In this document: in pieces, positions 1 to 64,000 of the stretch | Layout of the letters: the number at the start of each line of letters is the position of its first letter | Position numbering within the stretch: the first letter of the stretch is position 1 | DNA from: a virus | Virus record (IMG/VR): IMGVR_UViG_3300042865_000182 | Location: 1 to 64,000 of that record | Direction: 5' to 3' (one strand) | Length of the DNA: 64,000 nucleotides | Made by a program: the position numbers and the translations under genes | The notes under the pieces: model-generated | The model's input: the letters and a program-made list of their open reading frames with translations, nothing else | The model's database searches: none | Told to the model about the DNA's origin: nothing

Positions 1-225
1 GTCATCATCTGATATCACATCATCATCACTTTCATCATCTGCTAGATAATCAAAGTCATAATATTTTTCTTGTTTGTTTTTTTCTACTGCTGATCCTGTG
101 AATGGATCTAAGATATGTTCTCCATAATCTAGAGACATCAAGTACTGCACATCTTCATCTGTTAAATCAAGATATTCTTCTAGTGAGAGATGAACTACTT
201 TCCCATTTGGGAGTTGATACTGCAT
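1..225 (-). CDS. Hypothetical phage protein, acidic C-terminal part; truncated at window start
   Basis: Read manually, not in ORF track: MQYQLPNGKVVHLSLEEYLDLTDEDVQYLMSLDYGEHILDPF... is open to position 1; alternative in-frame ATG at 234. Confidence 0.75.
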   Translation of the reverse strand, partial: MQYQLPNGKVVHLSLEEYLDLTDEDVQYLMSLDYGEHILDPFTGSAVEKNKQEKYYDFDYLADDESDDDVISDDD

Positions 226-319
226 TACTGACATAAAAATATGCTAGTAAATGTAAGCCTTTTAGTAATACATCTAAAGTTTAAACCAATAAAATTTAGC
301 ACTATATAGCTAAACAATG

Positions 320-342
320 AAAGGGAGGCATTGCTACCTCCC
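320..342 (-). terminator. Intrinsic terminator candidate
   Basis: GGGAGG-loop-CCTCCC hairpin followed by a short T run on the minus strand, downstream of the 386..805 ORF. Confidence 0.5.
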
Positions 343-385
343 ATGTCATTTTGGTCAGGAAAAGCATATTCACAGAATACACTTC

Positions 386-805
386 TTAAAACTCTTCTAT
401 AACTTCTAGTTGATCTTCTCTAAGGTAAACCGTGTCAAGTTTAGTAGTCCCAGTACCTACAACTCCTGTATATTCTACAATATATGGGCTGTATTCATGA
501 TAACCTCTAAACTCTTTTACAGTCACTACTATCTTATCATCCGTATCTGCAAACTTTTGTTTAGTAAGTTCCTTATCCATACCATATCCAACATTAAGTA
601 CATCCATTTTGCATAGTGTACCAATGGGTATAATATCCGGCAACTTATTACCAATCATAAGCTTGAAGAAGTGCTCAACACCATAACTACTATTACATAA
701 TATAGGAGTAAGTAACTTAACAAACTCCTCAGCATTAGAATCTTTGATGATCTTACTGAGAGCCTTAGCTACATCAGTATCTTCATAGTTTACAGTTACT
801 CTCAT
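386..805 (-). CDS. Hypothetical protein (139 aa)
   Basis: ORF track; tightly packed with neighbouring minus-strand genes. Confidence 0.8.
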   Translation of the reverse strand: MRVTVNYEDTDVAKALSKIIKDSNAEEFVKLLTPILCNSSYGVEHFFKLMIGNKLPDIIPIGTLCKMDVLNVGYGMDKELTKQKFADTDDKIVVTVKEFRGYHEYSPYIVEYTGVVGTGTTKLDTVYLREDQLEVIEEF

Positions 806-807
806 GG

Positions 808-1077
808 CTAATCATATTTTCTTAGGTCCCTAATCTTTGCTAATAGTTCTTCATTATAGTGAGTAAAGAAAGTTTTATCAAAGATCCTTTGCTTGATCTT
901 TTTAGCTCTTTTAGGCACTGCACCTTTAATAAAACCTTTACCTATTGGCTCACCATTATGATCAACTATCTCTGCCTTAAGATCAAATCCTAAGACAGAG
1001 GTAATTAGTGTCCTATCCACGGCCAAACATGTTTTTGAGCATGTTATGAATCCTACTATGTGACTCATTCTTTTCAA
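808..1077 (-). CDS. Hypothetical basic protein (true start may be GTG at 1020)
   Basis: ORF track; the annotated N-terminus overlaps the upstream gene by 65 nt. Confidence 0.6.
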   Translation of the reverse strand: MKRMSHIVGFITCSKTCLAVDRTLITSVLGFDLKAEIVDHNGEPIGKGFIKGAVPKRAKKIKQRIFDKTFFTHYNEELLAKIRDLRKYD

Positions 1078-1339
1078 TAACCTTAGCCATCATAAGAGTA
1101 GCAAAGACTACTTCATTAGTATGAGTACAAATATCAACAACTTTTTCCATTGCAACATGCACACGTTGACTGCTCTCAAATGATTCCAAACAAGCAGTTA
1201 ATAGTACTTCTGCTCTGGTATCATTAATACCTAGGTTCTTGTGTAACAACTCTGAGTCATCATCAATGATAAGCAACTTATACTTACCATCAGTGTTATA
1301 ACCTTTTTTCTTTTTCTTAAATAGTTTTCCTAACCACAT
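1013..1339 (-). CDS. Hypothetical protein (108 aa)
   Basis: ORF track; AT-rich leader. Confidence 0.75.
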   Translation of the reverse strand: MWLGKLFKKKKKGYNTDGKYKLLIIDDDSELLHKNLGINDTRAEVLLTACLESFESSQRVHVAMEKVVDICTHTNEVVFATLMMAKVIEKNESHSRIHNMLKNMFGRG

Positions 1340-1354
1340 AACTACAAATTTAAA

Positions 1355-1627
1355 TTATTCTTGATTCCCTAATGCCATCCAATCCTCATCTTCTAGCACC
1401 CACATCTCATCAATATAACCAAATTCATTGAGAGCATACATAGTATTCCAAAACTCTACTACTATGATACCATCATCTCTTTTAGTTACATCTACTAAGA
1501 CATCATTTGTAAGACTTATTACAGTCCTAACATACTTTCTCTCACTCTTAGTGAGATTTTTTGGTAATTTTTGTGAGTAACCAGCTCCGGCAAATACTAA
1601 TGCCACAATCATAAATAACTTTTTCAT
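1355..1627 (-). CDS. Putative secreted/periplasmic protein
   Basis: N-terminus MKKLFMIVALVFAGAGYSQ resembles a Bacteroidota Sec signal peptide with cleavage before Gln. Confidence 0.7.
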   Translation of the reverse strand: MKKLFMIVALVFAGAGYSQKLPKNLTKSERKYVRTVISLTNDVLVDVTKRDDGIIVVEFWNTMYALNEFGYIDEMWVLEDEDWMALGNQE

Positions 1628-1887
1628 TACACAAATATTAAAATTGTTAAACCTGTTATCACCATTGCATATAATACTACAAGAAATGCAGTACTTACAT
1701 TGTTGTTTTGTCTTAATGATTCTTTCTCATCTTGTATAGACTCATCAATGCATGCTATCATGTATTCTAATTGATTTCTTCTTGTTTTATACCATTCTTC
1801 ACTTGGTTCATAGATATGAAGTTCTTCAAGTTCAGTTTGGTACTGGTCTCTTTTGTTTTCTAATTCTTCTATTCTATTCATAATCAT
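1627..1887 (-). CDS. Coiled-coil protein with C-terminal transmembrane helix
   Basis: ORF track 1627..1914; start moved to 1887/1881 because 1914 lies within a terminator hairpin; C-terminus AFLVVLYAMVITGLTILIFV. Confidence 0.7.
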   Translation of the reverse strand: MIMNRIEELENKRDQYQTELEELHIYEPSEEWYKTRRNQLEYMIACIDESIQDEKESLRQNNNVSTAFLVVLYAMVITGLTILIFV

Positions 1888-1900
1888 AATTTTAGACAAT

Positions 1901-1930
1901 AAAAAAGGAGCCAAGTGTTTCCTGGCTCCT
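1901..1930 (-). terminator. Intrinsic terminator
   Basis: AGGAGCCA...TGGCTCCT stem followed by a T run on the minus strand. Confidence 0.7.
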
Positions 1931-1952
1931 ATAACTCTTAATACCTTAGGTA

Positions 1953-2087
1953 CTAAATTTTTTCTTCTGTGTCTACCTGACCATAGGCATCACAACCGGC
2001 TGTTTTAGTAGAACCACAACTAGCAAATAATACTGCTACTGTAATAACTACTGCAAACCATACAACTACTGCTGATATTGTTTTCAT
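1953..2087 (-). CDS. Small lipoprotein (44 aa)
   Basis: Read manually: MKTISAVVVWFAVVITVAVLFASCGSTKTAGCDAYGQVDTEEKI*; hydrophobic signal plus lipobox FAS-C. Confidence 0.7.
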   Translation of the reverse strand: MKTISAVVVWFAVVITVAVLFASCGSTKTAGCDAYGQVDTEEKI

Positions 2088-2103
2088 ACTGTAAGTTAAT
2101 AAA

Positions 2104-2334
2104 TTAATAAATATTATCCAAATCTGCAGGTGGGTATACTACTTCCTTCTCATACTCTTGAAGTAGCCATTGTTTGTCACTTAACTCCATAGAAGTTAAA
2201 GCTAGTTTTTCAGAAGCATTTAATGGAATACCATAATACTTCTCTGTTGCACTTATTAGCTTACTGTTAATCTCAGAGCTAAAGTGGTGTTGAGTTTCTA
2301 CAAACTCTCTGTTGTTAATCATACTTGAAATCAT
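2104..2334 (-). CDS. Hypothetical protein (76 aa)
   Basis: ORF track; AT-rich leader. Confidence 0.7.
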   Translation of the reverse strand: MISSMINNREFVETQHHFSSEINSKLISATEKYYGIPLNASEKLALTSMELSDKQWLLQEYEKEVVYPPADLDNIY

Positions 2335-2360
2335 ATATTTGTTTTTAAAAGTTACTGAAT

Positions 2361-2570
2361 AAAAAACACAAGCAAACCTTACTACAAAGCTTGTGTATGC
2401 ACCTTTGGGAAACCAAGGATAAACTGTATGAAACCAGTGACAGAGGTGCTTTTATGCTGGAGTGATTAAGTCCTTCTAGTTGGCATTAGCAACGGAGTGG
2501 TCGCCTTTAAGCTGTTTTTCATCACCCATTTAGTCAGGATCATTATGGGTATCACCCGGCCTGACAGATA
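2361..2570 (-). ncRNA. Candidate structured RNA with H-type pseudoknot, ending in a terminator
   Basis: Minus strand GTCAGG..ACCCAT..CCTGAC..ATGGGT interleaved pairings; GCACCT/AGGTGC multiloop; ACACAAGC/GCTTGTGT plus T run. Confidence 0.5.
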
Positions 2571-2587
2571 ATATTATTTAATTAAAG

Positions 2588-2709
2588 AAACCAAGTATGC
2601 TGACACCTTCACTTCAGCAGATTTTATCGTATCTGAGCATATAGCAGTTATCTGCAGTCTAACTATACTCTAAGAGGTTTAGGATTTAGCCTCACTTTAT
2701 ACTTGGTTT
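2588..2709 (-). ncRNA. Candidate multi-stem junction RNA
   Basis: Closing 11-bp stem AAACCAAGTAT/ATACTTGGTTT encloses four short hairpins; strand inferred from flanking genes. Confidence 0.5.
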
Positions 2710-2713
2710 AATA

Positions 2714-3085
2714 TTATAGCAATGACATAAATGCATCAGCAGTCATTACTTTTACTTTTGGTTGTAGTTTGTCAAATAATCTTACAGTGTGTACAGACCA
2801 TTTGATACTAAGATTATTATAGCACCACAGCATATAATCCGGATGCTTTCTTACTGCATCTTCTACAGTAAGATTAATAATATGTGGCTTATTACTAAAC
2901 CAACAGTTATCCCATGGTCTAGTCCTTCTTCTAGTACCATACTCACCAGTATCATGTGGTTTATCATAGACCCTTTTATTTTCTGGTCTATGATATTGTT
3001 TATAGAAATATAACTGTCTTTCTTGGTGAGTCATACTCCATAGATTACCTTCTTTGAAGGCTTGGCTAATTGAATTCATAATCAT
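2714..3085 (-). CDS. Hypothetical protein (123 aa)
   Basis: ORF track; Trp/Arg-rich. Confidence 0.7.
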   Translation of the reverse strand: MIMNSISQAFKEGNLWSMTHQERQLYFYKQYHRPENKRVYDKPHDTGEYGTRRRTRPWDNCWFSNKPHIINLTVEDAVRKHPDYMLWCYNNLSIKWSVHTVRLFDKLQPKVKVMTADAFMSLL

Positions 3086-3493
3086 AAGTTTTAATCAGGT
3101 TAATAATCATATATAGTGGACGGAAACTAAATTCCCGGAAGATATTACTGTAAAACACTAACACTAATTATATATAGTAGTAGTAATAAGAGTAATATTA
3201 ATAGAGTGGTGGTAATATAGGCTGGTTTAGCCATATATATTATAATATTGTGGATTTCTAATGATTTAGAACATCTCACTTGACCCAAAGAATAGTGGAG
3301 AGATTAACACATCATCACACACACTTATCTCTATAATGTGTACTTAATAAACAGTGCAACTGGGTTGAGTATGCAACTTATGTGCATTTGAGCCTACTCA
3401 ACCCACAAAAGTACAAAGCTGTACTAACAAGTTGCCGAAGGCCTAATTAAAAAAATATAACCCGCACATAATGTACGGGCTATATTACTCACA

Positions 3494-3805
3494 TTAGAAC
3501 AATGGTTCTTCAGCAAGAGTGTTTTGTGCAACACCAAACAATGCACCAAGGTTGGCAATGGTAGCAACTTGGGCATCTGCACCATTCAACACGGTTAACC
3601 AAATATTGTCACCGTCTTGTTGACCCTCAACGGTATATTCAGCACCAATTTCAACACCTCTTTGGAAGCTCTTTTCCCAAATCTTTGCAAAGTAGTTGTT
3701 ACCGTCTGCTAACTTAACTACACAAGTGCGGTATTCAGATGCATTCTCACTGTTAGCTGTTTTTACTGTGTTGCTAACTGACACTAATGTTCCTTGAACT
3801 TTCAT
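3494..3805 (-). CDS. Putative OB-fold / ssDNA-binding-like protein (103 aa)
   Basis: Start reassigned to MKVQGTLVSV, directly after the motif at 3837; beta-rich pattern and acidic-hydrophobic tail EEPLF; function inferred. Confidence 0.5.
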   Translation of the reverse strand: MKVQGTLVSVSNTVKTANSENASEYRTCVVKLADGNNYFAKIWEKSFQRGVEIGAEYTVEGQQDGDNIWLTVLNGADAQVATIANLGALFGVAQNTLAEEPLF

Positions 3806-3890
3806 AATAAATAATTTATTGGTTAATACTCCAAGCAGTAAAAAGCTGTATAAACAAGATGTGCGAAGCACCTTATACAAAAAAAGGGGA

Positions 3891-4151
3891 TTACTCCCCG
3901 TATATTTCCATATCAAAACTAAGCCCTATGTCATTAAAGTATTCAAAGGTATGTTTCATTTTTATGAATATACTTGCTAACTGAAAGTCACACCTTGTGG
4001 GTGTTCCTACTCCTATGTAACAATCTTCATACTCCTTAGTGTCATAATTATAATGGCTAAAGCCCATAATATCTATATCAGGGCTTATTTGCATTTTAAT
4101 GTGGTCACGGAGTTCTGTTAGCATTTCTAATTGTATTTCTTTCTTTGTCAT
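3891..4151 (-). CDS. Small early hypothetical protein (86 aa)
   Basis: ORF track; motif at 4174 upstream; stop lies inside a GGGGAGTAATCCCC terminator. Confidence 0.8.
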   Translation of the reverse strand: MTKKEIQLEMLTELRDHIKMQISPDIDIMGFSHYNYDTKEYEDCYIGVGTPTRCDFQLASIFIKMKHTFEYFNDIGLSFDMEIYGE

Positions 4152-4215
4152 AATATATAGTTTAATTAATACTAGTAAAAAGCTGTAAATTAAAAAGAGG
4201 GGATGTTACTCCCCC

Positions 4216-4488
4216 TTAATACTCTGGATTCTCATAGGCATCTTGCATATTAGCTAATGCTGCTCTCATGTTTTTATCATTCTTTTCTTTGATATCCAGA
4301 TACTCATTAAGTGCATCTGCAACATGTCTTATCCAAGCCTCATTACCCCATTTAGTGTAAGCACTATCAGGAAGGTTTATTCTTGATTGAAGTATCTGTA
4401 TCATACATATCATAGTATGTTTATCTAGATAACCCATTCTGTTTAATAAACTTTGAGTAACTTCACTTCTGTCAATTCTTGTTTCCAT
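4216..4488 (-). CDS. Small early hypothetical protein (90 aa)
   Basis: ORF track; motif at 4512 upstream; terminator at about 4194-4215. Confidence 0.8.
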   Translation of the reverse strand: METRIDRSEVTQSLLNRMGYLDKHTMICMIQILQSRINLPDSAYTKWGNEAWIRHVADALNEYLDIKEKNDKNMRAALANMQDAYENPEY

Positions 4489-4544
4489 AATATATAGTTT
4501 TAATTTACATAAGTAAAAAGCTGTATAATAAAACCTAGAGGAAA

Positions 4545-4736
4545 TTAATCCTCTAAGTCTTCATTATACTCAAATGTTCCGGTCTCTATATACTCTATGA
4601 TTTCTGCCTTATAAGCATAATCAACTACCTTCCCATCAGGAAAGAATAGAGCATAAGTTTGTCTACCTTCAACATCATGTTGGTACACTACAGTCCCTGT
4701 AATGAGATACCAAATAAAAATAATCTGTGCTATCAT
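4545..4736 (-). CDS. Small early hypothetical protein, hydrophobic N-terminus (63 aa)
   Basis: ORF track; motif at 4754 upstream. Confidence 0.75.
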   Translation of the reverse strand: MIAQIIFIWYLITGTVVYQHDVEGRQTYALFFPDGKVVDYAYKAEIIEYIETGTFEYNEDLED

Positions 4737-4783
4737 ATATATAATTTAAAATTAGTACAAAGCTGTATTAAAGTAAAAGGGGA

Positions 4784-5074
4784 TTACTCCCCTCCTAAAA
4801 TTAGTCCTTCTTTTTCAAAGGTTACATAATGCTCACATAGATATTTAAGTTTTTCATACTCTTCATTGTTTATATGTATTGTGCAATATGGTATTCCTTG
4901 AGAATCATCTATTCTGATTAACATTTTCTGTGGATAACCAAAATCAATAATGCATTTAAACATATTATCAAAATCAGAATCTAGTGCTACAAAAGCACCC
5001 CAAATTTCTTCTGTTAAGTCATCAGGTGTATAATTTTTTTTATACTCACCTGAATGGTAAAATAAAACATTCAT
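4784..5074 (-). CDS. Small early hypothetical protein (96 aa)
   Basis: ORF track; motif at 5100 upstream; stop inside a GGGGAGTAATCCCC-like terminator. Confidence 0.8.
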   Translation of the reverse strand: MNVLFYHSGEYKKNYTPDDLTEEIWGAFVALDSDFDNMFKCIIDFGYPQKMLIRIDDSQGIPYCTIHINNEEYEKLKYLCEHYVTFEKEGLILGGE

Positions 5075-5155
5075 AATTTTTAGTTTTTAATTTAAGATTA
5101 GTAATAAGCTGTATATCAAAAAGTTAAAGTGCCACTATTAAAGTGACACTTCAAG

Positions 5156-5224
5156 TTAAGCATTGGGATTTAATACCCATTCCTTAACTGTTACAATTCC
5201 ATTGATGATTACATAAGATACCAT
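5156..5224 (-). CDS. Micro-ORF (22 aa) MVSYVIINGIVTVKEWVLNPNA
   Basis: Own motif copy at 5250 (26 nt upstream, as for neighbours), AT-rich leader, downstream hairpin at about 5127-5151. Confidence 0.55.
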   Translation of the reverse strand: MVSYVIINGIVTVKEWVLNPNA

Positions 5225-5267
5225 GATATTTAGTTTTAAGATTAATACTAGTGAAAAGCTGTATAAT

Positions 5268-5400
5268 AAAAAGAGAGAGAGTCTACATAACTCTCTCTAT
5301 TGTGGATGCTAATCCTCTTGTGGTATTACGGTCCAAAGCAATAAGGAACCAACCCTTTGGTGAATACATATAATACTGATATCATTTGGTCAATCAGCAA
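5268..5400 (-). ncRNA. Candidate structured small RNA occupying one cassette
   Basis: Starts right after the motif at 5405; nested stems TGCTGATT/GATTAGCA, GTATTAT/GTAATAC, CCAAAG/CTTTGG; terminator AGAGAGAGT/ACTCTCTCT plus T run. Confidence 0.5.
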
Positions 5401-5441
5401 TAAAAGTAAAAAGCTGTATATATACAAAGAGAAAGAGAAGC

Positions 5442-5651
5442 TTATAGCCTCCCTTTCCACTTATCCATTTTACCTTGTCTCCATTCAGTGTGTAATGTTC
5501 TTGCTATCATGAACATACCAAATCCAGCTAATGCTAGTATGAATGCATTAGCATACTGATGGCTTATAGCAACATAATATGTTACTGATACAATACACAT
5601 TATGGTACATGCATAGCATGCTACCATATTAAATAATCCAAAGGTTTTCAT
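5442..5651 (-). CDS. Small membrane protein (two predicted TM helices)
   Basis: Start reassigned to MKTFGLFNMV, 26 nt after the motif at 5677; two hydrophobic stretches. Confidence 0.7.
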   Translation of the reverse strand: MKTFGLFNMVACYACTIMCIVSVTYYVAISHQYANAFILALAGFGMFMIARTLHTEWRQGKMDKWKGRL

Positions 5652-5709
5652 AAGTTTTAATTTTATTATTAATAATAGTAGTAAGCTGTATATATAAATA
5701 TAAGCTACC

Positions 5710-5874
5710 CTAAAAGGGTAACTCATATTCTTTTTCCATTTGTGAATCATGTTCATAGAACATGTTCATATAATCACAAATACATTTTTTAATAGTATCA
5801 TGTGAATTGGTTTCTTCATTGAAATTGATATCTATATCATATTCCATATTACATGTTGAACAAGTATTTTCCAT
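5710..5874 (-). CDS. Small Cys-containing acidic protein (54 aa)
   Basis: Start reassigned to MENTCSTC, 26 nt after the motif at 5900; CxxC...CxC; ends EYELPF. Confidence 0.65.
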   Translation of the reverse strand: MENTCSTCNMEYDIDINFNEETNSHDTIKKCICDYMNMFYEHDSQMEKEYELPF

Positions 5875-6240
5875 AGCTAAAAGATTTAATATTAATAATA
5901 GTATAGAGCTGTATATATACATGATGTTGCTGTGTTGCTTGCTAGATATATACTATGATGGTTGAGATATCTCAGGAAGCATTGGTTATATATAATTATA
6001 TTATTAATACATACATACTAACATAAGTACATAGCAGTATCATGCTATTACAAATATATTTACCACAGATAAAAAAATATTTTTACATCCTAAAAAGTTT
6101 TAAGTTGTATAAATTTCATGGGGGGTATCACCAATCCAGACTGAGCCCGGGGTCTGATTATATATACCCCACCACATTCTCTTGTATACCACATTCTACT
6201 ATATACAATACCACCACATTGCAATTCCAAAAAATGTTTA

Positions 6241-6323
6241 TATATTTGCAGAGTTAGATTATCTCATCTTTCAAATAAATTAAGTAAGACAGACCCTGGT
6301 ACTCATGCACCGGGGTTTTGTTT
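6241..6323 (+). ncRNA. Candidate sRNA unit (promoter, short transcript, terminator)
   Basis: TATATTTG (Bacteroidota -7 consensus TAnnTTTG) at 6241-6248; ACCCTGGT/ACCGGGGT hairpin plus T run; no ORF. Confidence 0.45.
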
Positions 6324-6337
6324 ATAATAGAAGCCCC

Positions 6338-6507
6338 CCTGTGGTGAGATAGCCATAGGCCAAGTTCCAGACAGCATACCGTAGGATCTGCTCACTACAC
6401 TGGACTTTTTGGATACTGGGAAAGCAGACTGAAGGTACCTAAGTTTGTATAACTAGTATCCGGCCCAGATAAGTTTCTCTGATCAAGAATTACTGTCTGG
6501 GTTTTTT
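6338..6507 (+). ncRNA. Candidate structured ncRNA (four consecutive hairpins, last is terminator-like)
   Basis: GC-richer than surroundings; stems CCTGTGGT/GCCATAGG, TCCAG/CTGGA, GGATACTGG/CTAGTATCC, CCCAGATA/TGTCTGGG plus T run. Confidence 0.5.
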
Positions 6508-6598
6508 ATGTATCTTAGTAGTAAGTTATGTATACTTGGTCAGCGGACTAAGGGGAAGTCCCGGATGTTTATTCCGGGATTTTTTTTATATTTGCTTT

Positions 6599-7042
6599 AT
6601 GAAAAAGTTTGACATGGGTAAATATGTTCTGTTAGCAGGAGATAATGCTACAGAGATCTTTGATTATTATAAGGTAGATGAAATGCATGGTCTTAACAGA
6701 GCTGATGCCCAAGCAGAAGAGATTGATAAGAAAACTGGTAATGGAGTTTACATTTATGGGTGGACTAACTATGACCCGGCTGATAAGAAGCTGACTGCAA
6801 AGGCTCCACATAAACCATTCTTGTTTCTTAACTTAAGTACATTTAAGAAGTACTCCCTTACAGAAAAAGCCACTGCTGTTATGCATGAGACTATGCACAT
6901 GAGTATCTTATTGAACAACTGGAAGATTACTGACAAAGAAGAAGAAGCTATAGGCTTTGCTGAAGATGAAGCTAACAAGATTATAGAGAAGTTAGGCTTT
7001 AATAAAAAGGAAGAACCAAAAAAAGGTTTCTTTAAAAAGTAA
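6599..7042 (+). CDS. Putative zinc metalloprotease-like protein (HExxH)
   Basis: HETMH motif with downstream Glu (EEEA); ATG at 6599 directly after TATATTTG (6587-6594), so probably leaderless. Confidence 0.6.
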   Translation: MKKFDMGKYVLLAGDNATEIFDYYKVDEMHGLNRADAQAEEIDKKTGNGVYIYGWTNYDPADKKLTAKAPHKPFLFLNLSTFKKYSLTEKATAVMHETMHMSILLNNWKITDKEEEAIGFAEDEANKIIEKLGFNKKEEPKKGFFKK

Positions 7043-7674
7043 TGGCATATATAGAACATAATTTTTTTCCACTGAAGGTATTTGTTAGGAATGAGTACAT
7101 GTATCAGCACACTAAAGGTCAAGGAGAATTCACCCCGGGGGTTATCATTTCAGTTAGGTGTATGCCGGGACAAGCTGCACTGTTCCAGGTACTGTTAGAC
7201 AATGGAGTACTTAGAGATAAGCTACCATCCCATGCATTGCTTACTGAACCAAAGCTACCGGATCCAGATCTGCCGTTTCATTATCTACAGATATGGAATT
7301 GTTTCAGTTATAACTTTACTCTACTACATCTGTCATATCTTTATGATACTCCAGTGGAAGTTTATATGAAAGATAAAAAGTTCTATAAAGGAAACTACTA
7401 TGCTACTATTAACTGGGGTACTAATGACTTTAACACAGACTTGTCTCTGGCTGAAGATGCACTAGAGCATAAGAGTCACCATATTATATTACTTGATAAT
7501 GGGCAGATAGCATTACAACCTAACAACCGGATTAAGTGGTCTGAACCTAGCTTTGTAACTAAACCTTTTCCTGAGAGACCTGACTATTTAGTCAACAAGG
7601 ATTACTACAATTGTGAGGGTTATGAAAAATGGAATACAGAAGATTCTGATAGAATGTTTTATGATAATGAATAA
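7042..7674 (+). CDS. Hypothetical phage protein (210 aa)
   Basis: ORF track; coupled to the upstream stop (TAATG). Confidence 0.8.
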   Translation: MAYIEHNFFPLKVFVRNEYMYQHTKGQGEFTPGVIISVRCMPGQAALFQVLLDNGVLRDKLPSHALLTEPKLPDPDLPFHYLQIWNCFSYNFTLLHLSYLYDTPVEVYMKDKKFYKGNYYATINWGTNDFNTDLSLAEDALEHKSHHIILLDNGQIALQPNNRIKWSEPSFVTKPFPERPDYLVNKDYYNCEGYEKWNTEDSDRMFYDNE

Positions 7675-7680
7675 TTTTAT

Positions 7681-7752
7681 TATATTTGCTGTGTTCATAT
7701 TAAGTTTGATTGATTAATAAGCTAGAAGCCCTGGAAATTTTCCGGGGTTTTT
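7681..7752 (+). ncRNA. Candidate sRNA unit (promoter, short transcript, terminator)
   Basis: TATATTTG at 7681-7688; GCCCTGGAA/TTCCGGGGT hairpin plus T run; no ORF. Confidence 0.45.
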
Positions 7753-7794
7753 AGTTTAAACAAAAAAAATTTATATATTTGTCATCAACTAAGT

Positions 7795-8109
7795 TTGTTA
7801 TATGAGATGACTCACCTACAGAAAAAGTTATGGTTACTTGTTGCAGAAAAAGCAGACTCTAACTTGGAGGCTAGGATGGTGTATGATGAACTATTAAAAA
7901 AACTAAACATGTCAGAAGATAAAGTTATTCTGTCCATGATGGAAACAGAAAATGGAATAGAAGTTCATATTAGTGAAAATGCTTATGAGAATCTTGCTGT
8001 CATAGGTTTAATAGAAAAGATTAAGCTGGATTTATTAACCCGGCCTGATCTACCAGTACATGACTTGAGAAAAAGAGATAAGAGTCAATCTCAAAAGTAT
8101 GATGCATAA
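7795..8109 (+). CDS. Hypothetical protein (start uncertain)
   Basis: ORF track; TATATTTG promoter at 7774-7781; several internal ATGs. Confidence 0.65.
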   Translation: MLYEMTHLQKKLWLLVAEKADSNLEARMVYDELLKKLNMSEDKVILSMMETENGIEVHISENAYENLAVIGLIEKIKLDLLTRPDLPVHDLRKRDKSQSQKYDA

Positions 8110-8127
8110 ATTTTAAAAACCAACAAT

Positions 8128-8415
8128 ATGAGTGAAAACAAACCAGTGTACAGTGTACCAGATCAAGCTCCAGAAATACTTGAGCACAAGATCATTCCAT
8201 TTGGACATCAGTTAATGGGATTAGATCCAGATAACTTAGATGATACTACAGTAACTAAAGTAAAGTTACTAGCAGCTGAAATGGCTGAGATCTTAAAGAA
8301 AGACTATGAGAATGAAAGAGGGCCTTTGAAAAGCTTACTTTTTGACCATGCATTAGGTGAGATATTAAATGCATCCATGTCAGTAGTAAAAGTATTAACT
8401 CTAAAAAATAAATGA
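8128..8415 (+). CDS. Acb2/Tad1-like helical hairpin protein (possible anti-defence nucleotide sponge)
   Basis: 95 aa; pattern ...VTKVKLLAAEMAEIL...LFDHALGEILNASMSVVKVLT resembles the two-helix Acb2/Tad1 architecture by eye only. Confidence 0.4.
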   Translation: MSENKPVYSVPDQAPEILEHKIIPFGHQLMGLDPDNLDDTTVTKVKLLAAEMAEILKKDYENERGPLKSLLFDHALGEILNASMSVVKVLTLKNK

Positions 8416-8711
8416 ACATGAAACCATTTAAGTTATTAAGAGGCCGCACTATTTTATTAAGTGTACCTGAAAGAAAAAAGTCAGGCTTAGAGCTGTCTGC
8501 AAAAGATGAAGAAGCAATGATGCAAGAGGCTGCTAAACTTTGGAGTAGACTTACAGTTTATGCCATAGGAGATAAAGTAGAAGATGTCAAAGAAGGTGAT
8601 GTAGTTTACGTAAGAACAGGGGCTCTAAATATGGAGCACATGGAGCGCATAGAAATAGATGGAAGTATCAAGCTTGTTCTTAATGAAGGTGATGTAGTTA
8701 TAGTATGGTAA
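8412..8711 (+). CDS. GroES-like co-chaperonin
   Basis: KLLRGRTILL...KKSGLEL...VYAIGDKVEDVKEGDVVYV...VLNEGDVV matches the Cpn10 layout and size. Confidence 0.7.
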   Translation: MNMKPFKLLRGRTILLSVPERKKSGLELSAKDEEAMMQEAAKLWSRLTVYAIGDKVEDVKEGDVVYVRTGALNMEHMERIEIDGSIKLVLNEGDVVIVW

Positions 8712-8714
8712 GCT

Positions 8715-8990
8715 ATGAGTGATAATAAAATAAGGGCTACTCTTATTGATGTTACAGATAGAGTGCTCAACTTAGAACCAGATAAAGGACCCAGACCAGA
8801 ATACTATGGTGGTGCTAATAATACTTATGAAGTATTTCAAGTGCTAGATGCCTGGGGATTAGATAAAGACTTCTACTTGGGTAATGTAATTAAATATGTT
8901 GCCCGGGCTGGTAAGAAAAATAAATCCACAGAAAAGGAGGATCTTCAAAAAGCTTTAGTATATTTACAAAAAAGAATTGACTCACTATGA
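8715..8990 (+). CDS. DUF3310-family protein
   Basis: PEYY..E....FYLGNVIKYVARAGKK....EDLQKALVYL signature. Confidence 0.8.
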   Translation: MSDNKIRATLIDVTDRVLNLEPDKGPRPEYYGGANNTYEVFQVLDAWGLDKDFYLGNVIKYVARAGKKNKSTEKEDLQKALVYLQKRIDSL

Positions 8991-9184
8991 TACTAAAAGG
9001 AATCATGTTTATATTTGGTGTAATAGTATTAGGATTCTTGTTTTTAGTAAATAATGCTATGAGCAAACCCTTATATAATAAGATGCACAATGTCTGGGAA
9101 GAAGACCCAGAAGGAAAAAAATATGCTAATATAACTTTAATTGTAATGCTGTTAATAGCATTCTTTATGGGGCTCATGTTTTAA
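8987..9184 (+). CDS. Small two-TM membrane protein
   Basis: Two hydrophobic helices in 65 aa. Confidence 0.7.
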   Translation: MILKGIMFIFGVIVLGFLFLVNNAMSKPLYNKMHNVWEEDPEGKKYANITLIVMLLIAFFMGLMF

Positions 9185-9208
9185 CCTATATACTCTCCAA
9201 ACGGAAAG

Positions 9209-9238
9209 ATCCTCAGTTTTTTAGCTGGGGATTTTTTT
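9209..9238 (+). terminator. Intrinsic terminator
   Basis: ATCCTCAG/CTGGGGAT stem plus T run. Confidence 0.65.
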
Positions 9239-9255
9239 ATATCAAAATTTTTTTG

Positions 9256-9275
9256 TATATTATAGTGTATATTTA
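9256..9275 (+). promoter_or_regulatory. Putative late promoter motif TATATTATA(A)GTRTATATTTAT
   Basis: Near-identical copies at 9256, 13724 and 32030, each just upstream of a structural or lysis operon. Confidence 0.55.
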
Positions 9276-9291
9276 TTAAAACTTTATAATC

Positions 9292-9762
9292 ATGGATGTT
9301 CTAAATTTTATTTCTTGGATCAAGGCTGGTAATTACAGAACCACTCTTCCTACAGATGTTAGTAGTTTAATTGCCGTAGGTGCACAAGATGCATCTCGTG
9401 ATGATGGTTATTTACCATTAGCTATAAGTGCTGAACCATTGCAAACATTATATAATACAGGTACTGTAACTCAGGGTACTAGTATTACTACACCAGTAAC
9501 TCTAAACACATTTAATGGTGTTATAACTACTGTATCATCTACATTAGCTGCAAATGCTAAAACATTCTTTACTGTAAACAACACTAATGTTGTTGCAGGA
9601 TCAAGAATTTTAGTTTCTGTACAATATGATGAGGCTGCAACAGGTATTCCTGTAGTAGGTGTTTCAGATATTGCAACAGGTTCATTTAAAATTGTATTAT
9701 CAAATGGTGGAAATGCCGCACTAAACAATGTAGTTAAAATTCACTTTTTAATTCTTGCATAA
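9292..9762 (+). CDS. Putative virion fibre/decoration protein
   Basis: Thr/Val/Asn-rich beta pattern; N-terminal domain paralogous to that of the next gene. Confidence 0.6.
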   Translation: MDVLNFISWIKAGNYRTTLPTDVSSLIAVGAQDASRDDGYLPLAISAEPLQTLYNTGTVTQGTSITTPVTLNTFNGVITTVSSTLAANAKTFFTVNNTNVVAGSRILVSVQYDEAATGIPVVGVSDIATGSFKIVLSNGGNAALNNVVKIHFLILA

Positions 9763-10601
9763 TGGATATTCTAAATTTTATAAACTGGTTAAGAGGTGGA
9801 AGACTAGTTAAAACAATTGACCCTGCCCAAACATTAGTACCTGTTGCTACTAGAGATAGCAAACGTGATGATGCTTGGTTGACAAATGCAATGACTGTAG
9901 AAGATCTTGGTAGTCAAATACCTGTTGATAGACTAGTTGCAGGTACATCAGAAGTTGTACTAACTGATAATGCAGGTGATGCTGAGCTAACATTTAGTCC
10001 AGGTGATGTAACAATTCAAACCACAGGTTTAGGAGCAGATCTATTTATTAGATCTTTAGGCGGGGATGATATCTTTATTGAATCAGGTGATGATATTACA
10101 TTAAGAGGTGATCAAGGTACTTTTGATGCTGAAGCGGAAGGCGGAGATATAAATATCTATGCTGGAGATGGTTCTGATGGTAATACAAATGATGCAGGTT
10201 CTGGTGGAGATATTAGAATTGAAGCAGGTGATGCTGGTAACAGTGTATCAGGTGCTCAAGGAGAAGGTGGTTTTGTAACTATTCAAGGTGGTTATACTAC
10301 AGCAACTGGTTTACCAGGAGGTGACATTAATCTTTATCCCGGTAATAGTGTAGATGGTATACATGGTGATGTTATTATTCAAGGTACCTTTACATGGGAA
10401 TTCTCTACAAGAAATGCAACAATTCTATTTCCAGCAGTAACTTTAGCTACATTACCAAATCCAGTTGGAGTACCTGGAGCAAGAGCAGTGATTGCTGATT
10501 CTACTGCATTCGCATCAGGAAACTTTGGTGTTCAGGCTGTAGGTGGCGGTACTAATATAGTACCTGTATTTTCAGATGGTGTTAATTGGTTAATTGGATA
10601 A
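9762..10601 (+). CDS. Putative fibre/spike protein with Gly-rich beta-helix-like repeats
   Basis: Repeats GGDINIYAGDG, GGDIRIEAGDA, GGFVTIQGG, GGDINLYPGN. Confidence 0.65.
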   Translation: MDILNFINWLRGGRLVKTIDPAQTLVPVATRDSKRDDAWLTNAMTVEDLGSQIPVDRLVAGTSEVVLTDNAGDAELTFSPGDVTIQTTGLGADLFIRSLGGDDIFIESGDDITLRGDQGTFDAEAEGGDINIYAGDGSDGNTNDAGSGGDIRIEAGDAGNSVSGAQGEGGFVTIQGGYTTATGLPGGDINLYPGNSVDGIHGDVIIQGTFTWEFSTRNATILFPAVTLATLPNPVGVPGARAVIADSTAFASGNFGVQAVGGGTNIVPVFSDGVNWLIG

Positions 10602-10619
10602 TATTAAAAAATAAAAACA

Positions 10620-11336
10620 ATGTCAATAGGAAATTTAAAAGACAGTGGAAACCAAGGTAATAACCTACCATACCAGTGGAAAGTACTTCAAGGACTTCAA
10701 GCAATTCTAGATGAGGTATCACTACCACTTACTTGTGTAGAAGATAGTATAAAAATATGTGATGCAAATGGTGATACATTAAACATCAATACTAACGGAA
10801 GTATCAATACTGTAATACAAAATGCTGCCGGTACTTCTGTTACAACAACTACAGTAGGTGCTGATGTAGGACTTGACACAGTTATATTAACCATGCCTGC
10901 AACATTTGCTGAAGATACAGCTCATGTATCTGGTAACACAGGTGCATTTGTATTAGGTGTTAGGAATGATCTTAATGTAGCTATGACTAATGCAGATGGA
11001 GATTATTCTCCTATAGCAGTAAACAACAATGGTGCAGTAGCTATTAATGATGGAGGTAACTCTATTACAGTAGATGGTGGAGTAGGTGTGTCAAGAACTC
11101 CTAGTTTTGCAAGGCCTTCTACAGCAAGTCCTGGAACAGGTACAGTTAATGCTGGTGCTTTTTCAGCATCTTTTGCAAGTGTTGGTACAGCTAATGCTTT
11201 AGTTGGAGGAATGGTTCTTAAACCAGGGGAAACACTTAATTTTGATGCGGGGGCCATTAATAATACATTGGCTGCTATCACTTATAATGTTACTACAAAT
11301 GCAGGAGCTGAGTTAATCATTATTACACTTACTTAA
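10620..11336 (+). CDS. Putative virion structural/fibre protein
   Basis: Gly/Thr/Asn/Ala-rich; operon context. Confidence 0.55.
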   Translation: MSIGNLKDSGNQGNNLPYQWKVLQGLQAILDEVSLPLTCVEDSIKICDANGDTLNINTNGSINTVIQNAAGTSVTTTTVGADVGLDTVILTMPATFAEDTAHVSGNTGAFVLGVRNDLNVAMTNADGDYSPIAVNNNGAVAINDGGNSITVDGGVGVSRTPSFARPSTASPGTGTVNAGAFSASFASVGTANALVGGMVLKPGETLNFDAGAINNTLAAITYNVTTNAGAELIIITLT

Positions 11337-12586
11337 TGGCTACTATAGTATCTACTACAGGTGTATCTAACCAATCAATATTGGCTAATGATCCAATGTT
11401 GGCTGATGCATTTGGTAGAATAAGAGTAGCAGAACCTTTAACTCTATTTGATTCTTCTCATAGATACAGAGATAATGGTCTATGGGCTACATCTACAGCA
11501 AGTGGAGGAGCAGCTGTATTTAGTGCAAATGAAGGATTGGTGAATCTAAATGTAGATACAACAAGTGGTTCACAAGTACTAAGAGAAACATTTAAAGTAA
11601 TGTCATATCAACCAGGTAAGTCATTACTTGTAATGAACACATTTGTAATGGCTCCTGCTCAAACTAATCTTAGACAAAGAGTAGGATACTTTGGTACGGA
11701 TAATGGAATTTATGTTCAATTAAATAATAGTACTTTAAGTTTTGTTGAAAGAAGTTTAGTCACAGGTATTGTTACAGAATCAGTAGTTAACCAAGCTTCT
11801 TGGAATGCTGATCCATTAGATGGTAATGGTCCATCGGGAATAACTTTAGATATTACTAAGGCTCAGATTTTATTCATGGATATTGAGTGGCTAGGAGAAG
11901 GAACTGTAAGAGTAGGTTTTATTATAGATGGCAACTTCATTGTATGCCATAGGTTTAATCATGCTAACCTTATTACTTCTACTTATATCACTACTGCTTC
12001 ATTACCACTTAGATATGAGATAACTAATACGGGAGTAACAGCTAGTCCAAGTACACTAAAACAAGTTTGTTCTACTGTAATATCAGAAGGTGGATATGAA
12101 CTAAGAGGAGCACAGCAAGCTGTTGGTACACCTATTACAACACCTAAAACATTTGCTGTAGCAGGAACTTATTATCCAATGGTAGGAATTAGACTTAAAA
12201 CTACTGCATTAGATGCTATAGTTATAAGTACAGCGGTATCTTTATTAGGAATTGGTAATGGTAAAAACTATGCATGGAGACTTGTGCAATCTGCTATAAT
12301 AACAGGAGGATCTTGGGTTTCAGCAGGTACAGATTCATCTGTAGAATATAACCTTACAGGAACATCTGTTACGGGTGGTAGAGTATTGGCACAAGGATAT
12401 GTTAATTCATCTAATCAAGGTTCTCCAAGTATCAATATATTAAAAGAAGCATTGTTTGCAACACAACTTGAAAGAAATACTTTTACAAGTACACCTCTTG
12501 AATTGGTTATTGAAATGGCTATTGATGCTATAGGAGGAACTTTAGGAGCATATGTTTCATTAGATTGGGAAGAAATAAGTAGATAA
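11336..12586 (+). CDS. Putative virion structural / receptor-binding protein (416 aa)
   Basis: DAFGRIRV...YQPGKS...DIEWLGEGTVRVG...SLPLRYEI motifs recalled from aquatic phage structural proteins. Confidence 0.6.
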   Translation: MATIVSTTGVSNQSILANDPMLADAFGRIRVAEPLTLFDSSHRYRDNGLWATSTASGGAAVFSANEGLVNLNVDTTSGSQVLRETFKVMSYQPGKSLLVMNTFVMAPAQTNLRQRVGYFGTDNGIYVQLNNSTLSFVERSLVTGIVTESVVNQASWNADPLDGNGPSGITLDITKAQILFMDIEWLGEGTVRVGFIIDGNFIVCHRFNHANLITSTYITTASLPLRYEITNTGVTASPSTLKQVCSTVISEGGYELRGAQQAVGTPITTPKTFAVAGTYYPMVGIRLKTTALDAIVISTAVSLLGIGNGKNYAWRLVQSAIITGGSWVSAGTDSSVEYNLTGTSVTGGRVLAQGYVNSSNQGSPSINILKEALFATQLERNTFTSTPLELVIEMAIDAIGGTLGAYVSLDWEEISR

Positions 12587-12592
12587 ACACTT

Positions 12593-13444
12593 ATGGCAAC
12601 TAATATAAATTTTAAGAATAAATTAGGTATATCAGGTGGGTGTAGTATTACATTACCTAGTGGCTCATCTTTACTTTTAGACTTGTATCCAAATGCAACA
12701 GTAGCTTATTCAGTTAGGAGATTATCTTCAACTTATACTGGTAATTTAATTAAAGTTAGAAGGTCAAGTGATAACACTGATCAAGATATAGGTTATGATT
12801 CAACAAATGTGTTAGATACAGCTGCTCTTCTTGCTTTTGTTGGAGCAGGTAATGGATTCATAACTACTTGGTATGACCAAAGTGGAAACGGTAATAATGC
12901 AACACAATCAACAGCATTAAGCCAACCACAAATTGTTTCAAGTGGTAGTTTATTAACTGCAAATTCTAAGCCTTGTTTCACGTTATCTATTAATAATTCA
13001 GGATTTAGTTTAGGAAGTACTATAAGTGTTGGAGCTTCAAGTTACAATTCATTTGTTGGTAAAAAAGATGCAGCAGGAAATATGCTAAGGGCATTAACAT
13101 CAGCAGCAACTGATGGTTATAAACTAATGAATAGCTATGACAATAAATATTATATTAATGCAAAATCAGGCAGTTATTTAGTTAGTAATTCAGCAGACAC
13201 TACAACAAGTCAAATATTATTAACAGGAATGAACGTAGCAGGAACAATGTCTATTTATAAAAATGGAAGTGTTGTTGCAACAACTTTAAATTCTTATAAT
13301 TATGCTAACTTAATAGGCTTTATAGGTGGCGGTGCTTCGGGAATTTATAGACTCCAAGAAGCTGTATTCTACAACTCAGACCAATCTGCAAATAGAACAG
13401 GGATTGAAAGCAATATAAACACTTATTATACTATATATCCATGA
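12593..13444 (+). CDS. Putative receptor-binding protein with arabinofuranosidase-B/ConA-like lectin domain
   Basis: AYSVRRLSSTYTG..IKVRRSSDN...ITTWYDQSGNGN motif. Confidence 0.65.
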   Translation: MATNINFKNKLGISGGCSITLPSGSSLLLDLYPNATVAYSVRRLSSTYTGNLIKVRRSSDNTDQDIGYDSTNVLDTAALLAFVGAGNGFITTWYDQSGNGNNATQSTALSQPQIVSSGSLLTANSKPCFTLSINNSGFSLGSTISVGASSYNSFVGKKDAAGNMLRALTSAATDGYKLMNSYDNKYYINAKSGSYLVSNSADTTTSQILLTGMNVAGTMSIYKNGSVVATTLNSYNYANLIGFIGGGASGIYRLQEAVFYNSDQSANRTGIESNINTYYTIYP

Positions 13445-13677
13445 TAATAACAGGCTACAAGTACACTAATGAACAGGATGCAATAGATGCAAGAGAGCTA
13501 TGCGATACTTATTATGGCATTCCTGTTTCCCCTGATGCTGTTACACAAAATTGGGTTGACTACAATATAGCAGACCTTGACAATCCTATATTCTATTATA
13601 TTACTTTTGATGAAAGTTTAAGAGTAGTTCTAGGAGAACCTGAAACATTTGAAGTAACTACATCTAATCCTTTTTAA
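13441..13677 (+). CDS. Small acidic protein, possible fibre-assembly chaperone
   Basis: ATGA-coupled to the RBP gene; function inferred from position. Confidence 0.55.
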   Translation: MIITGYKYTNEQDAIDARELCDTYYGIPVSPDAVTQNWVDYNIADLDNPIFYYITFDESLRVVLGEPETFEVTTSNPF

Positions 13678-13757
13678 TAAGTAAAAATACTTAGTAACCT
13701 ATTGTAGTTTCATTTATTTTTATTATATTATAAGTATATATTTATAACATAACAACA

Positions 13758-14033
13758 ATGGAAACTTGGACAATGACACTCATTCTTTTTATAGCTAGTT
13801 CAATTTTTGCTATATTTGGATACTTTTTAAAAATGATTCACTCTGATGTTAGAAAAAACACAGAAGAACAAGGTAAGCTAAAAGGCAAAATAGAACTAGT
13901 ACAACAAGAAAACCAGTTAAAGTATCAGGCAATTCAAGAGCTTACACAGCTTGAGATTAAAAACTTAGCAAAAAATGTTAGTGAATTATCTGATGCAGTA
14001 AAACAATTCATAATAAACAGTAGACATGACTGA
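13758..14033 (+). CDS. Membrane-anchored coiled-coil protein (lysis module)
   Basis: N-terminal TM plus coiled coil; upstream of the endolysin. Confidence 0.6.
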   Translation: METWTMTLILFIASSIFAIFGYFLKMIHSDVRKNTEEQGKLKGKIELVQQENQLKYQAIQELTQLEIKNLAKNVSELSDAVKQFIINSRHD

Positions 14034-14304
14034 TATAAAAAAAAGATGGAATGCTAAAACTCCTAAGTTTTGGAAGAATGTACAGAAGGTTGCAATAGCA
14101 TTAGGTGCAGCAGCCGGAGTAGTAATAGCAGCTCCAATAACATTACCAGCTACAGTAGTAACAGTGGCTGGATATTTAGTAACTGCAGGAACAGTAGCAG
14201 CTACTTTATCCCAATTAACAGTAGAAGATTACAAGGATTTAGAAACAGTAATAACTAAAAAAAAGAAAAATGGCAAAGAAAGTAAAAGCCCCAGTGGAAA
14301 TTAA
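14026..14304 (+). CDS. Putative holin
   Basis: RWNAKTPKFWK followed by two hydrophobic segments and a basic tail; near the endolysin. Confidence 0.6.
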   Translation: MTDIKKRWNAKTPKFWKNVQKVAIALGAAAGVVIAAPITLPATVVTVAGYLVTAGTVAATLSQLTVEDYKDLETVITKKKKNGKESKSPSGN

Positions 14305-14572
14305 TGCTGAAGTTAAGGTTAAGAAAACCAGAGTAAGTGTTAAGAAAAAAGACAAGAACTTAGATGTAGTAGTAGATACACCTAAAGTAGATGTTACAGT
14401 AAAAGCTAATGAAGAAGAAAAGAAGTTTGTACTAGACTCTAGAAAATTAGATGTAGAAGTTACTAAGACAGATGAAGGTACTACAGTTAAAGTAGAAGCT
14501 CAAACTCCTGTATTAAAAAGAGTTGGTAAATGGGTTGCTCATATGATGAGTAAAAAATTTAACCGTAAGTAA
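14270..14572 (+). CDS. Hypothetical Lys/Val-rich protein
   Basis: ORF track; internal repeat LDVVVDTPKVDV / LDSRKLDVEV. Confidence 0.7.
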   Translation: MAKKVKAPVEINAEVKVKKTRVSVKKKDKNLDVVVDTPKVDVTVKANEEEKKFVLDSRKLDVEVTKTDEGTTVKVEAQTPVLKRVGKWVAHMMSKKFNRK

Positions 14573-14574
14573 TA

Positions 14575-15453
14575 ATGGATGTTTTAAAGAAAGGAAGTAG
14601 GGGCCCAGCAGTGGTCACTCTTCAAGAATTTTTAAAACTTACAGCTGATGGTATTTTTGGTCCTAAAACAGAATCTGCAGTAAAAGCATATCAAAAGAAA
14701 AATGGTTTAGTAGCAGATGGTATTGTGGGTCCAAAAACTTGGGCTCATATGGGTATCCTAAATACAGACAATGCTGAGAATCTAGAAGTAGAAAAAGCAT
14801 TAGAGGTTAAAAAACACTACATGCCTGTAGGAACATACTTTGCAGGCCCAGTTCCAAAAGACTGGATATTCTTACATCATACAGCCGGAGGACCTAATCC
14901 TTATCAAGTAGCTGATATGTGGGCAAGAGATGACAGAGGTAATGTAGCCACTGAATATATCTTAGGAGGACAATCTGTAGACAACAAATCTAAACAATAT
15001 GATGGAGAACTAATACAATGTTTTCCTGAAGGAGGATATGGATGGCACACAGGTACAGGTAACTCTGTTATGCATAGAAACTCTGTAGGTATAGAAGTAT
15101 GTTGTATGGGTCAGATTGTTAATGGAAAAACTTATGTTAATACTTCTGCTGATCCAGCTCAAGTAATTAAGTTAGCTAAGCCATTCCGCGGATTTCAATT
15201 CTGGCATAACTATTCAGAAGCACAGTTGACTAATCTTAAAAACTGGATTCTTTTTATAGCAGAGAAATATGATATTGATCCTAGAGTAGGTTTAGTAGAA
15301 TATGTAAAAGCTAAAGGAGCTGATGGATTTGATGTACTAGATCTAGATAGAGCTAATAAAACTCCAGGGATGTATTCACATACTAATGTTATCAGAGGTA
15401 AAGTAGACATGTATCCTCACCCAGATTTAATTGATATGTTATTAAGCTTATAG
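14575..15453 (+). CDS. Endolysin: PG-binding domain plus N-acetylmuramoyl-L-alanine amidase (Amidase_2-like)
   Basis: LKKGSRG..V..LQ...ADGIFGPKTE.AVKAYQ...L.ADGIVGPKTW; IFLHHTAG, SVGIEVC, SHTNV..GKVD. Confidence 0.9.
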   Translation: MDVLKKGSRGPAVVTLQEFLKLTADGIFGPKTESAVKAYQKKNGLVADGIVGPKTWAHMGILNTDNAENLEVEKALEVKKHYMPVGTYFAGPVPKDWIFLHHTAGGPNPYQVADMWARDDRGNVATEYILGGQSVDNKSKQYDGELIQCFPEGGYGWHTGTGNSVMHRNSVGIEVCCMGQIVNGKTYVNTSADPAQVIKLAKPFRGFQFWHNYSEAQLTNLKNWILFIAEKYDIDPRVGLVEYVKAKGADGFDVLDLDRANKTPGMYSHTNVIRGKVDMYPHPDLIDMLLSL

Positions 15454-15454
15454 T

Positions 15455-15613
15455 ATGAAACTAAGGAATAACTGGAGCAACTCAAGAAGACAGTGGGATA
15501 AGGTGATGATAAGATTGAGATTATCTAGTTTGGACTTATTCTCACTAGAGATAGATATAGCAAGAGATTTTTACTTGCTTACTATTCTAAACTTTACAAT
15601 CAAGAATAGATAA
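15455..15613 (+). CDS. Small hypothetical protein (52 aa)
   Basis: Read manually: MKLRNNWSNSRRQWDKVMIRLRLSSLDLFSLEIDIARDFYLLTILNFTIKNR*; fills the gap between endolysin and terminator. Confidence 0.6.
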   Translation: MKLRNNWSNSRRQWDKVMIRLRLSSLDLFSLEIDIARDFYLLTILNFTIKNR

Positions 15614-15631
15614 TAACATACCAACTACTAT

Positions 15632-15663
15632 AATCCAGGTACTTTGTATGCCTGGATTTTTTT
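15632..15663 (+). terminator. Intrinsic terminator
   Basis: AATCCAGGTA/TGCCTGGATT stem plus T run. Confidence 0.75.
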
Positions 15664-15702
15664 GTTTAAACATATCTAGTTTAAACTTTTATTGTATATT
15701 TG
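15664..15702 (+). promoter_or_regulatory. Host-type -7 promoter with two upstream GTTTAAAC palindromes
   Basis: GTTTAAAC at 15664 and 15679; TATATTTG at 15695-15702. Confidence 0.6.
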
Positions 15703-15725
15703 TCTAAACATATAAAATATATAAA

Positions 15726-16019
15726 ATGGAAAACCAACATTTTGAGGAGGAACTAACTCCTGAGCAACTAGCTGAAAAAAAGGCAGATATGCTAAATTTT
15801 TACACTGATTCTATTCCTTATCTTGATGCTCAACTGCTTTATGAACAAAAACTTTTAGCTATTGATGAAGCAAGGTTTAAAAGAATGAGTCTTCAGATGC
15901 AGTATGCTATGATGATGAATGAAGCTAAAAATGCTGAGAATGAAGAAGAAAAGGAAAGAGAAGATCTTATTCAACATGAGGTACCTGCACCAAAAGAAAG
16001 AAAGCTTAAGAAAGACTAA
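15726..16019 (+). CDS. Hypothetical helical protein
   Basis: ORF track. Confidence 0.8.
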   Translation: MENQHFEEELTPEQLAEKKADMLNFYTDSIPYLDAQLLYEQKLLAIDEARFKRMSLQMQYAMMMNEAKNAENEEEKEREDLIQHEVPAPKERKLKKD

Positions 16020-16021
16020 TC

Positions 16022-16381
16022 ATGGCTTTAGTTAATCAGGTACAGAAAAGAGTAATGATGTCTAAAAAAGATGTCATTAAGTTTCAGATTTTAACTCATT
16101 GTTATATTAACCGTATAACAATGAGTGAATCTGATTTAGATTGTTTAACTCTGTTGTCATTACTTGGTCCAATTGAACTTACCCATTTTTGTTATGAAGC
16201 ATCTGATGAACATAAGATATTTAAATCAGAACAGACAGTTAGAAACTGCATAAACAAATGTGAAAAAAACAATCTGGTTTCAAAAGATCCTGCAAATAAA
16301 AAGATTGTGTTTGTTAATCCAGATTTAAAAGTTCAGATAAATGGTGATATTTTATTGGATTTTAAATTTTTAGGTAGATGA
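16022..16381 (+). CDS. Hypothetical protein, possible winged-helix DNA-binding domain
   Basis: ...SEQTVRNCINKCEKNNLVSK... resembles a wHTH recognition helix and wing. Confidence 0.5.
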   Translation: MALVNQVQKRVMMSKKDVIKFQILTHCYINRITMSESDLDCLTLLSLLGPIELTHFCYEASDEHKIFKSEQTVRNCINKCEKNNLVSKDPANKKIVFVNPDLKVQINGDILLDFKFLGR

Positions 16382-16764
16382 TCCCGTATAAATCTAAAGC
16401 TTTATATAAAGAAGTAGCAGAAGAACTTAACATACCTATTAATTTAGTTGAAGATATAATAGAGTACTACTATAAAGAAATAAAAAGTAATATAACAGGT
16501 TTAAAACATTTAAGAATAAATGTTGAAGGTTTGGGTCAGTTTGTTATAAAGGAAAATTTTGTAAAAAAAACAATTCCTAAATATAAAAAAATATTATCTA
16601 ACCATGATACTTCTACATTTAATGCATATCATAATAAAATTATGCTTGAAAAAAAATTAATAGCTTTAGAAAACATAGAAAAACAACTTGCTAAACTTGA
16701 ATTAAAAAAACAAAAGATTACTAATAAAAAAGAAAATTATAAGCTAAATAATAATGAAACATGA
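16378..16764 (+). CDS. HU/IHF-like DNA-binding protein
   Basis: LYKEVAEELNI....VEDII.......RINVEGLGQFVIK. Confidence 0.65.
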   Translation: MIPYKSKALYKEVAEELNIPINLVEDIIEYYYKEIKSNITGLKHLRINVEGLGQFVIKENFVKKTIPKYKKILSNHDTSTFNAYHNKIMLEKKLIALENIEKQLAKLELKKQKITNKKENYKLNNNET

Positions 16765-17060
16765 AGAATACACTAAAACTAATCTGGGACAACCGGAAGC
16801 AGATAATTGAGGGTATAACTAACTCAGTTATCAGAGATGAGACAGTAGAAGAGATAGCAAGATTAAGATTCTCTATCTGTGATGAGTGTGAACACAAAGG
16901 TAGAAAGTGTGCTGTTAAAGGCACAGCTCCATGCTGTAATGAGTGTGGATGTTCTCTTAACTTTAAAACAAGATCCTTATCATCAGAATGTCCATTAGGT
17001 AAATGGGATGCTATTGCTACTGAAGATGAAGAAGATGCATTAGACAACCTTAAAGATTAA
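16761..17060 (+). CDS. Cys-rich Zn-binding-like protein
   Basis: R.SICDEC...CNECGC....KTRS....CPLGKW. Confidence 0.75.
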   Translation: MKNTLKLIWDNRKQIIEGITNSVIRDETVEEIARLRFSICDECEHKGRKCAVKGTAPCCNECGCSLNFKTRSLSSECPLGKWDAIATEDEEDALDNLKD

Positions 17061-17064
17061 AATT

Positions 17065-17394
17065 ATGAATGTACCTATTCCAAATGTATATCATCCAGCT
17101 GGAACTTTAGTTAATGATGGCAGCCAAGTAATTAATACTATACCAGGTAGCACAACTGGTAACGGTTTATTTTCTCAAATAAATACTGGACCATACAGTG
17201 ATCCATGGAACCCTATACATCTAATAGAAGAAAGACTTAGGAAACTAGAAACAGAGAATAAGTTCTTAAGACTAAAGATTCTTTCAATAGAAGGTAAGTT
17301 TACTCAGGAAGAAGTAACTAATATCCGGAAGATGTTGATCTCTGAAGATGAAGCATCAAGAACATTAGCTGAATCAATAATAGACAATGCATAA
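17065..17394 (+). CDS. Hypothetical protein
   Basis: ORF track; C-terminal half similar to that of the next gene. Confidence 0.7.
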   Translation: MNVPIPNVYHPAGTLVNDGSQVINTIPGSTTGNGLFSQINTGPYSDPWNPIHLIEERLRKLETENKFLRLKILSIEGKFTQEEVTNIRKMLISEDEASRTLAESIIDNA

Positions 17395-17638
17395 CTGGGA
17401 ACATTTTCAAACAGATGGTATGGCTGCTCAGGGTCCTAACATTATGTATAGTACAGACACTGATGATAAACTTGCACATTACATGTCTATAGAAAATTCT
17501 GTAGGCTTTGTAGAGTGGATGGAGAGCAGAGGTAAAGTAGATTCTGAGACAGCAAAAAGTTTGATAACTATGTTGAGGTCAGAAGACATAGATAATTTTA
17601 ACATAGCAATACTTGCTATAGAACAATTAAAGAAATGA
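17387..17638 (+). CDS. Hypothetical protein
   Basis: ORF track; GKVDSETAKSLITMLRSED resembles GKFTQEEVTNIRKMLISED of the upstream gene. Confidence 0.7.
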   Translation: MHNWEHFQTDGMAAQGPNIMYSTDTDDKLAHYMSIENSVGFVEWMESRGKVDSETAKSLITMLRSEDIDNFNIAILAIEQLKK

Positions 17639-18465
17639 GTATAGTATTTAATGCAGCAGATCATAGCTATAAAAGCTTAAGTTCAGAAGAAAACATTAGC
17701 TGGACTAGTGTTACATCTGTAGTATCAGCTTTTAAAAAACCTTTTGATGCAAAGAAAACTGCAGAGAAAGTAAGCAAGAATAAAAAGTCAAAATGGTTTG
17801 GCATTGATCCGGTATTAATACAGCAGATATGGACTAATGAAGCAGACAGATCTACTACCTTAGGTACATGGTACCATAACCAAAGAGAAGATGACTTATG
17901 CTCTTTAGCTTCAATAGAAAGGGAAGGAGTTACTGTACCTGTATTTAAACCATCTGGTGAGAATAATGGTATAAGAGTAGCACCAAATCAAAAACTAGAA
18001 CCAGGCGTGTATCCAGAACATATGGTCTATCTTAAGTCAGCAGGCTTATGTGGCCAATCAGATTTAGTTGAAGTAGTCAATGGTAAAGTAAATATCACTG
18101 ACTACAAGACTAATAAGAAGATAGATACGGAGTCATATGTAAACTGGGAGGGTATTCCAGATAAAATGCTACCACCAGTAGATAGCTTAGATGACTGTCA
18201 TTTCTATCACTATGCTTTACAATTGAGTATTTATATGTATATTATATTAAAGCATAATCCTAAACTAAAACCAGGAAGAATATTTATACATCATGTTATA
18301 TTTGAAGTAGAGGCTGAAGATAACTGGGGATACCCTGTAACTAAGAAAGATGAGAATGGAGACCCTGTTATAAAAGAAGTAAAAGCAATTGCAGTACCTT
18401 ATTTAGTAGATGAAGTGCAGGCTATTATTCACTACATGAAAGATAACCCAATTAAAAAGAAATAA
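17635..18465 (+). CDS. PD-(D/E)xK (RecB/Cas4-like) nuclease
   Basis: SVTSVV...GTWYH...E...GQSDLV....ITDYKT...YALQLSIY. Confidence 0.85.
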   Translation: MSIVFNAADHSYKSLSSEENISWTSVTSVVSAFKKPFDAKKTAEKVSKNKKSKWFGIDPVLIQQIWTNEADRSTTLGTWYHNQREDDLCSLASIEREGVTVPVFKPSGENNGIRVAPNQKLEPGVYPEHMVYLKSAGLCGQSDLVEVVNGKVNITDYKTNKKIDTESYVNWEGIPDKMLPPVDSLDDCHFYHYALQLSIYMYIILKHNPKLKPGRIFIHHVIFEVEAEDNWGYPVTKKDENGDPVIKEVKAIAVPYLVDEVQAIIHYMKDNPIKKK

Positions 18466-18980
18466 TGATAGTTAAGCTATTTGAAATACAAAATAATGTA
18501 GTAATACCAACTGAGCACTGTTATACCTTAAAGGCACTTAAAGATATTATGGATGATTATCCAGAAGATTACCTTAAGATATATCAGTATCTGTTCTACA
18601 TGACATGTCCTAACCCAGATATGAATCCATTCTTCTATACACCAGATATAGATAAAGAGAATTTAATCATGCAGCAGATAGAAGGTGAGTTCTCAACAGA
18701 AGATGATGCAGTATTTACTGCGCTTAAATTCTGTGAAAGAATGTATGAAACACCAACATCCAGAGCATATAAGGGTATTGCATCCATGTTAGATAGATTA
18801 GCAAGATATATGGAAGTAACTACTATCACTGCAGGTAGAGATGGTAATATAAACTCTCTCATTAGTGCAGCTAAAAACTATGAAGCCATTAGACAGTCTT
18901 TCAAAGGAGCCTATAAAGATCTTCAAGAAGAACAGCAAAGTAAAGTAAGAGGTGGACAAGGACTAGCATATGACATGTAA
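18465..18980 (+). CDS. Hypothetical protein, terminase small subunit candidate
   Basis: 171 aa, helical, coupled directly upstream of TerL; inferred from position. Confidence 0.5.
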   Translation: MIVKLFEIQNNVVIPTEHCYTLKALKDIMDDYPEDYLKIYQYLFYMTCPNPDMNPFFYTPDIDKENLIMQQIEGEFSTEDDAVFTALKFCERMYETPTSRAYKGIASMLDRLARYMEVTTITAGRDGNINSLISAAKNYEAIRQSFKGAYKDLQEEQQSKVRGGQGLAYDM

Positions 18981-21187
18981 TGAGTGAAATTTATCAAGAT
19001 ATACCAACCTATGACAACGGAAACTGGACAACCACAAGTTTTGAATCCAGAGAAGAGTTCAGCAACTTTATCTTTGGAGTATTTAAAGAACCAGGTAAGT
19101 ACAACTTCAATGAAACTACCAATAGAGTTTTCATATCTGAGTCACTTAAATTCAAAAAAGATGGAGTATATACTACAGCTCCATTCAAATCAAAAGACTA
19201 TATAGCTTATTGGGATGACCAGAAAGCTAAATGCCGCAAGGGTGTAATAGTTAAAGATAAAGATAACACATGGTTTGTAGCTAGAGAATACTACATGTGG
19301 TTAAACTTCTTACCCATCTTTGACAAAGAGATACAACAGTTTGGCTTTGCTAAAATCAGGGATGCTCAGTATCATATGGCTTTATATGAGTTGTTAGCAG
19401 AACTTAATTACAAACACTCAGCTATCTTAAAGAAAAGGCAGATAGCTTCTTCTTACTATCATATGGGCAAGTTTATAAATCAGCAATGGTTTGAGGCCGG
19501 AGTTACTCTCAAGATGGGTGCAAGTCTTAAGGACTATATTAATGAAAAAGGATCCTGGAAGTTCTTACAAGAATATGCTGCATTCTTAAATGAACACACA
19601 GCATGGTATAGACCTATGTCACCAGACAAAGTAATGATGTGGCAACAGAAGATTGAAGTAAGAAAAGGAGATAGAAAAACAGAAGTTGGTCTTAAAGGTA
19701 CTATACAAGGTATGTCATTTGAGAAAGATCCAACAAATGGTGTAGGGGGTCCAGTTAAATACTTCTTTCATGAGGAGGCTGGGATTGCTCCTAAGATGGA
19801 TCAGACATATGAGTACATGCGCCCGGCCATGAGATCTGGGCTTATTACTACAGGAATGTTTATAGCTGCAGGATCTGTGGGTGATCTATCACAGTGTAAT
19901 CCACTTAGAGATATGATCCTTAATCCATTATCTAAAGATGTATATGCAGTAGAAACTAATCTTATAGATGATAAAGGCACTCAAGGTATGTCAGGTTTAT
20001 TTATTCCTGAACAGTGGTCTATGCCTCCTCATATAGATACTTATGGTAATTCACTTGTAGAAGATGCATTAAAAGCATTAGATGAGCAGTTTGATAAATG
20101 GAAGAAAGAACTAAACCCGGAAGACTACCAGCTTAGGATATCTCAGCATCCAAGAAACATTAAAGAAGCATTTGATCATAGAACAGTATCTGTATTTCCT
20201 ACCCACTTACTTGCAGCACAAGAAAGAAGAATAGAAGAAAAAACCTATGGATATGAGTTCTTAGATATTAGCACAGATGAGAATGGTAAACCTGTAGTTA
20301 TGCCTACAAATAAAAGACCTATATCTGAGTTCCCAATATCTAAAAAGACAGAAGATAAAACAGGAGTATTGGTAGTATGGGAAAGACCAGTTAAAGATGC
20401 AGAGTTTGCTAAAACATATTATGCATCTATTGACCCGGTGTCTGAAGGAAAGACAACTACCTCAGAATCACTATGTTCAATATATGTAATGAAAGCTCCA
20501 ATTCAAGTAACTAAGGTTACTGGTGTTGAAACAGAGACATATATAGAACAGGGTAAAATAGTGGCTGCATGGTGTGGTAGATTTGATGATATAAATAAAA
20601 CTCATCAGAAGCTAGAGTTAATTATAGAATGGTACAATGCCTGGACACTTATAGAGAATAACATATCTCTATTTATTCAGTACATGATATCCAGAAAAAA
20701 ACAAAAGTACCTAGTACCTAAAGGTCAGATTATGTTTCTAAAAGATCTTGGATCCAATGCTAATGTATTTCAGGAGTATGGTTGGAAAAATACAGGTACT
20801 CTTTTTAAGGCACACCTTCTTAGTTATGCTATAGAATATTGTAAAGAGGAAATAGATGTAGAAACAAAACCAGATGGTACAATAGTAAGAACAAAATATG
20901 GTATAGAAAGACTTCCTGATCCTATGCTAATTAAAGAAATGAGAGAATATGCAGATGGAGTCAATGTGGATAGACTGGTTTCCTTTGCTGCTCTTGTTGC
21001 ATTTATGAGAATACAGGAAGCAAATAAAGGTTATCCAAAAATAACAATCATGGATGATGTGGCCAAAAACTTGCAAAAGTCAGAAAATTTGTTTAAATTA
21101 AATAGAAGTCCATTTAGACACATGGGGGGTTCTGGTAATTCATTAAGCAAAGGAATTACAAGATCTCCTTTTAAAAATATTAAATAG
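18980..21187 (+). CDS. terL: Terminase large subunit
   Basis: Walker-A-like ILKKRQIASSY, Walker B FFHEEAG, nuclease YASIDPV...LIENN...NVDRLVS; 735 aa, upstream of portal. Confidence 0.9.
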   Translation: MSEIYQDIPTYDNGNWTTTSFESREEFSNFIFGVFKEPGKYNFNETTNRVFISESLKFKKDGVYTTAPFKSKDYIAYWDDQKAKCRKGVIVKDKDNTWFVAREYYMWLNFLPIFDKEIQQFGFAKIRDAQYHMALYELLAELNYKHSAILKKRQIASSYYHMGKFINQQWFEAGVTLKMGASLKDYINEKGSWKFLQEYAAFLNEHTAWYRPMSPDKVMMWQQKIEVRKGDRKTEVGLKGTIQGMSFEKDPTNGVGGPVKYFFHEEAGIAPKMDQTYEYMRPAMRSGLITTGMFIAAGSVGDLSQCNPLRDMILNPLSKDVYAVETNLIDDKGTQGMSGLFIPEQWSMPPHIDTYGNSLVEDALKALDEQFDKWKKELNPEDYQLRISQHPRNIKEAFDHRTVSVFPTHLLAAQERRIEEKTYGYEFLDISTDENGKPVVMPTNKRPISEFPISKKTEDKTGVLVVWERPVKDAEFAKTYYASIDPVSEGKTTTSESLCSIYVMKAPIQVTKVTGVETETYIEQGKIVAAWCGRFDDINKTHQKLELIIEWYNAWTLIENNISLFIQYMISRKKQKYLVPKGQIMFLKDLGSNANVFQEYGWKNTGTLFKAHLLSYAIEYCKEEIDVETKPDGTIVRTKYGIERLPDPMLIKEMREYADGVNVDRLVSFAALVAFMRIQEANKGYPKITIMDDVAKNLQKSENLFKLNRSPFRHMGGSGNSLSKGITRSPFKNIK

Positions 21188-21192
21188 GTACT

Positions 21193-23943
21193 ATGAAGAT
21201 AATAAATGCCTTACAAGCAAAAGGAGGAGCAACAACAGAAAATAACAGAATGGGTAGCATCACCCAACCGTTACAGTTTATTCCTAAAAAAGAAAAAGAT
21301 GAAAAATGGGCAGCTTGGAATTTAGATTGGTTAGAGTGGCAAGGACTAAAACAAATCCGGAGAAATGCCAGAAGACTAATGAAAAATTACAAACTGGCAA
21401 AAGGTATCATAGATAAGTCTGATTATATAGTAGAAGAGAATAATGATTATAGAGATATTGTAGAAATATTAACTAAAGAAGATATCTCAGCATTAGAGTT
21501 AAAATTTTATCCAATTATACCAAATGTTATTAATGTTTTAGTAGCTGAGTTTGCAAAAAGATCTACTAAACTTACATATAGAGCAGTAGATGAATTTTCA
21601 TATAATGAATTGCTTGAGCAAAAAAGACAAATGGTTGAGGATGTTCTAATTCAAGATGCAAAACTAAAAGTTGCATCAGCTCTCATGGATAAAGGGCTTC
21701 AACCAGATTCAGAAGAGTTTCAACAAGAAACTTCTCCAGAAAAACTTAAATCACTTCCTGAGATTGAAATGTATTTTAGAAAAGATTACAGATCAATGGT
21801 AGAAGAATGGGCAACACATCAACATAAAGTTGATGTTGAAAGATTTAGAATGGATGAGCTTGAAGAAAGAGGTTTTAGAGATATGCTCATTACAGACCGT
21901 GAGTTCTGGCATTTCCGTATGATGGAGGATGATTATGAAGTAGAACTCTGGAATCCAGCTATTTCATTCTATCACAAGTCTCCAGATGCAAGATATATAT
22001 CACAAGCAAACTGGGCAGGTAAAACAGATATGATGACACCAGCCGATGTTATTGATAGATATGGATATTTAATGGATGAAGAACAACTTAGAGCTTTAGA
22101 AGCAGTTTATCCAATTAGATCTGCCGGTTATACTATTGGTGGTTTGCAAAATGATGGTTCTTTCTATGATGGAACCAAGTCTCATGATTGGAATACCAAT
22201 ATGCCATCTCTTGCATACAGACAATATACTACTGCTATGGGTGGTGCTGTATTAGAAGGCGGAGATATTATAACACAAATACTTTCTGAAGGAGAAGATT
22301 ATTATGATCAAGGTACTGCATATTTATTAAGAGTATCTACCATATATTGGAAGTCACAAAGGAAAATTGGACATTTAATTAATATAGATGATAATGGACA
22401 AGTAGAGATGGATATTGTAGATGAAGACTATGTATCTTCTACAAAACCAATTTATGACACTAGATTATTAAAAAATAAAACCAAGGATAACTTAGTTTAT
22501 GGAGAACATATAGATTGGATATGGATTAATGAAGTATGGGGTGGTGTAAAAATAGGACCAAATATTCCATCTTTCTGGGGTATGAATAATCCTGGAGGAT
22601 TTACTCCTATGTATATTGGTGTTGATAAACCTAAAATAGGACCATTAAGATTTCAATTTAAAGGTGACAATTCATTATATGGTTGCAAACTTCCTGTGGA
22701 GGGCGCAGTTTTTTCAGACAGAAATACCAAATCCACAGCACTTATTGACTTAATGAAGCCATACCAGATTGGTTATAATATAGTTAATAATCAGATAGCA
22801 GATATCTTAGTAGATGAGCTTGGTACTATAATCATGCTTGACCAGAACACTTTACCAAGACACTCATTAGGAGAAGATTGGGGTAAGGGTAACTATGCTA
22901 AGGCTTATGTAGCAATGAAAAATTTCCAGATGTTACCTCTAGATACATCTATTACAAATACTGAGAATGCATTAAACTTCCAACATTTCCAAAAATTAGA
23001 TCTATCTCAGACAGAGAGATTAATGTCTAGGATACAGTTAGCTAATCACTTTAAGCAACAAGCTTATGAAGTAATAGGTGTAACTCCACAAAGAATGGGA
23101 CAGCAGATTGCACAAATGACAGCAACAGGTATTGAACAAGCGGCAGCTGCATCATATGCTCAAACTGAAATGTTCTTTGTTCAACACTGTGATTACTTAA
23201 TGCCAAGAGTTCATCAAATGCGTACAGATCTAGCTCAGTATTATCATGCAACAAAACCATCAACTAGATTAAGTTATATAACTACTGCTGATGAAAAGGT
23301 AAACTTTGAAATAAATGGTACTGACCTTTTAATGAGGGATCTTAATATCTTCTGTAGTACAACTGCTAACCATAGAGCTGTTTTAGAGCAACTTAAACAA
23401 ATGGCTATGCAGAATAATACTACAGGAGCTAGTATCTATGATCTTGGTAAAATTGTTCAATCTGATTCTATTGCAGAACTTAACAATGCTCTTAAAGCTT
23501 CTGAACAAAAACAAGAACAACAAAAACAACAAGAACAACAACAACAACAACAAATGCAACAAGAACAACTTCAAAAACAACAAGAGATTGAGAAAATGAA
23601 GCTTGATGCTACTGCTGCAGAAAAAGAAAAAGATAGACAGACTGAGATACTTATAGCAGAAATTAGAGCTGCTGGTTATGGTTCAATGGCTGATGTTAAT
23701 AAAAATGAAATCTCTGACTATCAAGATGCTATGAGAGATATTAGACAAAGTGATCAATACATGGCTCAAAATCAACTTCAAAGAGATAAAGAAGCTACTA
23801 GAACTATGTTAGATAGAGATAAGAATGCAATTGAAAGAGAGAAGTTACAAGTACAAAGAGAGATAGCAGATAAGCAGTTACAAGTAGCTAGAGAGAATAA
23901 AAATAAATATGATAAAGGCGGTTCAGTAAAAAATAAAAAGTAG
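21193..23943 (+). CDS. Portal protein (crAss-like)
   Basis: 916 aa after TerL; YPIIPNVINVLVAE, WIWINEVWGGVKIG, CKLP, IGVTPQRMGQ motifs; long coiled-coil C-terminus. Confidence 0.85.
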   Translation: MKIINALQAKGGATTENNRMGSITQPLQFIPKKEKDEKWAAWNLDWLEWQGLKQIRRNARRLMKNYKLAKGIIDKSDYIVEENNDYRDIVEILTKEDISALELKFYPIIPNVINVLVAEFAKRSTKLTYRAVDEFSYNELLEQKRQMVEDVLIQDAKLKVASALMDKGLQPDSEEFQQETSPEKLKSLPEIEMYFRKDYRSMVEEWATHQHKVDVERFRMDELEERGFRDMLITDREFWHFRMMEDDYEVELWNPAISFYHKSPDARYISQANWAGKTDMMTPADVIDRYGYLMDEEQLRALEAVYPIRSAGYTIGGLQNDGSFYDGTKSHDWNTNMPSLAYRQYTTAMGGAVLEGGDIITQILSEGEDYYDQGTAYLLRVSTIYWKSQRKIGHLINIDDNGQVEMDIVDEDYVSSTKPIYDTRLLKNKTKDNLVYGEHIDWIWINEVWGGVKIGPNIPSFWGMNNPGGFTPMYIGVDKPKIGPLRFQFKGDNSLYGCKLPVEGAVFSDRNTKSTALIDLMKPYQIGYNIVNNQIADILVDELGTIIMLDQNTLPRHSLGEDWGKGNYAKAYVAMKNFQMLPLDTSITNTENALNFQHFQKLDLSQTERLMSRIQLANHFKQQAYEVIGVTPQRMGQQIAQMTATGIEQAAAASYAQTEMFFVQHCDYLMPRVHQMRTDLAQYYHATKPSTRLSYITTADEKVNFEINGTDLLMRDLNIFCSTTANHRAVLEQLKQMAMQNNTTGASIYDLGKIVQSDSIAELNNALKASEQKQEQQKQQEQQQQQQMQQEQLQKQQEIEKMKLDATAAEKEKDRQTEILIAEIRAAGYGSMADVNKNEISDYQDAMRDIRQSDQYMAQNQLQRDKEATRTMLDRDKNAIEREKLQVQREIADKQLQVARENKNKYDKGGSVKNKK
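23503..23586 (+). repeat. CAA-rich poly-Gln tract in the portal gene
   Basis: EQKQEQQKQQEQQQQQQMQQEQLQKQQE. Confidence 0.8.
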
Positions 23944-24035
23944 TATAGCTATATAGTGCAGAAAAAGTTTTGCTAATTTTTAAATTTATCAAGTTTATTT
24001 TGTATATTGAAGTATAACATAAAAAACCAACACTT

Positions 24036-25298
24036 ATGGAAGACACAACTAAAACTGGGGAAACCCAGACATTAGACACTACAACGGTAGGTCAAGTAGA
24101 TGTAAATATTGATCAGATCTTTGGAATACCAGGAGCAGATAATGTAATGTTACCTGATTCTGATAATGAAGATGACAAACCAAAGTCTATGTTCTCTAAA
24201 GAAAATATAGACACCACGTTCCTTGACAACTCAACTGCTACTCCAAAAGAAAAGGAGGAAACAGCTGAAAAGAAAGCAGAAGTTGAAGAAACTATTGCTG
24301 AGCTTGATGGCTTAATTGCACAAGAAGAAGAAGCTGGTAATAAAGGAAGACCTAAAGTAGACAAGTCAGGTCTTGCTGAACTGGCAACTAAAATGATTGA
24401 AGAAGGTACATTAATTCCATTTGATGATGATAAACCATTAGAAGAATATACTACTAAAGACTTCAGAGAGTTATTTGAGGCTAACTTCCAAGAAAGAGAA
24501 GAAAAAGTAAGAAATAATGTACCTAAAGAATTCTTTAATTCACTTCCTGAAGAACTACAGTATGCAGCTAAATATGTAGCTGATGGTGGTCAAGATCTTA
24601 AAGGTCTTTTCAGAACTCTTGCCCAAGTAGAAGAAATGAGACAACTTGATCCATCTGATGAATATGATCAAGCTGAAATTGCAAGACAGTATCTTTATGC
24701 TACTAACTTTGGAACTACTGAAGAAATAGAAGCAGAAATTCAGGATTGGATGGATATGGATAAGCTAGAACAAAAAGCTAATCAATTCAAACCAAAGTTA
24801 GATAGAATGCAAGAAGAAATTATTGCAAGACAATTAGCAGAGCAAGAAGACAGAAAAGAACAACAGCAAGCAGCAGCAAAAGCTTATACCGATAATGTAT
24901 ATAATACTCTAGCTGCAGGTGATATTGGAGGAATTAAACTTGATAAAAAAACACAAGGTTTACTTTATTCAGGATTAGTTCAACCTAACTACCCTTCAAT
25001 TTCTGGTAAACCTACAAACTTACTTGGACATCTACTAGAGAAGTATCAGTTTGTAGAACCAAGACATGATCTTATTGCTGAAGCACTTTGGTTACTTGCT
25101 GATCCAAATGGATATAAAAATAGAGTAAGAGAACAAGGTGGAAAAGCAGCTACAGAAAAAGTAGTAAGACAATTGAAAACAGAAGAGGCTAGAAGAAGTA
25201 CAGCATCTACTCAGTATGATGAACCTGAGAGAAGAAATACAACTACTAGAGCTCCACAAAAAACCATCTCAAGAGCTAATATGTTCAAGAGATTTTAA
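24036..25298 (+). CDS. Acidic scaffold-like protein
   Basis: Acidic, helical, located between portal and MCP. Confidence 0.6.
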   Translation: MEDTTKTGETQTLDTTTVGQVDVNIDQIFGIPGADNVMLPDSDNEDDKPKSMFSKENIDTTFLDNSTATPKEKEETAEKKAEVEETIAELDGLIAQEEEAGNKGRPKVDKSGLAELATKMIEEGTLIPFDDDKPLEEYTTKDFRELFEANFQEREEKVRNNVPKEFFNSLPEELQYAAKYVADGGQDLKGLFRTLAQVEEMRQLDPSDEYDQAEIARQYLYATNFGTTEEIEAEIQDWMDMDKLEQKANQFKPKLDRMQEEIIARQLAEQEDRKEQQQAAAKAYTDNVYNTLAAGDIGGIKLDKKTQGLLYSGLVQPNYPSISGKPTNLLGHLLEKYQFVEPRHDLIAEALWLLADPNGYKNRVREQGGKAATEKVVRQLKTEEARRSTASTQYDEPERRNTTTRAPQKTISRANMFKRF

Positions 25299-25324
25299 TT
25301 AGTAACAAATAAAAACAAATAAAA

Positions 25325-26941
25325 ATGGCAACTCCAGTTTTAAACAATGGTATATTTCTACGAGATACCGCGTACAATGCTACGTCACATGTAGACTCTT
25401 ACCACTTGGTTAACATGTTGAAGGATGCAGAACCAATGGACTTAGGTCCAGTAGACCTATGGGCTATGGCTCAGAAGGTGGAAATGCCTCTTTACCAAAT
25501 GTCTAGCTTTGGTGGTAAAAATGTAATTATGGTTGATAATGCTCGTGGTGAGTATAAGTGGCAGACTCCAGTGTCTGTAGACTTACCTTACATCCTTGAG
25601 GATATTGAACCAGAAAACAACTTTAAAGGTATTGAAGGAACAACCTTCCGTATCAAGCTTAACAGACGTGAGTTTGGACATGGTGATATCATCACTTATG
25701 ACAAATATAACGGAGTTGAGATGTACATTACTGCTGAAGATATCCTTCCATTAGGAGATGGATACATCTATACAGTACAGTTGGTAAACAATGACAACTT
25801 TAAATACTTGGATAACAAGTACTTGGCTAATGGTACTAAAGTTTTCCGTAAAGGTTCTGCCCGTGGAGAATATGGTGAAAGATTTTCAGATATCACAACA
25901 AGAACAGGATTCCGTGAATTCTATAACTTTGTTGGTGGTGCTGAAGCTCACGTACATTATTCTATCTCTAGCCGTGCTGACTTGATGATCAAAGGTGGTA
26001 TGAATGCAGATGGTACAGTTCCTGTAACTGAGATCTGGAGAACATTTGACAAATCTGTTGATCCATCAATCACTTCTTTGGAAGACATGGTTAAAGTTCT
26101 TGGAAAAGATAAAGTTAAAAAAGCATTTGATAACGGAGACTTATCACGTACTTTCTTAACTACAATGGAAGCTGCTCACTTAACTAAAATTGCTTCTGAT
26201 ATTGAGACTTACTTAATGTGGGGACAAGGAGGTAGAGTGCGTCAAGATGGTCCAGATGATCTAAGATTATCTGTGGGTCTTTGGAAGCAGTTGGATAACT
26301 CATTCAAAAGAGTATACAACAAAAATAACTTTACATTAGATTTATTCCGTGGAGAGATCTACAACTTCTTCAATGGTAAAGTTGAGTTCCAAGGTCCAGA
26401 TCCTAAGCGTTCACTAGTAGTACAAACTGGTATGGGTGGTATGAGAATGGTAAATGAAGCTATTAAGCGTGAGGCTGTATCTTCAGGTTTACTTATCCAG
26501 GCTGCTGATATTGGTGCTATCACTGGTAAAGGTATGGACTTGAACTTTGGATTTGCTTACACTTCATATGTAATTCCATTCTTGGCAAATGTTAAGTTTG
26601 TTCTTAACCCAGCATTTGACAATGTTCATACAAATGATATTGAGAACCCAATCATTGATGGTTTCCCATTATCTTCTTACTCATTCATTATCTTTGATAT
26701 TACAGATAACACTAATGACAACATCTACTTGTTGAAGTTATCTTGGGATAATCAATTGAAGTGGTGGTATCAAAATGGTACTATGGATTATATGGGCCGT
26801 TCTCAAGGATTCCAGTCTTCTGGACAATTCAACGGATACCGTGTGATGATGTCTCAAACAATGCCAGCTATCTGGGTTAAGGATCCAACTAAAGTCCTTA
26901 AGATTGTTATGAGAAACCCAATCACTGGTGGATCATTCTAA
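25325..26941 (+). CDS. Major capsid protein
   Basis: 538 aa; position; distinct codon usage (frequent CGT, TTC, AAC) suggesting high expression; strong terminator follows. Confidence 0.85.
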   Translation: MATPVLNNGIFLRDTAYNATSHVDSYHLVNMLKDAEPMDLGPVDLWAMAQKVEMPLYQMSSFGGKNVIMVDNARGEYKWQTPVSVDLPYILEDIEPENNFKGIEGTTFRIKLNRREFGHGDIITYDKYNGVEMYITAEDILPLGDGYIYTVQLVNNDNFKYLDNKYLANGTKVFRKGSARGEYGERFSDITTRTGFREFYNFVGGAEAHVHYSISSRADLMIKGGMNADGTVPVTEIWRTFDKSVDPSITSLEDMVKVLGKDKVKKAFDNGDLSRTFLTTMEAAHLTKIASDIETYLMWGQGGRVRQDGPDDLRLSVGLWKQLDNSFKRVYNKNNFTLDLFRGEIYNFFNGKVEFQGPDPKRSLVVQTGMGGMRMVNEAIKREAVSSGLLIQAADIGAITGKGMDLNFGFAYTSYVIPFLANVKFVLNPAFDNVHTNDIENPIIDGFPLSSYSFIIFDITDNTNDNIYLLKLSWDNQLKWWYQNGTMDYMGRSQGFQSSGQFNGYRVMMSQTMPAIWVKDPTKVLKIVMRNPITGGSF

Positions 26942-26957
26942 TCCAAATCTATATATA

Positions 26958-26987
26958 CAGGGAGGGGGAAACTCCTCCCTTTTTTTT
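26958..26987 (+). terminator. Intrinsic terminator after MCP
   Basis: AGGGAGG/CCTCCCT stem plus T8. Confidence 0.85.
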
Positions 26988-27019
26988 AAAATTTAATAAC
27001 CAACAAAATAAAAACCAAC

Positions 27020-28039
27020 ATGGAAACACAATTTACAATGGTAGAAACCGGCAAGGGGACTGTTAAACAAACATCTATTGCCGTACGTCCGTTCTTTGAC
27101 AACTCAGCTTCTAATATGGGATTAGAAACTTATGGTATCTCTCTCTTTGATGGAGTAACTCATAATGAGCAACTTGCTTGTTTAGAAAACAATGGTGTAG
27201 TAAGATATATCACTGGTCTAAATGAATTTGCTCCAGAGATTAAGTTACTTAATCCGGAAGATAGAGAAGCTAGAGTAAGAGAAATAAGATCTGCAATAGT
27301 TGAACTTGAAAAAGAGTTAGCTGCAAATGTTATTGAGATAGATGATCCACAGTTTTGGAATAAGGTAAAATTACTTAAACCTGATAATGCAGAGTTTTGG
27401 AATAAGATATCTATATCTTGTAGTAATGAACCTTTATTCTTAGATCCAAAGGATCCATATGATAGAATTAAACTATATGCTATTGAAGCAGGTGGTTTTT
27501 CTATTGTAGCAAAAAGTTTTGATGATGCTAGATCAAAAGCAGTTCCACCTAAGTTTTATTTAGATAAAGAAGAGGAAACTGTTATGTATAGAACAGAGTA
27601 CAAAAAACTCCGTAACAAAGCATTGTCAGAATTACAAAAATTATTTGACAAAAACAGTACTAAGTTATTCTACATTGCAAAAGTTGTAGATATCAACAGT
27701 ACACAATATAAGAGATCAACTCCATTAGATATTATCTATGAAAATATGGATAGACATATCAATGGTGAGGGTGGAGAAACCAACAAAGAAAGAGCTGCAA
27801 AATCCTTCATGGAGACTGCAACTTTAGATATGGAAACACTAAAAATTAAATCAATTGTTAGAGATTCCGTTTTTTTTAAGTATATTATTAATAAGGCAGA
27901 TGGATATATATACCATGCTAAGTCTAATAGCTTACTTGGTAGAAATGTTTCTGATGTTGTTGAGTTCTTGAAAAACCCTTTAAATGAGGACCTTTTAAAA
28001 GATCTTAACCTTGCCTGTGAAAAGTATTGGAACTCTTAA
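27020..28039 (+). CDS. Morphogenesis-module protein (gene following MCP)
   Basis: 339 aa; synteny with crAss-like capsid modules. Confidence 0.65.
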   Translation: METQFTMVETGKGTVKQTSIAVRPFFDNSASNMGLETYGISLFDGVTHNEQLACLENNGVVRYITGLNEFAPEIKLLNPEDREARVREIRSAIVELEKELAANVIEIDDPQFWNKVKLLKPDNAEFWNKISISCSNEPLFLDPKDPYDRIKLYAIEAGGFSIVAKSFDDARSKAVPPKFYLDKEEETVMYRTEYKKLRNKALSELQKLFDKNSTKLFYIAKVVDINSTQYKRSTPLDIIYENMDRHINGEGGETNKERAAKSFMETATLDMETLKIKSIVRDSVFFKYIINKADGYIYHAKSNSLLGRNVSDVVEFLKNPLNEDLLKDLNLACEKYWNS

Positions 28040-28051
28040 AATAAAAATAAA

Positions 28052-28237
28052 ATGAAAACTAAACTTACAAAAGCAAGTAAGGGTGTAATAGTTAAAGCTA
28101 ATGGTAATATGCCAGTAGATAAAACACCTGGATCTAAAGGTGTTAAATCTGGAGTTAATCCTAAAGCTTCTGCATCTAAAACTGCTAAGAAACCTTCTAA
28201 GTCAAGAAGCAAAGCTCCTAAAAAAGCTACACCATAA
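28052..28237 (+). CDS. Small Lys-rich protein
   Basis: ORF track; histone-tail-like composition. Confidence 0.65.
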   Translation: MKTKLTKASKGVIVKANGNMPVDKTPGSKGVKSGVNPKASASKTAKKPSKSRSKAPKKATP

Positions 28238-28248
28238 AATAATTTAAA

Positions 28249-28587
28249 ATGCCAAAGGATTCTTGCTATCATAGTGTAAAAGCACGGTATGCCGTGTTCC
28301 CTTCAGCAAGGGCTTCTCAAGCTATTGCCAAATGCCGTAAAGGTAAAGGGCAAGTTAGGAAGACTGAGAAAGGAACAGAGCTAAAAAGATGGCAAGCTGA
28401 GAAATGGCAAGATACAAAATCTGGAAAACCTTGTGGTGCCGGTGGTAAAAATGAATACTGCCGGCCTACAAAAAAGGTGTCAAGTAAGACACCAAAAACT
28501 AAGTATGAATTAACTCCTTCTAAACTAGCTGCTAAGAAAGCTGAAAAGTCTAGAGTAGGTATGGGAAGAAGAGTATCAAAAGCATAA
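28249..28587 (+). CDS. Small basic protein (DUF5872-like)
   Basis: LKRWQAEKWQD...KPCG....YCRP.KKVSSKTPKT. Confidence 0.65.
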   Translation: MPKDSCYHSVKARYAVFPSARASQAIAKCRKGKGQVRKTEKGTELKRWQAEKWQDTKSGKPCGAGGKNEYCRPTKKVSSKTPKTKYELTPSKLAAKKAEKSRVGMGRRVSKA

Positions 28588-28589
28588 TT

Positions 28590-29009
28590 ATGGCAACAAT
28601 AAAAACAAAAAAACCAGTTAAAAAATTAGTTAAAGCTAAAGCAGGTATGGAAACAAAAGGACCTGGTGATAGATTAAGAAATTTATATAATAAAGCACTT
28701 GGAAGAAAAACATCTACTGTATCTGTTGATTATGAAGTAGATGGAAAAAATGTACCATTTACAGGAACTGTGACTGAAGGTAAACGTAAAGCAATTATGA
28801 ATGTTTCTAATCCAGAATATGGCTCAACCAAATCTGTAGACAGATTTAATAAAAGAGGTGCTTTAAAAAGCCAAAGGATTGTTGATAGAGACACTAGTGG
28901 TAAAAAAATTAAAGTAACAAAAAATAAGGTTGATAAATCAGGAAATATTCAGAGCTCAGTTCCATTCCAAAGAAAAAAAGGTGGAGCAGTAAAATCTAAA
29001 AAGAAATAG
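28590..29009 (+). CDS. Small Lys-rich protein ending RKKGGAVKSKKK
   Basis: ORF track. Confidence 0.75.
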   Translation: MATIKTKKPVKKLVKAKAGMETKGPGDRLRNLYNKALGRKTSTVSVDYEVDGKNVPFTGTVTEGKRKAIMNVSNPEYGSTKSVDRFNKRGALKSQRIVDRDTSGKKIKVTKNKVDKSGNIQSSVPFQRKKGGAVKSKKK

Positions 29010-29010
29010 T

Positions 29011-29253
29011 ATGGCAACCAAGAAAACAACAACTAAAAAAGCACCAGCTAAGAAAGCAAGTACTACAAGTATATCTATTGGACTTGGTGGTAATAAAGCT
29101 GAGATGAGAAAATGGGAAATTGAATCTGCTGTATCTACATTACAAAGAGCTGCTGAGATTCAAAAGAATGCTAAGCTAATGGCTGATGTAAAAAAGATGG
29201 CTGCTGAAAAAGCAAAAGAGTTCAGTAGTATTGCTGCTGGTAAAAAGATTTAA
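29011..29253 (+). CDS. Small Lys/Ala-rich protein
   Basis: ORF track. Confidence 0.75.
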   Translation: MATKKTTTKKAPAKKASTTSISIGLGGNKAEMRKWEIESAVSTLQRAAEIQKNAKLMADVKKMAAEKAKEFSSIAAGKKI

Positions 29254-29255
29254 TC

Positions 29256-29546
29256 ATGGCACAGGCAAAAACTAAGAAAGTAAAAGTTATTGCCGGTGGT
29301 GAAAAACATGTAGTATATAAAAAGACTACAAAAAAAGGTGAGGGAAAGGTTGGCCACATAATGGTCAACCATCCTACCAAAGATAAAGGACAGTGGGATA
29401 CTATAGACTTAACTGCAAAAGGAAGAGCAAAAACAATTAAGCAAGGAGTAGCAGCTACAAAGAAATGGCATAAAGATAACCCGGACTATAAATATAAAGG
29501 TAAAGGAAATGGCAAAAACAGCAGCGTGGACAAGAAAAGAAGGTAA
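29256..29546 (+). CDS. Small basic protein
   Basis: ORF track. Confidence 0.75.
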   Translation: MAQAKTKKVKVIAGGEKHVVYKKTTKKGEGKVGHIMVNHPTKDKGQWDTIDLTAKGRAKTIKQGVAATKKWHKDNPDYKYKGKGNGKNSSVDKKRR

Positions 29547-29781
29547 GAATCCAACAGGAGGTCTTAATGCTAAAGGAGTAGCTAGTTACAGAGCAGCTAA
29601 TCCTGGTAGTAAACTTCAGACAGCTGTAACTACTAAACCTTCTAAATTAAAACCTGGGAGTAAAGATGCTAAAAGAAGAAAATCTTTTTGTGCTAGAATG
29701 TCTGGGATGCCTGGACCTATGAAAGATGAAAAAGGAAGACCTACAAGAAAGGCTCTTTCACTTAGAAAATGGAATTGTTAA
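29509..29781 (+). CDS. Small basic protein (DUF6321-like)
   Basis: KEGKNPTGGLNAKG.ASY....PGSKL...RRKSFCARM...SLRKWNC. Confidence 0.75.
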   Translation: MAKTAAWTRKEGKNPTGGLNAKGVASYRAANPGSKLQTAVTTKPSKLKPGSKDAKRRKSFCARMSGMPGPMKDEKGRPTRKALSLRKWNC

Positions 29782-29793
29782 AATATATATAAA

Positions 29794-30189
29794 ATGAAAA
29801 CTTGTAAATACGGTTGTGGTAAAATGAAATCTGGTAGTAAGGTTGCTACTGATAAGAAAATGAAAACTGGTGGTAACACTGGTGGTTATGCTCCAGCTCA
29901 AAAAGGTGGTGATAATGTTAAGATGGGAATATATGGTATTCCTAATGCTGGTAGAACAGATTCATTAGGATTTAAAAAAGGTGGTTCAACTACATCTCGT
30001 GCCGTAAAAACTTCATGTAAAGGTGGTTTAGTTACAGATTTTGATGGTAAATGTGTAACAGAAAGAAAAATGAAAAGTGGTGGTCCATTAAAACCAGTAC
30101 CTGCAGGTAAAGTTGGCTTATCAAAATTACCTATTGCTGTAAGAAATAAAATGGGTTATGCTAAAAAAGGTGGTATTAAAAAAAGATAA
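29794..30189 (+). CDS. Small basic protein with multiple xKxGG motifs
   Basis: MKTGG, AQKGG, FKKGG, SCKGG, MKSGG, AKKGG. Confidence 0.75.
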   Translation: MKTCKYGCGKMKSGSKVATDKKMKTGGNTGGYAPAQKGGDNVKMGIYGIPNAGRTDSLGFKKGGSTTSRAVKTSCKGGLVTDFDGKCVTERKMKSGGPLKPVPAGKVGLSKLPIAVRNKMGYAKKGGIKKR

Positions 30190-30191
30190 TC

Positions 30192-30365
30192 ATGGCAACC
30201 AAAAAGAAGTCAGATAAAAAGTGGATGCAAAAAGTTTCAGCCTCTATTGAACGTAGAGGTACTGCTGGAAAATGTACTCCAATAACTAAACCTGGTTGCA
30301 CTGGTAAAGCTAAAACATTAGCACTAACTTTTAAGAAAATAGCAAAAGCTAATAAAAAGAAATAA
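30192..30365 (+). CDS. Small basic protein (57 aa)
   Basis: Read manually: MATKKKSDKKWMQKVSASIERRGTAGKCTPITKPGCTGKAKTLALTFKKIAKANKKK*. Confidence 0.7.
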   Translation: MATKKKSDKKWMQKVSASIERRGTAGKCTPITKPGCTGKAKTLALTFKKIAKANKKK

Positions 30366-30367
30366 CT

Positions 30368-30784
30368 ATGAAGAAGACTAATAAAGAAAATCCTATTACT
30401 ACATTTAGAAAAGCTAATGAAGCTAGACAAGCTGTAGTAAAGAAGTCTTTGAAGAAAGCTCAAGATGGTATTCAGATGAATTCAACAGACGGGACAAAAC
30501 CACCAGGACCCCCTTCAAATACAATAGGTGCTAACTTTGGTGTAGGTAACTTTAGTGGTGGAGTTCAAAGTAATTTGTCTGATGGTAGATTATCAAATAC
30601 AATGCTTAATGCAGCATACAATAATCCAAAAGGTTTTGGAGCAAATGTATCTTATTCACCTCAATCTAAACAAGTTAATGCAGGTCTTAATTATAATACT
30701 ACAGTAGGTAAAAATAAAATACCATTAAAATTAGGGATTACTTATAATAAAACAGGAGGTTCTGTAAAAAGAAAAAAGAAATAA
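30368..30784 (+). CDS. Basic protein with amphipathic beta-strand core
   Basis: ORF track; ends YNKTGGSVKRKKK. Confidence 0.75.
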   Translation: MKKTNKENPITTFRKANEARQAVVKKSLKKAQDGIQMNSTDGTKPPGPPSNTIGANFGVGNFSGGVQSNLSDGRLSNTMLNAAYNNPKGFGANVSYSPQSKQVNAGLNYNTTVGKNKIPLKLGITYNKTGGSVKRKKK

Positions 30785-30787
30785 GAC

Positions 30788-31486
30788 ATGCTTAACAGTA
30801 CTATTACCATAAAGATTAAACAACGTCTAAATAAGTTAGACAGTCAAGATTATGATAATCTTGAGTGCTGGCAGATTGTAGAAGGTTTTAATAAAGCTCA
30901 GGTAGAATGGGTTAGAAGACAGCTTCATGGTATTAACCTAGTTAAAGAAGGTGATGAGCAATCTACTAGAAGAAAGGATGACTTGCAAGTACTATTATCT
31001 ACATATGATTTAACTCTTACAGATAAAGAAATATATTATGAATCTGTGCTTCCGCAAGAATATCTTCAGTGGAAAAGAGTAGATGTCTTTGCTAATAAAG
31101 AATGCTGTGATAAAAGAAGAATGACTGTGTATCTTGCTGAAGAAGGTAACTTAAATCAGTTACTTAGAGATGATGCAAAAAAACCTAGTTTTGAATGGGC
31201 AGAGACTTTTGCCACTTTAAAAGGTAATAAAGTAAATGTATATACTAACAATACTTTTAATATTCAAAAAGCAGATTTAGTATATTACAGACAGCCTGTT
31301 AAAATTCAAATCCAAGGTTGTGTGGATCCTTATACTAATGTAGCTTCTGCAAATGAAGTACTATGTGAGTTTAAAGATGATATAATAGAATTAATAATAG
31401 ATGAAGCAGTAAGTATACTTGCAGGAGATATTGAATCTACAAATCAATTCTCTAGAGGTACAGAAACTGCTGAACGTAACAACTAA
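30788..31486 (+). CDS. Putative head-tail connector (ring) protein
   Basis: 232 aa; FNKAQ...Y.RQP...ELIIDEAV pattern and synteny with crAss-like ring proteins. Confidence 0.6.
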   Translation: MLNSTITIKIKQRLNKLDSQDYDNLECWQIVEGFNKAQVEWVRRQLHGINLVKEGDEQSTRRKDDLQVLLSTYDLTLTDKEIYYESVLPQEYLQWKRVDVFANKECCDKRRMTVYLAEEGNLNQLLRDDAKKPSFEWAETFATLKGNKVNVYTNNTFNIQKADLVYYRQPVKIQIQGCVDPYTNVASANEVLCEFKDDIIELIIDEAVSILAGDIESTNQFSRGTETAERNN

Positions 31487-31491
31487 AAACA

Positions 31492-32004
31492 ATGGCAACA
31501 AGAATGTTAAAAAGAAATCCTGAACCTGCTAGAACAATCAGTAGACCAGAAGTAACTGTAACACAACCTAAAGAAGAACCAGCTAAACCACAGCCAACTC
31601 CGGATACAGGTGTAGGCGGTAGTTCATTAGATAATATGGTAGCTGCATGTGCAATGGAATTTATGAATGCTAGAAATAGTTTTCACAAGCTCCATTTAAA
31701 AGTAAAAGGAGAAGGATCTTATGCTGCTCATATTGCTCTTGGAGATTTCTATGATGGTTTACCAGGACAGGCTGATACACTTGTAGAAGGTTATCAAGGA
31801 GTTTCTGAAAAACTATTGACAATAAAAGATGTAGCACCAAGAACATTAGATACTGTAGCAGATGGTGTATCATATCTTAGAGATCTGTATGCTATGATAA
31901 ACAAACTTCAGGGGATGTTACCTTATTCAGAGATAGTAAATAACCTAGACTTAGTTAAGGATTCTATTAATTCTACTAAGTACAAATTACTTTTCTTGAA
32001 ATAA
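31492..32004 (+). CDS. Ferritin/Dps-like protein
   Basis: HKLHL...SYAAHIALGDFYD....D.LVEGYQG...N.LD......TKYKL. Confidence 0.75.
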   Translation: MATRMLKRNPEPARTISRPEVTVTQPKEEPAKPQPTPDTGVGGSSLDNMVAACAMEFMNARNSFHKLHLKVKGEGSYAAHIALGDFYDGLPGQADTLVEGYQGVSEKLLTIKDVAPRTLDTVADGVSYLRDLYAMINKLQGMLPYSEIVNNLDLVKDSINSTKYKLLFLK

Positions 32005-32070
32005 ATTTTGTTATTTCAAAAACTTTTACTATATTATAGTATATATTTATAAACTAAAAAACAAAAAACA

Positions 32071-33654
32071 ATGAGTTATTTTAATCATGCCTTTAGAAAA
32101 ACCTTTGTGGGAACCATAGGAGGTTATACTGCTCTTGATGGGGGTCAGTTAGGAACTACTGGGAATATTTTTCCTGGTGGATCATTTGGGTTTGTTAATC
32201 CTAGAAACAATTGGAATATAGTTCCAACAACTTATAATGCTGAAACAGTTGGTTGTTGTAACCTTATCCTTGCTGCAGGTTCAATTTATCAGAATGATAA
32301 AATTGGTCCTTTCCATGGAGGATATACAGAATCTAACAAATCTAAGGAAATCAATCCAAGATATGTAAACAAATTCTACCGTGTAGATCCATGTTTACCA
32401 CAAAATGAAGTAGTACACGTTGGTAACACAGCTTGGACTGATAGCGTTGCATTATCATTATCTACAGCTGGTGCTGGTGATCCAGGTGCTAACTTAGTTG
32501 ATGGTGTATATACAGACATTCCTTTATCTGGTGCAGGTACTGGATTAGTAGTTAATATCACTGTAGTAGGTGGTGAAGTTACTTTTGTAGAAATTGTAAA
32601 TGGTGGTTCAGATTGGACAACAGCTGATACAGCTACAACCAATGATGAACTTATTCCTGAAGATGGTGATGGTACACAACCTATATTTGTTGTAACAGCT
32701 GGTGTTGGTGCTAACTGTTGTAAAGAATTTTTCTGTGGTGAGACTTATACATTACGTGTTGATGTTAAAGGTTCTCCTGCATTAAGATTACTTAACCACA
32801 ACTCTTACATCATTGCTTCTGCATATGGTGGATGTTGTCCAGAAGGTGCAATTGCTCCAGTAGTAATTGACTCTACATTAATCTTCAAACAATGGGCTGA
32901 AGCTATTACTAGATATCCAGTTATCTCTCCATTCATGCAAATCATCTTAGTTGATGAGACAGGTACTCCTTGGTATGCACCAGGAACAGATCCTGCTTTC
33001 TTAGCTAGTCTTCCTGTTCCAGCTGATACTTGGGATCATTATGTATCTCCAGGACACACTCCTGATGGTTGTGCTGGTTTAGTTCTTAACGGAGCTTATG
33101 TAGATACTAAATTCCAAAACTGTACATTCCAAATCACTGACTTCTATGAAGTAGAACCAGTTAGATTATATGTATCTGAAATGGACTTAAATGGTGATCC
33201 ATGTTTGTTCAACGGAGTATGTGTAGTTAAAGAATGTGAAGGAAGACAAGTAATGGGATTAGGTGAGTCAGTTGCAAGAGATGTTATTTTATCTGAGCAA
33301 TACAGACAAAACTTCTTCCACTCAGACTTCCGTATCCGTGAGATTACACAAGGATACAGTGTGTTTGATTTCATCAACCGTAACACTTTGTATACAAGAT
33401 ACTTTATCCAACACAATGTACCACGTTTCAATAACCCAACTAGTACATTTGATAATGACCAATACTTGTTAGAAGTTATTACTTGTGGTCAACAAACTGT
33501 CTTTGAAGACTTTGTAAATGATTGGTTAGGAACTTGCTCTCAATGTACTGGTCTTGAAGTTGAAGGTTGTGTTGAACCAGTTTGTGAACCAGTTTACTTG
33601 TTCCCAGTTTTAACAACAAACTTCACTCCTAACGTAACAGAGTTCTGTGATTAA
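32071..33654 (+). CDS. Abundant virion protein (auxiliary capsid/decoration candidate), Cys-rich
   Basis: Own late-promoter motif (32030) and terminator; MCP-like codon usage. Confidence 0.6.
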   Translation: MSYFNHAFRKTFVGTIGGYTALDGGQLGTTGNIFPGGSFGFVNPRNNWNIVPTTYNAETVGCCNLILAAGSIYQNDKIGPFHGGYTESNKSKEINPRYVNKFYRVDPCLPQNEVVHVGNTAWTDSVALSLSTAGAGDPGANLVDGVYTDIPLSGAGTGLVVNITVVGGEVTFVEIVNGGSDWTTADTATTNDELIPEDGDGTQPIFVVTAGVGANCCKEFFCGETYTLRVDVKGSPALRLLNHNSYIIASAYGGCCPEGAIAPVVIDSTLIFKQWAEAITRYPVISPFMQIILVDETGTPWYAPGTDPAFLASLPVPADTWDHYVSPGHTPDGCAGLVLNGAYVDTKFQNCTFQITDFYEVEPVRLYVSEMDLNGDPCLFNGVCVVKECEGRQVMGLGESVARDVILSEQYRQNFFHSDFRIREITQGYSVFDFINRNTLYTRYFIQHNVPRFNNPTSTFDNDQYLLEVITCGQQTVFEDFVNDWLGTCSQCTGLEVEGCVEPVCEPVYLFPVLTTNFTPNVTEFCD

Positions 33655-33677
33655 TAGGAATTAAACTATAAACATAA

Positions 33678-33712
33678 AGGGGGAGCCGAGTGTAATACTC
33701 CTCCCCTTTTTT
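33678..33712 (+). terminator. Intrinsic terminator
   Basis: AGGGGGAG...CTCCCCT stem plus T run. Confidence 0.75.
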
Positions 33713-33724
33713 ATTATAAACATC

Positions 33725-34267
33725 ATGGCAAATCATGTATTAAGCTTGGAAGTACCAACAGTAATGAACTCATGTATCATGAAGTTATTTGATACAAGTG
33801 TTTATACACCATTACTTCCCGTAACTTGTCCAACATTAAATATCACTGTACCAGGATTTGGATATTCAGTACAGATAGATACAACTGAAAACTTTGCAGA
33901 GACAATAACTGCATGTGACCTTCAGTTACAAACTGTAGACTGTGGAACTACATATTCAGATATACCAGATGGAATATACATTATAAAATATAGTGTATCT
34001 CCTAATGATCAGGTATATGTAGAATACAATCACATGAGAATTACACAAGCTTTAATAAAGTACAATAAGGTTTTGTGTGATGTAGATGCTGCAGCATGTG
34101 ATCCGCCAGCAGCAATTAAAAAGAAATTAGAAGCTTTGAGATTAATTAATATGTATCTTCAAGCTGCAAAAGCAAAAGTAGAATATTGTCATGAGCCACA
34201 GAAAGGAATGAGCTTGTACAATTATGCACTTAAGCTTTTAAATAAATTAACTTGTACAAATTGTTAA
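33725..34267 (+). CDS. Putative tail structural protein
   Basis: IPDGIYIIKYS motif; Cys-rich helical C-terminus; synteny. Confidence 0.55.
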   Translation: MANHVLSLEVPTVMNSCIMKLFDTSVYTPLLPVTCPTLNITVPGFGYSVQIDTTENFAETITACDLQLQTVDCGTTYSDIPDGIYIIKYSVSPNDQVYVEYNHMRITQALIKYNKVLCDVDAAACDPPAAIKKKLEALRLINMYLQAAKAKVEYCHEPQKGMSLYNYALKLLNKLTCTNC

Positions 34268-34286
34268 ACATTTTAAAACCAACAAA

Positions 34287-34487
34287 ATGAGTAGTTGTCC
34301 TAATTGCGGTGCTAAGTTAAGTTGTGGATGTCAGAAGAGAACACTTCCAAATGGAAAACAAGGATGCAGTAGTTGTGCTACTAAAGCTCAGAAGGTAGCA
34401 ACAGAAACTAAAAAAACTGTTCCAACTGTAAACACAAATACTTGGGGACCAAACAGATATTTAAACTTGAAAAAATTTACTAAATAA
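34287..34487 (+). CDS. Small Cys-rich metal-binding-like protein
   Basis: CPNCGAKLSCGCQ.....GCSSC. Confidence 0.7.
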   Translation: MSSCPNCGAKLSCGCQKRTLPNGKQGCSSCATKAQKVATETKKTVPTVNTNTWGPNRYLNLKKFTK

Positions 34488-36865
34488 TGGCTGGAATTCC
34501 TTACTATAGCATTACACCTTGTTGTCCTGATTTAGGTACACCAACTGGTTTTTTTAATATTCCAGATGCATTATTAAGTAATGATGTATATGTGTATAAT
34601 GGACCTACTGCTGTAGTAAATGGAGTGTTGTTTATATCTGGGTTTTGTTACTCAATAGAGTATGAAGGTCTTTCTATTACAAACTATAATGATGCACCAA
34701 CTCCAGCAACATATACATCAGCAGATAAAACATGTAATTTTTCTGGTTGTGCAGAATGTGATTCTATAGGATCATATCTTTTTGAAGTGTATGCCTGCTG
34801 TGATTCATCTGAAGTAGTTACATTAAACTTAGATGCTGACTTCACAACAGATGCTGTTTATTCATATGATGGACTTGTTCCATTTACTGTGGGTGGATTT
34901 ACATTTGAACCAAATAGTTGTTATCAAATTACATTTGCAGGTGTTGGAACTGGAACCGCAGGTCCTGATTTTAGAGACTTTTCTTTTCAAGGACCAAATT
35001 GTTTTACTACTGAAAACTGTCCAGATTGTCCAACAACAGATCAATACTTAGCATTTGCTTCTTGTTGTAGTAATACAATAGTATACTTAAGACCACATTC
35101 TACAAGTGACTATTTAGAAGGAGTATATGAATACTTAGGAACTCCTGTGAATGGTTTACAAAATATATGTTATAGTCTTACTATACATGATGTAGGTGTA
35201 GCACCTATTGATGACATTGCAGAGTATGCAGCACTACCAGAAGCTCCTGCATTTGTAGAAGATGTTACATTCAATACATTCTCTGATACTAATACAAACT
35301 GTGCTGATTACTCATTAGAATGTCCATCATGTAAAAAACCATGTTACACGCTTTACAGCTGTGATGGAATATTTTTTAATACTACTGTAGACATGTCAGA
35401 TTATGTTGGAACTTTTGTTTCAATATCCAATTCTGATGGTCCAATAGCTGGTACTTGGTATGTACTTGTAAATGCTGGTAATTGTAATAATGCTATAGAA
35501 GATATAACTGTAGATTTAACTCCACCTGAACCCTGTGACTGTAGATGTTTTGAAGTTACTGGTTTTGCAAAAAATATAATTTACATTAACTGTGATGGTG
35601 AACTAGTTAAAACATTTGGCTCTGCTAAGTTCTGTGCATTTACATATCCTTTTGTAACAGGAACTGCTGGACAGTATCAAGTAACTGAAGGAGGTAAATG
35701 TGTAGATGGTGAATGTCCTATTCTATGTTATAAGCTATCAAACTGTGATACAGGTGAAATTATCTATTCTACATTACAAAGTTTATCTCAGTATGTAACT
35801 ACATCAACAGTAATACAAATTGCTGGATATGATGGTTGTTGGCAAGTTGACATTTCAGAAGAAGCATGTGATTGTCCAGTAAATGTAATTGTTGTAAAAG
35901 AATTTACATCTTGTCCAGACTGTTTACCTATAGTAGCATACAAACTTACAAACTGTGAAAACTCATCTGATATAAAATATACTTACCAAGACTTATCTTT
36001 GTTTGTTGGAGAGTATATTAAAACAGAAGACTGTGGTTGTTTCTTTGTAGAACTTATAGATTTCCAACCGCCCAGCATAACTACAGTAGTTATACTAACT
36101 TCATTTACATCTTGTCCAGATTGTCTTAGACAATATTATGCCCTAGTAGATACTTGTAATAGAATAGAAGATACTGTATACACATATACAGACCTATCTG
36201 CTTATCTTGGTCAAATAATTAAAATACAAGGTTGTGATACTTGTTGGACGGTTGAGGAAACAGAAGTACCAATAAATCCAGGAATAGTTACTGTAAATGG
36301 TTTAGCATATGAAACTTGTGAAGAGTGTACACCCCCATTACCATGCTTATGTAATAGAATGACCAATTACAGTAGTACTGATAAAGAATACCAGTATATA
36401 GACTGCAATGATAATACAATAAATTTAAAACTAGGTGCAGGAGAAACTAGCGGTAAAATTTGTGTTAAAACTTGGGTGGTAGATTATCCTGATACAGATA
36501 ATTTAGAAGTATTTGGAGAATGTGAATTAACTAATACACCGGATGTTTATACTTGTCCAATAGTAACTCCTAAAAGAAAAATTAAACCAGGGTACTCTGT
36601 TCCAACATGTGATACAGAAAAATGGGAGAACATAACTTGTAGATCATCTGAGATATTATACAAACAAGTGATGACTCTTAGATATGGGATAAGCAACTGC
36701 TGTCCTGATGAAGATGACAAATGGTTAATTAAAAAAGAGCTAATAGATTTAGCTGCATTAGTTGATCCAGATTATGTTTGCGCACCTGTTCAGTCTTGTG
36801 GTTGTCCACCAAGCTCATGTGGGTGCGGATGTAACAGTACACTTAAGACTTGTAATTCTCAATAA
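34487..36865 (+). CDS. Very Cys-rich repeat-containing virion protein (792 aa)
   Basis: Repeated modules Y.L..C....Y...DLS.Y.G......CW.V.....F.SCPDC. Confidence 0.75.
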   Translation: MAGIPYYSITPCCPDLGTPTGFFNIPDALLSNDVYVYNGPTAVVNGVLFISGFCYSIEYEGLSITNYNDAPTPATYTSADKTCNFSGCAECDSIGSYLFEVYACCDSSEVVTLNLDADFTTDAVYSYDGLVPFTVGGFTFEPNSCYQITFAGVGTGTAGPDFRDFSFQGPNCFTTENCPDCPTTDQYLAFASCCSNTIVYLRPHSTSDYLEGVYEYLGTPVNGLQNICYSLTIHDVGVAPIDDIAEYAALPEAPAFVEDVTFNTFSDTNTNCADYSLECPSCKKPCYTLYSCDGIFFNTTVDMSDYVGTFVSISNSDGPIAGTWYVLVNAGNCNNAIEDITVDLTPPEPCDCRCFEVTGFAKNIIYINCDGELVKTFGSAKFCAFTYPFVTGTAGQYQVTEGGKCVDGECPILCYKLSNCDTGEIIYSTLQSLSQYVTTSTVIQIAGYDGCWQVDISEEACDCPVNVIVVKEFTSCPDCLPIVAYKLTNCENSSDIKYTYQDLSLFVGEYIKTEDCGCFFVELIDFQPPSITTVVILTSFTSCPDCLRQYYALVDTCNRIEDTVYTYTDLSAYLGQIIKIQGCDTCWTVEETEVPINPGIVTVNGLAYETCEECTPPLPCLCNRMTNYSSTDKEYQYIDCNDNTINLKLGAGETSGKICVKTWVVDYPDTDNLEVFGECELTNTPDVYTCPIVTPKRKIKPGYSVPTCDTEKWENITCRSSEILYKQVMTLRYGISNCCPDEDDKWLIKKELIDLAALVDPDYVCAPVQSCGCPPSSCGCGCNSTLKTCNSQ

Positions 36866-36883
36866 TAATTAGTATATTATAAT

Positions 36884-38749
36884 ATGAAACCATTAAACTT
36901 AGATAATAGACCATGTAGCCCAATATCAAGTAATTGTGTGATATGGCAAGGTCCAGATATTCCGTGTATCAAATTATGTACAGGAGACACTGTATCTGAT
37001 GTAGTATTTAAACTAGCAACAGAACTATGTACTATAATGGATACATTGAAAATTACAAACTATGATTTATCATGTTTTAATTTAGCAGCGTGTCCACCAC
37101 AAGACTTTCAAGAACTTATACAGTTTCTTATAAATAAAATATGTGAGCTAGAAGGTTTACCAACTATAAGAGATAACCCTACATCAACATGTCCAGACTG
37201 TGTGGTTAATGTAGCATCATGTTTTGTTGTAGGTACACAAACCACTATGCAACTAGTAGATTATGTAAGAATGATTGGTGAAAGAGTTTGCGCACTTGTA
37301 AATGAAATAATTGACTTACAAAATCAAATTAATAATCTAGACATAAGAGTAACTGTTCTTGAATCTGCACCTCCACCTGTTACACCCACACCCACAATAA
37401 TTATTAACTGTAATATTGGAACACTAGTATCAGGAAACTCTTATCCAATTGATCAAGTACTAAATCAATTAATTAATAGTGTTTCAAATGGATATTGTTC
37501 TTTAATAAGTGTACTTGGCACTCCTTCTGAAATTGGTAACTCATTAGTTCCAGCTTGTGCATTTGGTACAGATGTAACAACAGATCCAAACTGGACACCA
37601 GTACCAACTACACTTGCAGAAAGTATTACAAATGCCTGGATAGTTATTTGTGATTTATATAGTATTATAACTTCTGGTTTATTTTCAACAGCTGATACAA
37701 ATAGTATAAACTTAGATTTTACAGCTGGAGTATTGACTGCAAATATTCAAGATACAGGGTGGGAAAATTTAGAAGGTTTTGATTTTTATACTGGAAGTAT
37801 GGCAACTAACAAGCCACAGTGTAGAAGAATAGGAAACCAAATTATTTTTAGAGGTAATGTGTATGTACCAATTAACAATGGTTTTGGAGCAGCTGTGCCA
37901 TTAACGGCAACTAATACATATGACACAATATATAGATCTAATCCTTTTATTGGTACTTCTGGAGTGATATTGGATGCACAAGGTAGAATTCTTTTTAATA
38001 GTACTGGTGGTGGTGCTGCATCAGTAATACCAACTACAGTTCTTGATGCTGGTACAAATTTAGATAATCAATATTCTGCTCCTCAACTTATTGCTAATAG
38101 AAAGTTAGTAGTTGAACAACAATCATCAAGTGGTGTTACAGGATCAGTTTTATTAAATGCTGCGGTAAACTTAACAATATTACCAAATAAAACATTAAGG
38201 TTAGCACCATTGGAGGTTATTGAACAAGAGCCAACTGATATGGTACCATTTATAGGTAACTCATTATTAAGAAGTCTAACAAGCTCATTTACACCAAGAT
38301 CAAGAGTGATTGATTTTACTAATTTTGTAAAACAACTTGATGGTAATATGAGTTTGGATCAACAACCATTAAACGGTTTAGGCGGTGCAAGTTTAATAAT
38401 AGGAAACTTATACAAAATAGAAACCTATACTCCTGGTGATGACTTTACAAATGTTGGTGCTGCAGTTAATACAGATAATCAAACATTTATTGCAAGTGGT
38501 ACAACACCAACTACATGGACTACATCAGTATTAATCCCATTATCAAATGCATTATTCTATAATACTTTTTATAATAATATCGCTCCAAGCTACAGTGGTG
38601 CTCAATGGCCTGCAATATCAGATTTAGTTACTACTCAATTTGATGCAGCTAGAGCTTCTAATCTTGGTGGATTTATAGTAAGACTTGATGGATTGTCAGC
38701 ATATGTAGATCCATGTACAACAGATATTAAAAATTATTCTTGTCCTTAA
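36884..38749 (+). CDS. Putative tail fibre protein with Cys-rich N-terminus
   Basis: Cys-rich N-terminus, short coiled coil, DTGWENL...RRIGNQIIFRG fibre-tip-like motif. Confidence 0.6.
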   Translation: MKPLNLDNRPCSPISSNCVIWQGPDIPCIKLCTGDTVSDVVFKLATELCTIMDTLKITNYDLSCFNLAACPPQDFQELIQFLINKICELEGLPTIRDNPTSTCPDCVVNVASCFVVGTQTTMQLVDYVRMIGERVCALVNEIIDLQNQINNLDIRVTVLESAPPPVTPTPTIIINCNIGTLVSGNSYPIDQVLNQLINSVSNGYCSLISVLGTPSEIGNSLVPACAFGTDVTTDPNWTPVPTTLAESITNAWIVICDLYSIITSGLFSTADTNSINLDFTAGVLTANIQDTGWENLEGFDFYTGSMATNKPQCRRIGNQIIFRGNVYVPINNGFGAAVPLTATNTYDTIYRSNPFIGTSGVILDAQGRILFNSTGGGAASVIPTTVLDAGTNLDNQYSAPQLIANRKLVVEQQSSSGVTGSVLLNAAVNLTILPNKTLRLAPLEVIEQEPTDMVPFIGNSLLRSLTSSFTPRSRVIDFTNFVKQLDGNMSLDQQPLNGLGGASLIIGNLYKIETYTPGDDFTNVGAAVNTDNQTFIASGTTPTTWTTSVLIPLSNALFYNTFYNNIAPSYSGAQWPAISDLVTTQFDAARASNLGGFIVRLDGLSAYVDPCTTDIKNYSCP

Positions 38750-38761
38750 AAAAATTAAATA

Positions 38762-39004
38762 ATGGCAACAACAAATACATGTAAAAAATGCGGATGTGAA
38801 GATAGCTTTATGCCAAGTCCTGCACCATGTCCTACACCACAAGGATGTCCTAATCCAGAACCATGTTCTGAAGTTATAGATGCTCAGTGTGTCATCTATA
38901 CAGGTCCAAATATTATGTGTGGTCAACAAGTATTAATTGCAACAAACACAGACCTTGCTACAGCCTTAGAAGCTATAGTGACTCAATTGTGTGCCCCTGC
39001 ATAA
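38762..39004 (+). CDS. Small Cys-rich protein paralogous to the N-terminus of 36884..38749
   Basis: PCSEVIDAQCVIYTGPNIMC vs PCSPISSNCVIWQGPDIPC. Confidence 0.75.
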   Translation: MATTNTCKKCGCEDSFMPSPAPCPTPQGCPNPEPCSEVIDAQCVIYTGPNIMCGQQVLIATNTDLATALEAIVTQLCAPA

Positions 39005-39044
39005 AGACGTTACAGGTTGTTGGTTTCTGTGACAACAAGGCAAT

Positions 39045-39075
39045 GACCCTCACACTTGTGGGGGTTTTGTTTTTT
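39045..39075 (+). terminator. Intrinsic terminator
   Basis: ACCCTCAC/GTGGGGGT stem plus T run. Confidence 0.75.
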
Positions 39076-39124
39076 AGTTACATTTGCTAGTCTCATTTAT
39101 TTTTAGTATATTAATAGTAATAGT

Positions 39125-39706
39125 ATGGATGGATTTAAAAAGCCTGATGTAAAAGCTCCAAGATTTAGACCAGATGTGCACCATGTTCTAAATAAAGAGT
39201 TCTTTGAAATGTTTAAGAAAAAATATTCTAAATATAAGGATATAGATAACCAGTTATTAAAAACAATAATTAGAAAATTTAATAATGCAGTTTACAACAC
39301 CGTAATAGAAAAGAGAGATGGTGTTCAACTTCCTGAACAAATTGGATGGATATTTATTGGAACATGTCAAGAAAGTAAAAAGAAAAACATTGATTTTGTT
39401 AAATCAAATAAATATGGTGTAACTGTAACTAATAAAAATTGGGATACTGATGGTAAACTTGCTAAAATATTTTTTACAAATCATGCTCCAAAACATAAAA
39501 TGAAAAATAGAGAATTTTGGACTTTTGTAGCTTGTAGAGAATTTAAAAGAAAAGTATCTAAAACTTATCCTGAAAATTGGAATATGTATGTTGTTGTTGA
39601 CCCAACAGCAAAACTTAGACAGACATATCAAAAAGCAATATTTAAACAAACAATTGCTGAAAAAACAAAAAGAGAATTAAAAACATATAATGAATTTGAC
39701 TTATGA
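39125..39706 (+). CDS. Divergent IHF/HU-like protein of the tail module
   Basis: Basic; IIRKFN....VIEKRDGVQLPEQIGWIFI; precedes the ring genes as in crAss-like phages. Confidence 0.5.
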   Translation: MDGFKKPDVKAPRFRPDVHHVLNKEFFEMFKKKYSKYKDIDNQLLKTIIRKFNNAVYNTVIEKRDGVQLPEQIGWIFIGTCQESKKKNIDFVKSNKYGVTVTNKNWDTDGKLAKIFFTNHAPKHKMKNREFWTFVACREFKRKVSKTYPENWNMYVVVDPTAKLRQTYQKAIFKQTIAEKTKRELKTYNEFDL

Positions 39707-40365
39707 CAACAATAGGTGAAGCCATATCAAGAATAAGAAATGCTCTTAAAGCAGTTAAAGAAGATGCATTCTTAACTGATAGAACAATCTATTTTGCTCT
39801 TAGTAAGTATGCAAAGACATTGATTAAAAGAGAAGACAACCAATTTAGATTGATGAAGATGAGTCAGATCTTTCAAGTTCTTCCATATATAGAACTGATT
39901 GATGTAGATAAAGTAGAAGCAGGTTGTATTGGTGTATACTCAGAATGTTATTTTAAAAGATCTAAAGATAAATTACCAAGTATATTAGATGGAATGTTTG
40001 GTCCTATTATCCGTACAGTATCTTCTATAGATGGTTCTATAGAAATGTTTAGAACAGATCCTGGTACTTGGGTTTCTATAACTAAGTCAAGTACATTTAA
40101 ATATAATAAGAGACCATACTTCTGGTATCTTAATGGATATCTATATGCACCTAACATAGATTGGGATGCTGTAAGAATGGAAGCTATATTTGAAAATAAA
40201 GTTGAAACTTGTGATACTAATCCATGTTTAATAAAACAAGATGAGGTATTAGCAATTCCAGACTATTTATTTTCAGAAGCTGAACAGTTTGTATTAAAAG
40301 AATTAACCATGATTGCTCAAATGCCAACTGATGGTGCTGATGACAGTCAAAACTCATTAAGATAA
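39703..40365 (+). CDS. Putative tail ring protein
   Basis: 220 aa; synteny; YFWYLNGYLY...AIFEN. Confidence 0.6.
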   Translation: MTTIGEAISRIRNALKAVKEDAFLTDRTIYFALSKYAKTLIKREDNQFRLMKMSQIFQVLPYIELIDVDKVEAGCIGVYSECYFKRSKDKLPSILDGMFGPIIRTVSSIDGSIEMFRTDPGTWVSITKSSTFKYNKRPYFWYLNGYLYAPNIDWDAVRMEAIFENKVETCDTNPCLIKQDEVLAIPDYLFSEAEQFVLKELTMIAQMPTDGADDSQNSLR

Positions 40366-41408
40366 TGGATTTTAATTATACTCTCCGTTACAGGCCTTTT
40401 GATCAACTCTTAGAAGATGTATCAATAGACATGAATACTTTGGCTCTTGAGAATATGATAGAGCCTCAGCAATTAATAAAAGTTGCTAAAAAGATAAATT
40501 ATGATCTAGGTCTTAGAATAAATCAAACAAGAGAAGTTATTCTTGAAGTTTGTCATAATAAAGTAAAACTACCTGATAACTTTTATACATTTAATTTTGC
40601 TTTTATATGTGGAGAGTATGAAGATCATGTTGGTTATGGCGGTATGTCTGGTGGTACTAACATTCAAGAAGTACCATACAAAGAAGCTCCATCCACAGTA
40701 GATCAGTGTGCACCACCTACAGTAAACTGTAGATCATGTAATGCTAACCCATGTAAACATACAGCAGCCTGTGATCTTAATTATCCTATAGTAGATCCAA
40801 TACCAACTGAGTATGATCCTAATAATCCTTATGGTAATACATGTGTACCACCAAGAGTATTCATGAACTGTAAAGGTGAGAAGTGGGAGCTAATCCAAAT
40901 ATTAAATACTGGGGCCACAAGAAAATATTCTAGACTTATTCCGCTAAGAATGAAAGCAAGTCAAGAAATAGAATGTGACTGTCCTAATCTATATTATGAT
41001 ACAGCAAATCAAGCTTGGATAAAAGATGGATTTTTATTTACAACATTTGAAACTGGTAAAGTATATCTTAATTATCAAGGAGCTATGGAAGATGAGGCTG
41101 GTAACTTACTTGTTCCAGATCATGATCTTCTCAATGATTATTATGAGTATGCAATAAAACAAAGACTACTTGAAAACTTATTTATGAATGGAGAAGATGT
41201 TTCTGCAAGACTACAACTTGTAGAACAAAGATTAAGGGCTGCAAGAAATCAAGCACTTAGTTTAGTAAATACTCCAAACTTTAAAGAACTAGAACAAATG
41301 TGGTGGACAAATAGAAAAGCTATGTATAATAAATATTATGACATGTTTAAAAGCTATTCTCCAAATAAAGCATTTTACGGTATTAATGGTGTATCTAGAG
41401 TATTATAA
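40365..41408 (+). CDS. Putative tail tubular/ring protein (P22 gp4-like position)
   Basis: VKLPDNF...FLFTTFETGKVYLNY....DE.G.LLVPD; directly precedes the stabilisation protein. Confidence 0.6.
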   Translation: MDFNYTLRYRPFDQLLEDVSIDMNTLALENMIEPQQLIKVAKKINYDLGLRINQTREVILEVCHNKVKLPDNFYTFNFAFICGEYEDHVGYGGMSGGTNIQEVPYKEAPSTVDQCAPPTVNCRSCNANPCKHTAACDLNYPIVDPIPTEYDPNNPYGNTCVPPRVFMNCKGEKWELIQILNTGATRKYSRLIPLRMKASQEIECDCPNLYYDTANQAWIKDGFLFTTFETGKVYLNYQGAMEDEAGNLLVPDHDLLNDYYEYAIKQRLLENLFMNGEDVSARLQLVEQRLRAARNQALSLVNTPNFKELEQMWWTNRKAMYNKYYDMFKSYSPNKAFYGINGVSRVL

Positions 41409-41410
41409 TC

Positions 41411-44400
41411 ATGGCAGAAGAAAAAGGAAATTTAAATACTAGTAAGACTAACACCTTTATAAAGGGTCTTCATAAAGATAGCGATCCTGCATTTATTCAG
41501 GAAGGAATGTGGACATATGCAAGAAATGCAGTTAATAACACTATTGAAGGTGATGTAGGAACAATATCTAATGAAGCATCAAATGCTCTGTGTGCAAAAG
41601 CAGGAGAAACAATACCGCCTACACATCCTTATAAATATATTATAGGTATGATTCATTTATTTACAGATAAATGGATTGTGTACACAGCATCTCATATTAA
41701 TGAAACATCTATTGCTCCTGGAGTATCTGAAATAGGTTTATATGAAGAACAGTCTTGTACATACAGACCAATAGTTCAAGATAAATGTTTGGGTTTTAGT
41801 AAATCTCATTTAATATCTGGAGCTGCTAGAGAAAAAGAAGATTGTACATGGCAAGTATATTGGGCTGATGGTTTTAATCCTGATAGATATCTGAATGTTG
41901 GTGATCCAAAAACTTGGCCAGGTCCAGATTATGTTTGGTTAGGTGGAGCAAATGTAAACTATTATTCTAACGGTACTGTTGTAGATTTTCTTTGGCCAGG
42001 TGTTCCTTGGGTTGAAAAAATTAAAAATATCGGTGCTTGTGAATTTACTAAATATGATAATATCTTAGATTGTGATAAAACTAGACTAGCAAGATTAATG
42101 AACACACCTTGTCTGAACTTAAGTCTTGGTGATGGATCTGGATCTTTAGAGAATGGTAGTTATTATGCAGTTATAGCATATACTATAAAAGGAGAAAAGA
42201 TATCAGACTATTTTGCAGCTAGTAATGTACAACCTGTTTATACAACTATTTCTGCACAAGGATCTTTACAATTAGCAGTTGAAGCTGATACAGAAAATTT
42301 TGATGAATTTCAACTTGTACTTGTTGCAAATATAAATGAAAATACTATAGCAAGAATTATTGGATACTATTCTACAAATACTAAAAACATATTTATAGAT
42401 CAGTATAAACCAAGTTTAGAGTCAATTGATATAACTCTTATACCTTTGCTAACTCCTGTTTTTGAGAAGTCAGATCAAATGACACAGCTCAATAGTTATC
42501 TTCTTAGAATTGGACCTACAACTAAATTTGATTTTAACTATCAACCATTAGCTAATTTAATTGAAGCTGAGTGGGTTTCAGTAGAATATCCGGCCGCATA
42601 TTATTTTAAAGGAGGCTCAAAGACTAATTACATGAGAGATGAGAATTATGCATTTTTCATAAGATGGGTGTATAACACAGGAGATAAGTCTGCTTCATAT
42701 CATATTCCAGGAAGAGCTCCTGAAAATTGGGGACCTGCACCAGGCATTCCTGAAAATGAACCTTATACTAATTCAGACAGTTTTCCAGGAGATGTTGATT
42801 TATTTCAAACTATAAATACTGCTTACCAAACTTCATTTGCTACAAGTATATTAGATGATGGTGGTAAAGTTATTGCATCAGGTAAAATGGGTTATTGGGA
42901 GTCTACGGAAAGATATCCAGATAATAGACCTAATATATGGAATTCAAGTTACTATGTATGGACAGGTAAATATAATAACCCTAGCACAAACTATGATCTT
43001 TGTGGTTTACCAATAAGACATCACAAGTTTCCTGAAAATGTATTATATAGTAACACTACAGGTCAATTAACAAATTCTACAGCCTCATATCATTTTATAA
43101 AAGATGTTGCAACAAATGCACTCTATATAAGGATGATGGCTGTTCAATTTAAAAATATTATATATCCAAAAGATAATGATGGTAATGATATTCCAGGAAT
43201 TGTTGGTTATGAAATTCTAAGAGGATCAAGAGATGGTAACAGAAGTATAATTGCCAAAGGGATGCTAAACAACTTTAGAACTTATAATAGAGTTGGTGTT
43301 CCCGGTAATACTAGAACAGGTCTTTATGCAAACTATCCTTATAATACCATTATTCCAATAGGTAATGATACAACTGGTCATGATCAATATTATAATGATC
43401 CATTTATAAAGTCTGTTGATACAAATAACAATGTATTAAATCAATCTGTACCCATTAACATAACAAGTTTTCATTCACCAGATACAAGCTTTAGAACACC
43501 TTACTTATCAGCAATAGAGTTAAAAATCTATGGTCACTTATCTGGGTTAGCCCTGCAAAGATTTATTGAACCACAAGGTCATCCTAAGTTTAAATTAATG
43601 ACTAATGATGCTTTATGGATTATTATTATAGCTGGTGTAATTGATGTATTACTTAGAACATCAGGTGAGAAAAAAATAAATTATCCACAAGGTAGTTTTA
43701 CTCAACAATTTCAATTACCTTTTGCAGGAGGTATATCCTCACCATTAGCTATTCCATTAAATGTAGTAGGTGCATCTGGAGCAGCTCTTGCAAATACTAC
43801 ATTCACAAGTTTATTTAATACATATGATGGTTTAGGTGGTTTTATTGTAGATGCTTTTGCTGGAGTAGATAATCTTGTTCCTTTGTTTAAAACACATGAT
43901 GCTTCAATGCTTTCTGCTGGTGGAACATATAATCCAATTAATTATGAAAAGTCTTTAACTGCATTTTCACAATTACCAACATGGACACAAGTATTATTAA
44001 ATGTTGTTGGTGGAGTTAGTCAAATTGCATTTTTCTTTTTAGAAGGAGCACTTGCAGCACAAGATTTATTATATGCAATTGGACCATATAGACAATATGC
44101 ATTACAACTTATAGGTCATGGTCTATATGATACATTTAATCCATTCACTATAACAGATACTAAAAGATTTAAAATTGCAGATGCATCATACATTTTTAAA
44201 AACATCTCATTTGAAATTGATGATTATAATGATACAATAACAGGTAATCCAACTCAAAAGTATACTATTAATAATTATAAAAGATCTCAGTTGTTAATGT
44301 TAAGAACTGAGAGAGCAAATATACCAACCACCGATGGTCCTAAGTTACTAGTTACAGGTGGTGTTGGTTTGGATCAATCACTTGGTAGCTTAGGTATGTT

Positions 44401-46804
44401 TGATGACTGGTTAGGTCCTGATGGTCCTAAGATCAATGAAAAGAAAAAAAGTATTGAATTTGAAACAGGTATTGCAAGTCATTATGGTGCTATGAAAATA
44501 GATAATGATGATCAATATGGCCAGTTAAAAACAATTACAGAATTTCCAATAACACCATGTGAGCAAAAGTTTGATTACAATAGTTTGCCTACTAATACAT
44601 TTACAGTACAAATATCATTAGTTCCACCAATCTATCAAAGTGTTACGCAAAAAGTTATAACTCAAACTCCAGTAATATTTGGAGGAGATACATATATAAC
44701 AAGATTTACAGAAAAGAATCCAATGTTCTTTTTCTATAATTGGTTATATACAGAACCAAATGGCTATGAGTATAACTACTTTAATAACCAAATGATTCCT
44801 GAACCTAGATTTTGGGCTAATAGTGAAAGGTATGATTTATCTCAATTACAAGTAACTAGTTTAGCTGCATGGGCTGCATTGTTTAATAACTCAACTACAG
44901 GTACTGGATTTTTACCAAATGATTATTTTAATTTAGATAATGAAAATTATGTAAGAAATAATGATACTATTCCTGCAGGTTATCCTGGATTTATATATGC
45001 AAAGAATTCATATTTCTATTTATCAGCATCTGGAGTAAGAGACTTTTTTGTAGAGTCTGATGTTATCAATGACTTTAGAGAAGTTGGTACATTTGATTAT
45101 GAAAAATGTTATAATCCATATAGATATACTGACTTAGAAACTATGTTCAGAATGGATAAGATAACTGCAACAGAGGGTAACTTTTATTTATATGACTATT
45201 CATTAAGTATTACAAGATTAACAAACAGATATACATCATTTGGATTTTTACAAAATGTATATTATGATCCTGAGGTTGCTGAGTTATGTTATACATATTA
45301 TCCTAATACAATTACTTATTCTTTACCAGTTTCACAAACATCTTCTACAGATAACTGGTTTATATTTTTACCACTAAATAGAAAAGATTTTGTTAGTCAA
45401 ATTAGTGGAGTTAAAAACTTTGCTAAAACTGGAGCTTTTGTTACATTTAAAAATGATAGTCCAATAGTATTTCAAGGTGTAGATACACTTGAAATGGATG
45501 GATCAGGAACTAAGGTTATAATTGGAGATGCTAGTTTATTTGCAAGAGAGCCTCAAAATCTTGTGGTAGCTGATAAACCATACATGTATGGATCTTCTCA
45601 AGGAAGGCTATCTGTTATATCTACACCTGCTGGACTTTATTATATATCTCAAGATCAGGGTAAAGTTTTTGCATATGGTGATGGACTTAAAGAAATTTCC
45701 CAAGCTGGTATGAAATGGTGGTTTGATTATTTCTTACCTAGTAAGCTTCTTGAAGATTTCCCTGATTATCCATATGCTGATAATCCTGTAGCTGGTGTAG
45801 GAACACAGGCTGTGTTTGATAATTATAATTCTGTACTTTACTTTTGTAAAAAAGATTATAAATTAAAAGAATTTGGTCCAGATGGAGAACCTCTTGCAGG
45901 TAGGGTAGTTAATGTTAATACAAGTAAAGATAGTTATTTTAATTACTATCCTTATGTAAACGGTGTTATATCAGCAACACCACTTAAAGTTTCACTTGGT
46001 GATTCTAGAATTTTTGAAGATGCTTCTTGGACAGTAAGTTATGATCCTAAATCTCAGTTCTGGATTTCATTCCATGACTGGCACCCGGATCTTGTTATGC
46101 CAACTAAAGATAGTTTTATAACTACTAAAAGAAATCAGTTTTACAAGCATGGTGCAAGTTGTAATGACTACTGTAATTTTTATGGAGTACAGTACCCATT
46201 TGAAATTGAATTTCCAATTACAACCGGACAAAGTGTTACAACAGTAAAAAGTATTGAATATGTACTTGAATGCTATAGAAGAGAACAAAGATATTGTACT
46301 GATCAATTTCATATATTAGATTATAACTTTGATAAATTAGTTATACACAATACAGAACAAATATCAGGGTATTTAAATCTTAATGTGTTCCCTAAGAATA
46401 ATATAGCATTGTCTTTATTATATCCACAGCTAAATGTTAATAATAGTTCATTTGATATCTTGTTCTCTAAAGAAGAAAACAAGTATAGAATAAATCAGTT
46501 CTGGGACATAACAAAAGACCGTGGAGAATTTCCTAATGGTTCAGGTTATCCACCACAAGGACCTCTTATTCCAGGTACTACAACTTTATTAGGAAACTAT
46601 CCTGAAAATATGTTGTGGATCACTGAAGCTAATGGTTATAAAAAAGCTATTAATCCTCAAGCTGTAGATTATAATAAATCTCTTCTACAAAGAAAAAAAT
46701 TCCGTCACATGGTTAACTTTATGTATCTTAGTAAAACTAATTCAAGAGACACTAATATGATACTCAAGTTATTCAATAGTAAAAATCAATATTCTTTAAG
46801 ATAA
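41411..46804 (+). CDS. Tail stabilisation / muzzle protein (P22 gp10-like position), 1797 aa
   Basis: N-terminal FIKGLHKD......YARNA, YMRDENYAFFI, C-terminal WTVSYD....WISFHDW; synteny. Confidence 0.75.
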   Translation: MAEEKGNLNTSKTNTFIKGLHKDSDPAFIQEGMWTYARNAVNNTIEGDVGTISNEASNALCAKAGETIPPTHPYKYIIGMIHLFTDKWIVYTASHINETSIAPGVSEIGLYEEQSCTYRPIVQDKCLGFSKSHLISGAAREKEDCTWQVYWADGFNPDRYLNVGDPKTWPGPDYVWLGGANVNYYSNGTVVDFLWPGVPWVEKIKNIGACEFTKYDNILDCDKTRLARLMNTPCLNLSLGDGSGSLENGSYYAVIAYTIKGEKISDYFAASNVQPVYTTISAQGSLQLAVEADTENFDEFQLVLVANINENTIARIIGYYSTNTKNIFIDQYKPSLESIDITLIPLLTPVFEKSDQMTQLNSYLLRIGPTTKFDFNYQPLANLIEAEWVSVEYPAAYYFKGGSKTNYMRDENYAFFIRWVYNTGDKSASYHIPGRAPENWGPAPGIPENEPYTNSDSFPGDVDLFQTINTAYQTSFATSILDDGGKVIASGKMGYWESTERYPDNRPNIWNSSYYVWTGKYNNPSTNYDLCGLPIRHHKFPENVLYSNTTGQLTNSTASYHFIKDVATNALYIRMMAVQFKNIIYPKDNDGNDIPGIVGYEILRGSRDGNRSIIAKGMLNNFRTYNRVGVPGNTRTGLYANYPYNTIIPIGNDTTGHDQYYNDPFIKSVDTNNNVLNQSVPINITSFHSPDTSFRTPYLSAIELKIYGHLSGLALQRFIEPQGHPKFKLMTNDALWIIIIAGVIDVLLRTSGEKKINYPQGSFTQQFQLPFAGGISSPLAIPLNVVGASGAALANTTFTSLFNTYDGLGGFIVDAFAGVDNLVPLFKTHDASMLSAGGTYNPINYEKSLTAFSQLPTWTQVLLNVVGGVSQIAFFFLEGALAAQDLLYAIGPYRQYALQLIGHGLYDTFNPFTITDTKRFKIADASYIFKNISFEIDDYNDTITGNPTQKYTINNYKRSQLLMLRTERANIPTTDGPKLLVTGGVGLDQSLGSLGMFDDWLGPDGPKINEKKKSIEFETGIASHYGAMKIDNDDQYGQLKTITEFPITPCEQKFDYNSLPTNTFTVQISLVPPIYQSVTQKVITQTPVIFGGDTYITRFTEKNPMFFFYNWLYTEPNGYEYNYFNNQMIPEPRFWANSERYDLSQLQVTSLAAWAALFNNSTTGTGFLPNDYFNLDNENYVRNNDTIPAGYPGFIYAKNSYFYLSASGVRDFFVESDVINDFREVGTFDYEKCYNPYRYTDLETMFRMDKITATEGNFYLYDYSLSITRLTNRYTSFGFLQNVYYDPEVAELCYTYYPNTITYSLPVSQTSSTDNWFIFLPLNRKDFVSQISGVKNFAKTGAFVTFKNDSPIVFQGVDTLEMDGSGTKVIIGDASLFAREPQNLVVADKPYMYGSSQGRLSVISTPAGLYYISQDQGKVFAYGDGLKEISQAGMKWWFDYFLPSKLLEDFPDYPYADNPVAGVGTQAVFDNYNSVLYFCKKDYKLKEFGPDGEPLAGRVVNVNTSKDSYFNYYPYVNGVISATPLKVSLGDSRIFEDASWTVSYDPKSQFWISFHDWHPDLVMPTKDSFITTKRNQFYKHGASCNDYCNFYGVQYPFEIEFPITTGQSVTTVKSIEYVLECYRREQRYCTDQFHILDYNFDKLVIHNTEQISGYLNLNVFPKNNIALSLLYPQLNVNNSSFDILFSKEENKYRINQFWDITKDRGEFPNGSGYPPQGPLIPGTTTLLGNYPENMLWITEANGYKKAINPQAVDYNKSLLQRKKFRHMVNFMYLSKTNSRDTNMILKLFNSKNQYSLR

Positions 46805-48321
46805 TGACTAATTTTAAAAAAGGTGGTCCATTACAGAATAGTAATATATTTGCTACCAATAGATTATTTGTAAAAAATCCACTGTTTAAAAAAAGAAAAA
46901 AGAAAAGAGCCCCTGGAGTTTATAATCCAACAGCTAAGTTTAGATATGATGAAGGAGGACCTATATCATTTGATTATGATGATACACTGAGCACAGATAG
47001 AGGATTGGATATAGCCCAGAACATATCTAATAAGGATAAGTATATTATATCTGCTAGAGATACTGTTACACCCGAAATGATTGATAGAGCTTTGGCTGTT
47101 GGCATAAGCCCTGGTAAAATATTTGCTACCGGTTCAGATAAAGCTAAGATAGCTAAAGTAAAAGAACTAGGTGCTAAGCATGTTGATAATAAATCTAGTG
47201 TAGTTAAAGCACTTGGTAAACAAGGACAACAATTTAAAAAAGGTGGTATCCCCAAAGATATCTCTATACCACAGTTAAATCAGTTTGTAGAAGGAGGTGC
47301 ACCTGGTGACTTAGAAAAAATATTAAAAGACTTAGATGCAAAACTTGCTAATAATGAGATTACACAAAAACAATATGAGTATTTAAAAAACAAAGCAATT
47401 GACTATTATAATATCCAAAATAAATTAAATTTTGCAAAAAAACAATTAATAAGCAATGAAATATCTGGTGATAAATTTCAAGAAACATATGATGCATTAA
47501 AAAAAGACTATGGAGAAAAATACAATAAAGAGGGTATTACTTGTGGGGTAAATATGAAAAATTGTCCAAAAGATGAAGAACTTGAAAATTTATATCCTAC
47601 TATTACTCAACAAGTTGTAACTGAAACTCCTGTAGTTAGTAATGAAGTTCCTATTATTAATAATGAAATACCTGTAATTAGTAATGAAGTTTTAACAGAA
47701 CCAGAGACAGTTGAAACAGTAGAAGAAAAAATAAAAAGACCTGAATTAGAAGTACCAAGTATTGCTCCATACAATTTTCCAGGAGCAACACAACATACAA
47801 AAAAGAAAAAATATTTAGATTTTAGACTAAATCAAAGATATAATAAAACTTCACCAGTAGTAATTCAAGAAAAAATAGTAAGTAGAAAAGATGATCCTTT
47901 ATTAAGATTTATTAGTGGTTATGACAGAGAAAAAGGTACTCCTAAATTATATAAGTCACATAAAGATTGGAGTGAAAGATATCATGATGCTATAAGGCAA
48001 ATTCAGGAAGATCCTGAAAATGCAGAAAATGTAAGGTTTCCAGGATTTCGTGGTTCACCTCTTGCAAGTTGGAAAGACTATAAAGCAAGAAGAGAATATA
48101 AAAAAGATTGGAAAGATTATATTCAAAATGAAGTGCCTCAAATTATAGAAAGAAATAAACAAGCATTAGAAGATTACCAAAATCAATTGCAACAACAAAA
48201 AAATGGTGGATCAACAGATGATTATATAGAAGTAGATATACCAAAAGAACAAATACAATGGTACATAGACCAAGGATACAGAGTAGAGCCAGTAAGTAAA
48301 CTTAAAAAGTTTATTGGTTAA
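46804..48321 (+). CDS. Putative internal virion (cargo) protein with HAD-like domain
   Basis: ISFDYDDTL (DxDxT), IISAR, K, HVDN; segments separated by xxGG motifs. Confidence 0.6.
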   Translation: MTNFKKGGPLQNSNIFATNRLFVKNPLFKKRKKKRAPGVYNPTAKFRYDEGGPISFDYDDTLSTDRGLDIAQNISNKDKYIISARDTVTPEMIDRALAVGISPGKIFATGSDKAKIAKVKELGAKHVDNKSSVVKALGKQGQQFKKGGIPKDISIPQLNQFVEGGAPGDLEKILKDLDAKLANNEITQKQYEYLKNKAIDYYNIQNKLNFAKKQLISNEISGDKFQETYDALKKDYGEKYNKEGITCGVNMKNCPKDEELENLYPTITQQVVTETPVVSNEVPIINNEIPVISNEVLTEPETVETVEEKIKRPELEVPSIAPYNFPGATQHTKKKKYLDFRLNQRYNKTSPVVIQEKIVSRKDDPLLRFISGYDREKGTPKLYKSHKDWSERYHDAIRQIQEDPENAENVRFPGFRGSPLASWKDYKARREYKKDWKDYIQNEVPQIIERNKQALEDYQNQLQQQKNGGSTDDYIEVDIPKEQIQWYIDQGYRVEPVSKLKKFIG

Positions 48322-48356
48322 TTTAAAATTTAGTATATTTAATTATAAGCAATAGC

Positions 48357-51300
48357 ATGAAAGTTAGAATATATAAAACACCGGACAGTAAAGGAAAGCT
48401 TGTAAAAGCCAAGAAAGGTATGTCTGTTAATATAAATGAGGAGATTAAAAGAAAGATTGCAGAAGGTAAAGAGCCTGAGATCATTATATATGAATTAGCA
48501 GAATTTGGTTTATCAAGACCAGAAGCACAAAGAAAAGTAAATAGATATTATGATCTTCTTGGGGATGATGAGTATGCTGAAGATGAAGTAGTTGCACCTT
48601 ATGATGATACAGTTGAAGATGAAGTAGTACAAACTCCAGAAGAAGATGAACCAGATAATGCTGCTATTTATGATTACTATGGTGGTGATAATCAAGGACT
48701 TGATGTAGTTAATGATGGTGCTGATGATGAAGATGAAGAAGATGATATGGCAAGATATGGTGGACAGTATGCAGAAGGTGGACAGTTTGCTCCAGGAAGT
48801 ATTATACCTGAACCAAAGAAACCATATTTTATAGGAATGGATGCTGAACCTTATGATAATGCTTATGCCTTTGGTGGAAACACATATGGTTTTGGTGGAC
48901 CTGGTGATGGTGATAAAAGACGTAGTTTTTATGATACAGCTGTAACTGACTACAAACAATGGTTAACCAATCCAGCAGCATGGCAAGAAGATCCTGAAAT
49001 GTTGGCTCCTGATGGAAAAACATTAAATCTATGTTTAGATTGTATGGACATGGATTGGAATAATGAGCAAGATATAAGAGATGCCCATAGATTAATTGAA
49101 GAAGGTTACTCAACTGGGACACATAGAAATCAAGAACTATTTGATGCAGGTCTAAAAAAATATGGTTTACAAACTCCTGTATGGTCATCTAAAAAACAAA
49201 TTAGTGAAAATAAATTTGGTGGTTTAACCAAAAACCAATATGTTAATAAAAGAATCAAAGAACTTAGAAAAGCTGCACAAGGTGATGAAGTTCAAAATAA
49301 TGAAACTAATATATCTCCAAGAGGCACAATAGATAGTCCTTCTGGATTCACTAGTCCAGAAAAAAACTTAGCTTCAATTATAAAGCAAACCGGTAATAAT
49401 GCTTTGTTAAAACAACAAGCTGAAAATGAATATCAACAATATCAAAATTCAACTATGGGTCAAGATTTTAATGGTAAGTTTCTATTTGGTGGTAGAAACA
49501 GAAAAATAAAAAGAGCTAACAGAGCAATGTTTGGAACACCAATAGCACTACCAGGTGTAGACGTTAATTATGAATTTGGACCATTAGGTGGTTTAAGAAA
49601 AGCTGAAGCTAAATGGGATTTAGATGCTATTGGAGATTTGGCTAAATTTTTACCAGGAGCTGTTGGTATGTTTCCAGGTATGATGGGTGGATTTAATCCA
49701 GCTATGATGCAATATAAAAAAGTAAGTTATCCTGCACAGATTAGAAAAAAAGTTATTTCTGAAATTAATAAAGAAGCTTTAAATGATGTAGCTAAACAAA
49801 ATCCTAATTCTGAAGCTGCTCAAAAAAGTAATAATCCTATACCAACTACAGTAGAATCTAGCACACAACTTAATCCAAAATCATATTTAAATTATGGTAC
49901 CGGTCCTGGATCTGGAATGGGTAGAATGCATTTGGATGATATGGATTTATATGAACAAGAACACGGTGGTTTTGTAAATACAGAAACAATGGATCCAAAT
50001 ATGCTTGCTAAGTTTATTTATGGTGGTGATGAATATGCTTATGGTGGTGATGTGATACCAAAAGCTGCACCGGGTATGATGGTTGGTAATACACAAAACC
50101 CATTAGCTTTACAGAATTATATTGCTAACCATTTAAAGTATCATAATTATGGACAGAGACAGAAACAAGCTGTTCAACAACCTAATACTACTCAGGGTGT
50201 AAATCCATTTATGCAATACATGCAAATGATGCAAGGTCAACAGGGTAATCCATATATGGGAAGTCAAATGATGTTTAATCCATATATGAATAATGCTTTT
50301 GGTAATCAACAATTTTGGACAGGTAGACCACAAAGATTAGGTTTTGGTCTTACTAGAGACTTTAATTACACTAATGCTTTTTCTCCTGTTAATTGGCAAG
50401 TACCTGAAGGGACAAAAAAAATTACAGAAAAAGTTTATAAAGATAGAGGTAAATGGTATAATCCTTTTGATACAAAAAGAATTAGAGAATGGTATGCAGA
50501 TGGAACAGAAGGTGAAGCGAATGACTTGATAAACAAACAAGGATCTGGTACTAATATTAAAACAGATACTACACCAAAACAATCACAAGCTTCTAAATAT
50601 GGATACAGTGATGAAGATTGGGCTAATTTAACATGGGATCAACAGACAGCTATAATGAATGCTGCAGATAGTTCTCCAGATAAAATGTCCACAAGAGCTG
50701 CTTCACAAATCCCTACTTCAGTGTCTGGATTAGCTCCTGAATCATTATCGGCAAGTGGTGTTAATCAATCTAAAAGTGCAACTGGAGTGGGTGCTAAATT
50801 ATCTGGATCTGGCATATCATCAATATATGAACCAGAAGTAACAACTCCTAATTCATATGTATCATCACCAGCTACACAACAAACAACTACTCAAGGTAGT
50901 GGTAGCATGTATCCGGCTGGTCAAAGATCTACTTCTGGTATTTCATCTGTTTATGAACCAGAAGAAACTGTACCTAATTCATACACAGGCTCTTCACAAA
51001 CTTCAAGCCGTCCTCAACAATATAACACATTATATCCGGCAGGTACAAGGTCAACTACTGGAATTGATTCAACATATGAAGTTGATGCTAATGTTTCTAA
51101 TGCAAATACAGTATCTAAACCAGTTGCACCAGCAGCATCTGTTATTGCAAAACCAATGACAGATCCTAAGTATATACCAACAGCTGAAGATTTTCAATAT
51201 GATTCAGAAGGAATACCTGCACCTAATACTAATGTTAATAGTAATCAGAACTATGATGAAAATTTCTTAGAAGAATTACCAATGGCATACGGTGGTTATA

Positions 51301-51824
51301 TGGCTTATGGAGGTTATATACCTGAGTATATGGCTTATGGTGGATATATGCCAATGGCTAAATCAGGAATCACTGCAGGTAAACCAGAATTTGAAGACCC
51401 TAATCTTATTGGTAGAGTAGTAGAACAATCTGCATATACATTTAAACCTGGACAAATGGCAACAGACTTATTTAGCAGTCCATCTAGTTTAACAGGTTTA
51501 ACTACTAATATATTAAATGCTAGAGATCAAGCTAAAAAAATGGATCAAGCTGCTCAAAGAAATAGAACATTTGATGCTGCAACTGCTAACACAGGTCAAT
51601 CAGGATTTGGTTCTGCTGAAAGAAAAGGATCAGACTTAATGGCAAGCGGTACTTATACTCAATATGGAACTACACCTGGACAACAAGGCTATGAAGGTGG
51701 TCTATATGGTAAAAAAGGTGGCTCTATGAATACACAATATGCTAAAGGTAAAGTTTACAGTTTAACCATGGAACAAATAAAAGCTATTGAAGCTGCCGGA
51801 GGTAAAATAGAATATATAAAATAA
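48357..51824 (+). CDS. Putative internal virion (cargo) protein, largely low-complexity
   Basis: 1155 aa; many xxxGG motifs; internal repeats. Confidence 0.65.
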   Translation: MKVRIYKTPDSKGKLVKAKKGMSVNINEEIKRKIAEGKEPEIIIYELAEFGLSRPEAQRKVNRYYDLLGDDEYAEDEVVAPYDDTVEDEVVQTPEEDEPDNAAIYDYYGGDNQGLDVVNDGADDEDEEDDMARYGGQYAEGGQFAPGSIIPEPKKPYFIGMDAEPYDNAYAFGGNTYGFGGPGDGDKRRSFYDTAVTDYKQWLTNPAAWQEDPEMLAPDGKTLNLCLDCMDMDWNNEQDIRDAHRLIEEGYSTGTHRNQELFDAGLKKYGLQTPVWSSKKQISENKFGGLTKNQYVNKRIKELRKAAQGDEVQNNETNISPRGTIDSPSGFTSPEKNLASIIKQTGNNALLKQQAENEYQQYQNSTMGQDFNGKFLFGGRNRKIKRANRAMFGTPIALPGVDVNYEFGPLGGLRKAEAKWDLDAIGDLAKFLPGAVGMFPGMMGGFNPAMMQYKKVSYPAQIRKKVISEINKEALNDVAKQNPNSEAAQKSNNPIPTTVESSTQLNPKSYLNYGTGPGSGMGRMHLDDMDLYEQEHGGFVNTETMDPNMLAKFIYGGDEYAYGGDVIPKAAPGMMVGNTQNPLALQNYIANHLKYHNYGQRQKQAVQQPNTTQGVNPFMQYMQMMQGQQGNPYMGSQMMFNPYMNNAFGNQQFWTGRPQRLGFGLTRDFNYTNAFSPVNWQVPEGTKKITEKVYKDRGKWYNPFDTKRIREWYADGTEGEANDLINKQGSGTNIKTDTTPKQSQASKYGYSDEDWANLTWDQQTAIMNAADSSPDKMSTRAASQIPTSVSGLAPESLSASGVNQSKSATGVGAKLSGSGISSIYEPEVTTPNSYVSSPATQQTTTQGSGSMYPAGQRSTSGISSVYEPEETVPNSYTGSSQTSSRPQQYNTLYPAGTRSTTGIDSTYEVDANVSNANTVSKPVAPAASVIAKPMTDPKYIPTAEDFQYDSEGIPAPNTNVNSNQNYDENFLEELPMAYGGYMAYGGYIPEYMAYGGYMPMAKSGITAGKPEFEDPNLIGRVVEQSAYTFKPGQMATDLFSSPSSLTGLTTNILNARDQAKKMDQAAQRNRTFDAATANTGQSGFGSAERKGSDLMASGTYTQYGTTPGQQGYEGGLYGKKGGSMNTQYAKGKVYSLTMEQIKAIEAAGGKIEYIK
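50808..51080 (+). repeat. Three imperfect intragenic repeats of about 40 aa
   Basis: SGISSIYEPEVTTPNSY / YPAGQRSTSGISSVYEPEETVPNSY / YPAGTRSTTGIDSTYE. Confidence 0.75.
51282..51347 (+). repeat. MAYGGY x3 peptide repeat
   Basis: atggcatacggtggttat atggcttatggaggttat ... atggcttatggtggatat. Confidence 0.85.
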
Positions 51825-51829
51825 TCAAC

Positions 51830-54469
51830 ATGAGATACAGAGTTAAAATAACAGAAGCTCCTGAATTATTCAAAGTAAAAATAACTCAGCCTCCAAAAGC
51901 AAAAACAGGTTATCAAATTGAGGGATCATTGGCTAATGATCTTTCTGCATTTGGTGGTGGTAATCTAAAACTTACAGAACCTAAAGCTGTAGCTACTAAA
52001 ACTATTACTAAGGTGCCTAGAGATCAAGCTAACTTAGAAGCTGAAGGTGGAGAAACTGTATTAACATTTGATCCATCTGGATATCCTTTATTTTATGAAA
52101 TAAAAGGTCCTAGACATAGTGCTAATGGTGTTCCATTAAATCTTCCGGATGATAGTTTTATATTTAGTGATACTAAAGAAATGATAATTAAGGATCCTGT
52201 TATTCTTAAAATGTTTAATAAATCACCTAAAAAAGGATATACTCCAGCAGATTTATCTAAACAATTTTTATCATTAAATAAATATAGAATGACTATGCAG
52301 GATCCTACTTCAGATAAAGTAGAGATAAAAACTGCAGAGTTAATGATAAAGAAAAGTATTATTAAACTAGGAGCATTAGCATTAGCTCAGGAAGCTAAGA
52401 AAGGATTCCCACAAGGTATTCCAGCTGTAGCTAAACAATATATGGAAGCTAATGGTATTACTGAACAAGATATACTACCAGATCAACCAGAACAAGAATC
52501 ACCAGCACAAGCAGGTCAAGCTATTGATATGGGTCAGGCTATGGCAGAAGGAGCACCTCAACAAGCTATTGAAGCTAATGAACCTCCAATGATGCCAGAT
52601 GGTTCTCCTGTTGCAATGCCTGAAGAACAAATGATGCAACAACAACCCCCAATGCAACCAGGTATGAAACATGGTGGAATGTTAAGACACGCTAATAAAG
52701 GTTTACAAGTTGCATTAAATAAAATCACAGTTAGTGTAAAAAATGCTCTTGATCAAGGAAAAGAAATGGAAGATATCCTTCTTGAGCTTATACAAAGTAA
52801 TGTAACCCCAGAAGATCTAATTACAGTATTGGGTAATCTTGCTATTCCAGAAATGAAGGCAAAAGAAATGGTTACAGATGCACTTAATACCTTACAAGAA
52901 CAAGCTGCTCAACAAAGACAAATGATGGCTCAGCAACAAGCAGCTCAAATGGGACAACAACCAGGAATGCAAGCTCCACAACAAGGACAACCTTCTCCAG
53001 AGCAAATGATGGCTATGGCTCAACAGATGCCACAAGAACAAATGCAACAAGCTCCTATGGCTATGTATGGAATGTCTATGGGTGGTTATAATATGCCTTT
53101 CTATAACAATCCTAATGAAATGGCTTATGGTGGTTTTTTAAGAGAAGCAGGTAATGGTGAAATTGTAAAAGGTAAAAAAGGTGACGTATCTGCAACAAAA
53201 AAAAGTAAAGCTGAATTTGAATCTTATAAAGGAACTCCAACTACTACAGCTAGTGGTAAAAAAGCTAAATACTTATTTGAATCTAACCCTGAAAGAGTTA
53301 GAAAAGATCAAGCGATAACTAATGCTGGAAATCCCGCAAACTTTAATAGAGGTGCTTGGGAAAAAACTTTATGTGATGAAATAAAAGGCGGATCAACAGT
53401 TGATGATATTTTAAAAAGACACTATAGCGGTCAAGAAGCTTATAGAGCGCAAGTACTAAGCATGTTTGCTGATTGTTTCAAAGAAGCTGAAGAAAAGTTT
53501 AAAGAAAGAGAAGAAGCAATTTACTTAGATGAAGAACCTGTTACAACAACTACTACTGAAGAAGAAGAATGTGTATGTACTGATCCTATGACAGGTCAAG
53601 AAACTGTATTTCCTAAAAATGCTGATGGTACTTGTACTCCATGTGAAGCATATCAAATGGAAGAAAGCCAAATGCAGATGCCTGGGCAAATGAAACCAAG
53701 AGGATTACAGTATCTTCCTGAAGATAAGTTAAATCTTGGCATTGCCTTAGCTCAAAGATATGAAAATCTTCCTCCTATAATGGGTAAAGCTCCTGGTGTT
53801 AGAGAACAAGCTGAAAGAGTTGATTATATGGGTCAAGCTGAATTAGCAAAAGGTATGACACAAGGTACTATAAATGCAATTCAAAAAATGGCTGCTAATA
53901 ATCCTGGCGGAGCTTTAGCTGCTATGTTTGCAGCACAAAGAGGATCTCAAGGAGACATAATTAACTTAGCATCTCAAACAAATGCACAGAATGCAGATAG
54001 AGCCACAGCTTTAAATAAAGCAAATACACAACATCAGTGGAATCAATTACTATTAGATAAAGATGCATCTGATATATATAACCAAAGACAAGCAACTTGG
54101 GCAAGTAATAAAGCACAAGATTTTAGTAATTACTGGGCTAATGTAGGTGATAAATTTGCTAAGATGAAAGGTAATGCTAGAACACTTGCTGCTGTTAATG
54201 AAGCTCAAGGTATGAAATGGAATATTGATCCTATTACAGGTGAAGAGTATTATGTTAATGCAAATAATAAAGTTATTACACCAGAGAAACCTGCTGAAGA
54301 TTTTGCAACAAAAATGGCAAGATTTAAAGCTATGGGTATTACTGATAATTCAGATGTATTAAGAGCAATGGATCTTGAAAGAAAAATGAATGTAACTAAG
54401 TTTGGTGGTATAGCATATAAAAATGGAGGTTATGTTTATGCTGATATTTTATATCCATTTATACTGTGA
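51830..54469 (+). CDS. Putative internal virion (cargo) protein with EAEGGE/GPRH domain
   Basis: ANLEAEGGETV...KGPRHSANGVPL...FIFSD; Gln/Met/Pro-rich linkers. Confidence 0.65.
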   Translation: MRYRVKITEAPELFKVKITQPPKAKTGYQIEGSLANDLSAFGGGNLKLTEPKAVATKTITKVPRDQANLEAEGGETVLTFDPSGYPLFYEIKGPRHSANGVPLNLPDDSFIFSDTKEMIIKDPVILKMFNKSPKKGYTPADLSKQFLSLNKYRMTMQDPTSDKVEIKTAELMIKKSIIKLGALALAQEAKKGFPQGIPAVAKQYMEANGITEQDILPDQPEQESPAQAGQAIDMGQAMAEGAPQQAIEANEPPMMPDGSPVAMPEEQMMQQQPPMQPGMKHGGMLRHANKGLQVALNKITVSVKNALDQGKEMEDILLELIQSNVTPEDLITVLGNLAIPEMKAKEMVTDALNTLQEQAAQQRQMMAQQQAAQMGQQPGMQAPQQGQPSPEQMMAMAQQMPQEQMQQAPMAMYGMSMGGYNMPFYNNPNEMAYGGFLREAGNGEIVKGKKGDVSATKKSKAEFESYKGTPTTTASGKKAKYLFESNPERVRKDQAITNAGNPANFNRGAWEKTLCDEIKGGSTVDDILKRHYSGQEAYRAQVLSMFADCFKEAEEKFKEREEAIYLDEEPVTTTTTEEEECVCTDPMTGQETVFPKNADGTCTPCEAYQMEESQMQMPGQMKPRGLQYLPEDKLNLGIALAQRYENLPPIMGKAPGVREQAERVDYMGQAELAKGMTQGTINAIQKMAANNPGGALAAMFAAQRGSQGDIINLASQTNAQNADRATALNKANTQHQWNQLLLDKDASDIYNQRQATWASNKAQDFSNYWANVGDKFAKMKGNARTLAAVNEAQGMKWNIDPITGEEYYVNANNKVITPEKPAEDFATKMARFKAMGITDNSDVLRAMDLERKMNVTKFGGIAYKNGGYVYADILYPFIL

Positions 54470-54534
54470 TAAACTTAACAGGTTTATTAAACTTATAAAA
54501 TTTTAATAGTTTTACAATATAGAATTATAAACAT

Positions 54535-57500
54535 ATGGGTACCTATTTACAAGGAGTTCAATCTATAATACCATCTATTCAACCACATGATACTGGATTG
54601 AATATGGTTGCTAATTTATTGCAACTTAAGCAAAATCAATATGATTCAAATTATAAGCAGTTAAACAAAATGTATGGTCAGTTTTATTATGCTGATCTTA
54701 CAAGAGATGACAATATTAAAAGGAGAGATGCAACAGTTCAACAAATTGACTTAGACTTAAAAAGAATAGCAGGTTTAGATTTATCTTCTGAACAAAATGT
54801 GCAACAAGCTATGCAAGTATTTAAGCCTTTCTATGAAGATGGTGCTTTAATGAAAGATATGGCTTGGACAAAAAACTTTAATAATACATATGGTGCTGCA
54901 GAAGGTTTGCTTAAAAGTGATGATGAGAAAGCTAGAAAACAGTATTGGGATGATGGTATAAGAGAATTACAATATAGGAGAGAGGAATTTAAGAATGCTA
55001 CTCCCGAAGAAGCAATGGGTGCTGGTAATGTAGTTTATACTCCATATATAAATGTAGCTGAGAAAACTAGAGAGCTTGCAAAAAAAGCTGGTTTATCATT
55101 TGAAAAAACTAGCATGAGTGCAGATGGTAAGTGGATACTTAAAAATAAAAATGGACAACTTCTTGTTGAACCCTTATCTAATTTATTTGAAGCTGAGTTA
55201 GGAAGAGATCCAGCAGTACAAGCTGTGTATAAAACACAGGCATATGTAAATCGTAAAGATTTTGCAAGAGGTGAAGCAGGTAAGTTTGGTGGAGAGAGAG
55301 AGGCTGAAATGGAATATTTAAGAGATGCCTATGGTAAAATGAAAAAAATTACAGAAAATAGACATGCTGATAAACAAGCCAATGCTAAAGTCTATGATTC
55401 TCAAATTGCAGATATACAAAAACAAATAAAACAACGAGGGTCAGATCCTTTATTAGAAAGAGAACTTGAAAAATATCAAGAAGCAAAAAAAGTTAATGAT
55501 GAGATATTAGGTAAATTAGATGAACAATTAAATCAATTTAACAATGCATACTCAAGCAGTGGTAACACAAGTACTGGTCAATTTCAAAATCCTTATAAGG
55601 ATATAAATCAACTTAGAAATGTAGTTGATGGCAACATGGCTAACATGTTAATGAATGAAGACTTAATGAATGCTGCTACAACTTTAGCATATACAGATGC
55701 TAAAGAAGACTTTAAAGAAAATCCATATGCTGTATTAGATGTTAAGCATGCACATCAAATGTCTGAGATAAATGCAGCAGGTTCTTGGAGATATCAAACT
55801 GAACAATTAAAAGCTCAAAGTAGATTACAAGCAATACAAGCCAAGGCTTATTATGATGAGTTTACTTATAGTGGAGAAAAGAAAGCTGCTAAAGCGTCAT
55901 CTTCAAGCTCTTCTGGTAAAAGTTTATCATACCAAGATGTTGCAACAGCTAACTTAACTATAAAAAATCCTGATGCATCTGAAGAAGATAAAAAAGAAGC
56001 TAGAGAAACAATAATTAAATTTGAAAAACAAGAACAAAAAGAACAAGAAGGTTCATTTAAAACTAAAGACAGAGAAAGTGCAACTGTATTACCTGGTCAA
56101 AATACACTTGATTTAGCTACAAAAGGTGGTACTACTATGTTTGATGCACAAGGTAAACCTGCTATGGTAGCTTTAATCAACATGTATAAAAAACAAATGG
56201 CTGCTGATTTAATGACAAAACAACAATTTGCACAAGCAATGGGTCTTAATTCTCATGTATTAAATGAAGGTCAATTAAAAAGTCCAGCATATCAAGGTAA
56301 AGGTGAGGGTGGATTACCATCATATACAGAAATGCATGAGTTAGCAACAAATCCAGATAAGTTATTAGAAAAGGTAAATTCTAAAAATGGCTTTGAGTAT
56401 ATCATGACTATGACTAATATGAAAAAAGCACCAACTGTTGTAACCAGCCCGACTAAAAAAATTGACCCTTATCTTGAAGCTGATGCAAAGAAAAGAGGTT
56501 ATGCTATTTACACTAGAGATGCATCAGGTAAAACAAATCTTTATAAAGACTATAGTCCACAAAATAATGCATATTCAAGAAACCCAGAGTTTAATTATTT
56601 AAACACTGTTATATCTAATGGTGCAAAATACATAAATACAAATCCAAAAAATACTCCAGTTCAAGAAGCACTTGATCAAGGACTTGGTCAAAAACTTGTA
56701 AATGCAAATCTTATTACAGATAACATGCAGGATTACAAGAACTATAGAGATAAAAGTAAACAAGCTGTAATAGATCATATGTATGGCAAGCTTGAGAAAG
56801 ATCCTGAAATGATTAAAAATTTTGGGACACCAATCTTTAAGAATGGTAAATATACAGGAACTGATATGAGTAGATTAAGAGAGGAGTTGGAAAATATGTA
56901 TACTTACTCTGGTAATCTTAATACTGACTATAAACCAAAAACTAACTATCAATTAGAAGCTGAAAGAGAAAGATATGTAAGAAATACACCTTTGTCAACA
57001 GGTAAAAGTGTATTAGGTGTTCCTGATTGGAGACGTACAATATATTCTCAAGATAAATTTGCTGCAGCAATTGAACAAGCAGGAGAAGATGCAGCTGGAG
57101 GTGGTAATTATTATAATTTAAAAGATATTGATAAAACAGAAAAAGATGTAAGTGAAGGGCTTTCTAGTAAATTTGCTACCGAATTTGCAAATAGTATAAG
57201 AGCTATTTACAAAGATGAAGCAATGACAAAAGAAGGTACAGCAATTGATGTAACTAGTAATATTCCTGTCCCAGGATTTAGACAAGTTTCTGATGGATCT
57301 GGTGTGGGTATGTTAGGTTTATCCACAACAGTAAACTTAGCCGCAAACACAGATGGTACTCAAGCATTTTATCAATTTTTAAATAACTGGGATAATCTTA
57401 AAAATAATCTTGATGGTTTAGAAAGTGTAATCAGCTTTAAAGGAACAACTGTAACTGGTTTTAATTCTGGTAAAGTTGATGAAGATAAAAAATTTGCTGA

Positions 57501-58158
57501 TAGCACAACCGGTTTAGGTAAAAGAATACTTGATGAGTTTATTAAATGGACTTCAAATCATGGTACTGCTGCAGATAAATTTGACATGGATGCCCAAAGA
57601 GTTGCTGTACAAAATATGGATCTTGGATCTATGACATTAATGTTACCTGAAAAATTCTTAAAATCAATTCTTAAAGATGAAGAAAAAAATCCTGATGGTT
57701 ATTTAGGAGAAACAGATTATGAAAATCTTACTAAATATGGTTTGTCAGTTATTGCACCAAATTCTAAATTTGATAATATAATGCATAATTCTATGACTAC
57801 TCCTCTTGCTGCTCATGTTAATTACAGAGGTGATTATACATATGAACATCCAACAGGACTTGGGACTTATAGAATTAGAAAAGGTGGTGAAAATGAACCT
57901 GAGTTCATTAGTGAACTTACATATAAAAGATATGATGGTTCTATAATTGGATCACCAATTACCAATTCAAGTGTAAATTTTGGTAGAAACTTAGAAGGAG
58001 ACATGGATGATGCAATTGGTGAATTAAATGATTGGGCATCATTTGGTATAAAACAAGTAATGCAACAACAACAAAATATTCAAATGCAAACTCCAGCAAA
58101 TGTAATTCAAAATCAACCAGCACAACAACAATCATTTAATTTTGGACAACCTGATTAA
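54535..58158 (+). CDS. Large putative injected (cargo) protein, 1207 aa
   Basis: ORF track; helical; position after tail genes as in crAss-like phages. Confidence 0.65.
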   Translation: MGTYLQGVQSIIPSIQPHDTGLNMVANLLQLKQNQYDSNYKQLNKMYGQFYYADLTRDDNIKRRDATVQQIDLDLKRIAGLDLSSEQNVQQAMQVFKPFYEDGALMKDMAWTKNFNNTYGAAEGLLKSDDEKARKQYWDDGIRELQYRREEFKNATPEEAMGAGNVVYTPYINVAEKTRELAKKAGLSFEKTSMSADGKWILKNKNGQLLVEPLSNLFEAELGRDPAVQAVYKTQAYVNRKDFARGEAGKFGGEREAEMEYLRDAYGKMKKITENRHADKQANAKVYDSQIADIQKQIKQRGSDPLLERELEKYQEAKKVNDEILGKLDEQLNQFNNAYSSSGNTSTGQFQNPYKDINQLRNVVDGNMANMLMNEDLMNAATTLAYTDAKEDFKENPYAVLDVKHAHQMSEINAAGSWRYQTEQLKAQSRLQAIQAKAYYDEFTYSGEKKAAKASSSSSSGKSLSYQDVATANLTIKNPDASEEDKKEARETIIKFEKQEQKEQEGSFKTKDRESATVLPGQNTLDLATKGGTTMFDAQGKPAMVALINMYKKQMAADLMTKQQFAQAMGLNSHVLNEGQLKSPAYQGKGEGGLPSYTEMHELATNPDKLLEKVNSKNGFEYIMTMTNMKKAPTVVTSPTKKIDPYLEADAKKRGYAIYTRDASGKTNLYKDYSPQNNAYSRNPEFNYLNTVISNGAKYINTNPKNTPVQEALDQGLGQKLVNANLITDNMQDYKNYRDKSKQAVIDHMYGKLEKDPEMIKNFGTPIFKNGKYTGTDMSRLREELENMYTYSGNLNTDYKPKTNYQLEAERERYVRNTPLSTGKSVLGVPDWRRTIYSQDKFAAAIEQAGEDAAGGGNYYNLKDIDKTEKDVSEGLSSKFATEFANSIRAIYKDEAMTKEGTAIDVTSNIPVPGFRQVSDGSGVGMLGLSTTVNLAANTDGTQAFYQFLNNWDNLKNNLDGLESVISFKGTTVTGFNSGKVDEDKKFADSTTGLGKRILDEFIKWTSNHGTAADKFDMDAQRVAVQNMDLGSMTLMLPEKFLKSILKDEEKNPDGYLGETDYENLTKYGLSVIAPNSKFDNIMHNSMTTPLAAHVNYRGDYTYEHPTGLGTYRIRKGGENEPEFISELTYKRYDGSIIGSPITNSSVNFGRNLEGDMDDAIGELNDWASFGIKQVMQQQQNIQMQTPANVIQNQPAQQQSFNFGQPD

Positions 58159-58166
58159 TAAAAGCT

Positions 58167-61100
58167 ATGCCAGAAAATATTCCTTTAAGTAATAGATTAT
58201 TATCCTCAGCAGGTATTAATCCATATGAGCAACAACAAAGTAATAAAGTTGAACCACCTCCATTTTTACAAAATGATATTAGTAAACAACTAAATGGAAA
58301 TGTACAAAAACCATTAACAGATGAAGAATATGTAGCAGAACGTGGTATGAAATGGTTGGGTAGAAGTTTGGGCAGACAAGATAGAAATGCTCAAATGACT
58401 CCTTATACATATAATGCAGGTGCAGGTAGTAATTCTTTTTATAAAACGTATCGTGCATTTGGTCAAAAAACATTTGATGAAGTTGGATTCAGTCCCTTTA
58501 AAAATAATGATGAAGCTTTTAATGCACAAACTAGTTTTTTAGATAGATTTTCAAGAACTATAGTACATGGTTTTGCACCATTATTTGCAAGAGGTTTTGT
58601 ATCTGGTCCTAAGAGTATGGCAAGAATGCTACAAGGAGATTTTGGAGATGATCCTGAAGATGCAAGAAAATATGCTGAAGCAGCTGCAATAGCACAAGAT
58701 ACTTCAGGAGGTGTTGGTGCTTTCTTTAATAATAGCCTAATGAATTTTGGTTATAGTGCAGCTATTATTACTGAAGCTATTGCAGAAGAACTTGCATTAA
58801 GTGCAATGGGTGGTATTGGTGGTGCAGCAAACTTGCCTAGATTTTTTGCTAAATTAGGTAAAGCTGCTAGTGGTGTTAAAGGATTTTCTACAGTAGTTGA
58901 TACAGCTGCTGGTTTAGGTAAGTCTATTAAATCACTTACAAATGTAAATAAAGCTAGAGAGTTTTTTAATGCTGCTAAAATTGAAGCGGGTCTTGAAACA
59001 AGATTAGGAAAGTTTGCTAACTTTTTTAATCCAGCAGAAAACTTACTAGAAACAGGACTTGATATTGCAAAAAATACAAAACAACTAAAAGGTTGGCAAA
59101 GATTTAATAATGCAACATTTAAAACTGCAGGAGCATTATATAGAGATGTCCGTAATATAAATATGGCATTATCTGAGGCAAGGCTTGAAGGTGGCTTTGC
59201 AAGAAATGATACATTTGATCAATTGTTTAATGATTATAGAAGTAAACATAATGGTCAACTTCCATCTGAAGAGATGAGAAATGCAATGATGAAAGAAGCC
59301 AATGAAGCTTCTAAACATTCACTTCTTGCAAATACACTACTTATTTATGCTAGTAATAAAATTACATTTGGCAATGTAGTTAATCCTAAATCAGGATTGT
59401 CTAGAGTGATATCTAAAAGAGTTGCTGAAGTTCAAAAAATGGCTGGTAGAACTACAATAAGAGAATTTACCAAAAGAACATTAGCTAGTGGTAAAGAATT
59501 ACTTACTCCAAAATTATCAACTGTAAAAGGTATTTGGGCTACAGCAAAAAAACAAGGTGTACAAAAAGCTGTTAAAGGTGTTATTGGTTACACTAAAGCT
59601 AACTTAATGGAAGGTGCACAAGAAGTGCTTCAAGAAGTTATTGCAGATACTGCTAAAAATTATCATTTACAAGCTTTCTATTCTCAACCTGTTGGTGAAT
59701 ATATGTATACTAAAGCTCAGCTTGATGCAATGAAAGAAAAAGGATTCTCAGGTATTTTAGGAGAAGCTTTTGAAAAACAACGGAGTTGGCAAGGACTTGA
59801 AACATTTGCATCAGGTTTTGTAATGGGTGCATTTGCATCACCATTAAACAGAGCCTTACCGTTTGCTCAAGAAAAATATATGCAAATCTTTAAAAATGAA
59901 CAGTATAAAGCAAATAAAGATATTATAGATAACTATGTAAATAGAATGACTAAATCTGTTAATGATACATTTGCTAAAAATCCTATTGAGTTTTATAATT
60001 CTAGAATTTTTGGTTTAGGTACTCAAACTGAATTAGCAAATGTAATTGATGGAGGTGATGCAAAGAGTTCTAGAGATGGTAAAGATGAAGCCACTATAAA
60101 AAGTATTACAGACTTAATTAAGATGGATAGTCTTAATATCTGGACAGATTACATGGAATCTTTAAAAGAATTAACTACTGAAGAGTATGCTGAAGCTGTT
60201 GGTATTTCTGTTGAAGAAGCACAAGGTCATACTGAAAAGTTAGATAAAGTAATTAATAGAGCTAAGGAGATAGAAAAAACATATAACCAATATAACAAAA
60301 AGTTTCCTAATCCTATTGATCTAAATGACTATGAAAAAGGAACTAAGGAATATGAAAAAGCTGAAATCTATCATACAGCTTGGGAAGAAGGTAAAAAGAA
60401 TGTAATTTTCTATCATGAGAATTATAAAGATACTTTAACAAGAATGCAAAGTATTTTTCAATCTATTGCAGAAGAAAAGTTACTTGGTAAGATAGACCCT
60501 AATAGAGTGCAAGCTTTATTTAAAGATGATAAATTAGCTGGTGAAATACAGATACTTGAGAGTGAGGTTGAAGGATTAAGAGGAATGACAGATCCTGTAT
60601 CTAAAAGAAAATTTAAGGAAACAGAAAGAACACTGGGTGTTTTAAAAGAGTATCAACAAGATTATGAAAACTTTATGGATCATTTCTTTGAATCAGGTAT
60701 GGTTGAAGAAGTAGATACAGAAGGTAAAGTTGTGAGAACTGAATTAGATAATCAAGTAATAAATAAATTAGAAAGCTCATTTAAGAGTTATATGAAAGCA
60801 CTTGCTAAGCAAAGTGATGATATAATATTAGATGATAGTATAGATGATGCTTTTGAAAAACTTATTGACTATTATAAATTAGGAAGAGAAGCAAATAAAC
60901 TTTCTGATACAGTAAATATGTTAAATAATCCAGAAGGATTCATGGATCATATTGAGAAAACATATGATTGGATGTATGAGATGTGGAATAACAGAGAAGA
61001 ATACATCCGAGACAACATAAATAAGCAGCTTGAAACACTTAAATTTAACCAGTTGTTAAATGACATGGCTGCAGTTGGTGTTTATGTTGACTTAAATGCA

Positions 61101-64000
61101 TTTGCAGAATTTAAAAATACAGGAGTAATACCTACTGAATTTTTTGATAATGTTAATAAAAGAGTAATTAAAAAAGGTAGTCCACTATATGAACAAGTAG
61201 CTAATAGATTTCAAGGTTTAGCAGTTATGCAACAAATACTTGAAGCTAATAAACCAACAAGTGAAAAACAAAAAGAAGAACTAGCTAGACTAGATGCAGA
61301 AGAAGCTGCTGCAATTGCAAGATTACCTAAAGTTTCTACTAAATTAGTTGTAAGAAATATAGATAATAAAGAAGATTTTAGCTTAAGAGTTGTAAATGAT
61401 CAATTATCTGAAGGTCAGAGTGTTGATGTTACTTATGAAGAAGATAGTGAACAAAAATCTGCTGTATTTTATAAAGATGCAAATGGTGTATTAAGATATG
61501 ATAATGAGCAAGGTGAGCCTGTTGATCTTAAGTTAAGTGTTAAATTTAATAGTGGACAAATTTTTGAAATACAAAATAGGCCAACAGATGAAGATGTTGC
61601 AGAAGTAAAAAAACAATATGATGCATTAAGAGCTGAGGCAGCAGAAAAGTTCATTGATGAAGGTATAAAACCATTTACAGCTGAAGATATAGCTGAGTTA
61701 GATGCAATAAATGCTGATACACCAGTAGAAGCAATGCCTGCTGATTTAAAACAACAACTTGTTGATGCTTATGATGATTACAGAGAAAGACCTGAGAATA
61801 AAAACATGTTTCCAGCATCTCTTACTGAAGAAGATTTACAAAATAAATTTGAAATATTTATTAAATCTGAACCAGAAGCATTAGAGATTATTGAGAAATA
61901 TGTAAAAGATAAAAAGTTAGAAGCTGCAACAACACCAGCAGGAGAAGTAATAGTTCCTAAAATTACTCTTCCTAATGGAGAAGTTATATCTGCAGATGAG
62001 GCAACTGATGCTATATTAGATGCAACACTACAAAGATATAGAATGCTGATTGCTGAGTTAAGTTCAAAAGGAGATGAAATGACAGATGATGAAAGAAAGA
62101 ACTTAGCTATCTATAAAAGCAAAGCCAACATACTTTCTGGATATATTGAAAACAAAAGGATTGGTGAGATGAGTCCTGAACTTAAAGCAGCCAAAGCTAA
62201 AATTGATTTGCTTTTAAAAGAACAAGATAAAATCAAGAAACTAAAAACAGGCTATGATGTAGAAGGAGAGATACTCAGAAGAGTAAGTAATGTAATTGAA
62301 GTTCTTAAAGATAAGAAATATGAGTATCCAAGAATGCAGGATATCAGAGTTATCTTTAATATGACAATTGGAGCTGGTGGAACAGTATCTGACTTCATGA
62401 CTCAATTAAAGAATGCCAAGCTTCCAGGATTTAGTGAAGATACATATGACGCACTTGAAGAAGATATAAAAGAGTTTATGACTCTTACCAGTATAACTGA
62501 TCAAGATGTACTTAAACTTCAACTTGAAGGACTAAAAGAAGATCTTAAAGTAGAAGAAGGTGAGTTTGGTAATCCGGAAAGAGCTCTTGAAATAAGAAAT
62601 CAGATAGCTATTCTTGAGAAACAAGTTAAACAAGAAGCTCCTACCACTAATCAAGCTGACATAGAAGCTAAGAGAGCTGAAGGAACTAATGTTAGAGGTA
62701 CTACTTATAAAGGAGAAACTACTGAAAAAGATGGATTAAAAGTTACTGAGTATTCTGAGTTTAGACCTGATGGAAAAAGAATTTCTAAAGGTGGTAGAAT
62801 AATGTTACCTGCAGAATTTATAGAAGAGTATAATATAACTGATCAAGATTATTTAGATAGTCTTGAAGGAGCTGCAGAAATAAGAGTATATCAAGTAAGA
62901 GTAGGAAAAGATGGTAAATCAAGTATAAGCATACAAGGAACTTTTCCAGAAGGAAATGTAGAAATGGAAGTTGGGGGTAAAGAATCAATTGCATCAACTA
63001 CAACTCCTGTTGCTGATATAGAAAAAAGAACTACAAAAATAATATCTTCAGAAACTGTAGAAAAAGGAAATAAAAAAGGAGAAACAAGAACAGTAACACA
63101 AACTAATTCTGTAGAAGATTTACAGGGTACAACAGTAAGTGTGACAGAGTATGAAGCAAAAGTTGGAGATACTACAGTTACTCTAGGAGGTAGGAAAATG
63201 ACTTTTAAAGAGTTTAAAGAAGAATTTCCACTAGATGAGGATTATGAAGAAATACTTGGAGATTGGCCAGATTTAAATGATGATACAATAATTACAGTAA
63301 GAAAAGTAAAAAGAACTCCGAGTAGTTCAAGGTTTAAAACTGTTGTAACTATTGTTAGCCCTGTATTAGGGGATAAAATGGATGTAATAATTAAACAAGA
63401 TGATGCTAAATATGATGCAGAACTAGATGCTTTAGAAGGACCTGCTAATCAAGCTGAGATAAATGCTAAGAAAGCTGAGTTAAATAAATTAAAAGAAACT
63501 AAAGAAAACCTATCACATCCATATGATAAATTAACAACTGCTGCAGAAAAAGCAAACTGGATTGAGAAAAATACTAGAGTAGTTAGAAGTGCTTTTAAAA
63601 CTGATGAAGAGTATATTAATTATTATGAAACTAATAGAAATAAATTTATTAATGCAATAGCTCAAGGAAAATCTAAAGTTGATGCAATGTTAGCAATAGA
63701 TTCAATTAATGTTGAGTACTACAGTAATCCTAAAAATGAAAAAGCATTAAATGAAGATTATGCTAATGTGTTGCGCAGTTATGCTGTTCCGTTAGCTTTA
63801 ACAAGTGAACAAAAAGCATATACTAGTACTGGTAAAATTGTTTCTTTATTAGATGGTGTTAATATTAAAATTGATGAATTAACTAAAGAAATAGCTGAAT
63901 TAGAAAAAGCAACTACTGCACCTGCTGTTGAAGCTTCTGTAAGTTATGAAGATCTAGTAGCTAAATCAAGAAGTGAGGTTGGTGTTATTGGACCTAACTT
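58167..64000 (+). CDS. Giant virion protein (>1940 aa, truncated at window end); candidate cargo / virion RNA polymerase-associated protein
   Basis: Absent from the ORF track, presumably because it has no stop; MPENIPLSNRLL... and the window end (...AKSRSEVGVIGPN) read open in the same frame; no RNAP catalytic motif noticed in the visible part. Confidence 0.75.
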   Translation, partial: MPENIPLSNRLLSSAGINPYEQQQSNKVEPPPFLQNDISKQLNGNVQKPLTDEEYVAERGMKWLGRSLGRQDRNAQMTPYTYNAGAGSNSFYKTYRAFGQKTFDEVGFSPFKNNDEAFNAQTSFLDRFSRTIVHGFAPLFARGFVSGPKSMARMLQGDFGDDPEDARKYAEAAAIAQDTSGGVGAFFNNSLMNFGYSAAIITEAIAEELALSAMGGIGGAANLPRFFAKLGKAASGVKGFSTVVDTAAGLGKSIKSLTNVNKAREFFNAAKIEAGLETRLGKFANFFNPAENLLETGLDIAKNTKQLKGWQRFNNATFKTAGALYRDVRNINMALSEARLEGGFARNDTFDQLFNDYRSKHNGQLPSEEMRNAMMKEANEASKHSLLANTLLIYASNKITFGNVVNPKSGLSRVISKRVAEVQKMAGRTTIREFTKRTLASGKELLTPKLSTVKGIWATAKKQGVQKAVKGVIGYTKANLMEGAQEVLQEVIADTAKNYHLQAFYSQPVGEYMYTKAQLDAMKEKGFSGILGEAFEKQRSWQGLETFASGFVMGAFASPLNRALPFAQEKYMQIFKNEQYKANKDIIDNYVNRMTKSVNDTFAKNPIEFYNSRIFGLGTQTELANVIDGGDAKSSRDGKDEATIKSITDLIKMDSLNIWTDYMESLKELTTEEYAEAVGISVEEAQGHTEKLDKVINRAKEIEKTYNQYNKKFPNPIDLNDYEKGTKEYEKAEIYHTAWEEGKKNVIFYHENYKDTLTRMQSIFQSIAEEKLLGKIDPNRVQALFKDDKLAGEIQILESEVEGLRGMTDPVSKRKFKETERTLGVLKEYQQDYENFMDHFFESGMVEEVDTEGKVVRTELDNQVINKLESSFKSYMKALAKQSDDIILDDSIDDAFEKLIDYYKLGREANKLSDTVNMLNNPEGFMDHIEKTYDWMYEMWNNREEYIRDNINKQLETLKFNQLLNDMAAVGVYVDLNAFAEFKNTGVIPTEFFDNVNKRVIKKGSPLYEQVANRFQGLAVMQQILEANKPTSEKQKEELARLDAEEAAAIARLPKVSTKLVVRNIDNKEDFSLRVVNDQLSEGQSVDVTYEEDSEQKSAVFYKDANGVLRYDNEQGEPVDLKLSVKFNSGQIFEIQNRPTDEDVAEVKKQYDALRAEAAEKFIDEGIKPFTAEDIAELDAINADTPVEAMPADLKQQLVDAYDDYRERPENKNMFPASLTEEDLQNKFEIFIKSEPEALEIIEKYVKDKKLEAATTPAGEVIVPKITLPNGEVISADEATDAILDATLQRYRMLIAELSSKGDEMTDDERKNLAIYKSKANILSGYIENKRIGEMSPELKAAKAKIDLLLKEQDKIKKLKTGYDVEGEILRRVSNVIEVLKDKKYEYPRMQDIRVIFNMTIGAGGTVSDFMTQLKNAKLPGFSEDTYDALEEDIKEFMTLTSITDQDVLKLQLEGLKEDLKVEEGEFGNPERALEIRNQIAILEKQVKQEAPTTNQADIEAKRAEGTNVRGTTYKGETTEKDGLKVTEYSEFRPDGKRISKGGRIMLPAEFIEEYNITDQDYLDSLEGAAEIRVYQVRVGKDGKSSISIQGTFPEGNVEMEVGGKESIASTTTPVADIEKRTTKIISSETVEKGNKKGETRTVTQTNSVEDLQGTTVSVTEYEAKVGDTTVTLGGRKMTFKEFKEEFPLDEDYEEILGDWPDLNDDTIITVRKVKRTPSSSRFKTVVTIVSPVLGDKMDVIIKQDDAKYDAELDALEGPANQAEINAKKAELNKLKETKENLSHPYDKLTTAAEKANWIEKNTRVVRSAFKTDEEYINYYETNRNKFINAIAQGKSKVDAMLAIDSINVEYYSNPKNEKALNEDYANVLRSYAVPLALTSEQKAYTSTGKIVSLLDGVNIKIDELTKEIAELEKATTAPAVEASVSYEDLVAKSRSEVGVIGPN

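Follow-up and report, generated by a model that had tools for sequence, protein, structure and literature searches.

A row of small gene cassettes with a candidate phage-specific early promoter at the head of the replication arm of a crAss-like phage

Introduction

What does a short sequence do that stands ten times on one strand at the very start of a phage's replication arm, and what reads it? The DNA in question belongs to an uncultured freshwater crAss-like phage, and the window, the whole stretch analysed, is 64,000 nt of its 107,394-bp genome. A sequence-only reading had proposed that a 14-bp motif in it marks an array of promoter-cargo-terminator cassettes and is recognised by a virion RNA polymerase. 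The array, well supported by its anatomy and by comparison with relatives, is very probably a set of cassettes like the PeSL (promoter-early stem-loop) cassettes of T4-type phages, with a candidate phage-specific early promoter; that this promoter is read by an injected crAss-type virion RNA polymerase, a link that we infer, is on balance probable.

Results and Discussion

A conserved block repeated ten times

The minus-strand motif TACAGCTYNNYACT (AGTRNNRAGCTGTA on the + strand) is present in ten exact copies between 3410 and 5913, all on one strand and at exactly the coordinates first reported; dinucleotide shuffles give an expectation of 0.04 copies and a maximum of one. It had been noticed nowhere else in the window, and the whole 107,394-bp genome indeed holds no further copy outside this interval. 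With a weight matrix derived from 39 unique sites in five genomes, the ten copies score 28–35 bits (copy 1, 35.0 bits), and the next best matches are two degenerate sites just upstream of the array (16.4 and 11.9 bits); nothing else scores above 9.4 bits, and a 12-bit gap separates the ten from any other site. Conservation in fact extends beyond the 14 bp to a block of about 24 nt, TATACAGCTYWNTACTanTaTTAAT, in which the TACAGCT core and a T at +16 are invariant across the 39 sites and the flanks vary. It is thus an invariant GC core in AT-rich flanks that include TATTAAT, and no palindrome, inverted repeat or within-site repeat is conserved in it. When viral contigs were searched directly for the 14-mer, most matches were single and due to chance, and no near-identical phage records were found.

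In every array compared, the array heads the replication arm (genes for a DnaB-type helicase, a Toprim primase and a nuclease) and adjoins the divergent junction. The motif is confined to the opening 2.5 kb of the arm. No copy is found among the replication genes that follow over ~25 kb, so that another promoter class or read-through must exist. The same genome also contains a different joint, TTTAAATCAGAATAGAATG, which is repeated six times and connects genes without any promoter.

Anatomy of the cassettes

The features are listed below from high to low coordinates, all on the minus strand. Motif copies 2 and 4 to 10 are from motif match and weight matrix, the weak 12th copy is from the weight matrix, and the basis of each predicted terminator is in brackets.

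6096–6109, minus: degenerate 11th copy TACAACTTAAAACT (16.4 bits); exact in relative L083, and used in the TACAACT form in G018
6026–6039, minus: weak 12th copy TACTGCTATGTACT (11.9 bits)
5900–5913, minus: motif copy 1, TACAGCTCTATACT; extended block ~5891–5915, no upstream hairpin
5710–5874, minus: cargo G, 54-aa Cys-rich orphan ORF (CxxC...CxC)
5696–5730, minus: terminator hairpin of unit 1, dG −20 (folding)
5677–5690, minus: motif copy 2
5442–5651, minus: cargo A, 69-aa hydrophobic ORF, probably a membrane protein judging from its sequence; in all class-A arrays
5430–5458, minus: terminator hairpin and T tract (terminator scan, folding)
5405–5418, minus: motif copy 3, start of the ORF-poor unit H (~120 nt)
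5274–5298, minus: terminator of unit H (terminator scan, folding)
5250–5263, minus: motif copy 4
5156–5224, minus: cargo B, 22-aa mini-ORF; in all class-A arrays
5124–5154, minus: terminator hairpin (terminator scan, folding)
5100–5113, minus: motif copy 5
4784–5074, minus: cargo I, 96-aa orphan ORF; missing in G011 and G001
4774–4797, minus: terminator hairpin of the GGGGAGTAATCCCC type (folding)
4754–4767, minus: motif copy 6
4545–4736, minus: cargo C, 63-aa ORF, conserved more widely than any other cargo; homologues in G001, G006, G008, G009, G011 and G015
4530–4561, minus: terminator hairpin (folding)
4512–4525, minus: motif copy 7
4216–4488, minus: cargo D, 90-aa orphan ORF
4198–4216, minus: terminator hairpin and T tract (terminator scan, folding)
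4174–4187, minus: motif copy 8
3891–4151, minus: cargo K, 86-aa orphan ORF; in this genome only, among the arrays compared
3886–3899, minus: terminator GGGGAGTAATCCCC and T7 (terminator scan, folding)
3861–3871, minus: extra small hairpin GTGCTTCGCAC, 10 nt ahead of copy 9
3837–3850, minus: motif copy 9
3494–3805, minus: cargo E, 103-aa OB-fold protein; in all class-A arrays reaching that position
3454–3486, minus: terminator hairpin and T tract (terminator scan, folding)
3434–3443, minus: extra small hairpin GGCCTTCGGC, 10 nt ahead of copy 10
3410–3423, minus: motif copy 10
3086–3409, minus: unit F, conserved 324-nt non-coding leader, no terminator called
2714–3085, minus: 123-aa ORF, probably expressed from copy 10

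Each unit keeps the fixed order hairpin, motif, leader and ATG. The motif copies lie ~10–16 nt past the preceding unit's terminator hairpin, and folding places a stable hairpin (dG −11.7 to −20 kcal/mol) upstream of nine of the ten; copy 1, which has no upstream gene, has no upstream hairpin either, and the hairpins therefore belong to the preceding units. They are predicted intrinsic terminators, GC-rich hairpins with a T tract following at most of them, and terminator-like sites are frequent in this region (18 in 9 kb against 3.6 expected), with six in the array on the minus strand. For the eight copies that precede ORFs, the distance from motif end to ATG is 31, 22, 23, 17, 25, 25, 25 and 25 nt; the 18–32 nt (four at 26) given before differ from these values by one base of counting. 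A small hairpin of 3–4 bp with a GAA triloop on the template strand lies 10 nt upstream of the motif in units 9 and 10 only, and that of unit 9 recurs in relatives.

The other two copies, which had been said to precede structured non-coding sequence, have no ORF at the usual distance, as claimed, but neither stretch proved strongly structured: they have z values of −1.5 and −2.0 with no covariation, and an Rfam search of 2900–6700 found no family. Copy 3 heads a unit of ~120 nt that ends in its own terminator. From copy 10 a conserved 324-nt stretch runs into ORF 2714–3085, and since neither the terminator scan nor the consensus fold places a terminator within 3086–3409, it is better named a long leader than a separate RNA.

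Cargo proteins

The eight cargo ORFs form separate similarity clusters, in agreement with the view that they are mutually unrelated, and none of nine ORFs searched (seven cargo and two downstream ORFs) has a Pfam or PHROG family. ORF 1627–1887 has weak matches only (a PHROG integrase at E 0.002 and sub-threshold Pfam CCDC-167). The sole cargo fold obtained is that of the 103-aa cargo E, a small OB-fold nucleic-acid-binding protein; a protein atlas search with it yielded only weak SSB/DUF3127 leads, and the same search with the 63-aa cargo C yielded nothing. Cargo E has an SSB-like C-terminal tail (…EEPLF) that is lost in more distant homologues, and the idea that it mimics an SSB tail was therefore dropped. 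Pfam and PHROG searches recognised no DNA-binding regulator among the cargo or neighbouring ORFs. With orphan cargo and a single OB fold, nothing found here supports the earlier proposal of a host-takeover/anti-defence island.

Cassette exchange and core switching among relatives

Arrays with the same motif are present in G001 (8 copies), L083 (10), G011 (8), L156 (6), G021 (2) and five metagenome contigs, and G018 has 4 exact copies plus TACAACT variants. Five arrays that were compared have the unit orders GAHBICDKEF, GABCDDEF, LJAHBICDEF, ABDCMNEF and JAOBPC, so that, as a MEME-type comparison across related genomes had been proposed to reveal, the motif is kept and the cargo varies; same-motif relatives gain, lose and swap cassettes at the motif/terminator borders. 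Other relatives retain the layout and position of the array with a different core, as follows.

G007: AACCCCTTT
G009: ATCAGCCYTTAAYT
G019: ATCCAACTCATAACT
G015 and L033: CCACTAAA or TCCACTC
L032: GACATCT
L072: ACTGTTC

At least seven cores are thus in use among phages with capsid proteins 84–95% identical. Repeated k-mers in L022, L060 and L063 that were considered as promoters turned out to be coding repeats. In all core-switching relatives the TTTnnTATATT promoters of the + strand (middle/late, TATATT-type) are unchanged, and a core that switches while these stay constant argues for a phage-encoded reader.

The exchange of cassettes raises the question of whether the block is only a recombination joint (integron- or PeSL-like), or an RNA-level signal for processing or enhanced translation, and not a promoter at all. 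Relatives do gain, lose and replace cassettes at the motif/terminator borders, and the TTTAAATCAGAATAGAATG joint of this genome links genes promoter-free in its six repeats. Against a mere joint, there is no credible integrase nearby, no integrase family match has any weight, and the motif is no inverted repeat. An integron cassette array with attC sites was itself rejected, as there is no adjacent integrase and the motif lacks an imperfect inverted repeat. An RNA signal fits poorly with copies that follow terminators, with a first copy ahead of which there is no gene whose transcript could be processed, and with two copies that head ORF-less units; a signal read by ribosome or RNase should, moreover, not switch its core between phages that, having identical host-type promoters, apparently share a host type. 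We consider this explanation very improbable.

The block might instead be mainly an operator, superimposed on a generic AT-rich promoter, at which a phage regulator shuts off or activates the early units; the core would then track the regulator and not a polymerase. Its invariant GC core in AT-rich flanks including TATTAAT would suit such a site, lineage-specific switching is typical of regulator-operator pairs, and a transcriptional regulator is among the crAss001 early genes. The motif is, however, neither palindromic nor repeated within the site, no DNA-binding regulator was recognised in the cargo or neighbouring ORFs, and if the motif is set aside no separate recognisable promoter is left; we regard an operator as improbable.

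The virion RNA polymerase homologue

Outside the window, at 65590–75837, the genome encodes a 3415-aa ORF that is homologous to the virion RNA polymerase (gp66) of crAss-like phages. It has a DFDVD catalytic motif at residue 2533, and its orthologues in G006–G009 and G011 have DFDID or DFDVD; a DFDxD search of the G012 orthologue found none. In tblastn it matched 85 crAss-like records, among them phi14:2 g066, "catalytic RNA polymerase subunit" (E 3e-8), crAss001 "putative RNA polymerase" (E 6e-12) and the crAss002 RNAP annotation; phmmer against PDB chains and PHROGs returned nothing. Its place among giant cargo genes suggests that the polymerase is packaged in the virion and ejected. It ranks among the most divergent shared proteins, being 30–31% identical to the G006–G009 orthologues, whose capsid protein is 84–94% identical.

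In 14 genomes of one clade scored for both polymerase core and motif, the TACAGCT core is found only among the five genomes whose polymerase core is most similar, in three of them (84, 62 and 57%), and in none of the nine with a polymerase core ≤43% identical, yet G015 (62%) and G019 (54–60%) have similar polymerase cores and other motif cores, so that the correlation is imperfect, and common descent confounds it. G012, with 56% identity in the polymerase core, has no array region and is therefore uninformative in this comparison.

Which polymerase reads the block?

In phi14:2 the genes of the arm that corresponds to the array's arm form the early class, whose transcription depends on gp66 and is rifampicin-resistant (Drobysheva et al., bioRxiv 10.1101/2020.03.07.982082). 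A virion-polymerase link is plausible here because a gp66 homologue is encoded in the genome, because the array heads the arm matching this early class, because the core varies among relatives in which host-type promoters are constant, and because the motif is restricted to genomes with the most similar polymerase.

A host-polymerase promoter, used through an alternative host sigma or through an injected or very early redirecting phage factor (compare MotA/AsiA of T4), is the obvious competitor, since most phages use host polymerase for their first genes (review, PMC4496689). In architecture the nearest match is the PeSL cassettes of T4-type phages, whose promoters are of sigma70 type, and cores differ between genomes with about equally similar polymerases (G018 and G015, both 62%). 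In the phi14:2 study, moreover, the early transcripts made by gp66 were reported to share no upstream motif (bioRxiv 10.1101/2020.03.07.982082), which favours the host enzyme and means that use of a strong consensus promoter is not established for this polymerase family. The block is, however, unlike the TTTG/TAnnTTTG or sigma70 types: in line with the earlier remark that it does not match the host TAnnTTTG consensus, no pair of a Bacteroidota TAnnTTTG −7 box and −33 TTTG 19–21 nt apart is present in the first 6 kb, and there is no sigma70 match in register at the motif. The + strand intergenic regions carry TATATT(T/A)(G/A). The block is one contiguous 24-nt unit, unlike a bipartite sigma promoter; a shared host reader leaves core switching beside constant TATATT promoters unexplained; and a host-redirecting factor would itself need injection, or some other promoter for its synthesis. 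Taken with these points, transcription of the array by host polymerase seems to us unlikely.

With the injected virion polymerase as the reader, the array would work as follows. A row of ten transcription units of one gene (or one RNA) would head the leftward replication (early) arm, each beginning with the ~24-nt block as a phage-specific promoter, followed by an AT-rich leader of ~17–31 nt and a small orphan gene, and each ending in a hairpin and T tract ~10–16 nt ahead of the next promoter. From the last promoter, transcription would pass through the 324-nt leader into ORF 2714–3085. The repeated promoter/terminator joints could serve as short homologies for gain, loss and swapping of cassettes in PeSL fashion. 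The promoters would most likely be read by the polymerase encoded at 65590–75837 and not by host polymerase, and the ten units would then be the first genes expressed after infection. In G007, however, a relative with its own core and with terminal repeats, the array lies mid-genome.

Relation to known systems and significance

PeSL cassettes were described in the T4-type phages RB49 and phi1 (Arbiol et al. 2010, PMC2839356). As here, dense intergenic composites of early promoter and terminator stem-loop flank small ORFans in a hyperplastic region, and it is at the joints that genes have been inserted, deleted or replaced between close relatives. PeSL promoters, however, are of sigma70 type and read by host polymerase, whereas here a contiguous 24-nt phage-specific block switches its core among relatives; and the stem-loop here is always upstream of the promoter and not within it.

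The crAss transcription programme has been likened to that of N4, whose early promoters P1–P3 are read by an injected virion RNA polymerase and have a template-strand hairpin with a 5–7 bp stem and a C-GNA-G triloop centred at −11, with gyrase and SSB needed (PMC4496689). The likeness lies in a few phage-specific promoters that open the early region for an injected polymerase, with middle and late genes left to other machinery. N4 promoters are hairpins, whereas the conserved sequence here is linear and eight of the ten units lack such a hairpin; units 9 and 10 carry the small upstream hairpin with a GAA triloop on the template strand, in a geometry unlike that of N4. An N4-type promoter geometry was therefore rejected, as the motif has no conserved inverted repeat and the small hairpins lie upstream of it in those two units only. 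The N4 enzyme is T7-like, whereas the crAss enzyme is a two-barrel polymerase.

With phi14:2 the phage shares its genome plan, with the replication arm on one strand and the structural and polymerase genes, with host-type promoters, on the other, as well as the gp66 homologue, a TTAAAACT-type leader and an early arm that opens with non-coding transcription units. Where no common upstream motif was detected in phi14:2, the array clade has a sharply defined one, and we found no comparable GC-core motif at the phi14:2 early head region.

Promoters of the T7 group (T7, T3, SP6) are contiguous and ~23 nt long, and related phages differ in a short core that sets promoter specificity. The block resembles them as a contiguous, promoter-sized unit with a switching core, but the polymerase family is different, the pairing with a polymerase is here only a likely one, and the cores diverge between phages with capsid proteins still 92–95% identical.

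We found no description of a promoter for a crAss-type virion RNA polymerase in the literature searched, where the only experimental study reports no common motif. This enzyme is structurally unusual (two-barrel), and a 24-nt candidate makes the promoter question testable in vitro, even for uncultured phages. The candidate occurs ten times here and 2–10 times in relatives, with natural core variants within otherwise near-identical layouts, and the arrays show how an abundant phage group acquires and exchanges orphan genes that would be the first expressed.

We suggest, tentatively, that early core and injected polymerase may form lineage-specific lock-and-key pairs, and that these pairs diversify much more quickly than other parts of the virus, although this is doubtful. 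If true, an injected polymerase would activate only its own lineage's first genes, co-infecting crAss-like phages would be transcriptionally incompatible, and the clade would provide a ready-made set of natural mutants in which to locate the element with which a two-barrel, single-chain RNA polymerase recognises its promoter.

Position and extent of the motif array

The window covers the first 64 kb of a 107,394-bp record (~90% complete). The genome is that of a distant crAss-like phage, with hits to crAss PHROG families from the terminase, portal and capsid proteins; the terminase shares ~25% identity with its counterparts in gut crAss-like and Flavobacterium phages. Plus-strand genes, structural and then giant cargo genes, occupy ~6.5–84.2 kb. 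Minus-strand genes run from 107.4 down to 84.5 kb and continue past the record start from 5.9 kb to 1; the start point of the record is arbitrary and the minus arm spans it. This arm encodes a DnaB-type helicase, a Toprim primase, a PD-(D/E)XK nuclease and an AAA/DUF2201 pair, and a divergent junction separates the arms at 5.9–6.5 kb. The minus-strand gene layout and the replication genes on that arm thus place the array right where the replication arm starts, adjoining the divergent junction. The features concerned are:

3410–5913, minus strand, array of ten motif copies (copy 1 at 5900–5913, copy 10 at 3410–3423)
6026–6039, decayed copy just upstream of the array, 11.9 bits
6096–6109, decayed copy TACAACTTAAAACT just upstream of the array, 16.4 bits

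The sequence-only reading had described ten copies of a 14-bp motif in the array and had noticed none elsewhere in the window. Number and restriction both hold: TACAGCTYNNYACT (coding, minus strand) has ten matches in a single orientation, where 0.04 are expected by chance, and the pattern has no further match across the whole genome. The extent was underestimated, as alignment of 39 unique sites from five genomes gives a block of ~24 nt, TA-TACAGCT-Y-W-N-T-ACT-a-n-T-a-TTAAT, in which TACAGCT, ACT and the T at +16 are invariant. The ten copies score 28–35 bits with the weight matrix, and a search of the 107 kb found nothing above 9.4 bits beyond them and the two decayed copies. A close relative, contig L083, has the exact motif where this genome has the decayed copy at 6096–6109, and a TACAACT form is in use in the related genome G018.

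Anatomy of the units

Each unit is ordered as promoter-like block, AT-rich leader of 17–31 nt (25 nt in four) usually with TTAAAACT, ATG, small ORF (22–103 aa), and hairpin plus T tract, followed after 10–16 nt by the next block. A stable hairpin (ΔG −11.7 to −20 kcal/mol) lies within 55 nt upstream of nine of the ten copies; copy 1 has no upstream gene and no stable hairpin (−4.5 kcal/mol), and the hairpins are therefore part of the preceding unit, not of the motif. The unit that begins with the copy at 5405–5418 is ORF-poor and has its own terminator. Copy 10 heads a conserved 324-nt stretch, up to the ORF at 2714–3085, in which neither the terminator scan nor the consensus fold gave a terminator, and which we read as a long leader.

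The leader element (A)TTAAAACT(A) lies a few bases 5′ of the ATGs at 3085, 4151, 4488, 5074, 5224 and 5651. It is common to early genes of phage phi14:2 (283, 1984 and 2194) and some plus-strand genes, and is probably a Bacteroidota-type translation initiation signal rather than part of a promoter.

The cargo ORFs are mutually unrelated, and searches with the seven of 54–103 aa gave no protein family. They are orphans except for the 103-aa protein (3494–3805), whose predicted model is an OB fold of moderate confidence (pLDDT 68), with Teb1 OB-A, ribosomal protein S12 and the SSB and RPA OB domains as best structural matches. Nothing in the cargo speaks for or against the anti-defence role proposed earlier. 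G018 carries two tandem paralogues of this cargo, one cassette each (7900–8800), which suggests that dosage or diversification of the protein matters.

Cassette shuffling under a constant motif

Arrays with the same motif, position and orientation are present in six other records, and further same-motif arrays are found in five metagenome contigs (≤9 copies) and in three contigs that are more distant (2–3 copies).

Same-motif arrays (record; copies; order of units, letters denoting homology classes)
This genome; 10; GAHBICDKEF
L083; 10; LJAHBICDEF
G001; 8; ABDCMNEF
G011; 8; GABCDDEF
L156; 6; JAOBPC
G018; 4 exact, plus TACAACT variants
G021; 2

Constancy of the motif with varying cargo, proposed earlier as a check, is what is seen: the five ordered arrays differ in their cassettes. 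Backbone units A, B, C, E and F are retained across arrays, and the others are gained, lost, swapped or reordered, always motif to motif.

Core switching and the candidate reader

Other clade members keep the full layout and the position at the replication-arm head, but with a different core in every unit.

Relatives with other cores (genomes or contigs; core; copies)
G007, L037, L046; TAATAACCCCTTTTTTT; 6
G009; TTATCAGCCYTTAAYT; 2
G019; ATCCAACTCATAACT; 4
G015; (C)CACTAAA; 3
L033; TCCACTC; 8
L032; GACATCTTCTTAC; 8
L072; ACTGTTCTTTACT; 6
L023, L079; TCCCTTT, fused to an arm of the preceding terminator; about 7–9
G006, G008; TAATACnnCATAT, behind a small hairpin; 3

Several cores are visibly forms of a single ancestral block (ATACAGCT…TACT, ATCCAACT…AACT, ATCAGCC…AACT, ACTGTTC…TACT). 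On the other arm the promoters do not vary in this way: TTTnnTATATT (in many cases TATATTTG), which resembles the Bacteroidota −7 box, is constant 5′ of orthologous genes in G000, G001, G011, G009, G006/G008 and G007. Such constancy is to be expected of a signal that host machinery common to these phages reads; since the early core switches while TTTnnTATATT does not, the early motif behaves like the target of something phage-encoded.

The plus-strand middle/late promoter-like block is T-rich, then TATATT(T/A)(G/A), often then AGTATA (plus strand, upstream regions at 6599, 7807, 9292, 13758, 15726, 24036, 32071 and 39125), and this block is kept 5′ of the orthologues in every relative that was compared.

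The candidate reader is the 3415-aa product of ORF 65590–75837 (DFDVD at residue 2533), residues 2001–3000 of which match 85 crAss-like phage records, including phi14:2 g066 "catalytic RNA polymerase subunit" (E 3e-8) and the crAss001 and crAss002 polymerase annotations. In phi14:2 the entire replication arm is early, its transcription is attributed to injected gp66 (the virion RNA polymerase) because it is rifampicin-resistant, and the other arm has host-type promoters (bioRxiv 10.1101/2020.03.07.982082); by position, the array falls into the class of gp66-type transcription. Few of the shared proteins diverge as fast as the polymerase (30–31% identity to G006–G009 orthologues, versus 84–94% for the capsid protein). 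Among 14 genomes scored against this one, polymerase-core identity is 84, 62 and 57% in G011, G018 and G021 (early core TACAGCT), 62% in G015 ((C)CACTAAA), 54–60% in G019 (ATCCAACTCATAACT), and 43% or below in nine genomes, none of which has TACAGCT. This correlation, which is one among related genomes, fits a specificity set by the polymerase and switchable by local changes.

The phi14:2 study found no common motif 5′ of gp66 transcripts (bioRxiv 10.1101/2020.03.07.982082), and we saw none in the early head of that genome either. Because of this, and because the motif reaches no further than 2.5 kb into the replication arm, we consider the block very probably a promoter, and only somewhat favour the full statement, that these are promoter cassettes read by the virion polymerase.

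Comparison with known systems and neighbouring elements

In architecture the array resembles PeSL cassettes, known from T4-type phages, in which an early promoter and stem-loop around ORFans drive modular shuffling (PMC2839356), but its blocks are not of sigma70 type. The N4 early promoter set is the nearest functional analogue, although the array does not follow the N4 hairpin rule (PMC4496689). In the literature searched, we found no consensus reported for early or virion-polymerase promoters of crAss-like phages. Neighbouring elements are:

3434–3443, minus strand, small hairpin GGCCTTCGGC, 10 nt 5′ of copy 10
3861–3871, minus strand, small hairpin GTGCTTCGCAC, 10 nt 5′ of copy 9
6111–6175, minus strand, GC-rich inverted repeat GGGGTAT…ATACCCCCC containing GGTGRTACCCCC, just 5′ of the first promoter copy
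104,540–106,110, minus strand, outside the window, six genes linked by an identical stop/start junction, TTTAAATCAGAATAGAATG

The two small hairpins are additional to the main terminators and on the template strand form GAA triloops closed by C-G, the type that N4 promoter hairpins require. Similar GCCTKYGGC(AGC) hairpins lie 8–11 nt before the core in G018, L176, L162, L033, G015, G019 and G006/G008, irrespective of core class; they may serve as backup terminators or as an accessory to the promoter. The relatives L022, L060 and L063 have, in a plus-strand gene upstream of the anchor gene, long coding repeat arrays with periods of 45 and 51 nt (e.g., CTTGCAGTATT every 45 nt); these arrays are absent from this window. 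The inverted repeat also lies ahead of the first unit in L083, L020 and G019 (the last with a different core) and may be a marker of where the early arm begins, perhaps as an origin, a packaging site or a regulatory site. The TTTAAATCAGAATAGAATG junction represents a second type of cassette joint on the same arm, one that lacks a promoter.

What the first reader, a model, noticed from the sequence alone, without database searches (positions are those of the whole stretch)
6241..7752. Two minimal sRNA units whose bodies look antisense to translation-start regions
Seen: at 6241 and 7681 a TATATTTG promoter is followed about 45 nt later by related terminators (CCCTGG..CCGGGGTTTT), with no ORF between. 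The bodies contain CTCATCTTTCAAATAAATTAA and GTTCATATTAAGTTTGATTGATTAAT. Their reverse complements (TTAATTTATTTGAAAG-ATG-AG; ATTAATCAATCAAACTTAAT-ATG-AAC) read like Bacteroidota A-rich leaders plus a start codon. I found no exact target in this window. Inference: phage-encoded trans-antisense RNAs that silence host (defence?) or phage genes.
Basis: partly seen in the sequence, partly recalled or inferred. Interest (0 to 1): 0.7.

Follow-up and report, generated by a model that had tools for sequence, protein, structure and literature searches.

The report
Gene-less small-RNA cassettes in lake phage
Two tiny promoter-to-terminator units with no gene inside are real and conserved as swappable modules in a family of lake-water crAss-like phages; they probably each make a 60-70-base RNA, but no target of these RNAs could be found.

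Summary
TATATTTG boxes at 6241 and 7681 are each followed 40-45 nt later by the only two CCCTGG..CCGGGG terminators in the 107-kb genome, with no ORF between.

The window is the left part of a distant crAss-like phage from lake water. The units lie at the head of its structural-gene arm, in an array that also holds a 175-nt four-hairpin RNA with strong covariation.

In relatives the same promoters drive the next gene directly. Here [short body + terminator + new promoter copy] is intercalated. Unit 2 belongs to a family of 47 distinct variants found behind at least five different upstream genes and behind other RNA units. Its promoter box (44/47), a GTTCAT at the predicted 5' end (36/47) and the hairpin (97.6% paired, G-U pairs only on the + strand) are kept, while the middle drifts. 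Unit 1's body is replaced wholesale between close relatives.

No target was found. Complementarity to the phage's own genes and start regions is no better than for shuffled bodies. The host is unknown and no RNA data exist. A UCAU word is over-represented in the bodies, which is weak support for an anti-AUG reading.

Best reading (about 0.4): small-RNA gene cassettes with FopS-like architecture. Main rival: terminator-promoter junction modules (PeSL-like). This scan has noted similar cassettes in other Bacteroidota phages.

The parts
6219..6248 (+). Promoter of unit 1: TTG (6219-6221), 19-nt spacer, -7 box TATATTTG (6241-6248)
   Evidence: The same 'aattccaaaaaa..TATATTTG' promoter drives the 147-aa gene directly in L023, L025 and L057.
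6253..6293 (+). Unit 1 body: predicted transcript start at G6253, about 41 nt, AT-rich, contains CUCAUC (6263-6268)
   Evidence: Start inferred from the fixed TATATTTG-N4/5-ATG spacing of the neighbouring leaderless gene. Weak 4-bp 5' hairpin. Body replaced by unrelated sequence in relatives.
6294..6324 (+). Unit 1 intrinsic terminator: CCCTGG-10 nt-CCGGGG + UUUUGUUU
   Evidence: Stem family CCCYGG..CYGGGG conserved in relatives.
6334..6508 (+). Four-hairpin structured RNA (D element) ending in terminator 6462-6503 + U6; second member of the array
   Evidence: 18 variants aligned (A2). RNAalifold gives 41 pairs, 16 with compensatory double changes. It occupies the unit-2 slot in L013 and L020.
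6509..6589 (+). E module: short hairpin plus terminator 6557-6581 + U8; in L016, L067 and L147 it is a promoter-body-terminator unit of its own, but the window copy has no -7 box
6587..6601 (+). Second copy of the promoter (TATATTTG 6587-6594), fused to the preceding U-tract, 4 nt before the ATG (6599) of the 147-aa gene; leaderless arrangement
   Evidence: Spacing of 4-5 nt in all relatives.
7681..7688 (+). -7 box of unit 2, 6 nt after the stop codon (7672-7674) of the 210-aa gene
   Evidence: TAnnTTTG kept in 44 of 47 family variants. It drives the next gene directly in L057 and L065.
7693..7718 (+). Unit 2 single-stranded 5' tail: GUUCAU (7693-7698) at the predicted 5' end, then AT-rich UUGAUUGAUU
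   Evidence: GTTCAT in 36 of 47 variants, invariant while neighbouring positions are 30-81% conserved. Unpaired in the centroid fold.
7719..7757 (+). Unit 2 extended terminator: A-tract AAGCUAGAAG + CCCUGG-7 nt-CCGGGG + UUUUUAGUUU
   Evidence: Fold -24 kcal/mol, z -4.75. 97.6% of cells paired over 47 variants, with U-G and G-U pairs that would be mismatches on the - strand.
7754..7781 (+). GTTTAAAC, A-run and second promoter TATATTTG (7774-7781) for the next gene (ATG 7807); with the terminator it forms a compact terminator-promoter junction
   Evidence: This junction is the most conserved part in all contexts, though partly because it was the search pattern.

Best explanation
Units 1 and 2 are small non-coding RNA genes packaged like the phage's protein-gene cassettes. 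Shown: each has a host-type (Bacteroidota TAnnTTTG) promoter box, a short body without an ORF and an intrinsic terminator, and the terminator is fused to the promoter of the next gene. Shown: the cassettes sit between two copies of the same promoter, and relatives either lack them or carry them in other slots. Inferred: host RNA polymerase starts 5 nt after the box (G6253, G7693) and stops at the U-tracts, giving RNAs of about 70 nt and 60 nt. Each RNA would have a 25-40-nt mostly unpaired 5' part and a long 3' hairpin, the same build as the 65-70-nt FopS sRNAs of Bacteroides. Inferred, and the weakest step: the 5' part acts in trans by base pairing, with the conserved 5'-GUUCAU of unit 2 or the UCAU-containing loops of unit-1-type bodies meeting AUGA-type start regions. 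Because nothing in the phage matches, the targets would be host transcripts.
For: 1. The anatomy is correct and unique in the genome.
2. Unit 2 belongs to a family of 47 distinct variants found behind at least five different upstream genes, and also behind a D-type or a unit-1-type terminator, with several different downstream genes.
3. Selection pattern in that family: -7 box kept in 44/47 and GTTCAT in 36/47, against a 30-81% conserved spacer and a 37-78% conserved body.
4. The hairpin is 97.6% paired, with wobble pairs only possible on the + strand RNA.
5. The tail is unpaired and the hairpin z-score is -4.75.
6. The same array holds a structured RNA with 16 covarying pairs, which has its own promoter in some relatives. 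So promoter-to-terminator RNA genes do exist at this locus.
7. TCAT is enriched and ATGA depleted in the bodies.
8. FopS sRNAs are about 65-70 nt, use a canonical sigma-ABfr promoter, have a single-stranded 5' seed plus terminator, and block start regions (PMC11697453).
9. A cultured crAss-like phage makes abundant non-coding RNAs from its early intergenic regions (bioRxiv 10.1101/2020.03.07.982082).
Against: 1. No transcript evidence of any kind exists.
2. No target: the best duplexes and helices against the phage's own genome equal those of shuffled bodies (p 0.32 and 0.44).
3. Unit 1's body is not conserved; close relatives carry unrelated bodies at the same place.
4. Unit 2's middle has tandem TTGAT slippage and indels, and its identity (0.54-0.82) is about that of four-fold degenerate sites in the flanking gene (0.50-0.90).
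5. The most conserved stretch is the terminator-promoter junction, as a cis-acting module would predict.
6. The TCAT statistic rests on related clusters.
7. A Bacteroidota host is inferred only from the promoter motif and one MAG label, while the best portal match is a Leptolyngbya phage.
Confidence: 0.4

Rival explanations
1. The functional element is the terminator-promoter junction (hairpin, U-tract, GTTTAAAC, A-run, TATATTTG). It insulates neighbouring transcription units and serves as homology for modular recombination, like the PeSLs of T4-type phages. The upstream promoter copy and the short body are what recombination between promoter repeats leaves behind, and the short RNA is a by-product without a role.
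For: The units always lie between two copies of the same promoter. Relatives have the simple promoter-gene arrangement: L023, L025 and L057 for unit 1; L057 and L065 for unit 2. Slots are alternatively filled by small protein genes, the D element or unit 2. Bodies are hypervariable or rich in indels. The junction is the best conserved part. Similar fused terminator-promoter junctions stand at 6557-6594 and 15632-15702. PeSLs are described as composite promoter-terminator motifs associated with genome plasticity (PMC4122927; PMC2839356).
Against: The upstream -7 box, which this model does not need, is kept in 44 of 47 diverged variants, and GTTCAT is kept while the flanking bases drift. Unit 2 travels as a whole unit through many contexts. 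Conservation of the junction is inflated because the loci were fetched with a junction pattern.
Confidence: 0.3
2. The units are promoter-proximal terminators that work as a switch. RNA polymerase starting at the upstream promoter stops after about 60 nt unless a phage factor makes it terminator-resistant, as with lambda PR'-tR' (6S RNA) and protein Q. This would time the structural-gene arm, which carries further terminators at 9208, 15632, 26959, 33678 and 39039.
For: The units sit at the head of the arm that encodes virion proteins, terminase, portal and the major head protein. Strong terminators punctuate that arm. In L017, L019, L021 and L022 a promoter is followed by 23 nt and a terminator, with no second promoter before the 147-aa gene. 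GTTCAT spans the predicted start site, where pause or loading signals would lie.
Against: In the window and in every unit-2 variant a second full promoter follows the terminator directly, so downstream genes do not depend on read-through. T-to-P junctions at 15632/15695 and 39039/39079 suggest separate transcription units. The PHROG scans of about 28 of the window's proteins returned no antiterminator family, but the scan was not exhaustive.
Confidence: 0.1
3. The units are scars: promoter, 5' leader and 3' end of small protein genes whose coding part was deleted.
For: Relatives carry small protein genes in the same slots, for example L015, L032 and L040 after the 210-aa gene. An earlier follow-up on another phage could not exclude this for a similar cassette (e1-5656016).
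Against: The unit-2 family keeps the same short length (bodies mostly 37-54 nt, up to 69) and the same 5' hexamer in 47 diverged variants and many contexts, which independent deletions would not give. The bodies are T-rich, unlike the A/C-rich leaders of neighbouring genes.
Confidence: 0.07
4. One reading: the RNAs are antisense to start regions of the phage's own genes.
For: An earlier follow-up on another genome, whose unit shares 5 of 27 short words with unit 2, reported a unit family that mirrors the start of one of that phage's early genes (e1-6019852).
Against: Tested here and not found. Duplex energies against 111 start regions are no better than for shuffled bodies. The longest helices genome-wide are 15-16 with 3-7 G-U pairs, against 14-22 for shuffles. 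Gapped blastn-short gives a best of 25.7 and 23.8 bits against a shuffle median of 23.8. ATGAAC/ATGAAT sites in relatives' loci give a maximum of 20/24 among 474 sites, mean 13.6, sd 2.1.
Confidence: 0.05

Closest known systems
FopS / GibS small RNAs of Bacteroides thetaiotaomicron (PMC11697453)
   Same: Size of about 60-70 nt. A sigma-ABfr-type TAnnTTTG promoter. [quoted passage not shown] Multicopy or paralogous organisation. The proposed action is at translation start regions.
   Different: No sequence or covariance-model similarity: no FopS hit even at E<=10 (the only GibS hit is a spurious E=9.7 match at 5864-5916, outside both units), and nothing at gathering score. These units are phage-borne, not chromosomal. 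No target, no RbpB binding and no expression data are known. Unit 1 bodies are hypervariable, whereas FopS seeds are conserved.
PeSLs (promoter-early stem-loops) of T4-type phages (PMC2839356, PMC4122927)
   Same: A composite of a terminator-like stem-loop and an early-type promoter in intergenic positions. It flanks variable small genes and marks the borders of insertions, deletions and replacements between close relatives.
   Different: A different phage lineage and a different promoter type. Here an additional upstream promoter and a short conserved transcribed body (GTTCAT...) travel with the junction, making a complete gene-less transcription unit. Recombination intermediates were not examined.
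Lambda PR'-tR' unit (6S RNA) controlled by antiterminator Q (from general knowledge, not checked in a paper here)
   Same: A promoter followed closely by a terminator with no ORF, at the head of the late or structural genes, giving a short constitutive RNA.
   Different: A second promoter follows each terminator here. No Q-like protein was identified. The units occur in several slots and in tandem.
Abundant non-coding RNAs from the early intergenic regions of crAss-like phage phi14:2 (bioRxiv 10.1101/2020.03.07.982082)
   Same: A crAss-like phage of a Flavobacteriia host, with non-coding transcription from gene-free stretches near the early genes and of unknown function.
   Different: Those are long RNAs from a gene-free region of about 1.7 kb. 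That region has only one terminator-like hairpin on the + strand and no enrichment of TAnnTTTG. There is no sequence relation.

Membership tests
FopS/GibS-type Bacteroidota sRNA | Match to the Rfam covariance models (GibS RF04182; FopS family) | tested here: not met
   No family at gathering score in the window. At E<=10 in 5700-7900 there were only terminator-driven chance hits, plus a GibS hit at 5864-5916 with E 9.7, outside the units.
FopS/GibS-type Bacteroidota sRNA | Canonical sigma-ABfr promoter (TAnnTTTG, about 5 nt before the start) | tested here: met
   TATATTTG at 6241 and 7681; kept in 44/47 unit-2 variants. Motif only; promoter activity was not tested.
FopS/GibS-type Bacteroidota sRNA | [quoted passage not shown] | tested here: met
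   Predicted lengths of about 70 and 60 nt. Folds show an unpaired or weakly paired 5' part and a strong 3' hairpin with a U-tract.
FopS/GibS-type Bacteroidota sRNA | [quoted passage not shown] | tested here: inconclusive
   No phage target above background. Host unknown, so host targets were not tested. TCAT enrichment is only suggestive.
FopS/GibS-type Bacteroidota sRNA | Association with the RNA-binding protein RbpB | not testable with these tools
   Needs CLIP or EMSA in the (unknown) host.
PeSL-like terminator-promoter cassette | Stem-loop terminator directly followed by an early-type promoter in intergenic DNA | tested here: met
   7727-7752 followed by 7774-7781; 6557-6589 overlapping 6587-6594; 15632-15658 followed by 15695-15702.
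PeSL-like terminator-promoter cassette | Marks the borders of gene insertions, deletions and replacements between close relatives | tested here: met
   Relatives differ exactly by what lies between promoter copies and terminators.
PeSL-like terminator-promoter cassette | Membership of the T4-type phage lineage, or sequence relation to its PeSL motifs | tested here: not met
   The phage is crAss-like by its portal, terminase and head proteins. The promoter is TAnnTTTG, not a T4 early promoter.
PeSL-like terminator-promoter cassette | Recombination between motifs (circular intermediates) | not testable with these tools
   Would need PCR or long reads from infected cells.
Lambda-type promoter-proximal terminator under Q antitermination | Downstream genes depend on read-through (no promoter after the terminator) | tested here: not met
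   Full TATATTTG boxes at 6587 and 7774 follow the terminators. The exception is the L017-type relatives.
Lambda-type promoter-proximal terminator under Q antitermination | A phage-encoded antiterminator | tested here: inconclusive
   None among the roughly 28 proteins scanned against PHROGs and 10 against Pfam. Most small ORFs were not scanned.
cis-antisense RNA | A gene on the opposite strand overlapping the unit | tested here: not met
   No conserved - strand ORF: the frame from ATGAAC runs 2-124 aa in relatives and its upstream context differs. Unit 1 lies in a gene-free divergent region.

The most novel reading that the evidence does not exclude
The constant promoter and constant terminator form a scaffold into which a 35-45-nt hypervariable 'targeting' insert is swapped by recombination at the flanking repeats. 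Each lineage of these lake crAss-like phages would then carry its own set of short antisense RNAs. Their exposed UCAU loops or 5' ends would seed on AUGA start codons of host mRNAs, possibly leaderless ones. The result would be an RNA-based, exchangeable host-takeover or counter-defence repertoire.
Probability: 0.12. Interest if true: 0.75.

Novelty: new member of a known kind. Interest (0 to 1): 0.42.

Why it matters
crAss-like phages are among the most abundant phages of Bacteroidota, and almost nothing is known about their RNA-level regulation. One cultured member makes abundant non-coding RNAs of unknown role.

If these units are small RNA genes, they give a defined, very compact and widely conserved family: 47 variants of unit 2 alone, plus a 175-nt structured RNA beside it. 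With such a family, phage riboregulation in a phylum without Hfq or ProQ could be tested.

If instead they are only terminator-promoter junctions, they show that the PeSL style of modular gene shuffling, known from T4-type phages, also operates in crAss-like phages. Either way the finding explains how the head of the structural arm is rebuilt between close relatives.

Tried and rejected
- Rfam at gathering score on the whole window, and at E<=10 on 5700-7900: nothing except terminator-driven chance matches.
- ARAGORN: no tRNA or tmRNA.
- Public sequencing runs: no RNA holder listed. All 24 holders are DNA runs, almost all labelled lake-water or freshwater metagenomes, so expression could not be examined and read laying was not used.
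- blastn against phage records: no close relative.
- Target searches within the phage, all at background: RNAduplex on 111 start regions, ungapped helices with G-U pairs over both strands, gapped blastn-short, and ATGAAC/ATGAAT-anchored pairing in relatives' loci.
- A protein on the - strand starting at ATGAAC: rejected, because the frame is not conserved.
- GTTCAT as part of the promoter geometry only: not settled. Spacing to the box is 4-5 nt in 34 of 36 variants but 6 and 16 nt in two.
- An exact search for unit 1's body in IMG/VR found nothing. The metagenome scan found one identical copy and three units with other bodies.
- Genome-collection scan for host clues: only two MAG contigs, labelled Flavobacteriales and Bacteriovoracaceae, neither carrying the units.
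- The phi14:2 non-coding region has no comparable units.
- The conserved G-rich element at 6118-6175 gave no consensus RNA structure.
- My first clustering of bodies at 60% identity lumped unrelated AT-rich bodies and was discarded in favour of 72%.
- GC skew has its minimum at about 6 kb, but this coincides with the switch of coding strand, so it does not show an origin.
Full report
WHAT THE WINDOW IS

The window is the first 64 kb of a single 107,394-bp contig with 32.8% G+C. Genes run leftward from 5922 and rightward from 6599.

The rightward arm encodes virion proteins, an endolysin, the large terminase (18980-21187), the portal (21193-23943), the major head protein (25325-26941) and several giant virion proteins. 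The portal is 22-33% identical to portals of crAss-like phages of Bacteroides, Flavobacterium and Cellulophaga; the best single hit is a Leptolyngbya phage. The DNA occurs in runs almost all labelled lake-water or freshwater metagenomes. This is therefore a distant crAss-like phage of lake water. A Bacteroidota host is suggested only by the promoter word TAnnTTTG and by one related contig filed in a Flavobacteriales MAG.

THE OBSERVATION

- Unit 1: TATATTTG 6241-6248, a 45-nt body, CCCTGG(6294)-10 nt-CCGGGG(6315), then TTTT.
- Unit 2: TATATTTG 7681-7688, which starts 6 nt after the stop codon of a 210-aa gene. Then a 40-nt body, CCCTGG(7729)-7 nt-CCGGGG(7747), then TTTTT.
- Neither body holds an ORF.

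The promoter word alone is only about two-fold enriched (16 against 8.8 expected). But these are the only two terminators with this stem in all 107 kb, and the only two strong terminators with a TATATTTG 38-43 nt upstream. Both hairpins fold far better than shuffled sequence.

THE UNITS ARE PART OF A LARGER NON-CODING ARRAY

Between the divergent arms (5923-6598) the + strand carries, in order:

- a conserved G-rich element (6118-6175);
- the promoter at 6241 and unit 1;
- a 175-nt element (6334-6508) made of four hairpins and ending in a terminator;
- a further hairpin-plus-terminator module (6509-6589);
- a second TATATTTG (6587) fused to that terminator's U-tract, only 4 nt before the ATG of the first gene.

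The 175-nt element has 18 distinct variants in relatives. RNAalifold gives it 41 pairs, of which 16 show compensatory double changes. It has its own promoter in several relatives. In L013 and L020 it sits behind the 210-aa gene, exactly where the window has unit 2. So promoter-to-terminator RNA genes exist at this locus, and they are interchangeable between slots.

HOW THE UNITS RELATE TO THE NEIGHBOURING GENES

A search with the 210-aa protein found 444 relatives in IMG/VR, of which 80 loci were kept.

- In L023, L025 and L057 the promoter that stands at 6241 in the window (same 'aattccaaaaaa...TATATTTG' context) drives the 147-aa gene directly, with TATATTTG-N4-ATG.
- In L057 and L065 the promoter that follows the 210-aa gene drives the next gene directly.
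- In the window, [body + terminator + new promoter copy] is intercalated at both places.

The spacing TATATTTG-N4/5-ATG is constant for the 147-aa gene in all relatives. This suggests a leaderless mRNA that starts at the fifth base after the box. By the same rule the units would start at G6253 and G7693. These start sites are inferred.

UNIT 2 IS A CONSERVED, AUTONOMOUS MODULE

A pattern search for its terminator-junction word fetched about 115 more loci. Together they give 47 distinct unit-2 variants.

The variants stand behind at least five different upstream genes: the 210-aa gene, the 147-aa gene, a gene ending IDPSIGK, a gene ending LTFGRDIK, and another in L125. They also stand behind a D-type terminator (L090, L193) and behind a unit-1-type terminator in tandem (L131). 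They precede several different downstream genes.

Conservation across the 47 variants:

- The -7 box is TAnnTTTG in 44.
- GTTCAT is present in 36 and TCAT in 43.
- The four bases between box and hexamer are only 30-81% conserved, and the next 14 bases 37-78%.
- The hairpin is paired in 97.6% of cells. It changes through U-G to U-A and G-U to G-C or A-U, pairs that would be A-C mismatches on the other strand, so the structure is read on the + strand.
- 'GCTAGAAG', which looks conserved, pairs with the U-tract 'TTTTTAGT' and is part of an 18-bp extended hairpin.

The free part of the RNA is therefore the 25-30-nt 5' tail. The middle of that tail contains TTGAT repeats that expand and contract. 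Its identity to the window copy (0.54-0.82) is no higher overall than that of four-fold degenerate sites in the flanking gene (0.50-0.90). The - strand frame from ATGAAC is not conserved.

UNIT 1 HAS A CONSERVED FRAME BUT A REPLACEABLE BODY

At the same position, with the same promoter context and the same terminator family, relatives carry bodies that cannot be aligned with each other. I count roughly ten kinds.

The window's own version was found once more, in a metagenome contig that is identical over the unit (L199). A contig with about 90% identical flanks has a different body (L197). CTCATC is therefore not a conserved feature.

Many of these bodies form a small 5' hairpin. In several the loop or the 5' end carries UCAU.

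TARGET TESTS

- Duplex energies of both bodies against 111 start regions of the phage were no better than for shuffled bodies (p 0.32 and 0.44).
- The longest helices anywhere in the genome were 15-16 with 3-7 G-U pairs, against 14-22 for shuffles.
- Gapped blastn-short gave a best of 25.7 and 23.8 bits, against a shuffle median of 23.8.
- Pairing anchored on ATGAAC/ATGAAT sites in the 5-15 kb held for relatives gave a maximum of 20/24 among 474 sites, with mean 13.6 and sd 2.1.

So the phage does not carry a target above AT-rich background. Host targets remain untested.

One statistic leans the other way. TCAT occurs in 18 of 27 body clusters against 5.1 in shuffles, and ATGA in 3 against 7.4. 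The clusters are related, and by my count about 5 of 10 independent families carry TCAT.

WHAT IT MOST LIKELY IS

Shown: two complete, gene-less transcription-unit anatomies. They are conserved as modules, read on the + strand, and placed in an array with a proven structured RNA.

Inferred: they yield RNAs of about 70 and 60 nt.

The build is a canonical Bacteroidota promoter, a single-stranded 5' part with the conserved word at the very 5' end, and a terminator hairpin. That is the build of the FopS sRNAs, which block start regions of susC mRNAs (PMC11697453). There is no sequence or model similarity to them.

I therefore read the units as small-RNA gene cassettes (confidence 0.4). Trans pairing to host start regions is the least secure step.

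THE RIVALS

- The main rival (0.3) is that only the terminator-promoter junction matters, as insulator and recombination homology like the PeSLs of T4-type phages (PMC2839356, PMC4122927), and that the short RNA is a by-product. Against it stand the retained upstream promoter and the 5' hexamer.
- A lambda-PR'-tR'-like antitermination switch (0.1) fits the position at the head of the structural arm and the L017-type relatives that lack a second promoter. It is weakened by the full promoter that follows each terminator here.
- A deletion scar (0.07) does not explain 47 variants of constant build.

RELATION TO EARLIER NOTES OF THIS SCAN

Similar gene-less promoter-terminator cassettes were already followed up in other Bacteroidota phages. 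One of them shares short words with unit 2 and was reported to mirror a start region of its own phage. That claim does not transfer to this genome.

Noticed in passing
window 6334-6508 (+): A four-hairpin, roughly 175-nt RNA ending in a terminator. It has 18 distinct variants in relatives, and 16 of its 41 predicted pairs show compensatory double changes. The loops ACCGUAAGAUC, GGGAAAG and GUAUAAC, and the terminator loop, are conserved. No Rfam match. It has its own promoter in some relatives and moves between slots.
   Followed up: partly
window 6118-6175: A conserved G-rich tripartite element (GGGGGGTAYC .. CCGGGG .. ACCCCAYC), always 50-70 nt upstream of the right-arm promoter in 40 variants. 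GGGGGT and GGG are invariant, and several variants hold a GGGGTACCCC palindrome. No consensus RNA structure, so it is more likely a DNA site (regulator binding or origin).
   Followed up: partly
window 6509-6594: A hairpin-plus-terminator module whose U-tract overlaps the promoter of the first rightward gene. In L016, L067 and L147 the same module has its own TATATTTG and forms a third kind of gene-less unit. The window copy lacks that box.
   Followed up: partly
window 6587-6601 and relatives: The 147-aa gene starts 4-5 nt after TATATTTG in the window and in every relative, which points to a leaderless mRNA. It also gives a ruler for transcript starts at this promoter type.
   Followed up: partly
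L017, L019, L021, L022 (upstream of the 147-aa gene homologue): A promoter, 23 nt, a GGTCTGG..CCAGACC terminator and then the ATG with no second promoter. This is an attenuator-like leader in one sub-lineage.
   Followed up: no
window 9236-9262 and many relatives: A second promoter-like word, TTTGTATATTAT (of extended -10 type), stands before several small genes, for example 'TTGTATATTAGTATATG' in relatives. There may be two promoter classes in this phage group.
   Followed up: no
whole contig (G000), about 6 kb and about 84 kb: Cumulative GC and AT skew have their minimum at about 6 kb and maximum at about 84 kb. These are the two points where gene orientation switches, so an origin and terminus, or mere transcription bias, cannot be told apart.
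   Followed up: partly
window 7710-7719 and unit-2 variants: The middle of the unit-2 body is a short tandem repeat (TTGAT/TGATT, 2-4 copies) whose copy number varies between relatives. This looks like slippage rather than a conserved seed.
   Followed up: no

Follow-up and report, generated by a model that had tools for sequence, protein, structure and literature searches.

Among the viruses of the human gut the crAss-like phages are the most abundant, and they are also frequent in lakes and seas. In other viruses, proteins of the particle carry short processing motifs: the clan CE proteases of adenovirus and African swine fever virus (ASFV; pS273R) cut at (M/I/L)XGG↓X and GG↓X, respectively, whilst prohead-protease or capsid-targeting motifs read L/I-x-E in T4 and S/A/G-x-E in giant phages of the phiKZ/SPN3US type. 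Polyvalent proteins are long, with unrelated, exchangeable effector domains, are believed to pass into the cell together with the DNA, and typically include a peptidase (e.g., a zincin-like MPTase) by which they are predicted to be processed; their description does not, to our knowledge, include one uniform junction peptide shared by all module borders. Such proteins of phages and conjugative elements were reportedly described by Iyer, Burroughs, Anand, de Souza and Aravind in 2017 (J Bacteriol). In crAss001 the cargo proteins are encoded after the muzzle (gp44, then gp45 and gp46) (Bayfield et al., 2023; PMC10172136), and the virion structure raised the question of how ~5 MDa of protein is stored in the particle and pushed through the tail.

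The window analyzed here, a stretch of 64,000 nucleotides, covers the opening 64 kb of the genome of an uncultured crAss-like phage, 107 kb long and ~90% complete. Genes for the TerL terminase, portal, Crass_capsid, CrAss_Ring_1/2 and crAss_MUZ proteins all lie upstream of three ORFs starting at 46804, 48357 and 51830, whose position is fixed by the muzzle protein gene (41411–46804; Pfam crAss_MUZ, E = 1.2e-26). These ORFs encode cargo A (P0001, 505 aa; 46804–48321), cargo B (P0002, 1155 aa; 48357–51824) and cargo C (P0003, 879 aa; 51830–54469; 1164 homologs); they, the muzzle gene, and the seams, modules and protein tails located below are all on the + strand. As predicted from gene position, their products are most likely packed into the particle and injected. 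A Pfam search assigned P0001–P0003 to no family at E ≤ 0.01, megablast of the cargo region against phages and tblastn of P0003 against cultured phages returned no match, and P0002 alone as a query for related loci found none.

A preliminary description had listed recurrent xxGG peptides in these ORFs, and all of the listed motifs were present. Copies of [FYM]xxGG numbered 4, 9 and 4 in ORFs 46804, 48357 and 51830, compared with expectations of 0.15, 1.61 and 0.60 in shuffles that kept the composition, and the observed count of each ORF was reached in 0/500 shuffles. F, Y or M stood at position -3 of GG at 17/32 sites in the three cargo ORFs but at 15/132 sites in the other 105 ORFs, which is chance level (F/Y/M background 11.7%), and the excess in the cargo ORFs (binomial p = 1.3e-8, Fisher p = 1.2e-6) bears out the recurrence that had been noted. 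The context logo showed Y/F/M at -3 (50%), A at -2 (31%), Y at -1 (26%) and V/I/M at +2 (39%), with the junction consensus [Y/F/M]-[A/K]-x-G-G-x-[V/I/M/L]. Across 80 related loci, motif density per 1000 aa was 3.5 in cargo A, 4.7 in cargo B and 3.9 in cargo C, as against 0.20 and 0.14 in the next two ORFs and 1.2 in the upstream ORF in the muzzle position; the muzzle ORF of the present genome had 1 copy (1.26 expected). The motif is not a general sorting code for virion cargo of the kind that had been proposed: ORF 54535 and three giant RNA-polymerase-type ORFs had it at or below chance, and a portal copy is not conserved (see below). The motif is not described in the crAss001 paper (Bayfield et al., 2023; PMC10172136), and a literature search of incomplete coverage found neither the motif nor cargo proteolysis described for Crassvirales. 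The pattern is real and conserved, and apparently new to the literature.

Similar peptides had been pointed out near the C-termini of small basic proteins and the portal. A GG followed by a basic tail was found within the last 12 residues of four proteins (0.22 expected), namely the portal (C-terminus YDKGGSVKNKK, 23908–23943), two small basic proteins ending in ..RKKGGAVKSKKK (28590–29009) and ..NKTGGSVKRKKK (30368–30784), and a small Gly-rich basic protein ending in ..AKKGGIKKR (29794–30189), in which 3/7 GG sites had F/Y/M at -3 (0.40 expected, p = 0.004). The tails of the small proteins (..KKGGS[VI]KxKKK at the stop), including the type that ends ORF 28590, recurred in 80 loci related through the portal gene. 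The portal GG was kept in only ~12/80 close relatives (77–96% identity), most having, for example, YDSKSSDKKKK, so the portal copy is not a conserved feature.

We refer to the internal copies of the motif and its variants as seams. Cargo A has seams FKKGG (46813), YDEGG (46945), FKKGG (47233), FVEGG (47284) and QKNGG (48196), followed by a C-terminal tail module (..GGSTDDYIEVDIPKEQIQWYIDQGYRVEP..; 48214–48318) of a type that, in related loci, closes both cargo A and cargo B. Cargo B has 18 GG sites, nine of them [FYM]xxGG, with tandem seams FIYGG-DE-YAYGG (50013–50048), a triple cluster MAYGGY-MAYGGY-IPEY-MAYGGY (51282–51344) and, after GKKGG, a strand-helix-strand tail module (51723–51821) that is kept in relatives. 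The seams of cargo C are SAFGG (51944), MKHGG (52664), MSMGG (53072), MAYGG (53120), TKFGG (54395) and YKNGG (54416). In an alignment of 85 cargo B homologs (A1), each protein had 6–14 motif copies at positions conserved down to ~30% identity; the tandem seams were present in nearly all 85, with G556 and G557 invariant, and seam clusters 6–10 residues apart were conserved. Invariant columns of A1 and of a second alignment of 120 homologs (A2) were largely seam glycines, with the sequence between seams diverging or being swapped, and in these alignments the seam peptide stood out as the most conserved feature of the cargo families.

Module content was then compared at the seams. An optional CxxC module of cargo B (P0002 residues 180–285; 48894–49211) is bounded by YGFGG and NKFGG; immediately after YGFGG the number of homologs covering the alignment fell from 54 to 17, and at NKFGG it rose from 44 to 74. 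The same module was found in another context in P0072, which also carries DUF5872, flanked by GG, and DUF5754. In 80 loci, cargo A homologs were 175–2106 aa long and included relatives with Amidase_2, SET and GNAT modules; BLAST similarity between cargo A proteins ended ≤5 aa from a seam in 28% of cases, compared with 4% at random. At the level of such comparisons, relatives were shown to gain, lose and swap modules at seam peptides. This variable architecture of several unrelated, exchangeable domains per protein (the cargo A relatives, the optional module of cargo B, and P0072) is shared with polyvalent proteins, from which the cargo proteins differ in having no embedded processing peptidase in P0001–P0003 or the relatives searched. 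The three post-muzzle ORFs are best explained as modular (“polyvalent”) cargo/ejection proteins, each a mostly disordered chain with small folded or helical modules.

To place the seams in predicted structures we used AlphaFold models. All seams fell in linker with pLDDT < 50, which covered 71% of the residues of cargo B, and several were 0–12 residues N-terminal of an ordered module, agreeing with the earlier remark that the motifs fall at borders between segments of different composition. NKFGG (ending at residue 289) and FLFGG (ending at 379) marked the exact ends of disordered segments 273–289 and 365–378 of cargo B, and MKHGG and MAYGG were 5 and 7 residues ahead of the ordered modules of cargo C (289–374 and 443–568). 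The models showed the seam peptide in linker predicted to be disordered, in most cases with a module beginning a few residues after it. A beta-hairpin (aromatic-GG-aromatic with a 2-residue turn) was considered and rejected, as AlphaFold gave coil with pLDDT < 50 at every seam.

Our tentatively favored reading is that in these modular cargo proteins the seam serves as a junction peptide for docking or as a hinge and is left uncut; we consider its chances to fall a little short of even. Each module would be preceded by the junction peptide, the joints would stay uncut in the virion, and the seams would act as flexible, aromatic-anchored docking or hinge peptides, bound repeatedly by one common putative partner in the particle or tail channel. 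Each cargo protein may then be kept as a thread that is partly unfolded, passes module by module through portal and tail, and refolds in the host. Multivalent binding of this kind fits the conserved tandem seams better than cutting does. The lack of any structure assigned to the seams by AlphaFold was counted against docking or hinging.

The gain, loss and exchange of modules at disordered seams could also arise if the seam were passive, either a flexible Gly-Gly hinge with no partner or a conserved stretch favoring recombination that exchanges modules in frame. This we regard as improbable. In hundreds of diverged proteins a passive hinge would not hold F/Y/M at a fixed distance and keep position +2 hydrophobic, and in related loci a seam lies 4–16 residues from many natural N-termini, where there is nothing to link, with another just before the C-terminal tails. 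Seam Gly codons followed genome-wide usage, and the three MAYGGY copies of cargo B used different synonymous codons. Because seam codons vary synonymously, over only 5–7 codons, there is no DNA-level conservation to drive recombination, and a DNA-level recombination signal was ruled out; for the same reason selection is on the peptide and not the DNA, showing that the seam peptide is selected at the protein level.

The preliminary description had interpreted the motif as a capsid-targeting signal or as a maturation-protease site that makes the cargo ORFs polyproteins. On the latter reading the seams would be cleaved by a phage or host protease, during head maturation or after ejection, releasing the modules and trimming N-terminal leaders and C-terminal tails. 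We think this possible but rather unlikely. One uniform peptide in a disordered linker at each module border, for any module type, is what cleavage sites might look like, and the seams close to natural N-termini and just before C-terminal tails resemble pro-peptide removal. DUF5872 exists both as the GG-flanked module of P0072 and as a free-standing gene (28249–28587) of the same genome, and the payload modules of relatives (PG amidase, SET, GNAT) would work in different compartments. However, six-frame searches of the genome gave no match at E ≤ 1 to Peptidase_C39, C48/Ulp1, C5/adenain, JAB, S77 or S78. No Pfam protease or peptidase domain was found in the structural ORFs, P0001–P0003 or the giant ORFs, nor in five long cargo A relatives or the Pfam annotations of the 85 cargo B homologs. 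One peptidase-like product is nonetheless encoded: a zincin-like DUF2201_N+VWA protein (92795–93979, in the replication arm), which was present in 3/4 motif-rich relatives tested and absent from crAss001. As its gene is common to N4-like and AR9/PBS1 phages, it is not specific to seam-bearing phages, and having no link to the seams it was rejected as the seam protease. In addition, cutting at the conserved tandem seams would yield peptides of 6–10 residues.

As in adenovirus and ASFV, a Gly-Gly with an upstream hydrophobic residue is found at the borders of virion core components, with short terminal pieces beside the sites. In contrast to adenain and pS273R substrates, F/Y/M stands at -3 from the first Gly, a position that a cut after GG would make P5 rather than P4, and so one position further from GG than in adenain/PLpro sites; the genome has no C5 or C48 gene, and this phage is tailed, of the HK97 lineage. 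Double-glycine leaders processed by C39 peptidases are single N-terminal leaders of 15–30 residues, whereas the cargo motif is internal and multicopy, and Peptidase_C39 was not found. The T4 and phiKZ motifs share with the seams the use of one short motif in many internal head or ejection proteins, but the motif differs, there is no S77/S78 protease, and the giant RNA-polymerase cargo is without the seam motif. If the seams were nevertheless cleaved, they would be a tailed-phage counterpart of adenovirus/ASFV GG-X processing.

Given that cargo protein C1 (gp45; Pfam crAss_CARG1) of crAss001 is likewise encoded directly after the muzzle gene, we compared it with the three cargo proteins. Its N-terminal box is basic and leads into a first seam (..KIKRRGKMPPNIFDTGG); the aromatic-GG joints SAYGG, FAEGG, KAFGG, NAFGG and FAYGG lie further inside, and the tail is a lysine-rich one with GG. 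It differs in having only 3 canonical [FYM]xxGG (1.3 expected). Both virion-resolved segments of gp45 are inter-seam modules, with SAYGG (206–210) preceding segment 214–245 and portal-bound segment 425–552 preceding FAYGG (559–563). The joint NAFGG (424–428) is within the modeled segment 425–552 and is therefore uncut. This joint is degenerate (Asn at -3), and crAss001 proteins have no detectable sequence similarity to P0001–P0003. A resemblance seen by eye between the N-terminal domain of P0003 and gp45 425–552 was dropped: hhalign of A1 and A2 against gp45 gave probabilities <1%, profile A2 matched no PDB sequence, Foldseek, used to look for the portal-binding fold, gave no match at E ≤ 0.001, and VIA-align returned generic long-helix matches only, the 879-residue multi-domain model being poorly suited to search.

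Of the proposed maturation-protease reading, the polyprotein layout and a selected signal at module borders stood, but not a GG-cutting or prohead protease family, and the uncut NAFGG speaks against it. The 2018 crAss001 gel (Shkoporov 2018) gave it some support, of a weak kind, consisting of MALDI fingerprints of bands 1–10. When these peptide masses were re-analyzed, gp45 did not rise above chance in any band of at least ~58 kDa, though the 12-copy portal, equimolar with gp45, gave 12 matched peaks; this gel therefore shows no evident gp45 at its full length of 91 kDa. Tryptic data cannot settle cutting, because gp45 peptides spanning the seams are 28 to >60 residues long. Were gp45 cleaved, its 12 chains would not need to thread through the portal of crAss001. 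Overall it appears doubtful that the ejected payload of crAss-like phages is made as polyproteins and cut at [F/Y/M]-x-x-G-G by a protease of an as yet unrecognized family or a host enzyme.

crAss001 also bears on ubiquitin-like chemistry, in which a JAB-type peptidase would expose the GG for activation by an E1-like enzyme and conjugation to lysine-rich virion proteins. Its ThiF-family gp76 (E = 8e-16) adjoins gp77, a weak Prok-JAB match (20.4 bits, below cut-off), and the genome studied here encodes lysine-rich small proteins with GG tails. Yet crAss001, with the ThiF/JAB pair, is motif-poor, and six-frame searches of the present genome, which is motif-rich, matched neither ThiF nor JAB at E ≤ 1; an E1/JAB mechanism would need the opposite pairing, and the idea, contradicted for this genome by the absence of both, is very improbable.

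An uncut docking or hinge peptide remains the reading that we favor, and a junction peptide common to thousands of otherwise unalignable cargo proteins offers a sequence handle for cargo genes. The seams also provide a means of delimiting payload modules (amidase, SET, GNAT and small DNA-binding-like domains) and make the choice between a continuous thread and a processed polyprotein directly testable. For packaging or anchoring, better candidates than the internal seams are the conserved N-terminal basic box, M-K-V-R-I-K-K-x-P, and the C-terminal tail shared by cargo A and B, modeled in cargo B (residues 1127–1155) with an AlphaFold pLDDT of 72–77.

The gene content of the window (GC ~33%), the first 64 kb of an IMG/VR record of 107,394 bp with an estimated completeness of ~90%, is that of a crAss-like phage. 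Genes were found for the terminase large subunit (18980-21187), the portal (21193-23943; PHROG portal, E=4e-97), the major capsid protein (25325-26941; Pfam Crass_capsid), tail ring proteins 2 and 1 (39703-41408) and the muzzle protein (41411-46804; Pfam crAss_MUZ). Within the structural block, the 170-aa ORF 31492-32004 matched DUF5856 (E=1e-13) and phrog_858, a "starvation-inducible transcriptional regulator" (E=4e-18). Directly after the muzzle gene comes cargo A (P0001, 46804-48321, 505 aa), then cargo B (P0002, 48357-51824, 1155 aa) and cargo C (P0003, 51830-54469, 879 aa); none of the three matched a Pfam or PHROG family. Downstream of cargo C are a 1207-aa ORF (54535) and three giant ORFs of 2472, 3415 and 2774 aa. 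The same position in crAss001 holds the cargo genes gp45 (C1) and gp46 (C2), followed by RNA-polymerase-associated giants (PMC10172136).

All of the Gly-Gly peptides listed in the preliminary description were present. GG dipeptides as such were mildly enriched in cargo A, B and C (5, 18 and 10 observed vs 1.8, 12.1 and 5.1 expected), and [FYM]xxGG, the canonical form of what we call a seam, occurred 17 times vs 2.4 expected from shuffles, a count matched by 0/500 shuffles in each protein. F, Y or M stood at -3 of 17 of the 32 GG sites in the cargo ORFs vs 15/132 in the other 105 ORFs (background 11.7%, p=1.3e-8; Fisher p=1.2e-6), confirming that the motif exceeds background there. The small, Gly-rich, basic ORF 29794 was modestly enriched (3 motifs vs 0.40 expected, p=0.004), and the remaining ORFs of the genome were at expectation. 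ORF 54535 and the giants held 0-1 copies vs 0.8-0.9 expected. The proposed cargo sorting code is too broad, because the giant RNA-polymerase cargo proteins are without the motif. No published description of the seam motif was found in the literature searched.

Homologues numbered 85 for P0002 and 1164 for P0003. Each cargo B homologue carried 4-14 copies at corresponding positions, with YAEGGQF, YKFGGLT, FLFGGRN, FIYGGDE-YAYGGDV, a MAYGGY cluster and ..KKGGS.. right before the tail recurring, even where BLAST identity fell to ~30% over 13-20% of the length. Invariant columns were largely the seam glycines in two homologue alignments (A1, cargo B, 74 sequences; A2, 65 sequences). Over 1393 GG sites, the preferred residues were Y/F/M at -3 (50%), A at -2 (31%), Y/F at -1 (35%), Y at +1 (15%) and V/I/M at +2 (39%). 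Among 80 related phage loci, there were 3.5, 4.7 and 3.9 motifs per 1000 residues in cargo A, B and C, vs 0.20 and 0.14 in the next two genes and 1.2 in the muzzle-position ORF. Gly codons at seams were used as in the genome at large, and the MAYGGY triplet differed in spelling from copy to copy, so selection acts on the peptide and not on the DNA.

AlphaFold2, run on P0002 and P0003 with homologue alignments, predicted disorder (pLDDT<50) for 71% and 33% of residues, respectively, with small ordered islands spread along both chains. Every seam lay inside a predicted disordered stretch, and many were immediately N-terminal of an ordered module. In P0002, NKFGG (ending at 289) and FLFGG (ending at 379) fell exactly at the ends of disordered segments 273-289 and 365-378, and 4 residues separated GKKGG from the C-terminal tail module that follows it; MKHGG and MAYGG of P0003 preceded ordered modules 289-374 and 443-568 by 5 and 7 residues. 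A CxxC-containing module of P0002 (residues 180-285), bounded by YGFGG and NKFGG, was missing in most relatives, where a single YKFGG was left, and was found in another context in P0072, a further seam-bearing protein that also has DUF5872 and DUF5754 between seams. In this phage, DUF5872 occurs on its own as a separate gene (28249-28587, E=2.5e-12). Cargo A relatives ranged from 175 to 2106 aa, with N-acetylmuramoyl-L-alanine amidase, SET or GNAT domains as modules, and 28% of their local-similarity ends lay <=5 residues from a seam vs 4% at random positions, a large effect although the HSPs are not independent. Modules are exchangeable at seams. That the seam is simply a passive linker or a recombination seam is unlikely; it is a real short linear motif under strong selection and, in modular cargo proteins, marks where modules begin on their N-terminal side.

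The YDEGG-FKKGG module of P0001 (residues ~51-146; 46954-47241) starts ..ISFDYDDTLS.., like HAD-phosphatase motif I (DxDxT); Pfam did not confirm this, the sole match being a weak ADH_zinc_N (E=0.004). P0002 has three degenerate Ser/Thr-rich repeats of ~40 residues each (..SGISSIYEPEVTTPNSY.., ..SGISSVYEPEETVPNSY.., ..TGIDSTYEVDANVSN..) at residues ~812-915 (~50790-51100) and a Gln/Met/Asn/Pro-rich low-complexity stretch at ~600-650, with similar Q/M/P-rich stretches at 230-280 and 360-415 of P0003.

In the related loci, cargo B, cargo C and many cargo A proteins begin with a basic box, M-K-(K)-V-R-I-K-K-x-P, and cargo A and B share a C-terminal tail, ..GG..(L/M)T..EI..[YF][IL]..G[GY]x[IV]E[EY][IL], predicted by AlphaFold as strand-helix-strand. 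Given this conserved tail and the conserved basic strand of B and C (MKVRIKKxP), a tail might bind the box of the next protein in gene order, forming a non-covalent A-B-C chain. Locus L026 combines a tail-less cargo B with a degenerate box in cargo C; L012 and L014 are at odds with the chain idea.

We tentatively prefer to read the seam as an uncut docking or hinge junction, which one partner would recognise many times in a protein stored and ejected as a thread. Cleavage at the seams, the processing proposed in the preliminary description, we regard as less likely but a serious alternative: the layout is polyprotein-like, with seams also close to many natural N-termini (4-16 residues away) and right before C-terminal tails, but where conserved seams lie in tandem, 6-10 residues apart, cutting would yield only tiny peptides. 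A six-frame search of the whole genome found no C39, C48/Ulp1, C5/adenain, JAB, S77 or S78 peptidase at E<=1, and Pfam none in the cargo proteins, structural ORFs or giants. The one peptidase-like gene, outside the window, encodes a zincin-like DUF2201_N+VWA protein (92795-93979; region matches to DUF2201_N/DUF2201 and PhageMetallopep) and adjoins a MoxR-like AAA+ ATPase; the region with both genes is 91595-93979 of genome record G000 (L004:7595-9979, minus strand). Of four motif-rich relatives, three had the zincin-like gene; crAss001 did not. No link between it and the seams emerges, since tblastn also found homologues in N4-like and AR9/PBS1 jumbo phages, which carry RNA polymerase in the virion as crAss-like phages do. 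A ubiquitin-like scheme is highly improbable and contradicted for this genome, from which a ThiF/JAB pair of the gp76-gp77 type is absent. In crAss001, gp76-gp77 (L007:25395-27793) place a ThiF-family (E1-like) protein beside one that matches Prok-JAB weakly (20.4 bits against a cut-off of 25) and look like a ubiquitin-like-system gene pair.

The same seam grammar was visible in crAss001 gp45, with joints FDTGG 17-21, SAYGG 206-210, FAEGG 260-264, KAFGG 329-333, NAFGG 424-428 and FAYGG 559-563. Its virion-resolved segments, 214-245 (tail barrel) and 425-552 (portal wing), are both inter-seam modules, and the bond after G428 is intact in the virion because the second segment starts at A425; both observations speak against cleavage. 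We also fingerprinted anew the crAss001 virion gel published in 2018, using its MALDI peak lists for bands 1-10 (supplementary file 14 of PMC6235969). Bands 1-9 yielded gp44, gp47/gp50, gp49, portal gp20 (12 peaks in the ~100-kDa band), gp22, gp26, gp25 and gp23, and neither gp45 nor gp46 gave a significant fingerprint in bands 1-10. The 91-kDa gp45, for which 12 ordered segments and at most 12 copies in each virion are reported, a number close to that of the portal, matched 0-4 peaks per band, no better than shuffled sequences (co-migration and ion suppression are possible), which weakly favours cleavage, as gp20 was seen. Bands 1-2 (>300 kDa) contained 7 and 13 gp44 peaks plus some gp34 matches, suggesting SDS-resistant muzzle complexes.

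GG followed by a lysine-rich C-terminal tail occurred in four proteins (portal, 28590, 29794 and 30368) vs 0.22 expected. Among 80 loci related via the portal gene, ..[KR][KR]GG[SAT][VI]KxKKK ends recurred in small proteins downstream of portal, where this tail is conserved. The motif near the portal C-terminus, pointed out earlier, is there in this phage; we consider it incidental, as only ~12/80 relatives (77-96% identity) keep the GG and most end otherwise, e.g. ..YDSKSSDKKKK. Seven small lysine-rich ORFs cluster between the capsid and tail genes (28249-30784), among them the DUF5872 gene and a DUF6321 ORF (29509-29781, E=4e-25). The C-termini of three of these ORFs read ..KKGG[SA][VI]KxKKK, a tail type also present in related phages. 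These small proteins may be internal DNA-binding proteins. Other mentions of DUF5872 and DUF5754 come from the literature on giant and polinton-like viruses.
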